Below are positions 1 to 64,000 of a stretch of 64,000 bases of DNA, one piece after another (the stretch's first letter is position 1; every line of letters starts with the position of its first letter). The translations under genes were made by a program, and so were the position numbers. The notes beneath the pieces were generated by a model. It had not been told where the DNA came from. It saw only the letters and a program-made list of their open reading frames with translations, and did no database searches. The DNA comes from Tubiluchus corallicola (taxonomy: Eukaryota; Animalia; Priapulida), in the NCBI GenBank assembly GCA_030141605.1, contig JAQGDQ010000174.1, positions 372,001 through 436,000 on the forward strand. The letters are read 5' to 3'.

Positions 1-6
1 CAGCTA

Positions 7-1258
7 TAGCGATGGACGGAGTCAATCAGTGATCGGTAAACGAACAGTTCAGTTGTGATTGGTGAACAAGGTCTGGTTGGCTCATCATTAAATTATTGAG
101 CGATTCGATAAACTAGAGCATATCCAACTAACATGTTTTGAAGTATGTAGAATATTGTTACGATGAAATTATTTATAGCAACCATAATTCGTTCCTGATA
201 ACACGTTCAAAGAGGACTGCTCAAACACATTAAGTAATTCAGTTTCGCTGTTGGGTTTTGGGCATTCAAGCTGTTTCTATTTGTTGTGATACTTATTTTA
301 CATCATTATGCACAGTTTTACTAATCTTTGTTGTGTTGCTTTGGACTACAATGAATGGTATCAGTTTTCACATTCATTCTTCATGATTCACAAAACCAAC
401 TTTATGAGTCTTAATCGCATTTGTTTTAATTTTATCGAAGTCCTTGTACATTACTATGGTGACTTGTGATCGAACAGTGATCAATTGATATCGGTGAATT
501 GCAGAGTTAACCGGCTCATGATCAGTTACAGGGATGTTACAGACATTAAAATTCCGTTTCAGTTTGCCGATAACTGCACTTTTGATTGAGTTTTTCGTTT
601 TCTTCGAAAAGTATTACGTTTTGTAGCTGAAATTTTCGGTAGCATTTTTCCGAAGTTTTAGTAGTATCTATCCAATTTACCTCTTTTTTCTCTTTGATGT
701 TAAAAATTGCAGAAAATTTTTGGCTAAAATAGTTCAAGTAAAGCGTAAATATCATTTGATTAACTTTTTGTACCATTTGTAGCACGAGTTTTACGGCAAT
801 GCGGCCTATCTTCAATGCTGAAGATCGAGAACCTTTAATCAACAATCTCCACAATCAACAGAAACATCAAAGCGCAACTTGAATAAAACCAAGTCTAATT
901 TTACAATTTATGAAATGTAAGCAACAAAATATTTACAAAATAAAAATTGTCAATTGTTTTTGAAGCATCATGATCTTTAACCATAAATGTTGTACTAGTT
1001 TTTTTGTTAAGATTTTTGCCTAGCCACTTCGTCAAGCTTGCATCAGCGCAAATAAAAGCAAACAAGGAAAAACAAAGTATTTTTCTTATTTCAGAATATT
1101 ATCCAGTTTTATTGGTGGTTGGTTTTGCAAAAATAATTTTGGTTTAGTTTCGTTTCGGTTTCCCATGTTTCATAAACTTTCGTTTCAGTTTGTAGTTTCA
1201 GTTTCGGTAACATCCCTGATCAGCTCATTACCCAAAAATGGTTATGGGTCCATTACTA
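7..1258. mobile_element. non-autonomous hAT-type element (outer element of a nested pair)
   Basis: Terminal inverted repeats TAGCGATGGAC (7-17) and GTCCATTACTA (1248-1258). Left flank CAGCTA (1-6, cut by the window edge) equals the end of right flank GTCAGCTA (1259-1266), consistent with an 8-bp TSD. Confidence 0.65.
529..1218. mobile_element. hAT-type MITE inserted inside the 7-1258 element
   Basis: Perfect 12-bp TIR CAGGGATGTTAC/GTAACATCCCTG; flanks ATCAGTTA/ATCAGCTC (6/8 match, 8-bp TSD); TTTCAG/TTTCGG subterminal repeats. Confidence 0.75.
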
Positions 1259-2053
1259 GTCAGCTAACAAAGAAAAATTGTGTATAACTATGCACTATGC
1301 TAGTGATTTGAAGTTATAGGTTTGAAAAATAAAAATCAGTGATTGCAGAGGTAATGTAAATAAGAGGCTAGTGTCTGATTAAGTGTAAATCGAGCAGTTA
1401 AGTTAGTAAGACACCTTAGCCTTAACAAAGAACTTTAGTTACATGTTCTCTAGCAATTAAGCCATACTTCAGGTTAGTAAACCCATCATCTAGGAGCATT
1501 TCAGTCATGGTTTGCAATCAGGGAGCCATCCAATGATGTTAAACACAAAAGAAACCCAGTTTTAAGAAAATAAAAAAGTGCCTGCCAGTTTGGCTTAAAT
1601 ACAGCACATAACTGCTAAGCTAAAAACACTGGCTAGAGTAAAAAGAAAAGAATGTTACACGTTGATTAATAATGCATAACATTCCTCATATCCACCATTT
1701 ATTTGTACAGCTAATACAACAACACTGAAATGTGCGGAGCAAAATATTTACATTTATTGGCAAATGTATTTGTAATGCAAATGTAAATGGTACAGGTTTC
1801 AAAACGGTACAGAGGTTTCAAAGTGAAAATGGGGACCTGTATTATGTTCTTGATTCAGATGCATTGATTAAACAGTGATGAAATACCAGCAATTTTCACT
1901 AGTCTCAGCAACTAGATACTTATAAAATCTATGGTGTATGACGTGAACAAGGTCGAAATGGTTGTGAAAATGTAATGTGGGAAAATGATTTCATGAAAAC
2001 TGCAATTCAAAAATTGTGAAAAGGAATTGTGTTCTAAGAGTAGAAGTCGGAAA

Positions 2054-2944
2054 ATGCTGGGCAATGATAGTAATTTTACAAACAGGTTCGCTGCGGCAGA
2101 TATTATTTCTAGTTACAAAGCGAGTATTGGCAAAGTAATCATCTCTAGCATTCTCTCTGTAATCACCCTGGCAGGAAACGCGCTTGTACTGGTTGCCATA
2201 GCAAACACAAAATTGCTGCACACTCGAAAAAATGCCATCATTGCATCTCTAGCAGCGGCGGATCTAATGGTTGGTGCTTTTGCATTACCATTGCTAAATG
2301 ACCGCGACTTGTTTAAAAGGGTAAGAGTATTTGAAAATCTCTCACCATTTGTAGGTCTATCAACAACTACAGTAAGCATATATCACATCCTACTGATAGC
2401 TGTGGAGAGATACATCACAATCATGCATCCACTAAGATCCAATGTCTACGTGAGTACAAAAATGGTATCACTATCTATAGCTGGCATTTGGATAACGGGA
2501 ATAACCACGGGATGCGTGCGAGCAACTTTACTTACACCACATTTGACACCGTTTGTTTTCGCTCTTTTTGAAATGCTGATGATTCCTGTAATTCTGGTGA
2601 CAATTACGTTAACTGCTGTCGTGTGGAAAGCAGCATGGCGGCAAGCTCAGCGTGTAGACGACCAAAGTCGACAACCTTCACAATCCAGGATGAGGCGGTT
2701 CAAAGAACTAAAGGCAACAAAAACTATGGTTGCTGTCATACTCTCCGCTATTATTTTCTGGTCACCATCTATACTTGTGCAAATAATCAATGCAAAATGT
2801 AACTGTATAAAAAAGGATGCGTTTGCACCTGGAATATGGCTGGTCTACACGAACAGTGCCATTAATCCAATAATATATGCAGCGTTCAGCAGAATTCACA
2901 GAACTGCCATGACAAAAATACTAAATTGCAAAATAACAACTTAA
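2054..2944 (+). CDS. single-exon rhodopsin-family (class A) GPCR, ligand unknown, nested antisense in a POLA1 intron
   Basis: Seven hydrophobic segments with GN (TM1), SLAAADL (TM2), AVERY (TM3), W in TM4, KATKTM..FWSP (TM6), NSAINPIIY (TM7), a Cys after helix 8, and N-glycosylation sequons NDS/NFT. First ATG at 2054; the track's 2027 start is a TTG. Confidence 0.9.
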   Translation: MLGNDSNFTNRFAAADIISSYKASIGKVIISSILSVITLAGNALVLVAIANTKLLHTRKNAIIASLAAADLMVGAFALPLLNDRDLFKRVRVFENLSPFVGLSTTTVSIYHILLIAVERYITIMHPLRSNVYVSTKMVSLSIAGIWITGITTGCVRATLLTPHLTPFVFALFEMLMIPVILVTITLTAVVWKAAWRQAQRVDDQSRQPSQSRMRRFKELKATKTMVAVILSAIIFWSPSILVQIINAKCNCIKKDAFAPGIWLVYTNSAINPIIYAAFSRIHRTAMTKILNCKITT

Positions 2945-2952
2945 ATTCATAC

Positions 2953-5900
2953 CCGACAACCGTGCTTTTTTACTGTTATTTTGTTGAACTGATAACGCAG
3001 GCAGTTTATTTTGGATTCTGTGCTGAGTTTGATTTGTTTCTCCCAATCTGGTGAAGCCATTTGCATCGGCATCTTTATGGGAAGACGAAACGGTTTTTCT
3101 TTGTTTCATAGAAAATGGATTAGCGTATCTAGGAAAAATTAAATAAGAACAACATATAAAAACACAAAAAAGCTGGAATGTTAAAAACGAAAAACATAAT
3201 CGCATGACAATCTTCAAAATTGTGCTTAAAATTAATGTTATTAGCTTCTCTTCAGTTTTTTTGTCATCCATATGGCTACATTTCCAATTTCTGTATGTTC
3301 AATTTTCACAACATTTTTACAGTTGAAACAACACTGTACATTATTCTGCGGAGAAAATTTGTTATCAGCTGGTTAGTGTGGCTCTCAAATTTACAGTAAG
3401 TCCTCACTTAATGGCGCTAGTGCGTTTCAGAAAAATGCGACAAGAGAAAAATGTCATTAAACAAAACCAAAACTTCCACAGGAAGTAATGTAAAAGAATT
3501 GAGAAACATTCCAGAGACAGAAATCAATGCTGCTTAAATCATATAAATTAAATGTTTTATGAGTGTCTTTATGGTTCCTATTAGTTCATTTCTTTCTGCT
3601 TGCTTGAAACTACCTATCTTTCTTATCAAAACATACCTGGCTAGCAGTTTCTCTTTCATTAAGGTTTAAGCCTAGGCAGCCATTAAATAATAAACACTGC
3701 AGAGCCAAAGACAAGCGCTGCATGAGGCGACCTTGGAAATTTTATCATACCAGAGGACCGCATCATTTGGTTGGTTGCTATAGGAACAGGTTGCAGGTAG
3801 AATTCCATCGCACAAAGTTTGTTCATAGGTCTCACTTGATATAAAAGGCAGTTAGTATAGTAGTCAGTTGGGAAGCAAAAACACGTATAATAATTGCGCT
3901 GTTTATGTTAGTAATGTACTTGCCAGTTTAGTGCTTTAAATTAGGTAAAAAGTTGTTGATAAAATGATATTGGCTTTCAGCAAAGTAAAAAAAAATCACC
4001 GTTAAAATGAAACATGCGTTGCTAAATGAAAAAAGGTGTCAAATGTTCAGTGTCGTTAAAATCAAACGTCGCTTAAAAGGAGACTCGTTAAGGGAGGACT
4101 TACTGTACAAGATATACTGACTTCTTTTTTTGATGATCATATCGTGATTAAACTGGACATTGCTGTCACTGCAAACTAATGGTCAAGCAAACCTATGACA
4201 CACGACACATTAACAACTTTATATTGCGGTTCTTGATGACGATTTCAAGTGTTCTCTTGAAAAGTAAAAAAGTGGAGACCTGCCATTACTAGTTTTGCGC
4301 AGTATCCAGATCGAACCTCGACATGCACCCGACACAGCTGATATTTTTAGTTATTCAATTAATTACATCAAAACGTAATTCCTCAACGAATGGTATTAAA
4401 TAAACGCAGCTACTCTGGGAAATTTTAAGTAAAAACACATCAAAGTATCTGGAAACGGATCTGACATGTAGAAATATATACAGGCTTCTAAATGCGGTGG
4501 GCATTTATTCTTCTTGTTTGTTATGATCCAGCAATAACAATATCCTGACAATCACCATAGAAAAATACTACTATAAATCTTAGTAGCCAATCTTAAGTAC
4601 CATTTAGTTTCAAAAAAAGGCTAAGTTATCTAAGATTGCTATAATATGACATGTGACTTTCCACATTTCTAAACTGTTTTTGTTTAACTTATTCTATTAT
4701 ATTCACTCAGAAACATACCTTGCAGAAGAAGATGTTACGGGCCGACACGACATTCCTAATTTAGCATGGGTTGGCTTTGATGCTTTCAGTTCACCTAAAA
4801 TGTCCTCTAAAACATTTTCTTCTTGCTTTTCAGTCTTTTTCTGCAAAAAATAACAAAATTACTAAAATGTTATTCTCTTCTACACAGGTTGATCAATTAA
4901 TGTTAGTTACATGTAACATTCTTAAGGGAAGAAGGTTTAGCATTGAAAAACAAGCCTAGATTTTATCACTTACAGCTTGTATGAAATCTTATACCGACTG
5001 TATGTATCTATCTACCTATCTATATGTAATCCTCGTAATTACATACTTTAAAAATGAACCTATTTAGCAGCCTTGAAAGTGAAAAACAAAGCCAGATACT
5101 CAGTTGGGCATGTATGTAGGTTTTATTGATTTAATTCGCCTATTGGTTACATCAAAATGCATAACATTTGAATTTTTGAAAAAAAAATACAAACTTCTAC
5201 AGTGGCAGCACATTCAAAACTGACGACTTACACTAATCGTTAATGTAAGAATTTTGAAGTAAAGATAGTACGGTGTGATGTTATATATATATATATATAT
5301 ATATACAAAGTTAACTGCTTTAGGTTTTCAAAACAAATTAATATAATGGCAACAGCATATTCGTCAACCAGTTGTAATAACTGTTATTTTCAAACTTGTG
5401 TAGCAAAATAACTGCTTACAAAATTAGTGATGTAAATTAATAATGAATTATTTTAAGACACAGGGAAGTAAAGCTATTATTAAGATAAGCAGCTGACGAT
5501 TCACATCAGTGAAATGTATTTTCAAATTACTGTACAGTGACTGATTGTCCCTGTAAGTACACACATCAGATTATAATTACGTACATGCACATTCACATGT
5601 CCATAAAGCAAAACGTCGCCTGCTTACCTTAAAAATAAATGAAGTAAAGCTGTGTATCTTTATAACTGTTACATTTACACTCATAACTCAGTTTGCTGGA
5701 CCTCGCTTTTACGGATATCGGAAGAATCAGACAAAATCAGGACCATTAAAAGTATACTACGGACACCGTCTGTAATTTCACGAGCTGACTGCTAGTTCGT
5801 GGGCCGTCACTTTCTTTACATCATGTGGAAAAATATAGAGTCAATTATGCGGAGTTATTTGAGTCAATTACCGAAAGTTTTTATCTACCATTGCATAGGA

Positions 5901-8900
5901 GCAGCCCACACTAGACATTTCTGAGACAATTAGACGACTGATTCTACATTACCATGAGTCTAATACACGGCGCCTACTGTATTAGCTCAGTATCGGTAAA
6001 TACGGACAATCGGCAAAATGGGACGGACATCTCTCTGCCTTTGTATGGCAAACTGAGATATGAGTGTACTTACATCCAGCTTGGCTTTACTGCGACCTGC
6101 TCCTGACAAGAACATGTTCTTTATATTTCTAGACTTGACCGCTGGCCTTTCTTCACTGCCACCAGAACCACTTTTCGCAAATTTTTTATGTGAAGTTTCC
6201 TTTCTCTTCTCTAAATTAAACGAAATCTTTAGGCATTAATCAACTCTTACATAAAAACATACCAATGTCACTATATTCAAGTAATGGTAAACACGTAAAA
6301 ATTGTTCTCCATTTAAAAATAAAATGCAATTACTTACTTCTATTTCCCAATTCACTTTCATCAACATCGAAATCATCGTCAAAAATTTCTCTGCCATCTT
6401 CAGCATAACCAGTTCCATCTGGAAAAAATGCAAGAAATCATGTCTTTTTCTATAGCAAACGGAAGCAAAATCAACAAAACATGAAATGTAGAAGCAGCTA
6501 AAAATACTTAGCTGATCTTAAAGAGTCTGAATAACAATAATAACAATCATTTGATCTAACTATAACAACAATAATTTATAACAATATAACAACAATATAA
6601 CAATAATATTTATAACAATAACAATTTACAAAGCGCACCTTTAGGTGTGGATAGTATCGTTAACGATCATGAAAAAATTGATTGGAATCATGATCAGGAT
6701 CATTAAAAAATATTTGATTGTGATCGCAATACTGGACGCAATAGTTAATTAACTTACTGACTCAAATCAAAATATTCTTCAGCAACATTTATTAAACTGT
6801 CAAACTGTTAAAACCAGCTACAGTTTGTTGGAGTGACTTTGAATACATGTTGGTATTTATATAGTTTCATGTTGCCCACAAGCTAGTACCATAAATAATT
6901 TAATGCAGAAACAGGATTTCTTGCTATTTAAAGCACAAATTCGCCTATCAGCTCTGTCAAGAATAATCTTGGAAGAAAAACTCTATTGTTCACCTAACAA
7001 ATTTTGCAAGTTGTTACATAATCAATCTGCAGTCCTTCATCGTAGATGCTAACAACTGGCAAACAGCGGCCTTGGACAGAGAAACTTGGCGGAAGTCAAA
7101 GATTGATAGGATCTAATGCGCTGAATAGTAGCTCCTGAATGCAATGAAGAGAAGTGACAAAGAGGCGACAATGAAGGAAGCATCGTATAAGTGCTGAAGG
7201 TGCGTCAGCACTTCAGTACACTAACCTGTGACAGATCTTGCGCAGCCTGTATATAAATCTCTACAGTCATCAATGAAAATGTATCAGCAACACACAGTAA
7301 ATTTGCAAAGAGGAACTCATAGACAAATGACTAAAGAGGCCGTTACGTTACATTACATAATCGAATACATGTAGTATAATATTGAAAAGCACTATTTCAC
7401 ACTTGAAGCATTCGTGCATGTTGCTAACAGCAAGGTGGTTTGTGAAAAAAGACATCGGATGGAAAATGTTAATCTAAGCCAGGGGTGTCCACACTACGAC
7501 ACGCGGGCCAACTGCGGCCCATGGTCCACTTTTAATTGGCCTGCAGGAAAATGTAAGAGAATATGGGTTACACATATAACTTGTGCTTTACAGCATTGTA
7601 TGCCTTAGTTTTTGTAGGCTGTTTTTTCCTTTAAGTATATTCAATCATCAAGCACAATTTGCATAAATTTGATTGATTTTGATAAGATAAGGCAATTGAT
7701 AAGGTGTGAGTGGACTTATAGCAAGTGGCCCAGAGTTTTCGTATGTGGTCTCAGTTAAAAAAGTTTGGCCATCCCTGGTCTTAGCAAATGCTAGTCCAAT
7801 GAAAATATTACTAATGACAACTAAAACATTAAATTTTTACACTTTTTGACAACGAAAACACCAAATTTAAGTAAAAAGTATCTTGACGTGAAGTTATCCT
7901 TGAATAATGTCGTACTAAAAACTAGAAAAAAACAAAGAAGAAAACAAACCATCGTCAATAATAAAGTCTTCATCCTGCCTTTTTCGTACCAATTCAGAGT
8001 ACTCCAATTCATCCACTTCTTCATAAACCTGTTCCACTTCACCAACCTAATATCAGAAAACACAGTCAAATTGCTAGTAAAAAGTAAGGTGCTAGACTGA
8101 TAACTAATCTATAAAGTAAATATTTATATGCAAAGCTTGCAAAAGCTTCTAGAATTACTTATAAGTGAATGTAAGTGAATGTTTCACTCATGTGGATACT
8201 TGTTTGCTGCCCGATCTCAAATGTATATTTTTAACAGAATCATTAAAGAAAAATACTCGGCATGAATAACCATTTTTCATTATCGGCAACTTTTGTCACA
8301 GATTGTCTATTCACTGATTATAATACCAAAAAAAACAACTGATCCCTGATAAGTGACTAAATTTGCAGCACCTTTACAAATAAAAATTTATAAAAATTAA
8401 GCTGCGATCTTTTATACACTTTTGCACTGACACTGGAAAAACAAAAAACTTTGCACTGACTAACATACATAACAATACAGTGCAATGCAGAAAAATTTGA
8501 ATATTAAGATCTGCATTTATTGCTACATCTATAGTTCATCAGTGAAAATTTGTTAAATCAAAAGAAACAAAAACATTTGTTATTTCAATGTAGCTGATGC
8601 TACACTTGTTTACAGCTTTCAGACAGTTTTGCTATTGCTTAGAAAATATTCAAGATTGTTCACCTCATATTTCAGTTTACTTCCACAGCTTTTTGCGTCT
8701 CGCAGTTTCTGAAGGACATCAAGTCGACGAGCCTTAGACTTGCTCACTTGCCGTTTACTTCTCGTTGGCGGAGTTGCATCTGTTAATCAACACATAATTA
8801 GAAAAACCACATTAGTTATTGTATTCACTGAAACAAAAATACTATGAATTCTCAAATATCGTATAAAGCTAATATGGCTTTTACTTGTGCTTTGCTAACG

Positions 8901-9095
8901 CTTCACTTACGCACATTATCACCAATGTATTATAAGATGTAAAAGCAAAATAGGTATGTTAGTGATTAAGAAAGCTGCAGAGTTATTAATATTATAATTA
9001 GATCTAGGCAAACTAAGCAATTTAATTATAAGCACTTTTATTTATAAATATTATTGCAAACCTGCAGTTTCTCCACTATCTCTAATTGGTGCCAT
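2953..9095 (-). CDS. POLA1: DNA polymerase alpha catalytic subunit, 5' part (gene continues beyond the left edge)
   Basis: GT-AG exons with consistent phases: 9095-9062, 8779-8664, 8046-7950, 6418-6338, 6210-6074, 4840-4719, 3128-2953. Spliced protein MAPIRDSG...[52 protein letters not shown]...NIKNMFLSGAG...LEDILGEL...ANPFS matches the conserved POLA1 N-terminus ([22 protein letters not shown]). Confidence 0.92.
3394..4105. mobile_element. pogo/Tigger-like MITE
   Basis: TIRs CAGTAAGTCCTCACTTAA and TTAAGGGAGGACTTACTG, flanked on both sides by TA. Confidence 0.85.
5678..6066. mobile_element. Tc1/mariner-superfamily MITE
   Basis: TIRs CACTCATAACTCAGTTTGC and GCAAACTGAGATATGAGTG with TA target duplication (5676-77, 6067-68). 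Confidence 0.85.
7024..7290 (+). mobile_element. degraded RTE-type LINE 3' fragment
   Basis: Translates to NLQSFIVDANNWQTAALDRETWRK (W...A.DR..WR motif), followed by a broken CDRSC...LYSHQ..C zinc-finger-like tail with stops and frameshifts. Confidence 0.6.
7480..7777. mobile_element. hAT (Charlie-like) MITE
   Basis: Ends CAGGGGTGTCCA and TGGCCATCCCTG; GCGGGCC/GGCCC subterminal motifs; flanks ATCTAAGC/GTCTTAGC (6/8). Related to 50613-51104. Confidence 0.75.
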
Positions 9096-9993
9096 GCTGA
9101 CTGTTTGTCAAATATCCATATGCAAGCACACTAGATGTGAGTTTAACAGAAAATCTTCATTCCAAAATGACTGCAAAAATAATGCAATTGTGAGTAAAAA
9201 AATTCTCTTCTAGCAGCACACACACTGACAAAATTACAATTTTTAAAGGGTATTTAATAAACTTCTTAATCATTTGCACTGTGTAAAAGGATGTTCTGCA
9301 CAATAGTTTGTTACAATTTATGCAACTTGCCAAAAATGTGCCTATGCTAGTCAATAAGATAAGCCAGCCCCGGCCCATTCCATATTTTTCCCAAGTTGGC
9401 TTTATGCTGTTTTACTTTATGTTCTAATTGATTCTCGACAGGGATGATAAAATTTCAATAAAAGATAAATCAATTTCGTATAATACGTTTTGTTCCATAG
9501 GTCATAACCCAGTTTCAATTTTTGTAAAAGCATCTGCTGTTTATCTTGCTTGCAAAAAAAGTATTAAGCACCAATACGGGATTGTGCTGATTACGTTAAG
9601 CATGCATCTTACTGTTTTCCTTGGATTTGTTCAAGTAAATTGGAGTCGATGTTTCTGTCGGTCGATCAAGTCCCTAACTGGTCTTCATTTAGGTCTTAGT
9701 TACTTTTCAATTTTGGAAACTAAACAAACTCAACTAAGAACTGATCGCCTATGGCTTCTATGTTCTACAGTAACTACAAGTAACATACGCATACACTGTA
9801 CAACTGCAGAAGTAAACATACTAACATATAAGACGAAGCTGCAACCATCTGCTAACCACAAAGTCACATACTGTGGCATCAAACAATTGCTTTAATTTTT
9901 CAAGCTAAATACGGTTAAAAAAATCAATAATTAACACACAAGCCTACACCAGTTGTCTTGAATCTCAATCTCCACAAATCGCATTCACAAAGT

Positions 9994-10002
9994 GGCGGGA
10001 AA
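9994..10002 (-). promoter_or_regulatory. E2F site in the POLA1 promoter
   Basis: TTTCCCGCC on the minus strand (canonical TTTSSCGC) in a CpG-containing patch about 0.9 kb upstream of the POLA1 ATG, next to a probable non-coding first exon. POLA1 is an established E2F target. Confidence 0.65.
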
Positions 10003-11622
10003 TCTGATCGGCTCGCATTAGAAAAATTCTTTGCAAAGAGTGTAGCTTCTTCTTTTGCTTTTGTTGCAACTGTTTAGCGGTGAGACTTACAGTATACCGC
10101 CACGACGCCTAATTTTATAAGCGTCATTCAAACACCTCTTAAATGAAAATCAAAATAGATTAAATTTAACAGCCTTGAGTAAATTTGAGTAAGCATACAA
10201 TAAAGTTCGTTGTAGCTAATATTCCCGTTAATAGTATTTATATCGATGATTTGGTGTGAATATAAAAACTTATTTTGCAATTATTTAGTTTCTCATTCTG
10301 GGACAGAAATTGGAGGACTCATCAAGTCTGCAAACAACGGATATGCAGTTCTGCAGACCCTACACATTAATTAAATTGTTAGTTATCTGCTTATACGTGC
10401 ATTTAGAAACTATGAGTGTACTCTTGCTGAGTGACTTAGCGCCCTTCCTTAAATATTGTTGAATATATTTATATAGTTTTCTGAATTTATTTAGAAGGCA
10501 AACACATAAATTATTATTACTATTAATTAGGAAAGCACTGCAGGATCCATCCGTGTCAAGCCAGTAATTTCATCAGTGAAATGCTGATTTAATTTTACCA
10601 AACTGATTTTTGACTGTCATCATTTGTTTGGTATAGAGGCAGTTACTGCATGTACGTTTTTGAATTGAATGTGAGCAAAAACTAGAACAAGAAGTCGAAA
10701 ACTTAAAATTTCAGCTTCAAAGTTGCTTCCACAAACAATAAACAAATCGGTTGGGTATCAAATTGTTGTAGCCTGTAGTGCATGTGCCTATTGTCATTTT
10801 ACCACAATTTTAATACATTAATGATTCAAATATGTTAATAGATTTATTGGTATCTATCACGCTCTATAGAGCATTATATTACCTTCTTTGAATGAGAATA
10901 TGCTAAATTAAATGGTGTAAATAAGGACATACTTTAATATTTTGATAATTATGGCATTAACATATAATAAGCCTTCTGCATGTAGTTTTAAGCAGTTTTA
11001 CCAGTTTGTCCGCTACCAGCAAGAAATGATCTAAATTAGAAATGAAATAAATTAGAAATTACGAATTGTGAGACAGGCACTGTGATTTCAAAAGTGCTAC
11101 AATAATATTTCAAAATGCAAGATTCATTCTTAGTGACCATTGAATAGTGCGTGATAAACAGTTCAAAAGGTATTTATTATGCTAATAGTCATAAATGCTT
11201 ATGAAGTACTTGCTACAATGACAAAACGTAGTTGCGTAAATTTCATAATATTTACTTATAGTTGCCAAAAAGTCAGTCTTTTGTCATTGTTTATTACATT
11301 TTAACTTTATTGCAATAGATAAACAATTATAACCTTCTAGAAATACATAAATGTACATCAGATACTGTAATTCTGAAAATAAGTAACAGTTGTTAAAGAA
11401 ACCAAAACAAACACTTTTACTTAAAAACCCATATCAGTAAAGCAAATTACTACAGGTAGCAGAGTAAACATTTAACAAAGAAGCAAAAAACTGTTTGATA
11501 CGAACAAATACATTTACAAATTGCATACACAGTAGAATCATATAACATGTTCAAAATGAATTCACTTCTCATGTAAAAATACAAAATAGCCTCTTTAGCA
11601 ATCAGTATGATGCTATTAGGAT

Positions 11623-12150
11623 TTAATCATCAGATGGCTTAATAAACTTTGGCTTCTTTCGTGGTTTCGGCAATGCATCTTCTTTGGTTTTTATCTTAGA
11701 AGATGTCTCAAAGTTTGCTGTTTTGTCAGTGTTTAAAGAGTCAGCTTCTTGCGAAGAACGACCACGTTTCTTTGTAAATTTTTTGCCAATGGTATCGATC
11801 AGCGTCGTATATCTTTCTGCAAATTCCACATCAGACACACTGTCACTTTTTTCCTTTGCTAGAGACTGTTCCAGCTGACGATCTGCTTCCAATGCAGACA
11901 TAAGTTTTTCTATCTCTGGATTTTGCCCCTTAAATGACATACGCCCAAACTTAAGAAATTCAACTGAGGCATAGCTCGGTTCTATCAAAAATTTACTTTC
12001 CTGCAAGCTCTGCTGTAAAATGCTATTTGAGTTTACCTGACTAAATGACTCTTTTGCTTCCTCTTTTTCCCGGGTCTTTTGCATGAATTTCATCTTCAAA
12101 ACAGAAGATGACAATTTGGTTTTAGTCTGCACATCTGAAAAGACAGCCAT
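11623..12150 (-). CDS. MPHOSPH6: M-phase phosphoprotein 6 (exosome cofactor MPP6), uninterrupted CDS
   Basis: 175-aa ORF with KTKLSSSVLKMKFMQK, FGRMSFKGQNPEIEKLM, VSDVEFAERYTTLIDTIGKKF and C-terminal KFIKPSDD, all typical MPP6 blocks. Splice acceptor at 12160-12159 just upstream of the ATG implies a spliced 5' UTR. Confidence 0.92.
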   Translation of the reverse strand: MAVFSDVQTKTKLSSSVLKMKFMQKTREKEEAKESFSQVNSNSILQQSLQESKFLIEPSYASVEFLKFGRMSFKGQNPEIEKLMSALEADRQLEQSLAKEKSDSVSDVEFAERYTTLIDTIGKKFTKKRGRSSQEADSLNTDKTANFETSSKIKTKEDALPKPRKKPKFIKPSDD

Positions 12151-15104
12151 CCTCGTGTCTAAAATAATTAGCGCTTAAATAAAAATGAAGAATGGGTCAG
12201 AATGAGGTCGTTGTTATGCACTGTCTCAGTACCCATAGTCATGATGTACTTCACTATACATAATTCTGTGGATTATAAGATCTAATAAATTCTCTTATTG
12301 CTTGAAATGCAACACTGAAAGTGTGAAAGCAGAACTGCAAAAAAGCAAATTTGTCACATGGTGGTGGATATGCTGAAATTCACTGTTCACTGTTCAATTC
12401 TTTTATGAAGATGGAAAGAATTAAAAAAATTGCTTGACACAAAATAACTTGTGCCACGGACATCACAAAACCTGAAATAAAATTACAGAGATTGTTGTTA
12501 CTACTGATTATTAACATTGTGTTAATTGATTAACACATTAAATAGTTTACAGAAAACAATATTGTACTATTTCACTATCTACATGAAAAATAACATTAGC
12601 GAATGATAGTATCTGATACTAAAAAATTTTCAACCGTGTTAGCTTCACGGAACATGATCAAATAACGACCTGGTATACAGCTCTCATTAACTGATATGAA
12701 GAAAATGCAGTAACTGGTCTAGGCTATGGACACTAGAAATATAAAGGTAGTCGTGGCAGTTATACTGGTAATATAAAGTTCTATGTTGGAAAAGTAACAA
12801 ATTGCACTAGAAAAATAGGTTACTTTACATTACCATAGATCGACAGGGCGAACCCTATAAGCAGGCTTTTTGCCCATAATTATCTCTCGTGTTAAACGTC
12901 TGTTAATTGTTTATCATATTTTTTTCTCTTGCATTTTACATTTCTCTCTCTAAATTGTCTCTCAAGTGAAAGTGCCACCTAACGGCAGTTGTCGTAGTAT
13001 GGTGAGGAAGCAAGGTCAGTGGTGGTATGGCTCACGTATCAGATATGTTGGTTTATGATAAATGAAATGATGCTGCAGAAAGGTTGGATTTAAAAAAAAA
13101 ACGTTTAGTCTGATTACATTAAGGTAATTAGAGAAAATAATCAATATATATTATTATTACTGTGTTCTATACCAGAGTTGTTAGACTCTTGTTCATGATA
13201 TGAGAGCCAATATCCTCAACACATAGACGGTCACCACTAGGCCTGTATCGAACGAAATCCAGATACCCGATGAAGCTGGATATCAGATATCCAAATCCGA
13301 CCTAACCCAGCAAAAATTTCAACTGGATCCAAACTCAAAAATTAGTATGAATGAATTTAATGAAATACAAGACCTACAATGCCAAAAACAGCCTATTTCA
13401 TGATCATGACTAAATAACGAAATCGACACACCATGGCAAGCATTCTGCGGCTGCACGTAGAAAGTGACGCTGAACGGAGAACCTCTGCATTAAAGTATTC
13501 GCTGGCTAGGTTGTTTTACGCTTTACTTTAGAAAATGATTGTGGGGATAAAAAATTCACACAACTCTATAATTTTACAACAATTCCTAAAACGTGCAAGT
13601 TATGCAGCGGAGAAATGAGGTAATAGCAAACGTCTTTGCAATAGCTTCAAAGACAACTAAGCATTATGAAAGAATTTGCATGTTGCTGGCTTTGTTGTGT
13701 ACACAGACTAAGTGGTACTGCGGCAGTAGTCCGTAAGTAAGCGTATATATTTATCAAGTGTTTACTATTTGATGTATGGCAGCAGCAGGGTACAAAAAGT
13801 AAACTTAGGAGGCCGTAGCTTCATAAAAAGGATACTTTAATTGATGGCAAGCTGGTGTGTTCAGACCTAGCTACTATTCAGTTTTATATCCTCAGTTACT
13901 ATGTTAGATTGTTACTAATAGACATAGACATTTTTATTTATCTCCTCATTTACACCAGTATACAAGTTGACTATTATTTTTATAGTTAATTGATTAAAAA
14001 GGATAAATTAAGCATAAAGGAAAGAGTTAAAGGGGGTGCAGGAGAAAGGGTAGCGAAAGACCAATTGGTCATCCAGTCAGCTACAATACTATAATAGAAG
14101 CAAAGTAAATAATATTGCTGACTAAAAGTAAACAAATATTTTCGATTAATAATAATTATTTTTGACCTGCTTAGAGTAGACAAGCCAGTGTTGATATCGC
14201 TTATGTTTTACGAAATAGTATGATACCAATTCAATTCAAAACATGCATTTATTTCTATATTCATGATATAACTGAGGCAAGTAAATGTATTTAATTATCA
14301 TAATGGAAATAGGATGGCAAAAGACCAAGAAGGTCAACTGGTCAAGCCATCCTTCAATGGGTGTATGTGATTAATGGGATGACACTGTAGCTATTTCACT
14401 CATGAATAGTAGTGAAATTACATTATTACTATTTTACTTAGCAACTTGATCTGTTTAAAATTCACTAATTAACTTTAAATAACTGAAGGATGAAAATGCA
14501 ATCAAAAATACCTAAACTTACAGGAAAATGATGAAGAAAAAGCAATGGTAAGTAAAAGCCAAATAATGGTACAAATGAATATAAAAATGATCAAAATTCA
14601 AGCTATCATATCGTCCATGTATAACTCAAAATGAGAAAAACATGCAAAATAATAACAATAATATTAAATAAAAAATAATAAAAAACAAATAAAATAAAGT
14701 GAAAAGTAAGCTAGCCAAACAGAAATTTCAATAAACTTTCAAATAGGGAACTGAATGAAACTGCAAAATACTTGCATTAAAATAATAACAAACATGTCTG
14801 ATTAATAAACAAAACAAAAGAAAAACAAATAAGATCAGCTAAGTTTGAGTCATATAGCGAAAATCGATACTGCTGGCTAATTTGTGGTTGTAATTCATGC
14901 AGTCGTATCCTGATAAATACATGAATATGATATTTTCCTAGATAATAAACTTGTGACAGATTTTTCCTATCACAAAACACTATTATCACATATTTGTGTA
15001 TGCTGGAAATTATCAAAATAGAAAATTATTTGTAAGTTTATGAAGAACAGTAATGCAAAAGTAAGTGTAAGCGAAATTTAATTCAAGATTTACTTCAACC
15101 TTTT

Positions 15105-15332
15105 TTAATTCAAGATTAACTTGAGTTTGAAGTGAGTGCCAGTTAAAAAAAGGTTTGTATCATCAGCGAAAAGACGTGCAGTGAAATTAGTTGCTTGAGG
15201 GAGGTCGTTGATATAGAGTAAAAAGAATAAGGGCCCCAGTGTAGAACCTTGTGGTATGCCCGTCGTGACGTTAAGAAGAGTGGATTTAGCATTGCCTACC
15301 ATTGTAAATTGTCGTCTATTACGAAGATACAA
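15105..15332 (-). mobile_element. LINE (CR1/L2 group) reverse transcriptase fragment
   Basis: GIPQGSTLGPLFFLLYINDLP...LFADDT, i.e. RT motifs B and C; truncated. Confidence 0.85.
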
Positions 15333-16418
15333 TTTCGTTAAATTAAATTATACCCTTAGCCTTACTTAGAGAAGTTGGTGGATCACCATTGTTCATAGTG
15401 CAAGCATCTTGGAAGGCAAAGTTAAGCAGTTCTGCTTCATCCAGTTGTGTTTATAATACCGTACCATCCTCAAAATGAGAAGGAGGAATTGACAGTGTAA
15501 TGAACAGACAAGTATTGGCATATTTGTAAAGATTTGGGATTAGACTTTGGGTTAGCTAGTAATAGTATCTGATTTTTGTGCTGTTGCTTAGCAAGATTAA
15601 TAATACACTATAAGGCAATAACCTCATTGCCTTAAACAATACCATAACAGGAAACTCAGGAATTGACCTCGAGTTTACATACTGTGTGACGTGTGCTAGT
15701 GTTATCTGTTTAGTACTGTATCTGTATCTGTGGTACAGTGTTTAGGTACCTTAGTTTCTAGACATGTCTTACATTTTTTACCACTGCCTAGTGTGTGTGT
15801 TATATTTGAGGGCAGTTTATAATCAAGGGCATTTTAAATTTATTTAAAAAAATGTTGTAACTAGAATAAGTACTTTCAACAAAAACTTTTTTATTCCATT
15901 TTATATCAACAAGCATTATAATGTAAGTCTTAACATTTTATGCAAGTCTTAATCCTTATAGACATTAAGCAATAATGAATATAAGGATCAGCAAGCACTA
16001 ATAAAATCTTCAGTACTAAGCAGAATATTGAGAACTTTCCATCCCCATGTCTTGCATGTTGTCATCATTTCGTTTGTCGTATCAATAGTAAAAATCAATA
16101 GTATGTTAAACCTTTTCTGTTTGTATGGTTAAAAAATAAATCATATAACCCAACTTCACGTAAAAATAACACCAGTTTTACACCTTATTATTTTGTGATT
16201 TATATGGAAAAATGTGTGTAGCATTTTGTCAATATTGTCTGATAACTGATTTTTTTCTCTGCAGTCTAGCCTCATAAACAAAATACTGCTGAAAATTTAT
16301 TCTCACTTCTACATTAAGTAAGTGTGGACATTATTCTGAGGTCTAACTCATAAGAGTTTTGCATTCTTATTATCGTTTTAAACTACAATAAGTGGTGATT
16401 TTCAGAGATTTGTGAAAG

Positions 16419-19400
16419 ATGAAACGGACACGTTCACAAGCAGGATTAGACACTAACGATGGCCGTGTACGTAATGAGCACAGACCGGTAAGTGCTACGG
16501 AAGATTTGGTACTACATCTATAAGTTTTGTATACTATATATATTTGTCTGTGTCTGTCAAGTATATGCAGAGCACAACACACAATTAATCATGTATTTGT
16601 TCTGTGTTCTATTTTATTACAATAATAAGTTTCTCAACACTAATTTCTGCCTATTTTTAGAGTGAGTTGGTAACATAATTGAATCAAACTTTTCTATATG
16701 CCCATCCTAATCTTTCCCAAGTACCAGTCCTAATTATGTTCTGACAACTGGTTGGAAGTTTTTTAAATGGTAAGCTTGCTACTTGTACCTGTGCCTTTTG
16801 TGACACTGCTGTGGGCCAAATGTCCCATCTCAATCCTTGATAATATGATGATATCAAATTAAATAGGCCCTTCAACATTGAGTAGGCCCTGTCACTGACT
16901 GCTGATTGCTTTGTAGAATGCCAAATTGTATAAACAAACTTGTGTAGATGAGCTGACTTGAAAATTTGTAGTTGACGTGAAAGTATCTTTCTTTACACAG
17001 AGAGACTGCATCGCTTTGGAAAACATACTTGTATAATCGATTGTGTAAACAACTAATAAGTGCAAACAAATTGAATTTGCAGCAGAGGAAATTTTGCATT
17101 AACCATTCAATGTAAAAAAATTTCACTTCTATTATTTTGTTTAGTAAAAATTGGTTTGTTAGCCTTTAAATGTAGGAATAAAATCTCTAAAATGTTGTGG
17201 TTGTTTTCAGGCTTTGTGCGCACCAGCTCCTTTCAGTGATGAATGGGAAAGTGAAATTGAAAGAGAAACATGTGATTATTCCATCCACATAACCAAGGAA
17301 ATGGCTTTAGCAAATGATGGTAATGTATTTCAGGCCCAGATTATGTTGGAGTTGATCTGTGGAGAAAATTTTGCACTTTTTGGTTGAGCAACTCAACCAA
17401 ATCGCTACTGTTCTGGGTGTTATTGTTGTTGTTCTTGCTGTTGCAGGGATTGCCTTTTTGAAAAAAAAACCTAATGTTTCGCAAATTTGCCATGGATCGT
17501 CAGGAAACTTCACATGAATGTACTAGAATGACTTCTGCATTAGCTGACAGAGTCGGAATTTTGATTTATTATTCTAAACTCAAGGCGGTGGCAATAACTT
17601 CATTTTTAAAAAAAGCCTAAGGCTCTGTTAATTTGAAATGATCCATCACAAACTTTTATTAGAATGTTCATGAATGAATTAGTGAAGTCCACATTGACCG
17701 ATGGATCCGGTCTTTCAAGTTGCAATTTTAAATTCAAGATGTCAGAGCATCAGTTATTCTGCCTATCAGTGACTATATCTAAATAGGAGGAAGTAAGGGA
17801 GCGTGTTACACAACTTTTTAGTGAGAGGGACATCTGTTATTATGTGAAGTATAATTCCTGAATTCTTTAAGTTTTCAGTTTTTGTAGCAGAATCATATGT
17901 TATCTGATTCCATATATGTTCAATTAGTTTTTCTTGTTCTACAGCCTTAGTTCAGAAAAGTTTCGCTTTTTGGAGAAAGACGTTTAATTTTTGTCAAGAA
18001 TTAATGTAAAAGCCTTTAGGTGTATTCTTACAAGTAGAAGAAAATGCACAAATATGTAAAGAAAGAGGGTAATCCATAAATTTATCGTTTGGAACTTTTA
18101 ATTTCAGTTCCTCGACCTGTGCGTGTTTATGCTGATGGCGTCTATGATATGTTTCATCAAGGTCACGCGAGACAACTGCAGCAAGCTAAAAATGTCTTTC
18201 CTTGGGTGTACTTAATTGTTGGTGGTAAGTAGAGCCTGGCCTCTTTGATGAATAAGCCTTTTTCACAGTTCCAGCGATTATTGATGATTGTGAAAAGCTC
18301 AAAGGATATGTGAACCAGACAACTCATTTGTGTATACTTGACAACACTTCGTAGCCCAAACTATTGCGATAGTAACAGTTAAAGCTAGCTAGAACCTTAT
18401 CTGGTTTATTTTTTCTTGTTCCAAAGCAAGATCCTGCAAGTATTACTCTACACACAAACTAATGCATAATTGCGTAAAATCCGCATAAAACAACGGAAGT
18501 TTCTGAACTGATGTAGCAAACAGCTTTGTTTTATACATATGTCATGTGATGGTTATAGTTAAGACGCATTGCTGGGGTTCACATAACTTTTAACCTACAG
18601 CAACTACACCTGCGCACAACACAACTGTGAAAAGGCTTATTATGGAACGTAATGGCTTACAGTTGGGGTGCATGAAAACATGTCTAAAATGTAATTACTT
18701 CATGAACACTATCAGCATTTTATATAATTACTTATGCCATAAAAGCTATCACATTTCCTTAAATTGTGATTGCTGAGAATTCTGCAGGTGGCTAGTACTA
18801 GATGGATGTATGCATAATTATCTGTTGCAATAATTTCAATAGTACAATATAATGATATGCTTTTACTTTATATTATGACATTATAATGCATTATATAAAA
18901 TTTACTAGCTCTTTTGCTAAACCGATAAATGTTAACTATTGCTTTATCATTGCATGGTCAAGAATAACATGTTTTTCTTTAAATTACTTTTCATTTGTTA
19001 CTTTTCATTACTTTTCATTACTTTAAATTAACTTTTCATTTTTATTAACAAACAGATATCAAGCGCGAAATACTTTCATACATGTCGTCAGTTATATTAG
19101 AAATATTTTTTATAATTATTTGTTAATACAAAACAAAAGCTGTCACTTAAAACATCTTCTGTCACAGAAGAATCTTGCCACAGTTTTTGACACAGCTAAG
19201 CATACTGGCTAGCTTTTTATTGTTTTTCACGTGTTGATTATATTCCATTAAGTTGAAATTTATCAGTACATGCACATTGCACATGTTTGTTATACAGTCA
19301 CTCCTATGTTTCTACAAAATAACAATAAGTATGGGACAACGAAAAACAGCTAATGTTAATCTTAAAAAATGATGAAATTTTCCTATTAGAAGTACCTCCC

Positions 19401-22400
19401 ATCACATTCACCAACAAAGAACAAGTTGGCAGTTACCCGACTGCCGTTTAACAGTGGTTAATGTTAACATTTTTTTTAACAATTTTGTTTTAGAAAATAA
19501 TTGAATGGTCGTCATTTAAAATTTTTGTTGTAATAAACCTATTTAGCTTAATGTACTAGTTCTCATCATTGTTGCTTTGGATTTTAACTGATTCTTCTCG
19601 AAATTGATAGTTGCTAGTGACGAAGATACGCACAAATTGAAAGGCAGAACCGTGATGACTGGTCCAGAAAGATACGAAGCCGTCCGTCATTGTAGATATG
19701 TGGATGAAGTATACAGAGCATGTCCATGGACTATCACAAAAGATTTTTTAGAAGAAAATAAGGTTGGTTAAATGTGGAAGTTTATGTGATCCTGGTAGTA
19801 CGTTTTGCTATCATTATTATATCGCAATGGAGACGAGTTGAGAATTAGACATTACTCGCAAGCATCACACTAAGCTTTGCTAAACTGTATTTTCATTTCT
19901 GTAAGCTATACATTTCTTAAGTTGTGTTCCAGGAAGCTTATCTTTCGGCATAATAATATTTGATCTCTTTTCTAGATCGACTTTGTAGCACACGATGATC
20001 TCCCGTACGGTTCTAGCAACAGCGAAGATATATACAAACCCATAAAAGATTTAGGTATGTTTATGCCAACACAAAGAACAGAAGGTATATCAACGTCAGA
20101 CGTTGTTGCTCGAATTGTACGAGATTATGATTCTTATGTACGACGAAATTTAGCCCGAGGATATTCTGCTAAAGAGATGAACATTAGCTTTTTCAAGGTA
20201 AGAAATGTAGTAAAACTACAAAGCATCATAAATTTGCAAAATCCTAAAATATTCAGACTTACAACTCGTGTTAACTCAGAGCAGATGGCTAATTCCTAAC
20301 AAGGTCACTCTCTTTTAAATCGATTTAGTCGTTTCAAATATAGCGTCAATGTGCTGCTGTAAATTAGTCTTAGAAGTCAGTTTAAAAATACAGAGGTGTA
20401 TAGGCTTTTTGAAATTTTAACCTTTTTCACAGGTGTCTATTTAGGCTTGTCATCTTCGCTAGAAAGCTAAACGTGTTTTGAAAAGCATGTATAACACAGT
20501 TACCAAGGCATTTTTTGTACTCAAAATGACTTAAGTGGCCATAGGAAATAAAACCATTCATGCTGGGTCTTTTGGACCCAATCTGCGATATAAACACTTA
20601 TATTATAACCTTGAAAATAGAAAAATATAAACTGACCATTGCTAATAAATTGTTGCAAGTGGACAGAGCAATCGTCTTAATGCGGAAAATTGCTTTAGCG
20701 TATAGTCAGAGCCAGATTATCCTATAGGCTAGGTAGGCTGAAGCTTAGAGCCAATCAAGCTTGGGTCCCTCAAAGCTTTGGAAATATTTGGTTGAAAATA
20801 TATTTTTTACTATATGCGTGAGGAAATATGTGCTAATTTGGGTTGCAATAAATAGTAAAATACACATAGAGTGTTTCTTAAATATTTTGATTGGCAAACA
20901 AAAGATAGTTATTCTAGTTTATTTCCAATAAGTTTACTTAAAACTGTATAAATGTCGTTAAAATATATCACGAGTAAAAATTGTTCAAGACGGGTGAGGG
21001 AGAGTTAGAAGGTGGCTGCATCTGAGGAGGACCCCATGACTTCCAACAGCCTATGGGCACCAAAAGTTATTAATCGAGCCCTGCAAACTCTGTGTACTGT
21101 CTTCTTGATATACCACATTTGACATATTCCAGCACACAAACATTTCTTTCTTCAAACAATCAAACGTCTTTGTGAAATGCATCTACTTACAGAACTTTGT
21201 TAATAGCTGGAGCTATTGATAACTGTCCCTTTGACATTTTTGTATACAGACTGCCCTAAGTAAATCCCTGACAATTCAAGATTAGGTGCTGTGAATAAAA
21301 CATAAGAACACGGGTACAGCCAAATTAGAATTGTTATTGTCAGTTTGCTAGTGACAATAGGTATCTGTTGATAGAATTTTTTATTTGAAACCTTTGCAAA
21401 AAGTTATTAGCTGGATTGTGAAATTTTCTTTGTGACCACAGACTGGCAGGATGTGTGCCCACTAATGTGTCAATAGTTATTATTTATTTATGAAAATGGT
21501 AGACTACTATGCTGAACAGTCTCACTATGTTGAACAAATTTAACTGAAGTCAGTTTGCTATGAAGTTAAACTTTTTAGTAGAAGCAGTTAAGCAAAGGAG
21601 AATCATTGATATGACTAAGGAAAACAACCATGAATAGTTTTTGTAAGATACTGAGTATCTTTTTTCTCTCTTCTTATACCTACCTTGTTATGACGTTATT
21701 GAATAACTGTACCCCAAAAATAACTGAATGGCATGTGAATGCACATGCGATACATTACCTGTCTTTGTGCTGAGAATGACTGAGGTAGACAGGTGTTTAA
21801 AAATATGTTCAAAGAATATTTTGACCATTTGCTTTACTTGGAAGTTAGCATCCAGTGTACATTGTACTTCACTATATTCATAAAGTGGTACTATTTGTGT
21901 TGCCATTATCTTAATTATGTAGAGTGCTGCAACAGCCAGTAGACACTTTGGTTTGTGATTTTCTTTGTAGCTAAGCTTTTCGTCTAATCTTAGCAAATTT
22001 TTGAATTACTCAAAAGTGGTTTTTGATAAATCTTCTTATTTAAATTTTGCCTGGATTCCCATTACTAATGTAAGATGAGGTGCAATGAATGCAGTGGAAA
22101 GAAGTTCTTTGATCATAAACTGGAGTGGAATAGAAAATTCTCAAGAGCAAATGGACCAGACAGTGCTCTAACTATAAACAAAGTATTTTGCTCAAAGTGG
22201 TACCAGATAGTTGGAAGACCTTCACCCATGAGCTGTTAAAAACTTTCTCGAAACAAGGTATCCGACTTCCAACTGGATTGATCCCTAAGCTCTTCCCACT
22301 GAAAATTTAGTGCTTGATAGATCATCGTGCAATTTCTTACAATCAGGCTAGAATTTCACAAAAAGACCAAGGCACCTTCAGTCATCCTTCTTGAAGTCGA

Positions 22401-25400
22401 AACAACAATTAGAGATTGTTTTGGAGACATTTTATTGGAAATGTTTGCTTATATTGGAAATGCATGTGTTAATCATTAGCACAAGTGCTTTGAAGAAGGC
22501 AGCAAGAATATTGACGTCTACCAATACAGTTTTTGTCTTATTTGACCCAAAACAAGTTTTTAGTTCATCTGTACCAATTTTTTCACATTTTGTTTTTTTT
22601 TAAAATATAAAACACATCCTGACTTCAGAATGGCAAAACTATTGAACATCATTTTAAAGGAAAGGACAAGTCATTTAGCACATTGTGTTTATTTTACTCT
22701 TAACACCTAAACTTTAAAAAAATATATAACAAATTAATTTGCAAAAAACTCTGTATAAAGCATGAAGTTAATTTGTGCTACCGCTGAATGGAAATTTTGA
22801 CATGTGATAGTAGCCTTCAGTCAGTTGAAAATATGGTGGACTTCGCGACTTTTCGTAGCCGCATCATGGGTTTCCGTAAGATCTAAATTTCCTTAAACTA
22901 TTTCACACTTCTGCAGCTTAGCTAATATTTGCCAAATTGGCTAATTTTCTATAAAAACTTATTGTACTTTTGAAGAAAATTGTCAGCACATTGGTTTTCT
23001 TCAGCTGATGAATGATGGCATTCGTGGAAGAATGAGCGTCAGAAATGGTAACAACCAAGCGTGAAATGATTGCGACTTTAAAGTGATTTTACTAATTATA
23101 CGAAGCTCTTATCACACTTTTATTACTAGATCCTGCAAACAAGCCTAACTTTGCAGAATGTTTGGCCCTTCCTTTAAAATGCTGGAAATAAAAAATATCA
23201 TTATTATGTTTCAGGAGAAAGCATTCCGTTTTCAAAATAAAGTCGACGCTGTTAAAGTTAAAGCAAAATCTTATCAAGCCAAGGGCAAGCATTTAGTACA
23301 AAACATAGAAGAAAAGAGCAATGAACTTATCAACAAGTGGGAAGAAAAGTCAAGGGAATTTATAGGCAACTTCCTCTTAATGTTTGGAAAGGAGGGAAAA
23401 TTTGTAAGTAATGTTTGATACATTCATTTTTTTTCTTAAGTTTGTTTAAATCTGCATATATTTGCCTAGCATGTGGGAATTTGCAAGCTTATAGTTTTGT
23501 AATTGCTTACAGATAGTGTGTAGAAATTTGCAAAATTATTTTATTCCATATTTGCATTTTTTCCAAAAATAGGTTTAATGCATTTCCATACATGTGGTTT
23601 AAACTAAAAACAAACTGGTAAAAAATGAAGTCAAAACTGACAAAACAAAAATATTCTGCTGATAAAAACTGTATGACAGACTATAGAAATTCAAGGTCAT
23701 TATTTTCAGCTAAATGCATATAAATTCTATTGGAGCTAGTCTTTTGCCAAAGCCAAAGTCGCGATTACTTCTGCCAAATGGATGTAACTAAAAAGTCCTT
23801 GTATGTAAAAGAGATTAGTATTACCCAGGCTTTATCATAAATACAACATGCCAAGCAGGGCAACAGCAGGTACCATTTTTAAAGTCTTTGTATGGCCCAG
23901 CTGCAGTATCGAACTCACGACCGCCCAGACAGAAAGCAGATGCATTACCACTAGACTACTGTCTGGTTTAAGGCTACCGTCTTGTGTACCGTATGTTGCT
24001 AAGTTATGTCACATTATTGCCTGTTTAATCGTGGAAGATGCTAGACTGTTTAATTGCACCGAGAGAGAGAGAGAGATCAGTAGAAAATGATCAAAGTTTT
24101 CTGTGTGTAAAACTGATTTTCTGAATGCATGTGCTTTTAGTACAGGTAGACATTAATTAATCAGTGATTGCAGAAAGCAAATTAACCTCTTTCTTCCAGT
24201 AATTCCTATGCTAGCAATTTCATCTTGCTTCAGTCGCTCGTGTAACTTTTCTGTGTAAGGGGCACTCAGTGCCAACCCATGGACATGTGGATGCCTTTTT
24301 CGTGCAATTTGTGTTTTTATACACCATACATACTCCCTCAATGAATTAAGCAGCTTGGATTAGTATAGCAAATGAAACAGCTGGAAGTAAGTATCGAACC
24401 CAGGCAGTCGTAAGCTATGTTACGCAAAAGCGTGCATGTATCCGCTTGACTATTAGTTGCCACAAAAGATACTAAAGAAACGTAATACTTGATTTTTTGT
24501 TTTTGGTTCAATTTTATACAGATTACAAAAAAATAATAGCATGTTTGTAGGTAGGTTTTACTAGTGTTTCTGTGGTTTCTTGTCCACTGAACTACTTTCC
24601 CACTTTCCATTGACTTTTGTTCGATGGGAAATGATCTTTACAGAACAGTTGTAAATCCTACTAGAACGAATTGCATGTCAGAGCTGTGTATTTTGTCAGG
24701 GTTTTTAAACTAAATCAGTAGAGGCGGTTATGTAATGCGTTATGAGTGACTCATCCTTGCTTCGAGATTTGACTGGTGGCCCTTCTGGTCATCTTTTCTG
24801 TGATTCTTAAAATTGTAGTCCTAAATGTTTTTTTGAAAAAAGTTTGCAAATCTTTTTCGCTCATCAGCGTTCGGTCTGACGCTTTTAATTCTTTTACTTT
24901 TTTAAGGCAGCGTAAATGTTGACGTTTAGCCAGTTTTTCGCCAAGTTGGCGAAATTGAGCTACTTTTTGGCGAAATAATCATCTTGCGTCGCGGTTGCAC
25001 GGTAACTTCCGTTACATTTTCAACATGTCGCGGTTCGTTTCTTCGTTAATGTTTTTCGAATTCCTCTTACATTGTGGTTTTGTTAAACGTTCATTAAAAT
25101 TAGCAGATTCAGAGTGAAAAGAGAATTTGTTAAGAGTGTTGTGTATAATAAGTAACTGATCGTGTTTTTGAGGGACGTGGATAAGGGGGCGACTGTGTTA
25201 TTGATCGTACAGTTTCGCTGAATGTACAGTACCGCAAGGCGTGTTTTCTTCGCGCGTTTCGTTTACAAGGTTTCTTGATGTAGAGTATTTTTGTCAAGAA
25301 AAAATAGCAAACAGTAAAAGCTGCAGTGAGGAGTGCTTTGTTATTAGATCATTTTTATGTTAACTAGAGTCTTCATCCTTATTGCATTTCCGTACATGAA

Positions 25401-28400
25401 AAAATATTCATAACAGATTAGGCATAGTACTATCAAGCTTAACTGTGATGACTGCAAGTAATATTTAAATGATGATAATGTTTTTAAATGTCTAGAATTT
25501 TGTTTTCCTTTTGAAGGTGAACTTAACTAATTCGCATATATTACATAATAATTATGTTTTTCCTAGGTAATGTATTATCAAATGCCACTTTAATGGAGAT
25601 TTGGTGCTAATTCTGGGATTTTGTTCCAGTATAACTTTCATTACTTTTTAATTCTGAAAGTTAATGATTTTAATTGATGTCTCGTCATGAAGTAGGACGC
25701 TAAGGTGTTCGTATTGGGTTCAATGAGCTTGAGTCAGTCATGAAAGATTCAGGCTTAAGGTAGGACTCATGTATGTATCTAGCGTGATCCATGATGCCTA
25801 GTGCAATTAAATGCATATAAAACAGTTTTGATTTAAATACATGGAAGTGTTTCCATGTGTGCGTAATGCGCAATCCATAGTGCACGATACGTATTCATTC
25901 AAATGTGATTGCTATTGTCTGAATATGCATCACGCAACAATACTTATACGCATTTACGAAACTGCTGTTGTCTAAGTGATTTAATGAATTTTCAAGTTTT
26001 TGATGACTGTTTTCACTGATTAGCTCGTTGGTCAAGTGAGTTTTGGTCACTTCAGAAACTGTACACGATAATATTTCTTCCATTTAAGTTTCTAAGAGTT
26101 GGAAGAAGTGTACAATTATGTTGTTTTGCATCTAATTGCAGTTCCTTCACTAAGTGGTGATACATACTGTATTGTTCTATCCCCGGCAAAATGTTATGCA
26201 CCCTAAACCCGTGCTTTTCAGTTTTTCGATGTAATAGTATATTAGTAAGCTGAAGTAACCACTGTGATTATTTCTTGATCACTGTTGCATTGAAATTTCG
26301 CATAGACATGACTTCCAAAAATTATTACCAATTTTCGTGAATGGTAGAAAGAGTGCCGTGAGCTTTGTTAATATGCATAGTGCTCACAGACACATGGAAA
26401 TAGTCAATACGTATCACGCATTACGCGTTCATGCAGTCCTACCATAAATATCATGGGATTAAAACAGTAAAAAGTAGGATTTGTCACGTGAATACCCGCA
26501 TGCGAAACTTTTTGGTATGATACTGCAAATGCCTTTATTTATAATCTGAATTATACATTCCCGAGTGATGACACCCTTTTTTTAAGCTATGCTTTATTAA
26601 CCATATTATATACGATCTATTGGCCAGAAAGAAGTTGTGTTATAAACTTATACGTTTTTAAGCCTACTCAATTTAGTTCACATTTACTAATGACTTTGAA
26701 GTTTGAAGTGTAAAGGCACAGTAGCTTTTGCAGTTTGATAGTGATTTTAGTAGATTGAAGCACCAGCTCCCTGTTACATTCTGTATACATCAATATATGT
26801 AATGTGCATATATTTGTTACCAAAAAAGAACCATTGCAGCATTTTCCCGTTTAAGCATCAGATTTAGCAAAATTGTGCTAATAATACTAATGAGGTTTTC
26901 ACTAAATTTCCTCAATGATTTGATTCTAGATTTGATGCTTAAACAATTACTGCAATTTAATTTCAGGGCTATGATTAGCCTGTGCTGACAGCTTCTCAGC
27001 ATCCGTCCATATAGTTTATATTCAGAATGCCAGAACTTCAACAAAAACTGCTATTACTATAAAATTAGATCACGCCTGGTGTAGTTTATTTATTTTCAAG
27101 GTCTGAGCAATTTGTAACTGTTTTCACTTAGTTTTTGTCTTCAATGCAGGCAAGAGGTGTATATTGCTATAGCAATTTGTGCTTGGCTGATCTTTGCCAT
27201 TGGTTTTGTGTGCAACTTAAAGCCTGAATTAACAATTTTCAGCTCCTTTAAGTTTTAATTTGACTTTGGTCTCTTTGCTTTAAAGTCCCCTTTGCTATCT
27301 TCATTATAGCAACTAAACTAGTTATAGTACTATTTAAAGAAAGTAAAATGTTTCTCCTTTCCAATCACTGATGTTATGATTTGAAAGACTATATACTCTG
27401 GCTTTAAACGGCAAGGAAAGGGAAAAAGTGCGGCTTGTTTCTTAAAAATTGTTACAGTTAAGATTGTGAACATTTACCATTAAAAGCATGTCATTACATT
27501 TTTTGCAGGTTTTGCATTTGCAAATTTTTCTTAATATTTCTCTGTCCATAAATTTGTCTTGTTTAGTTTACTGACACAGGCATGATACAGTTTTCATAAG
27601 TCAAAACACTTGGTGATATTTTGCTTGCATAGCCTAGGGCTACTGATACCCTAGGGGATTTAACGAAAATAAATGTGATACAACAAAGAGCTTTCTCCAC
27701 ATAGGGCAAATATTTTGATGCAGCCTAAACTGCAACATATGTCTCCTGTTTGTTGTGAAATGCTATACATATCAGGCTGTGCTTAGCTAGATTTGTCAAG
27801 TCTCAGCAGACTTTTAAAAGGCTAGTTATTCTGAACAAAAAGTTTTACTTAAATTGTTGAAATGTTTCATTAAGTCTCTTAACTTGAAGTGTTAATTGTC
27901 TTTATTGACTGAGTTGACAGCATATCTATTATCTAGTGTTTACAGAACTCTACGTAAATAAACAAAAGTTGATGTGTACACATAAGCCATGTTGTATAGC
28001 AAATATGAGAATAAAGTAAGGACTAAGTAGAATATTCAGTCCACCAGGGGCATATTTACCAATAGGCTAATCTATAGCCTAGGGCGCCACATTTTAGGGG
28101 CATAGTGCTAAAAAATTCTTATTTTCCTTGGAAAAAGTATTTCATATTCATGTAAAGCACATATTTTATATCAGTAGTTACTGAGTCCTCTCTTTATAAG
28201 CATAGACATAGGCATAGACATGTAATCTGAATAGACATGTAAGCGGTTTATAATAAACAAGTACAAGGCATTGCATACAAAACAAACAAACAAAGTATTG
28301 GATAACAGGTACACCACGAGCAGCACAAAAACACCACAAACACAAAAAAAAAACAAAACCACCACAAATAGTACTACCAATACACTGTAAGTGCTTTTGC

Positions 28401-31400
28401 AATATGCTTTGCATATATAGAGGTAATCCATGACAGAGATGGGTGGAAGTGAACAGTCAGCGTAGGGCATCATATGATTGATATGTCCCTGCAATTCCTC
28501 GATTTCCCCCTGCAGTCCACTATTTGTAAGTCTTTAGTCGTCATCTAGAAGAAAATTGCGAAAGTCAAGTGTTCTGTTAGGAATGTTAGAGTTAAAACTA
28601 AGTAAATTAAAACGTTGACCAGGTTTCTGATGAGTGTGCCGTAGCATTTAGATACACATACATGCCACTAAGTACTACAAGTGTATTGTACTTATATTTT
28701 TAGGACAAAATAATTTTGTGGTATGTGTTCAGCTAGTTGGAAGATTGATAATACAAATTAAATAAAGGTGTGATTTGCCAAATCAATCGTTTGTATTGAT
28801 CGAGTGCCGTCATTTGGCACTGCAAGTCGACCAGTTCACCCTGTAAAGCTTAAAATATGTCAACTTGACCTACATACTTTAACAAAAGCTAACTAAAACT
28901 GACCATAGTGATGTTTAGGTGACATTGATGTAGTCGTCCTTCCGTAAACGTCCTTAATGTGTAAGTGGTACTAATGACTAGCTTGGCCCCTGAAGGCAAA
29001 TGAACAGAGGTAATAAGCAGCATGGTAGATGCTTTTTCCATTAAGAGGCATTAGGAATTTCGGATGACGTCACTGAACAACGTCCAGCATTGTAATTACC
29101 ATATTCTTTCTGGCTTCTCACGTTAGGTGAATGACCAAGTGATTTAAATTTTATTTGCATGCAATCAACTTGTTGATATTTTGGCACAGTAGCCAAGGAG
29201 AAGAACCACTGGTATAATGTTTCCTGACAGCAAAATAGCATTTGTTATTTTATTTAATAATAAAGGCTGGCTAACTTGAAGGAAATTGGCCAAAACTCAT
29301 TGCTTGCATGTCTTATCAGTTGAAGTCAGTATCATTTTTAACCTGGCCAAGCCTCCTAACTGACAACGTCCAGAGATTGGAGAACAGAACGACGTTTAGT
29401 ACAACGGATCTGTAAACTTTATACAAACGTAGAATAGATAGCGTCAGTCTGACACTGAGAGTAAATGGGGCAGCAAAATTAATGGAGCGTTTACCACGGA
29501 GTACGTGTGTTAATGTTATAATACGTATTAACCTGTAGAGTGTCTCTCACCGTTACTGCTGAACTGTTTATGCTGTTGATTGAATCCACTCCCCAATGTA
29601 GCACAAGTAGCTCGTGTAATATTAAACTGCTTTAATCCTGTTTACGTCGTAGAATTTTGTAATTTTTTGTCGACGCAGTCATGGCGTTTAGCCGAGTAAC
29701 CAAGCGTTTTTGCGGTGATATAGCACGATGTGATTATGAATCATAGCTGTCGTGGGTTCAGAATGGAATGTTGCGTGATTGTTAAGTAGTTTTAACGTGC
29801 TTATCAAAAGCCGAATTTTCCTGTATTATAAAAAGCACGTAACTTTTCACCAATTAGTAAATCATTAGTCATTAGCGTTTGGTTGTTTTCCAGACGTGAA
29901 TGTGTAAACGCTTTCAGCGGACAAGTGCAAATTCCTGTTGTCTCAGTTTTGTAGCTTTACAATAACAATAATATACTGAGTACTGTTTTTTCAATTTGAC
30001 TTTAGCAGACTTAAAGGTTGTGTTCGTACAACAAATTCTGAGGGCAACACACTTACTGAGATTTGGGAGGGCGTGTGTTTTTACAGAGTTTAATGTATTG
30101 TAATGCATGTATTGCATTTCATGGACTGGAATACGCCCTCTGGAATAAAAACAACTTACCTGTTTTTCGTACTGTAGGTTTTCCATTCAAGGCTAGAGTA
30201 GTTACGTGCATATAACATTATGCAGCTAAAAGTTGAAGTAACATAGTTGCCGAGAAACTCGCCTTTGTAATTTGTATTATAATGTCGAAACAGAGACGTT
30301 TTTCGTTATTAAATCTTTTATCTGTAAGGATAGCCTACCGTTGAGAATTTGGGAAATTAAATTGGGCACACCTACTCATGATATTTTTTATTTCTGAATA
30401 GCTTATTGCACAAGTTCTTCTAAACTAAGAATTTGCGATAAATTTAACTGAAAAATGTCTATCGGGCACCAGCTTGGTATCTTTCCTCCTTTTGCATAGG
30501 CATCAGAAACTTCCGTAACAGTATTTAAATATTTCACCGAAACTAGTTTGCCTTCATGACGCCATCTACCAATTTTTTTTGTAAACTAACTGAAACTAGT
30601 ATACTTTCATAATGTTAATTTTTGTCTAATGTTGGCAACTAGCAACTATTGGCTTCATAAGCACACGGCGGGGCTTCTCGTTGCTATGGCAGCGCTGTTA
30701 CTGAGTTAATAAACTTGCGGCGTTTAGTGTTTTTGCCAGACTTTTAGCAGCATAATAACAGTGCAAAAGAGCTGCTGATATAGTACGTGGTTGCCTGTTT
30801 TAGTGGTCACTGAAGACTTTGCTCCACGTACTTCTGACATTTAAACAGATGTTTTGGTAATTTGCCTGCGCAAAGCAACAAATAACGCCCAGACTGCGCC
30901 GCTACTACAGTTTCACTTATTTATTTAGGTTCTCTTCAAGTACCTGACTAGGTTGCGGAACAAATGACAGTAATAGAACGAGTAACTTTACTCTACAGAC
31001 AAAGAACAGTCTGTTTTTACCTTTATGGCTAACTTAGTTTAACTGGTAGCTGTTACGTTTTCGACAGCATGTGTTTTAAGCGCGTGATGGCAACGATATC
31101 ATAATTTATATGGTGAAGTCATTAGTCTCGTTCCTGTGTAAATCTAGTTTTCTTGAGGGTTCTATAACTCTTTCGCGGACATTGATTTTAGATTCTCTCG
31201 CTATGTCAGGAGGTATTGATCTAAATGTATCTCTTGGCTTTCTCAGGGGTGTTTTCCAGCGGCGCTTCTACAGTGACTGCAGAACTTTGCTGTTTATGTG
31301 ACTGTGATATATGCAGCCTATTGCCGCTGCATAAGCTGTGCTAAGTTTGGCTAAATAAATCTCGAATGTGACTTTTTACAAGACAAAACTGTGATGGAGT

Positions 31401-34400
31401 CAGAGGATTCCATGAACATTTCTCAAATTTCGCAAAATTCAAACATTCCACAGCTAGATGATACTGAAGGTCAAGAGACTCAAGATGATGAAGACCAGTA
31501 TCTTAACGTTGTTAGCGAATACAGAACTGGAGATGGATATTTCTTCAAAGTGATCCTAGTTGGTGACTCTGGTGTAGGAAAAACTAATGTGCTACGACGT
31601 TATACACATAATGAATTCTTTCAATATATGCCTACAATTGGAGTAGAATTTGGACTGGCCAAGATGGTAGTTGATGGTAAACGAGTCGTGGCCAACTGTT
31701 GGGACCTGCCTGGACAGGAGCGATTTCGCGCGGTGAATATGACATTTTATCACGGAGCGTCCGGCGTCCTGTTGGTCTATGATATAACTAATCGTGTTAC
31801 TTTTGAGAATCTAAAAACTTGGATGAAAGAAGTATGTGATGGTGCTCATAGTGATGCTGTTATTATGTTAGTTGGAAATAAATCTGATATTGTTAGCAAG
31901 CGAGTCGTGCCGGAGGATGAAGGACGTCAGTTAGCAGAAGAAAATGACATGTTATTTATGGAGACTTCAGCACTGGAATCCATAAACATTGATATGGTGT
32001 TTCAGACGCTGCTAACGAAAATGTATTATGTGGCGCTAGACAGACAGGAAGAGACAGTTACAAATACGGGATTGTTGCTAAATTTAGTGGAAACTGTAAG
32101 AACTGTTGGAAGAAACATGGGTCATAAAATACATGGTGCAGTAGGAAATATAAAATCTTCTAATTAAAATTATATCTTATGACAGACAGTATTTACAATG
32201 ATCTAATTGTTTTTGCTACTTGAGAATAAGATTCAGTATCATTATGTAATTGTGAATTATCATATTCAACAAGCAACCACCAATTCGATAGATATATTAT
32301 AATTATGAGAATTATAATCCTAGCTGTTATTAAATGAATGTTGGTCTAGTATCAATGCGTAATTCGACAAAAGTTAGAAAAAACAATTGTAAGTTTACTC
32401 CATTGAAAATTTACAGACTTTAAATTAATTTATACAAATTCTTCATACTAGTTTCACATAAACTGCAAGGTGCATTACTTAGCTAGCAAACGTAGCTTGC
32501 ATTTTGCAAGATATTGATTACTTTATATAGCTGTAGCCTGCTATCTGTACTCATATGTCACAAGCACTAAGCTGGCTTTCTGCTGCTGGGGAAGTACATA
32601 TATTGACATAACTGTATACCTCCTTATATATGTGTACTAGGAGAACAGTGACAGTGGATTCTTCTACTCGTGTAGTAGCCATTGCATTACAAAAATACCC
32701 TATAGGGTTTAAAAGCACAATTTTGACTTACTTTATAAGTAATTGTATGCAATTTGTAAATTTTCATGATAGATTTTTTTGCTGCTTTAGCAGTATATAT
32801 TTGGTATTATATGATTAAAATAAAATTTATTGATTTAATAATAAGAAGTTTAATAATTTGTCGTCATAAAAAGTTAGAATGATCTCAGCAGATTTTTTTG
32901 ACATATGTCTGAGCTTTGTATCCAGATAATAATAGTTATAATTTCAAGGCTGTTTCATTTTACTTGATTTATTTGCTTATTTCTCTATGACATGTTTTTC
33001 ATTTAAGTTTCTTATTGCACTAGTCCTCAATGAGTCTAAGTAGGCAGACATGCTTGGGTGCAATTTCTCTTTCAAGTTGAAACATAAATTCCTTCAGTGT
33101 TGCTCAGCACTTATAAATTCCATAATTGCATGACTGCTTGCATGGCTTTTGTTCAGTTCCCATTGTATTTAAAACACATTTCCTGATCCCATTTCAAGTG
33201 CAAATGTTGTAATAAAGGTAATAAAGCAAGTAGGCCTACCTTAGTACATACTGCCATTGTGCACAGAAATATAAACTTTGACCTCTTAGCTTGAATAAAC
33301 CTAAAATAATAAGTGCGTAAGATTTCCTTATTTTCTCCTATAAACGTATAGGCAGTCACTGTACTACAGCACTGTGGGTAAAGTCAAACTGATCGTATTT
33401 TTTTTTGTTATTAAAAAAATAATGCATTGGTTTTGTCCTGAATGCATTAACATTGACGATATTTTCATTTAGATATCAATTTCCTGCTAATGTGCTTTGG
33501 TAAGATTTAATGCATGATTGATTTAGTAAGAGACGTACCTTAAATCACTGCAGGGAGTTCTTATCGTCTATGCAAAGTTGCATTGCTCAATTTGCAGCAG
33601 TTGACTAAATAATACTTTTCTATGTTATTAATTTCTAGATAATTTATTATACTCTGCCATCACATTGTGTTGTTGGATAATCCTGCAATATGAGATATGC
33701 TAAGCTAGAGGCTGTTAACAGCAGTGTACCTCCCACGTACTATCCATTTATTACCTTTATCACTAGCAATTTTGTTGTAAAAATTCAGTTTGACCTGCAC
33801 CTGTTTGTCTTTCTATGTGAAGCTACTTACCTTCAGTAGCCCCGTGCCTTGTTGGGGGCAATCTGTTAAAAACGTGCTGAAAATACAGTTATGAAGCGTC
33901 ATCCATATTCATAACATAACAGTAGTTCTTGTTATTTCAAAGACCAAAATATTCCCTAACTTCAGAGGGTAGAACCAAATTCAATTTTCAGTTTATAATC
34001 GGCACATTAATTTTGTGGTATCAAAAGCGCAGTATTTTGATGAACATCTCCGTAATGTAAGTATGACCATATTTTATTGGTTGTCTTATTCACAGTAACG
34101 TTAGTTATCTTGGTCCAGACATAGTGGTTTAGACTACTTAATGTACTTTATATTGTGCAATATTGTACTATAACCAATCTTTTTAATTAATTACTTTCGC
34201 ATGTATAATGTACGGCTGATATAAGAAAAATGAGCTTCTGGGTAGGGCGTTTTAACTTTGCCAAAATATCACATGGCACTTAAGATAACAACTATATTTA
34301 TTTATGTTGACCGGTTGTTTTCTTTAAAATAATACCTTCTTGGGAACTCTAAAAGTGTGTATTAATGTGAAGCGTTCTTCAAATTCACACAAATGTTCTC

Positions 34401-35107
34401 TGAATTTATGGTTTTGCTTAACTCTGATGTAAATTGACCGAGTAAGCCCTTTCACAGTTCCAGCGATTGATGATGATCTTGAAAAGATCAAAGGTTAAGT
34501 GTACCAGACAATTCATTTGTGTTCACTTGACAACACCTCGCAGCACACTCGATTGTAATAGTAGCAGTTTTAACAGCTAGCTAGAACCTTACCTACTTTT
34601 TCTTGTTCCTTAACAAGATCCTGCTAGTAAGTCACTCTATACACAGACTAATGCATAATTAAGTAAAATCCACGTAAAACAACTGACATGACTGAATTAA
34701 CGCAGCGGATGGCTTTCCTTTACCCGCACATCCATGGCGGTTACGGTTAAGATACGTTGCTGTGGTACACTTAACCTTTGACTTCTAGCAACTGCGCGTG
34801 CACACAGTGAAACTCTGAAGAGGCTTATTCCCTGTTAAGCTGAAGCAAAGAAATGGTTAAAAGTGTGCCGACTGATACGCTAATGTGAGTTTGACAATTT
34901 CAGAGTCAGTTTTGGCAGGAGAGCTATGGAAAAGTGAAGCAAGCAATTTCTCCCTCTAGCAGCCCTACCCGTGATACCGAGTACCTGTTTGATGAGGACG
35001 AGCAGCCGCCGAGCAAAATGCCAAGATACGAGGACAGTGATGACAGTGATGATGATGATGATGATCAACCTTCGCCCTCGAACAATCACAGGCGTACAAC
35101 ACTTTGA
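16419..35107 (+). CDS. PCYT1: choline-phosphate cytidylyltransferase (CCT, PCYT1A/B family)
   Basis: Phase-consistent GT-AG exons 16419-16487, 17211-17319, 18108-18224, 19611-19762, 19976-20197, 23215-23403, 34904-35107. Protein has [25 protein letters not shown] (HxGH), [26 protein letters not shown], the amphipathic M domain ([14 protein letters not shown]) and a Ser-Pro tail [12 protein letters not shown] probable non-coding exon lies at 16265-16317. Confidence 0.93.
18251..18641. mobile_element. MITE, copy 1 of a family also at 34441-34829
   Basis: TIRs AATAAGCCTTTTTCACAGTT and AACTGTGAAAAGGCTTATT; ATG/ATG flanks; alignable over its whole length with copy 2. Confidence 0.8.
20707..21083. 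mobile_element. degraded hAT-like MITE
   Basis: Ends CAGAGCCAGATTA and TAATCGAGCCCTG with GC-rich subterminal regions; no TSD recognisable. Confidence 0.5.
22190..22520 (+). mobile_element. degraded Tc1/mariner-type transposase remnant
   Basis: Broken translations WYQ..., [17 protein letters not shown] and [34 protein letters not shown] resemble the WFQQDGA..V..FL...FP..WI and C-terminal helices of DDE transposases; stops and frameshifts present. Confidence 0.45.
23848..23967 (-). mobile_element. tRNA-derived SINE (5' part)
   Basis: Minus strand has an A box (TAGTCTAGTGG) and B box (GAGTTCGATAC) followed by a non-tRNA body GACTTTAAAAATGGTACCTGCTG...; no acceptor-stem closure. Confidence 0.7.
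25759..26443. mobile_element. MITE, possibly Kolobok-like
   Basis: Ends GGTAGGACTCATG and CATGCAGTCCTACC; flanks TTAA/ATAA; inverted internal motifs (TGCGTAATGCG vs CGCATTACGCG, GATACGTATT vs AATACGTATC, TTTCCATGTGT vs ACACATGGAAA). Confidence 0.6.
31394..32167 (+). CDS. single-exon Rab11-like small GTPase without a C-terminal prenylation motif, nested in the last PCYT1 intron
   Basis: Intact 257-aa ORF from ATG 31394: G1 GDSGVGKT, G2 PTIGVEF, G3 [10 protein letters not shown]4 [11 protein letters not shown]5 [21 protein letters not shown] and FQTLLT.MY are Rab11-type. Acidic N-terminal extension; ends GNIKSSN with no Cys. AATAAA at 32819. Confidence 0.9.
   Translation: MESEDSMNISQISQNSNIPQLDDTEGQETQDDEDQYLNVVSEYRTGDGYFFKVILVGDSGVGKTNVLRRYTHNEFFQYMPTIGVEFGLAKMVVDGKRVVANCWDLPGQERFRAVNMTFYHGASGVLLVYDITNRVTFENLKTWMKEVCDGAHSDAVIMLVGNKSDIVSKRVVPEDEGRQLAEENDMLFMETSALESINIDMVFQTLLTKMYYVALDRQEETVTNTGLLLNLVETVRTVGRNMGHKIHGAVGNIKSSN
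34441..34829. mobile_element. MITE, copy 2 of the family at 18251-18641
   Basis: Ends AGTAAGCCCTTTCACAGTT and AACTCTGAAGAGGCTTATT; collinear with copy 1 and in the same orientation; flanks CCG/CCC. Confidence 0.8.
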
Positions 35108-36257
35108 TGGTTTTGTTACTGCATGATTTTAGTCTAATTTAATGATGTTTTACTGGTTTTAATTAATAATTTCAACTTGTTTATTACTGATGACGCGTAA
35201 TTTTGGTATTTTATAGAAGACGAATGTGCAAAATTGCACAATAAGTATTGAAGTCATTTTTTATAGAAATTAAATCTTTAAATTGCTATTTTTCTCTTTT
35301 CTTGAAAATTTTTTTATAACTAGTTTGTTATTTGAAACTTTTTATTCTTAACAAAAAATATGGGTCTGTATAAAATTTAGACCATCAACTAAGCAGAGTT
35401 TTTCCCAATGTTAATTTCATACAAATTGTAAAACTTTATCCTCAACCAGGACTTTGAATGGCATATTTTTAATTTTCCTGTAAACATTTCCATGTAGTTC
35501 AATTTAACAAATTTATAGACTGTCAATTCTTCAAGCACAGATTATATTTTCTTGAAATTTTGTATGATTTAATGTTATTTTTTGCACATTGATGTTTGCT
35601 CAGGTAATATTGTACAAAAGTATGTAGTTTAAAAGATTATAATTGTATAAATCACAGGCAGTGCCTTGTGGGAGCATAAAATTAGAGCTTATACCTTTGC
35701 CGTAATTTATAAAATTTACCGATTTAATGAATTGCGAAATTTTCTTTTTCTACATTGTTGTTACTTAGTTATCAAAAAAGCCATTCACTGGGGTTTTATC
35801 AGTATATTTGGTAGTCTATGGCAAATCTTTAAAATTTAACATATTTATTGCTAGAAACACTAAGGCACTGCTGATATAGCGAGCCAGTTTGACTGGTTTC
35901 ATTTGACTTTTTTTGACATTGTAAATGCATAAGCTCAGTCCAGATTAACTAGTGTGAACAAGGCTTTAAATGTACTCGCATTCATTAATTATTTACAATA
36001 TTATTGCAGTTTAGTGTAAAAATAATTGTTAATTTAACTACATTTTAATACGTGTTGTGTTGAAAGATGCCAAACAATTACGAAGTCGCAAATTTTATTA
36101 ATGCTGTTATAATTATAAGCGGTAATGATCTCAAATACTTGAACACTATGCTAACATTCTGTTTCTGTGCATTCCACTTACAAATAATGCTGTGACAAAG
36201 CATCATATTTTTTTCAAAATGAACTTGGATCTTCTCTTAAGGTTTCATGAGATAGCC

Positions 36258-36415
36258 ATCAATAAGCTGAAGGAATTTTTCTGAAAGATTTAGGGTCACC
36301 AGATACTGAAAAATAAATAAAAATTCAAGGACAAATCATGGGATATGTTTGAATAAGCCAGGAGAATTTTTCTGAAAAGTTTAGGGTTGCCAGATGCTGA
36401 AATTTAAATTCAAGT
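36258..36415. repeat. degenerate tandem duplication (about 90-bp unit, two copies)
   Basis: AATAAGC..GAATTTTTCTGAAAGATTTAGGGTCACCAGATACTGAAA..AAATTCAAG is repeated as AATAAGC..GAATTTTTCTGAAAAGTTTAGGGTTGCCAGATGCTGAAA..AAATTCAAG. Confidence 0.6.
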
Positions 36416-39400
36416 ACAATTCAGCTAGCGTATCGGGGGAGAGGGACTTCTGTCATAAACTCCCACAATGGCATGTGCTCAGTAAAGTGCCTAACAAGAT
36501 TTAAGTAGGCAGATATGTAGACAAGATACATGATAGTAAAATCGAGACTGACTGATATTACTGTAAACGTAATAATAATCGTTTGCAATGGTAGACTTCA
36601 CCAAAGCAGTTTAAAAGGAAACGTAACAGCAAATTATGTAAATTTCTGTGACTGTTTGGGGATTGGGTTCCACATTATGAGCTCCTTAAAGATCTCACTT
36701 TGAAAAGTGGATTTTGTTTTTTTCTTTAATGCAAAGAGAGCGGGCATAAAGTCATGGGGTAGCACAAGAGACCGTTAACACATTGTTTTGTAAAGATTAT
36801 GAGTTTTCTTTCGCTTTTTGTCTGAAGTAAACAATATGTTTATTGGCATATCAATTGATGGCAAAGAGTAATTTGAACTAAAACTTGCACTAACTAAAGA
36901 AAGTACATAACTAAATTGCTTTTGTAAAGTGTCTTTATTTATTCTAAGCCAAAAAGTAATTATAATGTCTATAGATGATGTACAGCTGCTGTACTTCAGA
37001 TTCTGTTTTAACAGCAATTCTTGTAAATGCATAATATGAGTTTACAGTAATGTGGAGCCTGAACAAATTTCTTTCCATGTTAAAGGCATAGACAATGTTG
37101 AATAATTTATTAAGTAAAACATGTACTCTCTTCTTCTTTTGATGTGAAGCATTTCTTTGAGTAAAAGCATACATGCTGTGTGCAATTCTACAATGGTTGA
37201 TCTTAGCAGCATAGACTTGGTAACGAGTTAGATTTTGATCTTGCCACAACAGTCCAATTTGAGTATTATCTGTTGTAAGAATCCAATGTTGGATTCTTGT
37301 AGCCAGTTTGCAGTATTTTGAACTGTATCTTGGACACGTTGTGCAAGGAATAATTCATTCATTCAGCTTCCAGAACGCAGCAGTTCCACTATTAGCTTTA
37401 ACGTGCTTAACTTGGTAGTAATTGTTATGCAAAAAGTGTATAACTTAGATAAACCTATTGTATACATTCAGCACAAGATAAAAAGTATAAGAGCTGATCA
37501 TATTAGCATACGAGAGCTCATCTACCATTTCTTGTTGCTTAATTGTTAGTACATATGTTTCTCAAAGCAGCCTACTAGCTTTGATAAATTGATCATTATA
37601 ATGTTATTGGGTATTCTAGTCGTAAATTAAACACAGAATAGTTTGACATGACTATAATTATGTGCTGGATGCACAGCTTGTGTTACTTGTTAGATGTGCC
37701 TCGTTTATTTGCTTGTATTTATTTTTGGAAGAGGGTTTTTGGGTTTTGACCTTTGCCGTTGCAATGCACCGACACAGAGTTGCATGTGAAATTGCAATAA
37801 ATTATTATTGCAACAATAATTTTTTATAGTTTCAGTTACAATAATCCGAAGTTTGATTTTCTATAGTAACATTAATTAGGAAGGTCACATGTAGTTCTGA
37901 TTCTAAAACTCAAATTTTATGGCACAGACTGCATGGTTGCGCTCTCTATCGGGGAAAATTTTAATATGTGATTATTATTACAATGCTACCACAAAATCGT
38001 GTAACGGTTTCAACATTTCAATGAAAATGCAACTAGGAAACACAGATTGTACAGAGTGGACGACTGGATGTGATTAATTTTGCTAAGACAAATTGCCTTA
38101 ATGTCATTATAATCGCAATTAATGTCAAGGTTATTTCCTACAATACCCCTTTAAAGATAATTAAATGATCTTAATTAGCCACAGGAAAAATGAATAGTCA
38201 AGTGCTTTGTCTGCTAGCATTATTTTTGCATTAACTGCTGTGACTGCAACAGCGCTATGTAAACAGATGAGACTATAAGGTAATTTTTTTCGATACAGCA
38301 ATTTCTGTAACAGCTGCTAGTTGGCAGTAACAAGATTAATCCTATCTGACCTCATGAATGAGATCAATTTCTATCTTGAAGATACGTTTTACATTAATTT
38401 TACACAAGATGACACAATTCAGGCTATTTGCTATTGACCAACTAAATTAACCAGTTTTTATCTAACAAGTCGCACAAAGACTTGGACAAAAACCAGCAAA
38501 TTTAAGATGTGCAGAAAACTTGGACACGGTTTCATAAAGTTCTAACAGTGAGCAATTTCAACGTTTTCCTCAACAGGGGGTGCCACAATCCAGCCTGTTG
38601 CTGTGGAACTGCAAAACATTGAGCTGTTTGACAAAAAGGTTCTTTCTTTTAACAAGTTTGCACTATAAAATTAGCATTTTGATTAATTACAAAAAGTATA
38701 GTTTTTTTGTTGTAACACTAGCCCTGAGAACCTAAATGCTACTTAATGCCAGATTTGATAACAAAAGAAATCAAGCAACTCCATAACATTAAACCCATTA
38801 AAAACACCTTTTTATGCGATAAGAAGTATAATCAATGGATGCAGCACCTGCACGGACACTACTTCTAAATTAATATAAGTTAGTACTGTACTATCAACCG
38901 TGAGTACTAAAAACAACATACAATATTTAGCCATTTGTGATTTTATTCCAATAAGAGAATAATTTATTACATGTGCTAATAAAACTAAATCATTATTGTA
39001 AAACAGTTTATTAACGTGGGTATATCATGGTTTGCTGTACTTCACTTACATTCATACCGGATACGCAACTAGACTTACATTTCCTAAAATAATTGTGTAT
39101 TTATACTCATATACAAACTTATGTAACTGCTACAAATCAAATAAATTTATATAAAACACTTAAAAATGTGCAGTTTTTAGCTGATTTAAGAGAAAAAAGG
39201 AAATCTGTAAAACAATTAGGTTTGGAAGACCTATATCCAGATTATCCACTTTAATTGAATTTATTTCGCACTACTTTGTATATCAGTACTGATGTCGGTT
39301 TTATTGCATCGTTTATTCATAATTATAAATTTAAAAAACTAAACACTACTTGAGTCAGTCAGAAATACCATTATCTAAAATAATATATACGAACCTATGA

Positions 39401-41387
39401 AACAAAAATAACAAAATCGCAGGCTATGCTGAAAATTGAACTAGGTCTACTTGATCTTTCCATACTTACACTATGTTACACCTAATAGCACAAATGCTAT
39501 CATTCACAAAATTGTCTTAAAACTGAGTATGTGGTCAAATAAAGATAAAAAAGAACAAATTATTTAAGGATAAATGGGACTGACCAGCTATTTATAAATA
39601 AAATAGTAACTATACTGCTACATACAAAAATTCTATCACTAACATTATAACTTTTGCACTGAAGTCACTTTTAAATATAAAGAGAATTAAGGTGTCACAA
39701 GCAGATGAGATAAAATTGACATTTTAGTTGCAATCTTGCAATTTGCTTCAAGAGTTTTTACTGGCTGGTGATGATCGTCGCATTTCCATGAAGCGCAAGG
39801 CTGTAATAATCAGGCCGAGGAAGAGCGGGAGCTGGGGGGAGGGGAGGCCCGAGAACATTAAGGACACAACCAGGGTTTTATATAGCTCGAGGTGCTAAAG
39901 TTTTTTTCTTCATAAAGTTGTTCTCAAGGATTGGCCATTACTTCTTGTCTTTTCTCTTCGTCTTTGGCCTTCAGAAGGAAATAACCCACACTGTCCGCAT
40001 CTCTGTAGCGGGTGCTGCACACTCTGGAATCTCTAGCTCTTTCCTCATCAGTAGTATCTTTTTGATTGGTGGAGGCATTGAAAATAATGGGGTATTGGCG
40101 GAATCGTTCACAAAAGTTGCTTAATCCTGCCGAGAATCTTTTCTACCTTGCCTGTCACATTTGCTCACGCAAAGCTCCGCTGCACTAAACTTTAGTTAAT
40201 TAAAAAATATATGCGTTTTCTAGGTTTTGTTTTGCTTATAATCATCACAGCATCAACGTCTTGGGTTCTCACAGTATTCCATCAATGGTGTTGTTTCTGT
40301 GTTTAGTTCAGCTTCATGTAATGTTTTGCCAAGTCGAAGTGAGGCCCTTAATGCTTGGTGCTCAGGGACCCGCAATGGCTCTCGAAGGCACTGGCTATAA
40401 TTACTTTCTTCTAATTATCAGTAAGCATATACATTCAAAATCACTGAACTAGCAACTTCGGCATAAAAACAGTAATATAATATTAGCAAAACTAAACACA
40501 GCTGAGTAATAAATTAATTTTTCACTATCTACACACTTGTAATCATTATTAACGAGCTCTTCGTAATAATATAAATAATTAAATAATAAACCTAATACTG
40601 TGTTTTTATACAAGTCTCTCCTGGTTCAGCACTGCTACTCCCATAGTAAGCACAGTGCTGCTAGATGACAACTAATCTGCTCAGACTTCAACTAAACTCT
40701 GCAAATTTTGCATGTCTTACTCAGAAATAGCATTTTCATAAAAGATTTGACGGTCACTCAAAAATAATTAGCATTTATAGCTTGCAGCTAGCTAGAACAG
40801 TAACAACAGCACCTACAGATTAGTGGAATAAACAGTGACAAATCATAATGCATACGTAACTTTTGTCGCAAGTAGTGATTGATGAACATTCGAACAAATG
40901 TAACACCACCTGGACTTGGTTTCATTAAGCATTCGAAGAACCATAGCATTATAAGAACATATACTCATAAACTTCACCAATCATTTCAGGAGTAAAATGG
41001 TATCATGATTGAACAGATGAGTACGATTGTTGTACAAAATTGTTGCTCAGTTTTATGAATCCGGGCTTTGATCGGATCATCAATGATTAACTGTCATCAT
41101 TAAATTGAAATCATGAGGCTTTCAAAGAAGATTAAATTTTATCTTCCAAAAGCAGTTTCAGTAAACTTACAATGAAAACTTACTGGACTGTTTGTAACTT
41201 ATAATTTTTACGGTACCTTAGCTGTTGTCATCTTTAGTTTCAGTCATCTGAAAAAATAATTTGTTTCTTCCTACTGCTTGAATGGTAATCAATCAGTACC
41301 AGGTCAAGTGTTAAAGAGTGAGATATGCATGAAAAACATTCAAATAAGGGAGTTTGGACAAATGAAGCTCTTATGATTGTGTTTGAG

Positions 41388-43942
41388 TTAAGATTTTCGT
41401 CTGGAACGATGAGATACCACTAGATTGCCACCATCAGGATATTTCGTTTTACTAGCACCATTTACTGCTTTGATAAAATTTGCATATTCAAGAGGAAAGT
41501 TTCTTCGAGCTTCACTAACTCTTTCATAAAACAGTTTTTTTGCATAGGCATATAATTCAATATCGAGTCTGTTTTGGTCTTTTATTCTTTCAGTTTGTTC
41601 AACAGTTGGGGCAATATTGTCACGCGTGCTATTCGTGTTATACTGCTCAAAAACCTCGTAGAACTCAATTTTAAAAGTCCGCTCGAACAGAAATTGTGAC
41701 AACTTTTGCTCTTCTGCCAAGGCAAAGTAGGCAAAGTTTTTAAGATTAAACTTAGCACTTTCTAACATAATCCTGTCTCTTTCTTCTGTCGTCATTAGCG
41801 ATTTATCATAGCACCCGACCAGCTTCAAATCACTCAGCATCCGTGTTTGCCGATTCTGAGCTAAATTTGAGTCACAATCAAGAAATTCATCTAATGACAC
41901 ACCATACCATGTATCATCGAAACAACGTGGTAGTTCTTTTTGTGTTGGTGGTCGATCGTTGCATAAATGTCTAGAACTATTCCATGTTGCACCACGAACT
42001 ACGTGGGCAAACTCACTGAGAAAACGCGATACGGGTTCTCGGAGAACAGTAATATAGTAGTACCTGTAATAATAAAAAATAAATCACTAAAGATAAAATA
42101 CATGTATTTCTTCATCTAATAAAAAAAAATTAATATAAAAAAAATTTGTGTGTGTTGGTATTGAATCATAGATCTGCATCTTGCTTTCTGGATCAATTAC
42201 TACACCTTGTTCTTTACTATTTGTTGGTCATTTCATAGCTATTTTCATGTCACCATTATCACCGTTATTAGCATCATCATCACCATCATTACCAACAAAC
42301 TTATAATCATCATCATCATAACCACCACCATCTTCATCATTTTTAATTTCCATAATACAGCTTCTACACATTACTTCAATTTACTTGTCTTTTTGTTGTT
42401 CTCAAGGTACACAAAACTCTGTCTCAGTTTGAAGAAACAAATAAATTCATGAGCAAGTCTTAATTTTGCTAGAACATATTTAGAACAGTCCGATAAATTC
42501 ATTTATACCTGCTTTGCAAAAAATTTTGTTGAATGTTGGAATTTTCCAGACATGCAGAAGAAAGATTTCGAGGTGATAGAGTCAGATTTCTGACGTCGAG
42601 TTACAATCTCAAGGCAGGCAATGGAGTCATGCTTAAAAAAGCTTTATGATCTGTCTTTTGGAAACAAATCATAATAAAATTTTGTAAGATAACACAAGAA
42701 TGTTTCAGTGCGACTGAAGGAGTCAAATTTTTTATGCAACATCAATGAGATCACAGTACCATTTCCCATCAAGTTTTTAGAACCATGTTGTCACTTCAAA
42801 AAATTGCGCAGGATGGCAGTCCTTAGCTGTACACTGCTGTATTGCCCGGATCAACTTCCAAAACCAAGTTTATGAGATCATGCAATTCCAAAATGGTGGC
42901 AATGACAAATTCAAACTGACAATTTTGTACAGCAGTTATATCTGTATATCTGTATGTATTATATCTGTATAAACGGTGCATTGTAATCAATAAATAATGG
43001 GTAAATGTTTTTAATTAATAAATAGAATTTTAATCAGCAAACTAGCTAATCTACAAAAATGAGCTGGTAAAAAATTTAAACTACACTCTGCTAGTTGCAA
43101 CTTCATGCAGAACTTAGAAGAGGAACTAAGTTGAAATATCATTATAGTGTTAAGCTGCTTTATAGTTTGTTAATGGGAGTTATTTGGGTCTAACGTTTTT
43201 AAGACATAACCAATTTAGTTAAATCACTTTTTAGATCAATCTTTGGAATCACAGAGTAAAATAACTGATACATACATACAAACAAAGTAAAATAGATAAT
43301 TTATAATCTCATGCTTTCTAGCAGCATTATGTTAAAACAGAAACTTAGAAAGAACTCAAATTTATTTTTGTAAACTGTAACTAATTAAATTCAATGCTAT
43401 ATCAATGCTTACTTTCTGTATGTCATTTTCTTTTCTATCTTTTTATCCATAGCTTCGTCTACACAAGCAACGAGTTCTGTAAAATCGGCATGCAGACCAC
43501 ATCTCCATCCTACAGAATGCCGACTAAATAACCAAGTTTCACGATCAGAGTTGGGACGATTGCAACCACAACGCTTGATACCTTTTCTACATTTGCATGG
43601 TTTCTGCAAGTTCATATCATGAGTGAGATGCCTGCCAAATGAGCTGCCGCTCGTTTTCTGTATGTGCAGAAATACAATAACATCTGTGCCATTAATATCA
43701 AAACTGTAGTTTGCTGGCGGAGGTCCCCTGTAGATATCTGGCGGAAGAGAATACGACAGTCCTGGCTCAATATCATGTCGAGGTAAAATATATTTGCGAG
43801 AACTTCTAGAAGTATTAGTTAATGTCAAGTATGATTCTGGAAATGGACATATCGACAAACAGTATAAGGCATACGTAATAATAATGCCAGAAATACACAA
43901 AGCTGCCAGCAAAGTCAACTTTAACTTCACACTGCTCTCCAT
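41388..43942 (-). CDS. HS6ST: heparan sulfate 6-O-sulfotransferase
   Basis: Two coding exons 43942-43413 and 42063-41388 (phase 2). Type II TM anchor, 5'-PSB motif VFLHIQKTSGSSFGRHL, WLFSRHSVGWRCGLHADFTEL, 3'-PB motif YITVLREPVSRFLSEF, RGATW and NLAQNRQTRMLSDL. Confidence 0.95.
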
Positions 43943-46179
43943 GACAGTATGTCAGCAATCAGCTGACCTAATCTGCTGGTGACACTTTGAGTAATAGACT
44001 TGCCTCTTTTCGTGGAAAGTGGCTCGTTTCATTATTTCTGGTGGCTTACAACAGCAACATCTGCGGAAAAAATTAAAATGAAATTTTTAACGAAAAGCAG
44101 ATCATCTCTGAAATAATTAATGTTAAAATTTTTGCAGCATACTCAGAATAAAAACAAATTGCTGTAGCTTGTAGTTATCGGTGGCACGGATTTGAAGTGG
44201 GTGCACAAAATTTTTGCCTTCAGGTCCTTGAATTGTAATAGTCCTTATCCTTACATGGCTGGAAAACATACAACATCCAAATGAACTAATGGTAATGTAA
44301 ATCATTACCATACGTACAAATTTTTACTAGTTTCTAACGTGTGTGGTTTAATCAAAATTGTGGCTGTATATTTAATATATTTAAAGGAAGTTACAAACAT
44401 TGAATACACTGAATATAAAACATATTTGAAATTTACAAAAAAGAAAAATCAAGCTGTTTTAGCGGAAAGCTATTTTAAAGCATATAAAAGAAGAAGGAGG
44501 AAATACATTGATCCTACACTTCCGCAATGGCAACAAGACGCTTGGATTTTTGAGGGAACCTGACACTATTGATCGTACAAAGAAGAATACGCTGATACTA
44601 TTTTTCCAATCGTATCGTTAGCGCCACCACTTACTAGAAAACTGAAAATAAATAAAGCATCCAGAGAAGATCGGAGGGGAAAAAAGCAGTCAATGCTTAA
44701 CCCCTATCCATGCTGTAAAAGAAGTAAACTGTATTATCATTTAAACGAAAGTCAGATACATTGTATGTTTAACGATCATTGCTTACAGTGCATGTGCATC
44801 TTATGACAATGAATCTACACTTAAAATAATACTACTGTACCGGCAAACTGAGTTGAGGTTCAAACTTTCTGATATGGACGGAACGACTGCCAACAGCCAA
44901 GCCAGATTTTCATTGCCAAAGATATTCCTGCATTACAATGCAATTTTATTTATTTTAGTCACATTCAGAACGTTTTTACTAACTCCGACACCACAACCTG
45001 GATTAGTAATGACTCAATATGGAAAATTTCAGCTGCTCATTTAGCACATGATCTGGAAAGAACGACAGATCTGCTTGTAATATCTCTTGATTAGAAGTAT
45101 TTCTAATTTGGTAATAAGGTTTAATATCATCAAGAAATAGTGGTATAATTTCAATTTCAATTTATTGCTCAAATACATAATTATAATGTACATCGTATCA
45201 GGATACGCAATTAAGAATCAGAATTTTTTGAATTTATTGCAAGATTTACCATTTACCAAAAAGCATTAAATTAATACAAATTTTACAAAGAAAAAAACAT
45301 TAATATATATTTTTCATTGAGACTACAGGCATGCCCCTGGACAACACCAGGAAGAAAATCTTGTGTTGGTGCTGCCCATACTAATAGTAAATCTAAAATT
45401 TAAGAAACAAAACAGAAGTGCATTAAATGATCTCTCTCACGCTCACTCACACACTTTCTTGTAGAGTGAGGACAAGGTGCAAAAGGTAGAAATTCAGCAT
45501 GTTGATGAGGGATACATGAATGACACAGGTTAGTACTATGATGTTATGATGATGATCAACTCATGATAATATTTCCAAAGCATAAATATAGCCAAAATAA
45601 GAATTAAAAAAAAGCCAATTATATTATATAGTTTTATACTTATTATAGGGATGAATTGATAGTTATGAGTATTTGCTTGTGCTTGCTGTGAAGTAATGTT
45701 GGTATATACATCCACATATTCAAAGTGATCATTCGAAATATGTGGCAAATATGTGTGATTTAAGATTTTTCTTTAGTTCATGAATTGACACAGAGGTTTT
45801 AATGTATTCAGGTACTTTATTCCAAGTTATAGGGCCATTAATTAGTGGAAATAAAGTGTTTACCAACATTAGTTCTTGAAAATTTAATAATGTATTCGTT
45901 GTACCTAGTGTTACACCATTTTATGTTAAGTTTAGCTGGATTATTGAAAAAGTTTGGAAATAACTTGAAATGAGTTTAACACACACACAAACACTCTAAA
46001 ACTCATAGGTACTCCAATTAAAACTTCATCTGAACCAAATTTGCAAAAAAGCACAAGAGATAAAATATTTCGCACCATGCTAATAGGTATCATCATCTTT
46101 GGTTAGCGTGGGCTATGATTGACCACATCATTCGAAGAACGTCAACAACTCTGCCTCTGGCCTGATACCATTGTGGCTT

Positions 46180-47155
46180 GTGTTGGGAGCCGTTTGGACC
46201 ACTGCGCCAAGTAGACCACTTGATGCGCTAAAAGTACTGTCCTACATGGGCAGCCCAAGTAGGACACTAGCGATTTTTGTCGAGAAACTTGCTCTGGCAA
46301 AACTTGTTTCCAGTTTATATTACCATTGTTTATAAGTATTGTTATGACATAATAAAGCATAAAACAAAATTTCTTTTAGAAATGGATATTCCTTGGCAAT
46401 TTACAAATGCATTTCTTACAATAATTTCATCATTATGATTAACTCCATTAATATATCATAACATTAAACCTAGTATCTAATGCTTTAAAGAGAGAAATTC
46501 TGCACACAGTTATTACAGAAATAATTGCAAATTTAAAAATGAGACAGATGCTGCTAAGCCTTCACAACACCAAAAAGTAATTTTTAACATTTAAGAAAAG
46601 CAAGGATAATTAGTTTTAATATTATCAGTAGTATTGTAACATGTAGGGCACTGTCCTACATGGCTCGCTAGCCCATGTAGGACACATAGATCGCTAGAAC
46701 GTTTACTTATAAGAAAACAATTATTTGCCCAAGAGGTAGTGAAACGGATCACCTGTTTGTGAAGTGAGACAAAATCAAAAATGATATACCTTAAACAAAT
46801 GTTGAATTCGCAAAAAAGTGAGGTTTTTTGACTTCAACAACATTAATATCGAAACCAAATTTAATATTGTCCGTTCTACCAGCTCAGAATAAAATTCTTT
46901 TATTTTATTAGATGTATAATAAATTATTCAACGTGTATTAACGTTTTTAATTATTATTATTACATAAACAAGCACAACGGACGGTGTCAGTACACTTAAC
47001 GACTGAATTCACGACCTGTCTCTAGTGTCCTACTTGGGCAGCCCAAGTAGACCGCGGTCTACTTGGGCTAGCCCATGTAGACCGCGGTCTACTTAGGCTA
47101 GCCCAAGTAGACCAATTGGTCTACTTGGCGCAGTGGTCCAAACGGCTCCCAACAC
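46180..47155. mobile_element. foldback-type non-autonomous DNA element with long TIRs and palindromic subterminal repeats
   Basis: Perfect 39-bp TIR GTGTTGGGAGCCGTTTGGACCACTGCGCCAAGTAGACCA at both ends; CTT/CTT flanks; internal palindromes built from GTC(C)TAC[AT]TGGGC(T)AGCCCA[AT]GTAG(G)AC. Confidence 0.8.
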
Positions 47156-47371
47156 CTTGGCCACTTGGTATGGCATGACATCTATAGGCTGCTAACAGAA
47201 ATGTTTTTCTTCATCAAATTTTCGTTAAAATTATTTAAGAGTGTTATAAAGTTTTTTTATATTATCACTGTTAATTTGCTTAGCATCTTCTATAATAAAA
47301 ATATTTTTTCGTTTTCGAAACAATACTAAAACTTATGAAATGCATTAATTTACTGACGAACACATGAGCAT

Positions 47372-47390
47372 CCTTTTCAGGCGAGATTAG
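47372..47390 (+). promoter_or_regulatory. probable non-coding first exon of RPL35A with 5' TOP/TCT-type start
   Basis: CCTTTTC pyrimidine tract followed by AGGCGAGATTAG|GTGC donor; acceptor at 49009-49010 lies one base before the ATG. This is the usual layout of ribosomal protein genes. Confidence 0.6.
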
Positions 47391-49011
47391 GTGCTTGTTC
47401 GTTTGGTTTTTCAATTTTTGTATAATAATTATATGTTTTTTTTAGATAAGTCCATTATTTCTTGTTTAAAACTTTCAAAGTACCTTCCCAAGCATACATG
47501 AACTATCAGTTTACTAGGGTTGTTAAATTAATGGCATCTTTAACAGTAAAGTTTTACAAATCCATATCCAATGTTCAATTCAACTCAAAACAATTTTTTG
47601 ATGTAATGTATAACGTAATCACATTAATTTTGAACTACAATATATAATCAGTAAAATAAAAAAGCTAAGGCTAGAGGTAGAGTCATGGATCACATGTCAT
47701 ACGTTTTCTTCTGGCATTTACAGATTTGGTGTGTGTGCGGTACTAGAAATTTGTGATTTCACTTATGTTCTAAATTTCTTCTGAATTCATTTATTGACTT
47801 ATATGCTATACTTTTGCTACATAAAACTAGGTGAAGTAAGCGATTTTTTTACTACCGCGTGCTACCGTACAACTGTACTAATATTGGAGTTATCAATTGT
47901 TTACAGATATGTTTAAAAATTGACAGTTTGACAACTATTCAAATGTACTGGCATTCGTGTTGCCATCATTTAAACTGCTATTTTATTTATAGTAAATGCT
48001 TTTGCACTACACACAGACCTCTCAGCCCTAGGGAAAAAGCATATCCCAATATGAGCTAAGTGGTCTGTACCGAACTTTTTAGAATTAAGGCATTCTGTCA
48101 CAATTCAGGCTCCAGTGAATTTCAGAGGCATATGCTGAACTTCCATGCATGGCATTGAGCTTGTGCAAAAATAGCCAGAAATAAGCTTAACTGACGTATC
48201 TATAATTTTGATCTAGTTTTGTTCTCTGCAAGCTAGTAGTGAACCCAGTAGTCAGTGGCAGGACACTTCCTATTTTCCTCAGAGCAAGGGCCCAAGTGGC
48301 AATAGCTACATATAAAATCATCCTTACATTACATTTCCTCTTTGCTTACCTCTAACTGAGTCAAATCAAATATTTATGAACATGTTTAACACATTTATAA
48401 ACCTACTAAGCTCTTATTATTTAATATCACGATATCAAAATTCACAACTTCTTTTTCAAATCCTTGCTTTATTTAGATGGCTATTAAACCTCAACTTTCT
48501 TTATATAAGTACGTACATTATTTAACCCAATCTTTGTTAAAGGGAATTGAAGGCACAAAAAAATTTTTTAGGCAGTTATTTCGTACTTTTAGGATTAATA
48601 AATGTTTGAAATGTTGACTGGTTGTTGCTGGCCTAGCAAACCTTGTTAGATACTTAGTACCTTGGCTACTAAGTACTACAGTACTATCAAGTTTAGCCAC
48701 CATATTGGCATTTGTCAGAGGTTCTTTTTGCTACCTTTGCCACAAACTGGCCTAGGCAGTATTGCAGATGAAACGGTCCAGAAGCAGTTTTCTCGATGGT
48801 CAGTTGGTCCGTTATCCAGTTATTGACCAGCACACACTTTGGCCACTCAGTTATTACCCCATTCGTTCTTAATGCACATCTAATGAAATGCAGTCAAGCT
48901 GTTCTTCTACAGTTTCCTTATTGTTAATGCCTAGGGCTAGTCATCCTTAATGTACTTTTGCATTTATTAGTCCATCTACTATATGATCATTTTATGTTTT
49001 TGTTCTAAAGA

Positions 49012-52000
49012 ATGGCTGATGCTGAGAAAGCTGCAGTAGTGCGAGATCCTCGCGCAAAAAAGCCCGGGCGGTAAGTAAGTAATTATGAATGTGAAGCACA
49101 TTTTGATATTTTATATTTCTTGTCAACTTTATTCATTGCTGAGCCAGATGCAAAAACAAAATTATTTAAAAAATTAAACAGTCGCGAGAAAATGACAGAA
49201 ACAATATTCTGTTTAAAGTACAGTTGATACTTGATAGACTTCTGTGATGACTGGTTTAAAACTTAAAGCTGTTTTGCTTTTGAAGATATAGATACGGAAA
49301 TATATGTTTGGAATGTAAGATTCTTACTGGGAAACCTGTTACGAAATATTCAGTTAGATGAAATCTAAAGCACTTTTTGTGCCAACTGTAAAACCCCAGA
49401 GAGAATGAAAGAGAGAGTTGTGTGGTCTTTAGAAACCCCAAACTTTAGAAAAATACTGCTCCATAAAATATTCATATTCGGGAAAATGTTTAATGATATT
49501 AATCGCCAAGTTAAAACATTATTATGCAAAGAAGCTTTTTTTAGTTTAGCATAATCACTGTTTTGCTTTAACAAGCAAAATTTGTCAAGTAGATTTTTAG
49601 TGACTGTTTTTGTTTTTATATGTAATTATAGTGCAATATGTTTTGCAATGCTTTTCAGTATTTTGTGCAATAAATTGCAAGTTTTAATGATATTATAATT
49701 TTAATTAACATGAGAGAGCTTTGTCATTTGTCTTTTCTATGCAGGTCTAATTTCGATTTAACTGAATAACTGATCTTAAAAAGCATTATGATTTACACTA
49801 TGGTGAACTAAATCGACAATGCAAGCTGCAGTACAGTTCTGAAAACTGTAGTAGACAGTTCATGAAAACTTGCGATATCATAGCAGCTGACCATAATCAT
49901 GCTTTTATTAATGCAGTTAGTTGTTTTTGAAATCTTATATAATGACGTATGAGAACTTAACCCCATTTCATTTGTTCTTTGTACATTGTAAACTAAAACG
50001 TCCTGTCTCTTTGAGTTACCATTCATTAGTGACTTGTTTTTGCATGTGCCACGGAACATAACAAACATTATCATTTCTAAGAATTTCTAGTGGCTATGCT
50101 GTTCCTTTTGTTCCAATAGAGGATGTGCCAGGGTTAGTGTCAATTTGTGAAATTTACATACAGCAACAGCAAGAACTAATCTTATTTAATTTATTTCACT
50201 AAATACAAAAAATTATATGACTGCTTGGTGGGGCAGGTTAGTTTAGATTAAAAGATTATTACAGCTTGTTGTAAAGTGAACTTTTATCTCTAGGCTATAT
50301 TGTAAAGGAATATTTACTGGCTACAAGCGTGCATTGAGAAACCAGAGGGAAAACACTGCATTAGTAAAAATTGAAGGATGCATAACCCGAAAGGACACTG
50401 ATTTCTACCTAGGTAAACGATGCGCTTACGTGTACAAGGCAAAAAAGTAAGTATTGCCTCATGTTTCTATAGATTAGAAGATCACAATCTCGGTTTCTTA
50501 TTAGCCAATTCATTCTTTTTTTACTGCCGGTCTAAGTCTTTTACTTCCGAGAGTGATGTGTAATAATATTCAACATGAAATGCTCATCTTTATTATTTGG
50601 ATAGTTTTACATCAGGGGTGTGCAAATTGCGGCCCGCGGGCCACTTGCGGCCCGCCGAGAGAATTTGTGCAGCCCGCGAAGAGGTTTGTCTACCTAATGA
50701 AAGTGCGGCCCGGGCGATTTATTGAGTGTATCCAGCTGAAGTCTGTACCACAATCCCAAAGATAGTGCGGGTAGTTTTTTCTACTAGATCGGATGCCATT
50801 AACCCTTACAAGACGGTTGTAGCTTAATGTTACTTTACTACACAGACTGTGTGATACACATTACTAATATGCATTGTAATGAAATTACCACTATCTGTCC
50901 TGAAAGTAGAAATATATGGTTTGTAATATAAATTTTAATAACTTCTAAAATAGTTTCTTGAGTGTACTAGTGATGATGTACGCAGGTCGGATGCAAAAAA
51001 ATCGTTATTAGGCCTTTCTCTACTTGATCAAACTGCCTGTGGCCCGCAGCAATTGCGGGAAAGTTTTTAGTGGCCCGGCTAGTCAGATAGTTTGCACACC
51101 CCTGTTGTACATTGTCATAATCACGTCATTCTGAGTTTTAAATTGACGCTGTTCAATTTGACAACTTTATTGTTTTTGGCACTACCAGTAATGTCGATCC
51201 AAAGATATTGCTGAAGCAATTTGTGTAACTTTTTTGCAAGTAAGGAAATCATATCTGACAATGAAGTCAGTGATTAGCGTGTTCATATCCAATATCTGGT
51301 TCACTTGTATTTTTTGGTATTACAGCCTGTTGTTTTGCTGTAGTTAAACAGAACAGGAAGTTAATTAAAAAATAATACTTGTTTGTGTTAGCATTTTTGA
51401 GCAGAACTGCAGTTTGAGGTACGTTTTTCATTTTCAGTAAAACACCAACGCCTGGCCGTGATAAGCCAAACAGAATACGAGTAATATGGGGTAAAGTGAT
51501 GCGGCCACATGGTAACAGTGGTGTTGTAAGAGCAAAATTTCGTAGAAATCTCCCGGCCACAGCTATGGGAAAACGAATTAGAGTGGTAAAGTCTTTTTCT
51601 AATTTTTGCAATTAAGTTTTGTACTTGTTGCTGTTGCGGTAACACAGATAGTTCTTAATTACAAGAACTGGAGTGATTAATAAGGAAGCTTACGTTTCCA
51701 GTGTTTTACAATTTACTCTGTCCGCTAGACGCTTTTCAACTCCAAAGGTATTTTTCAAATTTGAGTTGAAATTTGGTAAGATGATTTGATGGGTCTGTGG
51801 TTATAAACAAAAAAATTGTACCAATTCCTTCGCGTTAATTAGAGCTTTTTGTTAATTTGTTTTTTAGTCGAAATTGACTTCAAATAAGCAGTATGTCACA
51901 AGACTGCCTTTCATATCATAATTGCGTAAACAGATGTGCCCAAAGTGAATTAGGGCACAAACTCTGGTTTTCTCCTATCTGGGCAATTGTACTGGCCACT

Positions 52001-52550
52001 ATGCCACAGAGGCACGCTATTTCTCGGACCTAGAAATTTACTCTACAAGCTACTAGACGTTTTACATACGTGTTTAAAACCCGGTTAGATGACTACATAT
52101 AAAAATTTATAGATATATCTATAGATACTTAGAAATGCATATGTACAATTCTACATTCATTGATTATATACACTTTCAAAATGCATTTAATTAGCTGAAT
52201 CATATCACTTGGAAATACTAGTGAAATTAGTGAAATATGAAATTTTGCTAAAAATTTAGTCAATTAAAATTAATTCTTAAGATAAAAAACCTTTATTTTT
52301 CCTTTGTAAACTTTAAAACGTGTGACCCATCTTATATTTTAGCAATAATGAAAGGATGGTTGTAATAAGTAATCTGTAAATGTAAAAGTCTCATTTTAAC
52401 ATTGAGTAGCTTGTGAACAAATTTTTTTATTTCCTAATAATCTGATTTTTTAGTAAATTGTCTCATAAATTGTTGGCATATTATGTACTGTGGACTTTCA
52501 TTAGTTTTTTTTATATTTTATTTCAGATGCTGTATCCATCAAGAATATAA
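49012..52550 (+). CDS. RPL35A: 60S ribosomal protein L35a (eL33)
   Basis: Exons 49012-49070, 50294-50446, 51438-51585, 52527-52550 give [48 protein letters not shown]...[14 protein letters not shown]...[49 protein letters not shown] at 52574. Confidence 0.96.
50613..51104. mobile_element. hAT (Charlie-like) MITE in an RPL35A intron
   Basis: TIRs CAGGGGTGTGCAAA and TTTGCACACCCCTG; 8-bp flanks TTTTACAT/TTGTACAT (7/8); many GCGGCCCG subterminal repeats. Confidence 0.88.
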
Positions 52551-54680
52551 TGTAAAGCATTGTGTATGATAAGAATAAATTTGGGTTATTTAGAACGTTT
52601 CTGTCAAGCCGCTTAGTGTGAGTTATGAAGACACAGAAATTTGATTGCATCATCTTACATGCTATTTACATTGTTAACAAACCAACAACCAAACTGTCTT
52701 GTATCGTTGTTAGATAGAGTACAGTCTATATGACCGGACTGTGTCCATCTGAAATAAAAAGGGCTGTTCTCAGCAGGGTTTGAGTGAAGTCATTAGCAAT
52801 TAATTTTGTTTTACAATTGGGCAGACTGCAAATCAGTAGCAAGGTCTAGTCAGTATGGATGGTGATGGTGGCAGACTTCATCATCTTGCCTCTGTGATTT
52901 AGCTAGACAGAGAATGTTCAAATGCATGTGAACTAGACTTACCTGTGCAAATTAATAGTGGTTTTGTGCTTATTAGGAGTCCTTTATGGTAATGGGATGA
53001 AGACTAAATTAACGGATGTTTAACTGTTACATGAAATTTAAAGCACAAAAAACCCTCCACTTACATAAAGCTTAAAAAATTCGTCTTGAAATTTTATACC
53101 ACTTTCAATACTGCTTTTTGCATAGAGGGCTTGCGTCAGCAGTAATGCTGTATTAGACATAAATTTAAACTCCTGCAATGACTGTTAGACAGCCATTTTG
53201 ACGATAAGTCATTTGAAACAAGTTTAGATAACACTGAGTAAAGTTTGAAAAAATAATCAGAGTATTTGCAACGCATGCGTTACTAATGCAAGTAAAATTT
53301 TAAATTACTGTATCTTGTCAATAAGATTAAAAATACGTTTCTTGGTTAGTGAGTGCTGCACCCTAGAGGTGAGTCAATGATATTTTATCAATGGGTGAAA
53401 ACATTTAAATAATTAATAATTTTCTTTTCTAGTTACATAAATCTTTCAGCAGGGTAAGCAAAATGCTAAGTAATGTAACTTTGCATGGAAAGTCTTTTGG
53501 GACATAGCTTTACATTTGCTTTTCTTCCCCTCATTTACATACTTTTATATGACATATAATGGCACGGTCGGAACAGTGTTGCAGGAGATTTAAAATAAAA
53601 ACAAAAAATCCTTTCGACGCAAGTATATTTACGCATAAAATTGCTATAAGCTAACAGTTTTTTAAGTTGATTTTCTGAAACCTACTTCAGGTACCCTTTT
53701 CTTGTCCTTGAACATTTATGTTATAGAATTAGGCCAATATTTTAGCTAAAACAAGTTTGTTCAACAAAATTTGAACTAACTTTCAAAGTTAAACGAATTT
53801 AAAGTTAGTTAGTGATATCAGTAACTAGGTAATGGAATAAGTATGAGGATCAAGTAAATTATATGAGTCTGTACTTGCAGAGGCAGGAGAGAGACATCAG
53901 ACCATTTAATTTTACTGAACTTTAAACATTAGCAAGCCATGCTTAAATTTTTCTATTTGAGTCACAATAGAGGGCGACACAAGCTGTGCTAAAATAAATA
54001 AAAGCAACATGAGTAGATTCTTGTCTTCTACCTACACTACATTTCAATTATTTTAGTTAAGTAGTTCAGGTGATCTGTGCATTTACTATCTCAGTACCCT
54101 GAAAGCATTTTATTCATTTTGCCCTGAAACCAAACTATAATCAAGACTCCGGTATTCTTACTGAGTGAACAAGAATGTTTTAAAAGCTTTTTCAGTTTTT
54201 GTTCACACGAGTCTACTACGAAACTGTTGTACAGTCGCATTCCAGTAACATCAGAATGTCTTATCACAAATAAAATGGCATCTATAGTGAAACAGTAAAT
54301 ATCTGCAATGTTGCACAATATTATTGCACAAGTTTTATTTTACTTTTTTTAAGTAAAACATTTTGTCAATAAAGAAAAGAAACTACATCTTTCAACATCT
54401 AAAACTTTTCATGTAATTGGAAGTTGAGTTGTTGGAATTTATACAATGTTAGTACCGTTTAGCACGTGCATTAATAATTGCGTTCATTCAAGTGCAATTA
54501 CATTTTACAGTTATTTCTATAAAGGTATAATAGTGTTAATTTTACCAATGATGTGATAATTTCACTCCAGAAAAACATGTAAATGCGATAATTTTAACAA
54601 TTTCTAAATAGAATAATTGCTGTAAAAATTTGTAATGCAGTATTAACTACTAGTCTAGACTGAATGGCGATTTACTCTTC

Positions 54681-57435
54681 CTAAGTTACACAAGCACAGC
54701 AGCAAGCAAGCAGCGCACCCATAAACGTGATGAGTTGATAAGAGAGAGTAAACAGATAAACTGTTCGGTTGCACCAGTTTTTATCTACCATGTTTCTTGG
54801 CTCGTAAGACACACCAACGATGCGAATTAGCCAGTAGCATCCTGAAAAAATCCAAGCGTGATTTGATAATAAGGTTATATAATAGTTTTTACACTGGAAA
54901 CTGTAGACAAATTCAAAAATAGCATCAAAATCGGACATTATCAACTGTTAAACTGCAGAAACATTAGATAATTATAATAGAATAGCAAAATTTCTATCAC
55001 GATCTGAGTGACAAAGCTAAATAATGAGTGAATGGATAAATTAGTAAACATAGGATGTACGTTCTGGCATGATAACCAATCCCAGGAAATATGGAGGAAA
55101 GTTCTGGCATGATGGCATGGACATTCGAAAGAAACCAAATAATAGTGTGTAAAACAGCTACAGAAATATTATTACAAAGAATTAATTTGTTAGCCGGTGG
55201 ATGAATGCTTGTCCAGGGAAGCTCATTACGCATTTTCTCGTATTGTAACATGTACTTCGGGGAATCAAGTCGGCTTTCAAAAATTTAGGTTTTGTATTTT
55301 GCTGGATTTAACCAACTACAGAAATGAGCTATTGGGTGCATACATTTATTGAAAAAATGTGGAAATCTGAGATAATAATATTAATTAATAACAGAGTGAT
55401 AACAGTTTGTTTATTATGAAGCACTTATTGAGTCATATTGTATTGAAGCAGTATTTTAGTACCTACCTGCAATAAACCATATGATCAGAAACCAGAAGAC
55501 GAGTGAACTAATAATGCGGAGTGCCTTTGGACTTTGTTTTTCCCGTACAGCAACGAATAGTAGTTGTGCACTTTCAATCACTCCAAATATTCCACCAACA
55601 ATTAGATACACAGGAATAAGCCTTTCAGCTGGGCATTCATTTCTGTGAACTGTCCCTGCATTAAAAATAACATTTTGTTGAGATATGAGCATTGTCATGA
55701 TTTGTTTTTTTAATAAAATGCTTGTTCGTGAAATGCCATAGCAAAGCGTTGCGTTAATGTTAATATATTACGTAAAATGGCCTTATTAGACGTATTAATA
55801 ACAACAAATAACACATTCGCCGGATAATTTTACTAAAATAATTTTCATGTATTCCAGACATTATTTTTCTAACAGTCATCTGCTTACCTATACAAACCAT
55901 CACGATCCCCAGGACTAGGGTAAATACAAACCAACATGTGAGGCATTCTGCAAAAAAGTCACAGCATTTAATTCAGTTCATTAACTTTGCTTTTTATAAG
56001 TAATTGTGTCAAATTTGTCGCCTATACAGTCTTTGTTAAAAGTTGGTAAATGGAGCTCTCTCACTTATTCCCTGGTGACAGTGCAACCTTTTATTAGTGA
56101 TCATATGGGTGCTTAGTGCAAGGTTTTCCACGAGGGCTGTTTAGCTATTAAGCAAATAAGGCTGTAGCTTTGGGCCCTTGAGGCCGATGACCAATTAAAA
56201 AAAGATAATGATTTATTAAATAGGATAATAAAACTATTTAAACTGAATATGTTGAAAATAAGGGACATTTATTTTTCTTCATTTGCATAGCCATTAAGTA
56301 CGTGAGCAATTGAGCCTATATAGTATACATAATATTTCATTTTTCATAGATTATTTGTGTACATAGGCCATTTAATCACAAGAATTTGACAGTTGCAAGA
56401 GTATGACGTCTCTGGCCATCCATTTAATATCAAGTGTCCGGTCGATTTCAAGGACTTACCTACCTTGCGTTATAATGGCGTTATCATATGCACCATCACG
56501 TACTAACTCCATATATAGATATCGATATCACGCCGATGTACCTCTTTGTACATTTTATTCTTCCTCTTCCCAAAGACAGGCAAATATCCAAATGTGTGAG
56601 TCTAGTGAAAAATGGAATATTTTGTGTGTGTGTGTGTGCGTGCGTGCGTGCGTGTGTGTGTGTGTGTGTGAGTGTATGTATGTATGTATTGGTAGGCAGG
56701 TATGTGTATTTATGTATGCATGTACATTTGTGTATGTACGCAATTTATTGACAAAAATATTTTCATTTACAACAAAAGGGTATACACTTCAAATTTCTGT
56801 TTTCTAGAATACACTTGAACAAAAATATAGTTCTTTATAATGTTCAGTTTAAATAATGTTGCTAAACAGCACTATCTCTGTTTAACTGGTCATCGATTTC
56901 AGGAATCCGAGAGCCTATTAAAATTTAGGGCCCGAGGTTACCTTATTAGTCTAGTATTAACCCGCCCTGGGACTTGGGCACTGTGTATGCTCATTTTTAT
57001 ACGTTTTCTGAGCGGACTGATAGAAATAAAAGCTTACTAAATGATTATGAACTGTTGGTCTGAAATTCACCAAAACGTGACTTGGGATTTTCAAAGAACA
57101 GGGTCTTCAATTTCTGTCCTGGCAGAAAGTTAATTGCATGCGCTTTTTTAAAAGCTCAGTGAAAGTAGATATTATGAAACCCTCTAGCTCAAATAAAACA
57201 TATGGTGTTATATAAAAATAAGGAGAGTACCTACATCTAGAGTTAACGAAGAAGTTCTAACAGTAAACTTCAAACTAAAATCTGTCATTGCAATCGCGCG
57301 GCAAAGTATCTTTCATTACTGGTGTTTATGCGATTAGATTTGGCAAACACTTTAGATCGGTTGAATATCTTAGATATAATTTAATGCACGTAAAACAATT
57401 TGAGACTAAAGTAACTTACTTTTAGCCGCACTCAT
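54681..57435 (-). CDS. TMEM272-like four-transmembrane protein
   Basis: Phase-1 GT-AG exons 57435-57420, 55947-55888, 55655-55467, 54841-54681 give MSAAKKCLTCWFVFTLVLGIVMVCIGTVHRNECPAERLIPVYLIVGGIFG...FLIIWFIAGCYWL...WCNRTVYLFT...CCCACVT*. The CP....IP.YL.V.G, WFI.G..W and C..T.Y.F motifs fit the TMEM272 family. Confidence 0.82.
56131..56969. mobile_element. degraded hAT-like MITE containing a (TG)n/(TGCG)n/(TATG)n microsatellite (about 56623-56740)
   Basis: Ends GAGGGCTGTTTA and TTAACCCGCCCTG with GGGCCC subterminal motifs; no clear TSD. Confidence 0.45.
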
Positions 57436-57889
57436 TTTGAATGCTTCTAACAGCCCAAACCAAGTTTGATTTAGAGCGATACTGGTGCTTACTGGTGTTT
57501 TGCCGAATCCAGAAAGCACCAGCTAGTGCGCTGATGCACTGAAGTAACTAAGACAAACACATTCTATATAGTCTGTGATGTCACTTAGTGATAGCCATGC
57601 AGTTAACAATACATGTTAGATTCTAAACTGAAGGATGGTAAGTTCTTAGTGCTGAAAACAAAACATCATTATTCGACCATGTAGGCCTGTTTCCAGTGTT
57701 ACTAGAAGCTACTATCGCTTATAGGCTGTCCTCTACAAAGAATACACACAACTTGTATACTACGAAGAAACACTCTATTAGATTTTTTCAAGGTTTTCGA
57801 TATTTCGAGTTCTTCACACATACTTTCAGTGCATACAAACGCTAAAAATGTTTCAACTTACGTTTTTAACTGTGCGCTGATTCGATTTG

Positions 57890-58470
57890 ATTTATTTTTT
57901 ATTCCAAACATAAAGTTTATATTCAAAATACAGTTACAACAACAATAAACAACAATTAAATAACATACACACACAAATAACTTACAAGGTTACCCTACTA
58001 TATAATATTTACAATTAAGACCCGAAGCATGGGCTCCGACTCATGGTAACTGATTAAATTAAACACTCGTGTATAGTAAGGTGCGCCAGTACTTTCGTAT
58101 AACGGACGTATGTACAACATCACTCTGTAATATTGCTCTACAAATAAATTGTTACTATTTAAAGTTCTATTTACAAGAGTGAACACACTTCTATGTATCA
58201 CGTCAAAATACAGCAAGTTCAGTTCAATTGACATAGACCTAGCGCTGTAGTCGTAAGGGTAGAGTGAACACACTTCTATGTAGCTAAACAACTTTCTCAT
58301 ACAAACATTGTATGCTACTTTAAGTTTTTTTTTCAAATTATAATGATAAAAGTATCTACATATTGCCATACAATAAAAATTACCACTAAAAGAGTTAAAG
58401 AGCTGTTTTTCCACATTTGCAGTACAAAATTTAAATTTTCTAATTAGTTTGTTAGCTCGGTAGTAAAAAA
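57890..58470 (-). mobile_element. LINE 3' fragment
   Basis: YYRANKLIRKFKFCTANVEKQLFNSF...KLKVAYNVCMRKLF...SARSM resembles the post-RT region of non-LTR ORF2; AATAAA-rich tail near 57890. Confidence 0.65.
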
Positions 58471-59104
58471 GAGATTTTTCTTTGTTTTTGTCTTCATCGT
58501 CCTTATTTTCTTTAGTACTAAATTTTCCCATTTTGCTCTGGAATCAGTACTGTTATACTCTCAACCAGACTGGCGCACCCCGAAATAGAAACCAATTAAT
58601 CAGTCAAAAACGTTTTGAGCTATTTTACCGTACCTATTTAGAAGAACCGTGCAATATAAACCATGTAAATTATATCTTACACTTTGAATTTCCTTTTTCC
58701 TCTGCCAAAATCGAAAACGTTAGAGAAGGTAAGACATGTTGCTGAACTTGCTTAATAATAAAATGTCAAATTTGGGTCTGAATCAATCCCGGCTTCAAAT
58801 TCTGTTTCTTTTTACTGTAAGCAATGTTCGGTGTTCGATAAGAGATGTCAGTCATATCATAACTATCATTACGTAAATGGATATGCCAAAACAGGTAGGA
58901 TGGTTCTCGGAATAAGACAGTTTTTACTGTGTGAGACCTATAAGCGGAAATTATTAACAAGAAACCTCGTTAACCTCCCACTCTATTATTTGCGGCATAC
59001 TAGTCAGCCTACGCGTTGCTTGTGACTTTGTTAGCATAGCAGATACCGTCACCACTCAGCTATACAAACCCATCAGACACGTGTAATCTGAAGTGATGTC
59101 GAGA

Positions 59105-59290
59105 TATTTTCGCCACAAAACATTTGGACGCAAGGTCATTTGGACACTAGGTACTAGATACATAGATAATTTGGACACGAGGTAATTTTGACACAAGGTG
59201 TTTGGGATACATAGGCTATTTAGACACACAGGCCATTTGCACACACAGGCCATTTGCACACACAGGCCATTTGCACACATAGGTCATCTG
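59105..59290 (+). repeat. tandem 16-17 bp minisatellite (about 11 units, consensus CATTTG[GC]ACAC(A)NAGG[CT])
   Basis: Adjacent units CATTTGGACGCAAGGT, CATTTGGACACTAGGT ... CATTTGCACACACAGGC x2, CATTTGCACACATAGGT. Confidence 0.8.
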
Positions 59291-60958
59291 GTCGTAAATC
59301 AACTTGACACAAGAATTGGACGCAGTAACAGTATGGCAGTAAGCCATGGGCAGGTTTTTTCGTCTTTCAATGTTTTGAAATCCTCACTGGAGGCAGCCTC
59401 AGTGTCGAATTGCATTACTATATTTCGCCTTTTGGTTTAACCAGATGAGCAAGCATGTTAAAGAATAATTATTATTTCCATTCTACCAATAATAACTAGT
59501 CTAGCGACAAAAACTGTTGATAAGTCTGTATGTATATAAAAATTGAAAGATACCTGTCACACGGCTCCACATTTTTCTTCGTAAATTTTATTTTTAAGCA
59601 AATACTTAGCCAACTTAATACAGTTTTGTGTTGAATTTTTATACTATCATGGCTGTAGTTTTCAGGAACCAAAACCGTGTCATTTTTGTTAATTGTAATG
59701 AGAGTCCAATATGTTGGCATTAAGGTAGCATCTTCATTGTGCAGCCCCATTTTTGTCCATAGCTAGGAGTAGTTTTTTAAGCAAGAATCAAAAGCTACAT
59801 TGGTTACAATATGCAAGAATATCTTTCCATTATTTTATTGAAGGCATGAAAGCTAAAGGAACAACAACACATTTCAGGAAGCTGAATGCGTTACATTTTG
59901 ATATTCCCGTTTACTGATTTTAGCGTAAAAACTAGTTCTGAATTCACCCATCAGGGTACTTAGTATGACGTGTTTTTAATGGAATTGAAGCGTCAGTAAG
60001 ACTGATAGGGAGTGTCAATAGTTGCTTTTGACTTGCTACATTTAAAACTAAATAATCAATGCCCGTGTGCGAAATTAATTTGCTACCGTCTTTACAGCAT
60101 CTATACAGGAAGTAGGTGATCAATACATGATGCGTTAGACAAAAAATTTTCTCGATTCCAAATAGATGTTTTAATTTTAATTATCGTATCCATTCTCTAC
60201 ACGACCATTTTGTTTACTGTTAAAAACTTTTATTGCACTGCCGTCCTTGTCATCGCCGTCGTTGTCGCTGTCGTCATTATTGTGTGCTTTCTTACCAGCT
60301 ATTCGAGTTCAACTATGTTCAACTATGATAAAATGGAGAACCAATACCATGGTGTTAAGACTCTTAATTCAAAATGTCACAATTTTGGTATTTTAGGCAT
60401 TTTAGCCCACTGTGAGCATTGATTGTGGGTCTTTCGAACTTCTAACACATTATACCAGTAGTTTTGTAACTTTGGTAAAACTTCAAACGTTTCACCATTG
60501 ATTCTGCACAGGCTTTGACAATATAAATATGTAGTGAGAAGAGACGGCATACCAGTTAGTCGAGAGTGTTGCTTGTTGCAATAGTTAGCAGAATATATCG
60601 TCACGTAACTTTCACTCAAGATTTGCTCCAATCAAACCGGTGTAATTATCATTTAACAACCTCAAGAAGAAGCCATTAGGACCGCTATTATCACCGAAAT
60701 ACTCATAGATTAAGCGAGTGGCACTTGTTTAGGATGAACAATTTGTGGAACGTATAGAATGCAATTATTCTACCTGGTTGTAATTATCTACTGCCTAATT
60801 ATTAACCTAGACGCAATTTTTCTTTCTTTGTTCGATTAATTTGTTGAGGACGTTCATAAAATACAATTCACTATTTTTTTGACAAGTCTTTTATAAAAAA
60901 TATCAAGGTGTGCTACTTAATTTTCTTAGTTATAGGAGATGCATCATTTTGCATACAG

Positions 60959-60997
<39 letters not shown>

Positions 60998-61922
60998 TAA
61001 CTGCCGTTAGTTATACTGAATAACTGTTGTTAGTTGAATTATTGCTAGACTTCGAGCCCTGCACCAGCGTATGATTTTGCAGTTCATCCGTTAAAGCACA
61101 ACAGGTATTAATTTCTCAAATAAATCTTTTTCATAAGGTATAATATGGAAATATTTCGCTATATTTCTGAAAAAAGTACGGTCAACAAGTACGCCTTTTT
61201 GGCTTATGTAAACACGCTTTGCAGTCCGTCATTTTACATGACAACAAAGAGTAGAAAATCTTTATTTATCGTGCCTTTCTAACCATTTCCTTTTATAAAG
61301 TACTAGCTGTTGTTTTTTATATTTTAAGGACCCCGCTCGCGTAAAGTCAGTGTGCTCGTTATTGTAAATTAGGCCATATATTTCCTCTCGTTAAATACCC
61401 TTTTGTACCATGAATAGAGTTAATTATCCCTGGACTTAATTATGCCTGCCTTTCACGGAATTTCGATAATGGAACGCATTATAAGGGTTCTTGCAACAAT
61501 ATTAATCAAATTTGCAGTACAGCAGATAAGGCTTATTGCAACACATTTATAAGAAAAACCGATAGAAGCACACAAACAGCTAATAATAGCTAACTATTAA
61601 AAATCTGCATTTCTCATTTTCACGGTTTTTTACAGAAATCCAGGTTGTAGCGCGTTGGTTATTGGAAATGCTAAATTCGCAGTGTATTTTGCTTAGTTGT
61701 GTCTTTGCTTCTTTAGATTCGTGTGAGCGTATCTACTATTGGTTTATCTTTTATTGGTAGTAAAAAATCTATGTATATTTTATGTAATATATAGTACCGT
61801 ATACTATATATATATATATAAAACGATTGTGTATAACACAATATATAATAAACAAAATTGTGCTATAGATCCCGTTTTCTTGACGTTTGCTGTGTCAAAG
61901 CTGCTCCAAATTTACTATTCAC

Positions 61923-61959
<37 letters not shown>

Positions 61960-61961
<2 letters not shown>

Positions 61962-62790
61962 ATCTTTATTTGCCATTAAAAACATTGATAATCACTGATA
62001 AAAACTTTACAGAGATAACCAATCAGTGTTAGTTAATAAAAACTTACACTGCTAAAGGCAAATGCGTCAGTGCAATCTAAACTACTGTGCAGTAATGACG
62101 AATAAAATCAAACATATTTACAACCATACACAAAAAAAAAATAAAAAAAAACAAAAAAAAACTATGATTTAATTAATATGGCCGTGGGTATATGAATTCT
62201 GAATTAGTGTGTATGTTGTCGTACTGGTGCGATGGTATTTCATATCTGGTTAATACTAGTGATTTTAATTTTGTTTTAAATGCCGATAGGGACTTAATTT
62301 GTTTAACCTGTAATGGTAGAGAATTCGAAAGTAAAATTGCTTGTTTGATTACAGAGTTCGTTCCATAGTGGGTATTTGTCCTAATTTGTTTTAGATTGCT
62401 TGTTCTGGAATTAACGATAGGATTTGGAAAAAAGGTAAATCTGTTATTCTGGAATGGTTTGCTGATGTTGTTAATGTATTTAAATATAAAAAGCAGAGTA
62501 AAATATTCTTTGTGTGCTTCAATGATTGGGAATTTTAAAGTTTTTCTCAGGTTAGTTGTTGAAGCTTTGAATTTTTGTCTACCTGCCTTATGATTGTATG
62601 AGTACCCAGCTATCAATCTCAACGCATAGTTTTGAAGGAGATTTAATTTTAAGTAATTTTCTCTTTTGGTTTTTTGAAGTAGCGTACATCCATATAAGAA
62701 GTGTGGTAGAACTAAAGTTTTATACATTAGTGTTTTAGTTTCCTTTGTTAGTTGCCCTTTAACTTGTCTGAGATATGATGTGCTAGATCT
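61960..62790 (-). mobile_element. 5'-truncated LINE (L2/CR1 group) ending in a (TA)n tract
   Basis: MYKTLVLPHFLYGC...KLNLLQNYALRLI...NSLPLQVKQIKSLSAFKTKLK is a typical ORF2 C-terminus; 3' UTR ends AATAAAGATTATT followed by (TA)n at 61926-61958. Confidence 0.8.
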
Positions 62791-63127
62791 TTTATTAAAA
62801 ATTGACAGCTTGCAGTTTTACACTTAATGAAGTAGGTTTATATTTTAAAACCCCGAATAAAAAATCGCACAATAAACAAGTGGCGTAGCTAAACGGGTGA
62901 GAGGAGAGGGCGATCCGCTCTAGAGAACGCCAAAACGCGCCAAAAAGCTCTAGCTGGTCACTGAATTAAACAACAAGGAAAAACAAGGAAGAGGCACAAG
63001 GCTTTAAACTGCCGTTCATCTTCAGATAAGCATAAAAGACAAAAAGAGAAAAAAACACAAGGAATTACTAGAAATACTAAACCAAACATTTTTTGGGAGT
63101 TTTTGTTTATATTATATTATTAACGTA

Positions 63128-63295
<168 letters not shown>

Positions 63296-63408
63296 TTTAT
63301 TTAATTATCACTATTCTTGTCACTAAGAATTGATATGTTATTTTAGAACTGACAAGAATTGCAGGTCTTTCTACTTGTTTTCATAATCAACTATAGATAC
63401 AGTAGTTA

Positions 63409-63569
63409 CTAGCCTCGCTCAACTTTTGTACGTACTGAAAGTTTCGCAAACAAAAAATTCAGTCTTTTCCCACTGATCTGCTCTTGGCGAAACTCTGTAT
63501 CAGCTTCGTTAATTCTTAATTTAGGCCTGTTGAAGAGATCTTCGCTTGTCCTTTTCACCTTGGCACACA
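63409..63569 (-). CDS. possible terminal coding exon of a gene starting beyond the right edge
   Basis: CTCTTTTCAG acceptor followed by 53 open codons (CAKVKRTSEDLFNRPKLRINEADTEFRQEQISGKRLNFLFAKLSVRTKVERG*); no recognisable homology. Confidence 0.3.
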
Positions 63570-64000
63570 CTGAAAAGAGCCAGTTAGTTAGTCACCGTGC
63601 CGTAAAAGCTACAATATTCTATGGTTTTACCTAACGTAAGTATTTTACAGAATTTATCACCATGTTTATCACCAGGTCTATCAAATTTCTGGCTGATAAG
63701 GTAATTTCGTTTGCGCTTCAGTTTTTGAGATAATTGCATCTTCTTTTTTCTAATTATTTAGTTGCATTATATGAATATCAAAAGAATATTAAAAATAACC
63801 CCGTCTCGATGGTTTCACATTTTTTTATTTGAAATAAGCAGTGGCTTAGTAAAACTAATTACGTAATTAAAAACCAAGCTTAAAGAAGCGACAAGTGCAA
63901 ATTAAATGAACATTAATAATGCCGAATCTTCGCAAGTTATTCAAAGTACATGAAATTAATCGCTCCAAGGAAAAATTAATGTCGATTGAAACGGAGTACG

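What the first reader, a model, noticed from the sequence alone, without database searches (positions are those of the whole stretch)
31394..32167. Non-prenylatable Rab11-derived GTPase nested on the same strand inside the last intron of PCYT1/CCT
Seen: an intact intron-less ORF with all five G motifs lies between PCYT1 exon 23215-23403 and the last exon 34904-35107, in the same orientation. There is no Cys in its C-terminal region. G3 reads DLPGQ instead of DTAGQ, the stretch before switch I is one residue shorter than in Rab11 ([14 protein letters not shown] vs NEFNLESKSTIGVEF), and there is an acidic N-terminal extension of about 45 aa. Known: Rabs normally need CC/CxC geranylgeranylation by REP/RabGGTase to bind membranes and GDI, and nested genes are more often antisense to the host. 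Inference: a retroposed Rab11 copy that escaped the prenylation/GDI cycle and was kept under selection with a new targeting mode.
Basis: partly seen in the sequence, partly recalled or inferred. Interest (0 to 1): 0.8.

Follow-up and report, generated by a model that had tools for sequence, protein, structure and literature searches.

The report
Lipid-anchor-free Rab11 copy inside PCYT1 intron
An intact, intron-free gene for a fast-evolving relative of the membrane-traffic switch Rab11 lies inside an intron of a lipid-synthesis gene and lacks the cysteines that normally carry a Rab's lipid anchor; it is likely a retroposed copy kept by selection, whose tail is predicted to form a membrane-gripping helix that would stand in for the lipid.

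Summary
Observation confirmed. A 257-aa intronless Rab ORF (31394-32167, +) lies in the 11.5-kb last intron of PCYT1, on the same strand. It has G1-G5, DLPGQ at G3, a switch I one residue short, an acidic N-terminus and no Cys after residue 148. A second intact version exists (P0002, 97-98% identical, same tail). A more distant relative (run X1) shows 7 synonymous against 4 non-synonymous changes in codons 1-55 (dN/dS about 0.13, P=0.002; worst-case bound 0.40, P=0.07). It has no indel in 448 coding bases. So selection is likely. Rab11 is the closest subfamily, but the branch is long and a Rab2/4-type origin is only borderline rejected. Retroposition and expression are not shown. 43 of 116 Rab11-conserved positions changed, many on the REP/GDI/effector face. 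The proline-free tail is more amphipathic than 80 of 80 canonical Rab11 tails (unbiased shuffle P=0.07). Precedents exist: RAB6C (unprenylated retrogene), Rab41, PfRab5B. A third of human nested genes are same-strand. Verdict: real gene, new variant of a known kind, moderate interest.

The parts
31394..32167 (+). Intronless Rab11-like GTPase ORF, 257 aa, no C-terminal Cys
31394..31534 (+). Acidic N-terminal region (aa 1-47; 13 D/E, 1 K/R; no Gly2, no Cys); under constraint in X1
31535..32029 (+). G domain (aa 48-212) with G1-G5; switch I one residue short; DLPGQ; 43 of 116 Rab11-conserved columns changed
32066..32155 (+). Tail aa 225-254: proline-free, net basic, predicted amphipathic helix; its first aliphatic run aligns with the Rab11 CIM position
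   Evidence: structure model low-confidence here
30929..31393 (+). Possible 5' untranslated region; starts at an acceptor-like AG (30927-30928); holds 10 upstream ATGs
   Evidence: not shown to be transcribed
32168..32591 (+). Possible 3' untranslated region (covered by X1 contigs with many indels; ATTAAA at 32329)
   Evidence: not shown to be transcribed
31454..31454 (+). Weak phase-0 acceptor inside the N-terminal region (could join PCYT1 exon 23215-23403 in frame)
   Evidence: X1 contig reads through it
32096..32101 (+). Phase-0 donor-like GTAAGA inside the tail (could join the PCYT1 last exon in frame; that exon has no Cys)
   Evidence: X1 contig reads through it
23215..23403 (+). PCYT1/CCT exon encoding the membrane-binding domain M region; donor of the host intron
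23404..34903 (+). Host intron, 11.5 kb, phase 0
34904..35107 (+). PCYT1/CCT last coding exon
   Evidence: no library hit
17211..20197 (+). PCYT1/CCT upstream coding exons (four, catalytic domain)

Best explanation
This is an intact, intron-free Rab gene inside the last PCYT1 intron whose product has no prenylation cysteines; it is likely a retroposed Rab11 copy kept by selection, and its tail is predicted to fold as an amphipathic, basic helix that would bind membranes in place of the lipid anchor. Steps: (1) an mRNA copy of Rab11 would have landed in the intron and gained its own start site (inferred). (2) It diverged fast, lost the terminal cysteines and changed much of switch I, the interswitch and switch II, the face that REP, GDI and Rab11 effectors bind (changes shown; their consequence inferred). 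(3) It keeps every nucleotide-binding motif and the catalytic Gln, so it likely still binds and hydrolyses GTP (inferred). (4) Without a lipid it would not be extracted by GDI, would reach membranes reversibly through residues about 225-254, and would recruit partners other than Rab11's FIPs or myosin V (predicted). My odds by step: selected protein-coding gene 0.85, Rab11 parent 0.8, retroposition 0.65, unprenylated main product 0.9, tail helix binds lipid 0.45.
For: Intact ORF with good start context, GTG-ATG-G. P0002, a 260-aa Logan protein, is 97-98% identical: 6 substitutions, one in-frame 3-aa insertion, same Cys-free tail. Run X1 (90-95% alike): 7 synonymous and 4 non-synonymous changes in codons 1-55, dN/dS 0.13, binomial P=0.002. 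No indel in 448 coding bases against 7-12 events in 720 flanking bases, P=0.03-0.003. Divergence drops at the ATG: 10 changes in the 60 bases before, 3 in the 60 after, P=0.04, window chosen after seeing the data. PDB ranking: Rab11A 195 bits, Rab25 165, Ypt32 164, Rab2A 154, Rab1 152, Rab8/10 151, Rab14 145. The top 33 Foldseek rows are Rab11. The careful tree puts it on the Rab11/Rab25 side of a 100/99 branch. Changed Rab11-conserved columns: 4 of 12 in switch I, 7 of 11 in the interswitch, 9 of 19 in G3+switch II, but 1 of 8 in the P-loop. REP and GDI bind through RabF1-F4 and the CIM (PMC5902227, passages). 73 of 76 canonical-length homologues end with Cys. Tail: best 18-mer hydrophobic moment 0.46, above 80 of 80 canonical Rab11 tails (maximum 0.43). 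No Pro in the last 45 residues, whereas 76 of 76 canonical tails have one. The model extends helix 5 to residue 238. GC3 0.33 matches neighbouring host genes, 0.30-0.49.
Against: Expression is not shown; X1 is only guessed to be RNA. Only 40 of 78 difference rows were displayed; if the 6 unlisted differences of that contig were all non-synonymous, dN/dS is 0.40, P=0.07. Overall ORF versus flank density is at most 6.3% versus 9.0%, P=0.06. The end branch is 1.6 changes per site, the tool warns that long branches meet, the larger quick tree left it outside the Rab11 clade in an open fork, and no verified Rab14/Rab39/Rab4 row was available. The tail's moment is reached by 133 of 2000 shuffles (P=0.07); the stronger 16 of 5000 is for a window picked after the fact. 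pLDDT is under 50 for residues 226-257. Identity of the tail between P0001 and P0002 is not significant (P=0.32). No poly-A run behind the gene; parent gene unseen. The short switch I and DLPG could weaken nucleotide handling, as reported for RAB6C. Ten upstream ATGs lie in 30929-31393.
Confidence: 0.4

Rival explanations
1. Same gene and origin, but with no lipid contact of its own: like human RAB6C or Rab41 it is soluble and is recruited by a protein partner (for example at a centrosome, cilium base or damaged membrane), possibly with weak GTP binding; the tail helix is then a protein-binding element.
For: RAB6C is unprenylated, has a 46-aa C-terminal extension, reduced GTP binding and centrosomal localisation (PMC3735572 passages). 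Rab41 has no prenylation motif and localises without its C-terminal region (PMC10558455 passages). Tail statistics are only borderline. Switch I is shortened and G3 is altered.
Against: The tail is basic, amphipathic and proline-free, unlike all canonical Rab11 tails tested. All G-motif residues and the catalytic Gln are kept.
Confidence: 0.33
2. Not a retrocopy of Rab11: an older, fast-evolving paralogue (a DNA duplicate that lost introns, or a member of the Rab2/4/14/39 group) that came to lie in the intron. This concerns origin only and is compatible with either targeting mode.
For: A clade with the one Rab2/4-like row is not rejected at 0.05 (p-AU 0.057). The quick tree left it unplaced. 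MPP6 in this window also has a single coding exon. No poly-A tract.
Against: About 40 bits separate Rab11A from Rab2A and 50 from Rab14. The careful tree gives 100/99 for the Rab11 side. 73 of 116 Rab11-conserved columns are kept.
Confidence: 0.2
3. The ORF is used as an alternative exon of PCYT1: either CCT (catalytic domain plus membrane-binding domain M) spliced onto the Rab at 31454, which would supply a membrane anchor, or the Rab spliced from 32096 onto the CCT last exon.
For: Same strand. The host intron is phase 0, and a phase-0 acceptor (31454, pyrimidine share 0.53, equal to the weakest real acceptor) and a phase-0 GTAAGA donor (32096) exist.
Against: X1 contigs run unbroken across both sites with no loose end there. 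Constraint begins at the ATG, 60 bases upstream of 31454. P0002 carries the ATG-started N-terminus and the unspliced tail. GTAAG[AT] occurs 0.67 times per kb by chance. No fusion protein scored near P0002 among the best 150 of the 50% representatives (weak).
Confidence: 0.07
4. A processed pseudogene that has not yet been disabled.
For: No RNA evidence. It has lost prenylation and many conserved residues. The worst-case dN/dS bound is not significant.
Against: About 47% amino-acid divergence from Rab11 with no stop or frameshift and intact G1-G5. Intact P0002 with an in-frame insertion. Synonymous excess and frame conservation in X1.
Confidence: 0.08

Closest known systems
Human RAB6C (Young et al. 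2010, seen only as a reference title and as summarised in PMC3735572; passages)
   Same: Retrogene copy of a core Rab, not prenylated, altered C-terminal tail, non-canonical GTP-binding region.
   Different: The parent is RAB6A', and identity to it is still 75%. This one is Rab11-like, about 53% identical in the G domain, from an invertebrate, has an acidic N-terminal extension, and lies in an intron. Its localisation is unknown.
Rab11A/B subfamily (PDB 5fbl, 1oiw, 2f9m)
   Same: G-domain fold, G1-G5, IGVEF, aromatic residues at the three triad positions (F86, W103, F118; triad assignment recalled), 73 of 116 conserved columns.
   Different: No terminal Cys, switch I one residue short, DLPGQ, remodelled switch II, 39-residue longer acidic N-terminus, proline-free helical tail, no introns.
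Human Rab41 (PMC10558455; passages)
   Same: Animal Rab paralogue without a prenylation motif that is still functional.
   Different: Rab6 subfamily; recruited by a protein partner independently of its C-terminus. The paper's passages say nothing on retroposition.
Plasmodium Rab5B, Entamoeba Rabs without prenylation signal, RabL4/IFT27 (PMC2943070; PMC3425129; passages)
   Same: [quoted passage not shown]
   Different: Other subfamilies and lineages. Rab5B-type proteins use N-terminal acylation (recalled), for which this protein has no Gly2 or N-terminal Cys.

Membership tests
Rab GTPase family | G1-G5 nucleotide-binding motifs including the DxxGQ Gln | tested here: met
   GDSGVGKT, T81, DLPGQ, NKSD, ETSAL; motif definitions in PMC5902221 passages
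Rab GTPase family | Small-GTPase fold closest to Rabs | tested here: met
   Pfam Ras 175 bits; Foldseek top 50 rows all Rab/Ypt
Rab GTPase family | RabF1-F5 motifs | tested here: inconclusive
   IGVEF and LVYDI kept; the F2, F3 and F4 regions carry several changes at Rab11-conserved columns (motif boundaries recalled)
Rab GTPase family | C-terminal geranylgeranylation cysteines | tested here: not met
   Last Cys is C148; P0002 the same; no enriched downstream exon supplying a motif (2 of 237 acceptor-phase trials against 0-6 of 189-285 in eight control stretches)
Rab GTPase family | GTP binding/hydrolysis and REP/GDI cycle | not testable with these tools
   Needs biochemistry
Rab11 subfamily | Rab11 is the best-scoring subfamily | tested here: met
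   195 bits versus 165 (Rab25), 154 (Rab2A), 145 (Rab14)
Rab11 subfamily | Nests within Rab11 in a tree | tested here: inconclusive
   Rab11 side of a 100/99 branch but end branch 1.6; AU p=0.36 with animal Rab11/25, p=0.057 with a Rab2/4-like row; unplaced in the quick tree
Rab11 subfamily | Conserved Rab11 switch I/II effector surface | tested here: not met
   20 of 42 conserved columns changed across switch I, interswitch and G3+switch II
Functional retrogene | Coding sequence without introns | tested here: met
Functional retrogene | Intron-bearing parent elsewhere in the genome | not testable with these tools
   No genome held
Functional retrogene | Poly-A remnant or target-site duplication | tested here: inconclusive
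   Only one 7-base A run, 1.2 kb behind the stop; such marks decay with age; target-site duplication not searched
Functional retrogene | Purifying selection | tested here: met
   dN/dS 0.13 over codons 1-55, P=0.002; frame kept; worst-case bound 0.40, P=0.07
Functional retrogene | Transcription | tested here: inconclusive
   X1 is only guessed to be RNA; contigs cannot show strand or ends
Nested (intronic) gene | Whole gene lies within one intron of a host gene | tested here: met
   ORF between PCYT1 exons 23215-23403 and 34904-35107; the host splice itself was not seen in RNA

The most novel reading that the evidence does not exclude
An animal Rab11 derivative that has swapped its geranylgeranyl anchor for a C-terminal amphipathic helix, making a GDI-independent Rab that senses membrane charge or packing directly and has its own effectors; at the outer edge, it is spliced to CCT's membrane-binding domain as a CCT-Rab chimera.
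Probability: 0.3. Interest if true: 0.65.

Novelty: new variant of a known kind. Interest (0 to 1): 0.42.

Why it matters
Rab11 is one of five Rabs found in nearly all eukaryotes (PMC3425129) and is extremely conserved in animals, so a selected derivative that dropped prenylation and rebuilt its partner-binding face is a natural experiment in how a Rab leaves the REP/GDI cycle. If the tail helix binds membranes, it shows a third route to Rab targeting besides N-terminal acylation and protein recruitment, testable with a peptide and liposomes. If it is only another RAB6C-like retrogene in one lineage, it is a curiosity: the class is known and nothing here shows a function.

Tried and rejected
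No whole genome is held, so the parent Rab11 and copy number were not checked. Sequencing-run search: no RNA holder listed; 2 runs hold part of the stretch; this is no evidence on expression. X1 covers 30934-32591 in pieces and nothing else of 29400-33300; lack of cover is not used as evidence. No reads could be laid across the host's splice junctions. X1's two 5' loose ends begin 5 and 0 bases behind an AG, but neither maps convincingly upstream: best match 29186-29200, reached by 3 of 200 shuffles in the upstream intron but 61 of 200 window-wide; second end 69 of 200. A spliced 5' leader stays an open lead. The source of P0002 could not be looked up. Orthologues at intermediate distance: none above the Rab11 background among the best 120 of 7928 hits or the best 150 of 74,025. 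The lineage looks thinly sampled, since a neighbouring HS6ST exon finds only 45-62% identical hits, so the gene's age is unknown. JGI metagenomes: 0 of 59 pattern matches confirmed. Viral contigs: 1 of 2 confirmed by tblastn, 0 loci returned, so there is no usable sign of a viral origin. Rfam: 0 matches in the window. ESM Atlas returned generic Rab/Ras clusters only. A downstream exon adding CC/CxC/CaaX: 2 of 237 trials, within the control range. No + strand frame of 100 codons or more besides the Rab in the intron. The 56-row careful tree did not finish; the quick tree was read instead. The 24-row tree left out the divergent Rab11-like rows, Ran, one Rab4-like, one Rab8-like and P0002. Outgroup labels (Rab1-, Rab8-, Rab2/4-, Rab25-like) are my motif-based, recalled assignments. 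No complex prediction was run. Literature searches gave no listing that describes an unprenylated animal Rab11 derivative or a Rab nested in PCYT1 (0 papers). Most were seen as listings only, the library lacks most subscription papers, and supplements were not read.
Full report
Observation. The ORF at 31394-32167 (+) reads 257 codons without a stop and is a Ras-family G domain by Pfam (E=1e-51). The one-residue shortening before switch I is rare among the domains I held (246 of 252 measurable have the standard spacing). WDxPG occurs in 3 of 269 proteins, two of them this gene's products. The host is PCYT1/CCT: six coding exons with GT-AG ends were read; two hit CTP_transf_like, and two hit rat CCT-alpha structures. 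The last exon has no library hit and is assigned by phase, frame and composition. The Rab lies in the phase-0 intron 23404-34903, 11.5 kb against 0.2-3.0 kb for the other four.

Is it a gene? Three versions can be compared. P0002, an unnamed Logan protein, is 97-98% identical, with six substitutions, an in-frame three-residue insertion and the same cysteine-free tail. Run X1, whose contigs are mostly 90-95% alike, covers 448 of the 774 coding bases. In codons 1-55 it differs at 11 sites, 7 synonymous and 4 not (dN/dS 0.13, P=0.002). It has no indel in the coding part against 7 to 12 events in 720 flanking bases (P=0.03 to 0.003). Its differences drop from 10 to 3 per 60 bases across the ATG (P=0.04, window chosen after seeing the data). 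Against this, only 40 of 78 rows were displayed. If the six unlisted differences of that contig were all non-synonymous, dN/dS would be 0.40 (P=0.07), and ORF versus flank density is at most 6.3% versus 9.0% (P=0.06). Transcription is not shown: X1 is only guessed to be RNA. I put a selected protein-coding gene at about 0.85.

What is it derived from? Among solved structures Rab11A scores 195 bits, Rab25 165, Ypt32 164, Rab2A 154, Rab1 152, Rab8/10 151 and Rab14 145. The named hits of the large search are mostly Rab11/RabA at about 47-54% identity, and the first 33 Foldseek rows are Rab11. A careful 24-row tree places it on the Rab11/Rab25 side of a 100/99 branch, but on an end branch of 1.6 changes per site with a long-branch warning. 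A 56-row quick tree left it in an open fork outside Rab11. AU tests do not reject a clade with animal Rab11/25 (p=0.36) and are borderline for a clade with the single Rab2/4-like row (p=0.057). No verified Rab14, Rab4 or Rab39 was available, and the outgroup labels are my recalled motif assignments. Retroposition rests on the lack of introns: no genome is held, no poly-A tract is visible, and MPP6 in the same window also has a single coding exon. GC3 (0.33) is host-like. No orthologue between P0002 and the Rab11 background was found. A neighbouring HS6ST exon also finds only 45-62% identical relatives, so sampling is thin and the age is unknown. Other agents call this genome priapulid-like; I did not test that.

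How would it work? Rabs are prenylated on terminal cysteines after REP binds RabF1-F4 and the CIM, and GDI uses the same surface (PMC5902227 passages). 73 of 76 canonical-length homologues end in Cys. This protein has none, no Gly2 and no N-terminal Cys, so no lipid anchor is evident. A splice to a downstream exon supplying a motif is no more available than in control DNA (2 of 237 trials). Of 116 columns conserved in Rab11, 43 are changed: 4 of 12 in switch I, 7 of 11 in the interswitch, 9 of 19 in G3 plus switch II, but only 1 of 8 in the P-loop. That fits a GTPase that kept nucleotide binding and gave up Rab11's shared partners; it is inference, not assay. The tail is of normal length (64 residues after ETSA, median 61), starts with an aliphatic run at the CIM position, but has no proline (76 of 76 canonical tails have one) and a best hydrophobic moment of 0.46, above 80 of 80 canonical tails, with net charge up to +3. 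The unbiased shuffle control is borderline (133 of 2000); a window chosen afterwards gives 16 of 5000. AlphaFold2 extends helix 5 to residue 238 but with pLDDT under 50 from 226 on. I commit to this helix as the likely stand-in for the lipid, narrowly ahead of recruitment by a protein partner.

Rivals. A soluble, partner-recruited protein like RAB6C or Rab41 is nearly as likely. An origin other than retroposed Rab11 remains possible. A PCYT1 chimera is allowed by phase (acceptor 31454, donor 32096), but X1 contigs read through both sites, constraint starts at the ATG, and P0002 has the unspliced ends; the Rab-to-CCT form would still lack Cys. A pseudogene is unlikely given roughly 47% divergence with every motif intact.

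Comparison and novelty. RAB6C is the close precedent: a retrogene, unprenylated, with an altered tail, reduced GTP binding and centrosomal localisation (PMC3735572 passages; the primary paper was not read). Rab41, PfRab5B, several Entamoeba Rabs and RabL4 also lack the motif (passages of PMC10558455, PMC2943070, PMC3425129). About two-thirds of human nested genes are antisense, so a third are not (PMC4394429 passages), and the scan has an unreviewed report of a same-strand intronless CEP290 in this genome. Passages of PMC5902221 and PMC3504004 were read for motif definitions. Nine searches listed no unprenylated animal Rab11 derivative and no Rab nested in PCYT1; this is a limited library, seen mostly as listings. 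It should be filed as a Rab11-like, non-prenylatable GTPase rather than a canonical Rab11: two defining features (terminal Cys, conserved switch surface) were tested and not met.

Verdict. Interest 0.42; it would reach about 0.65 if the tail helix is shown to replace the lipid anchor (probability about 0.3).

Noticed in passing
window 18250-18641 and 34440-34829: Two copies of a ~390-base element, 76% identical, same orientation, in two PCYT1 introns (one ends 75 bases before the last exon); no Rfam match at gathering threshold. Probably a small mobile element.
   Followed up: partly
window 11623-12150 (-): MPP6 gene with a single coding exon and an acceptor-like AG 8 bases before the ATG, head-to-head with PCYT1. 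Vertebrate MPP6 has coding introns (recalled), so intron-free coding sequences may be common in this genome.
   Followed up: partly
window 24601-25400 and 29401-29800: CpG-rich patches (17-21 CpG per 400 bases; window mean 7.5) inside the PCYT1 last intron with no long ORF; possible promoters or untranslated first exons for the Rab.
   Followed up: partly
window 30929-30967 (+): A strong acceptor-like site (pyrimidine share 0.8, tied highest in 30800-31400) just upstream of where an X1 contig starts to match; read in phase 0 it gives 12 hydrophobic and basic residues and a stop, which would be a short alternative C-terminus for CCT if joined. X1's loose end there does not resemble the PCYT1 exon.
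   Followed up: partly
window 41388-42083 and 43409-43951 (-): Two-exon heparan-sulfate 6-O-sulfotransferase gene; best database hits only 45-62% identical.
   Followed up: partly
window 1997-2944 (+): Single-frame rhodopsin-family GPCR, 315 codons.
   Followed up: no
window 62173-62817 (-) and 57998-58543 (-): Open frames of 214 and 181 codons without a Pfam hit; the first looks by eye like the C-terminal end of a LINE reverse-transcriptase protein (recalled resemblance).
   Followed up: no
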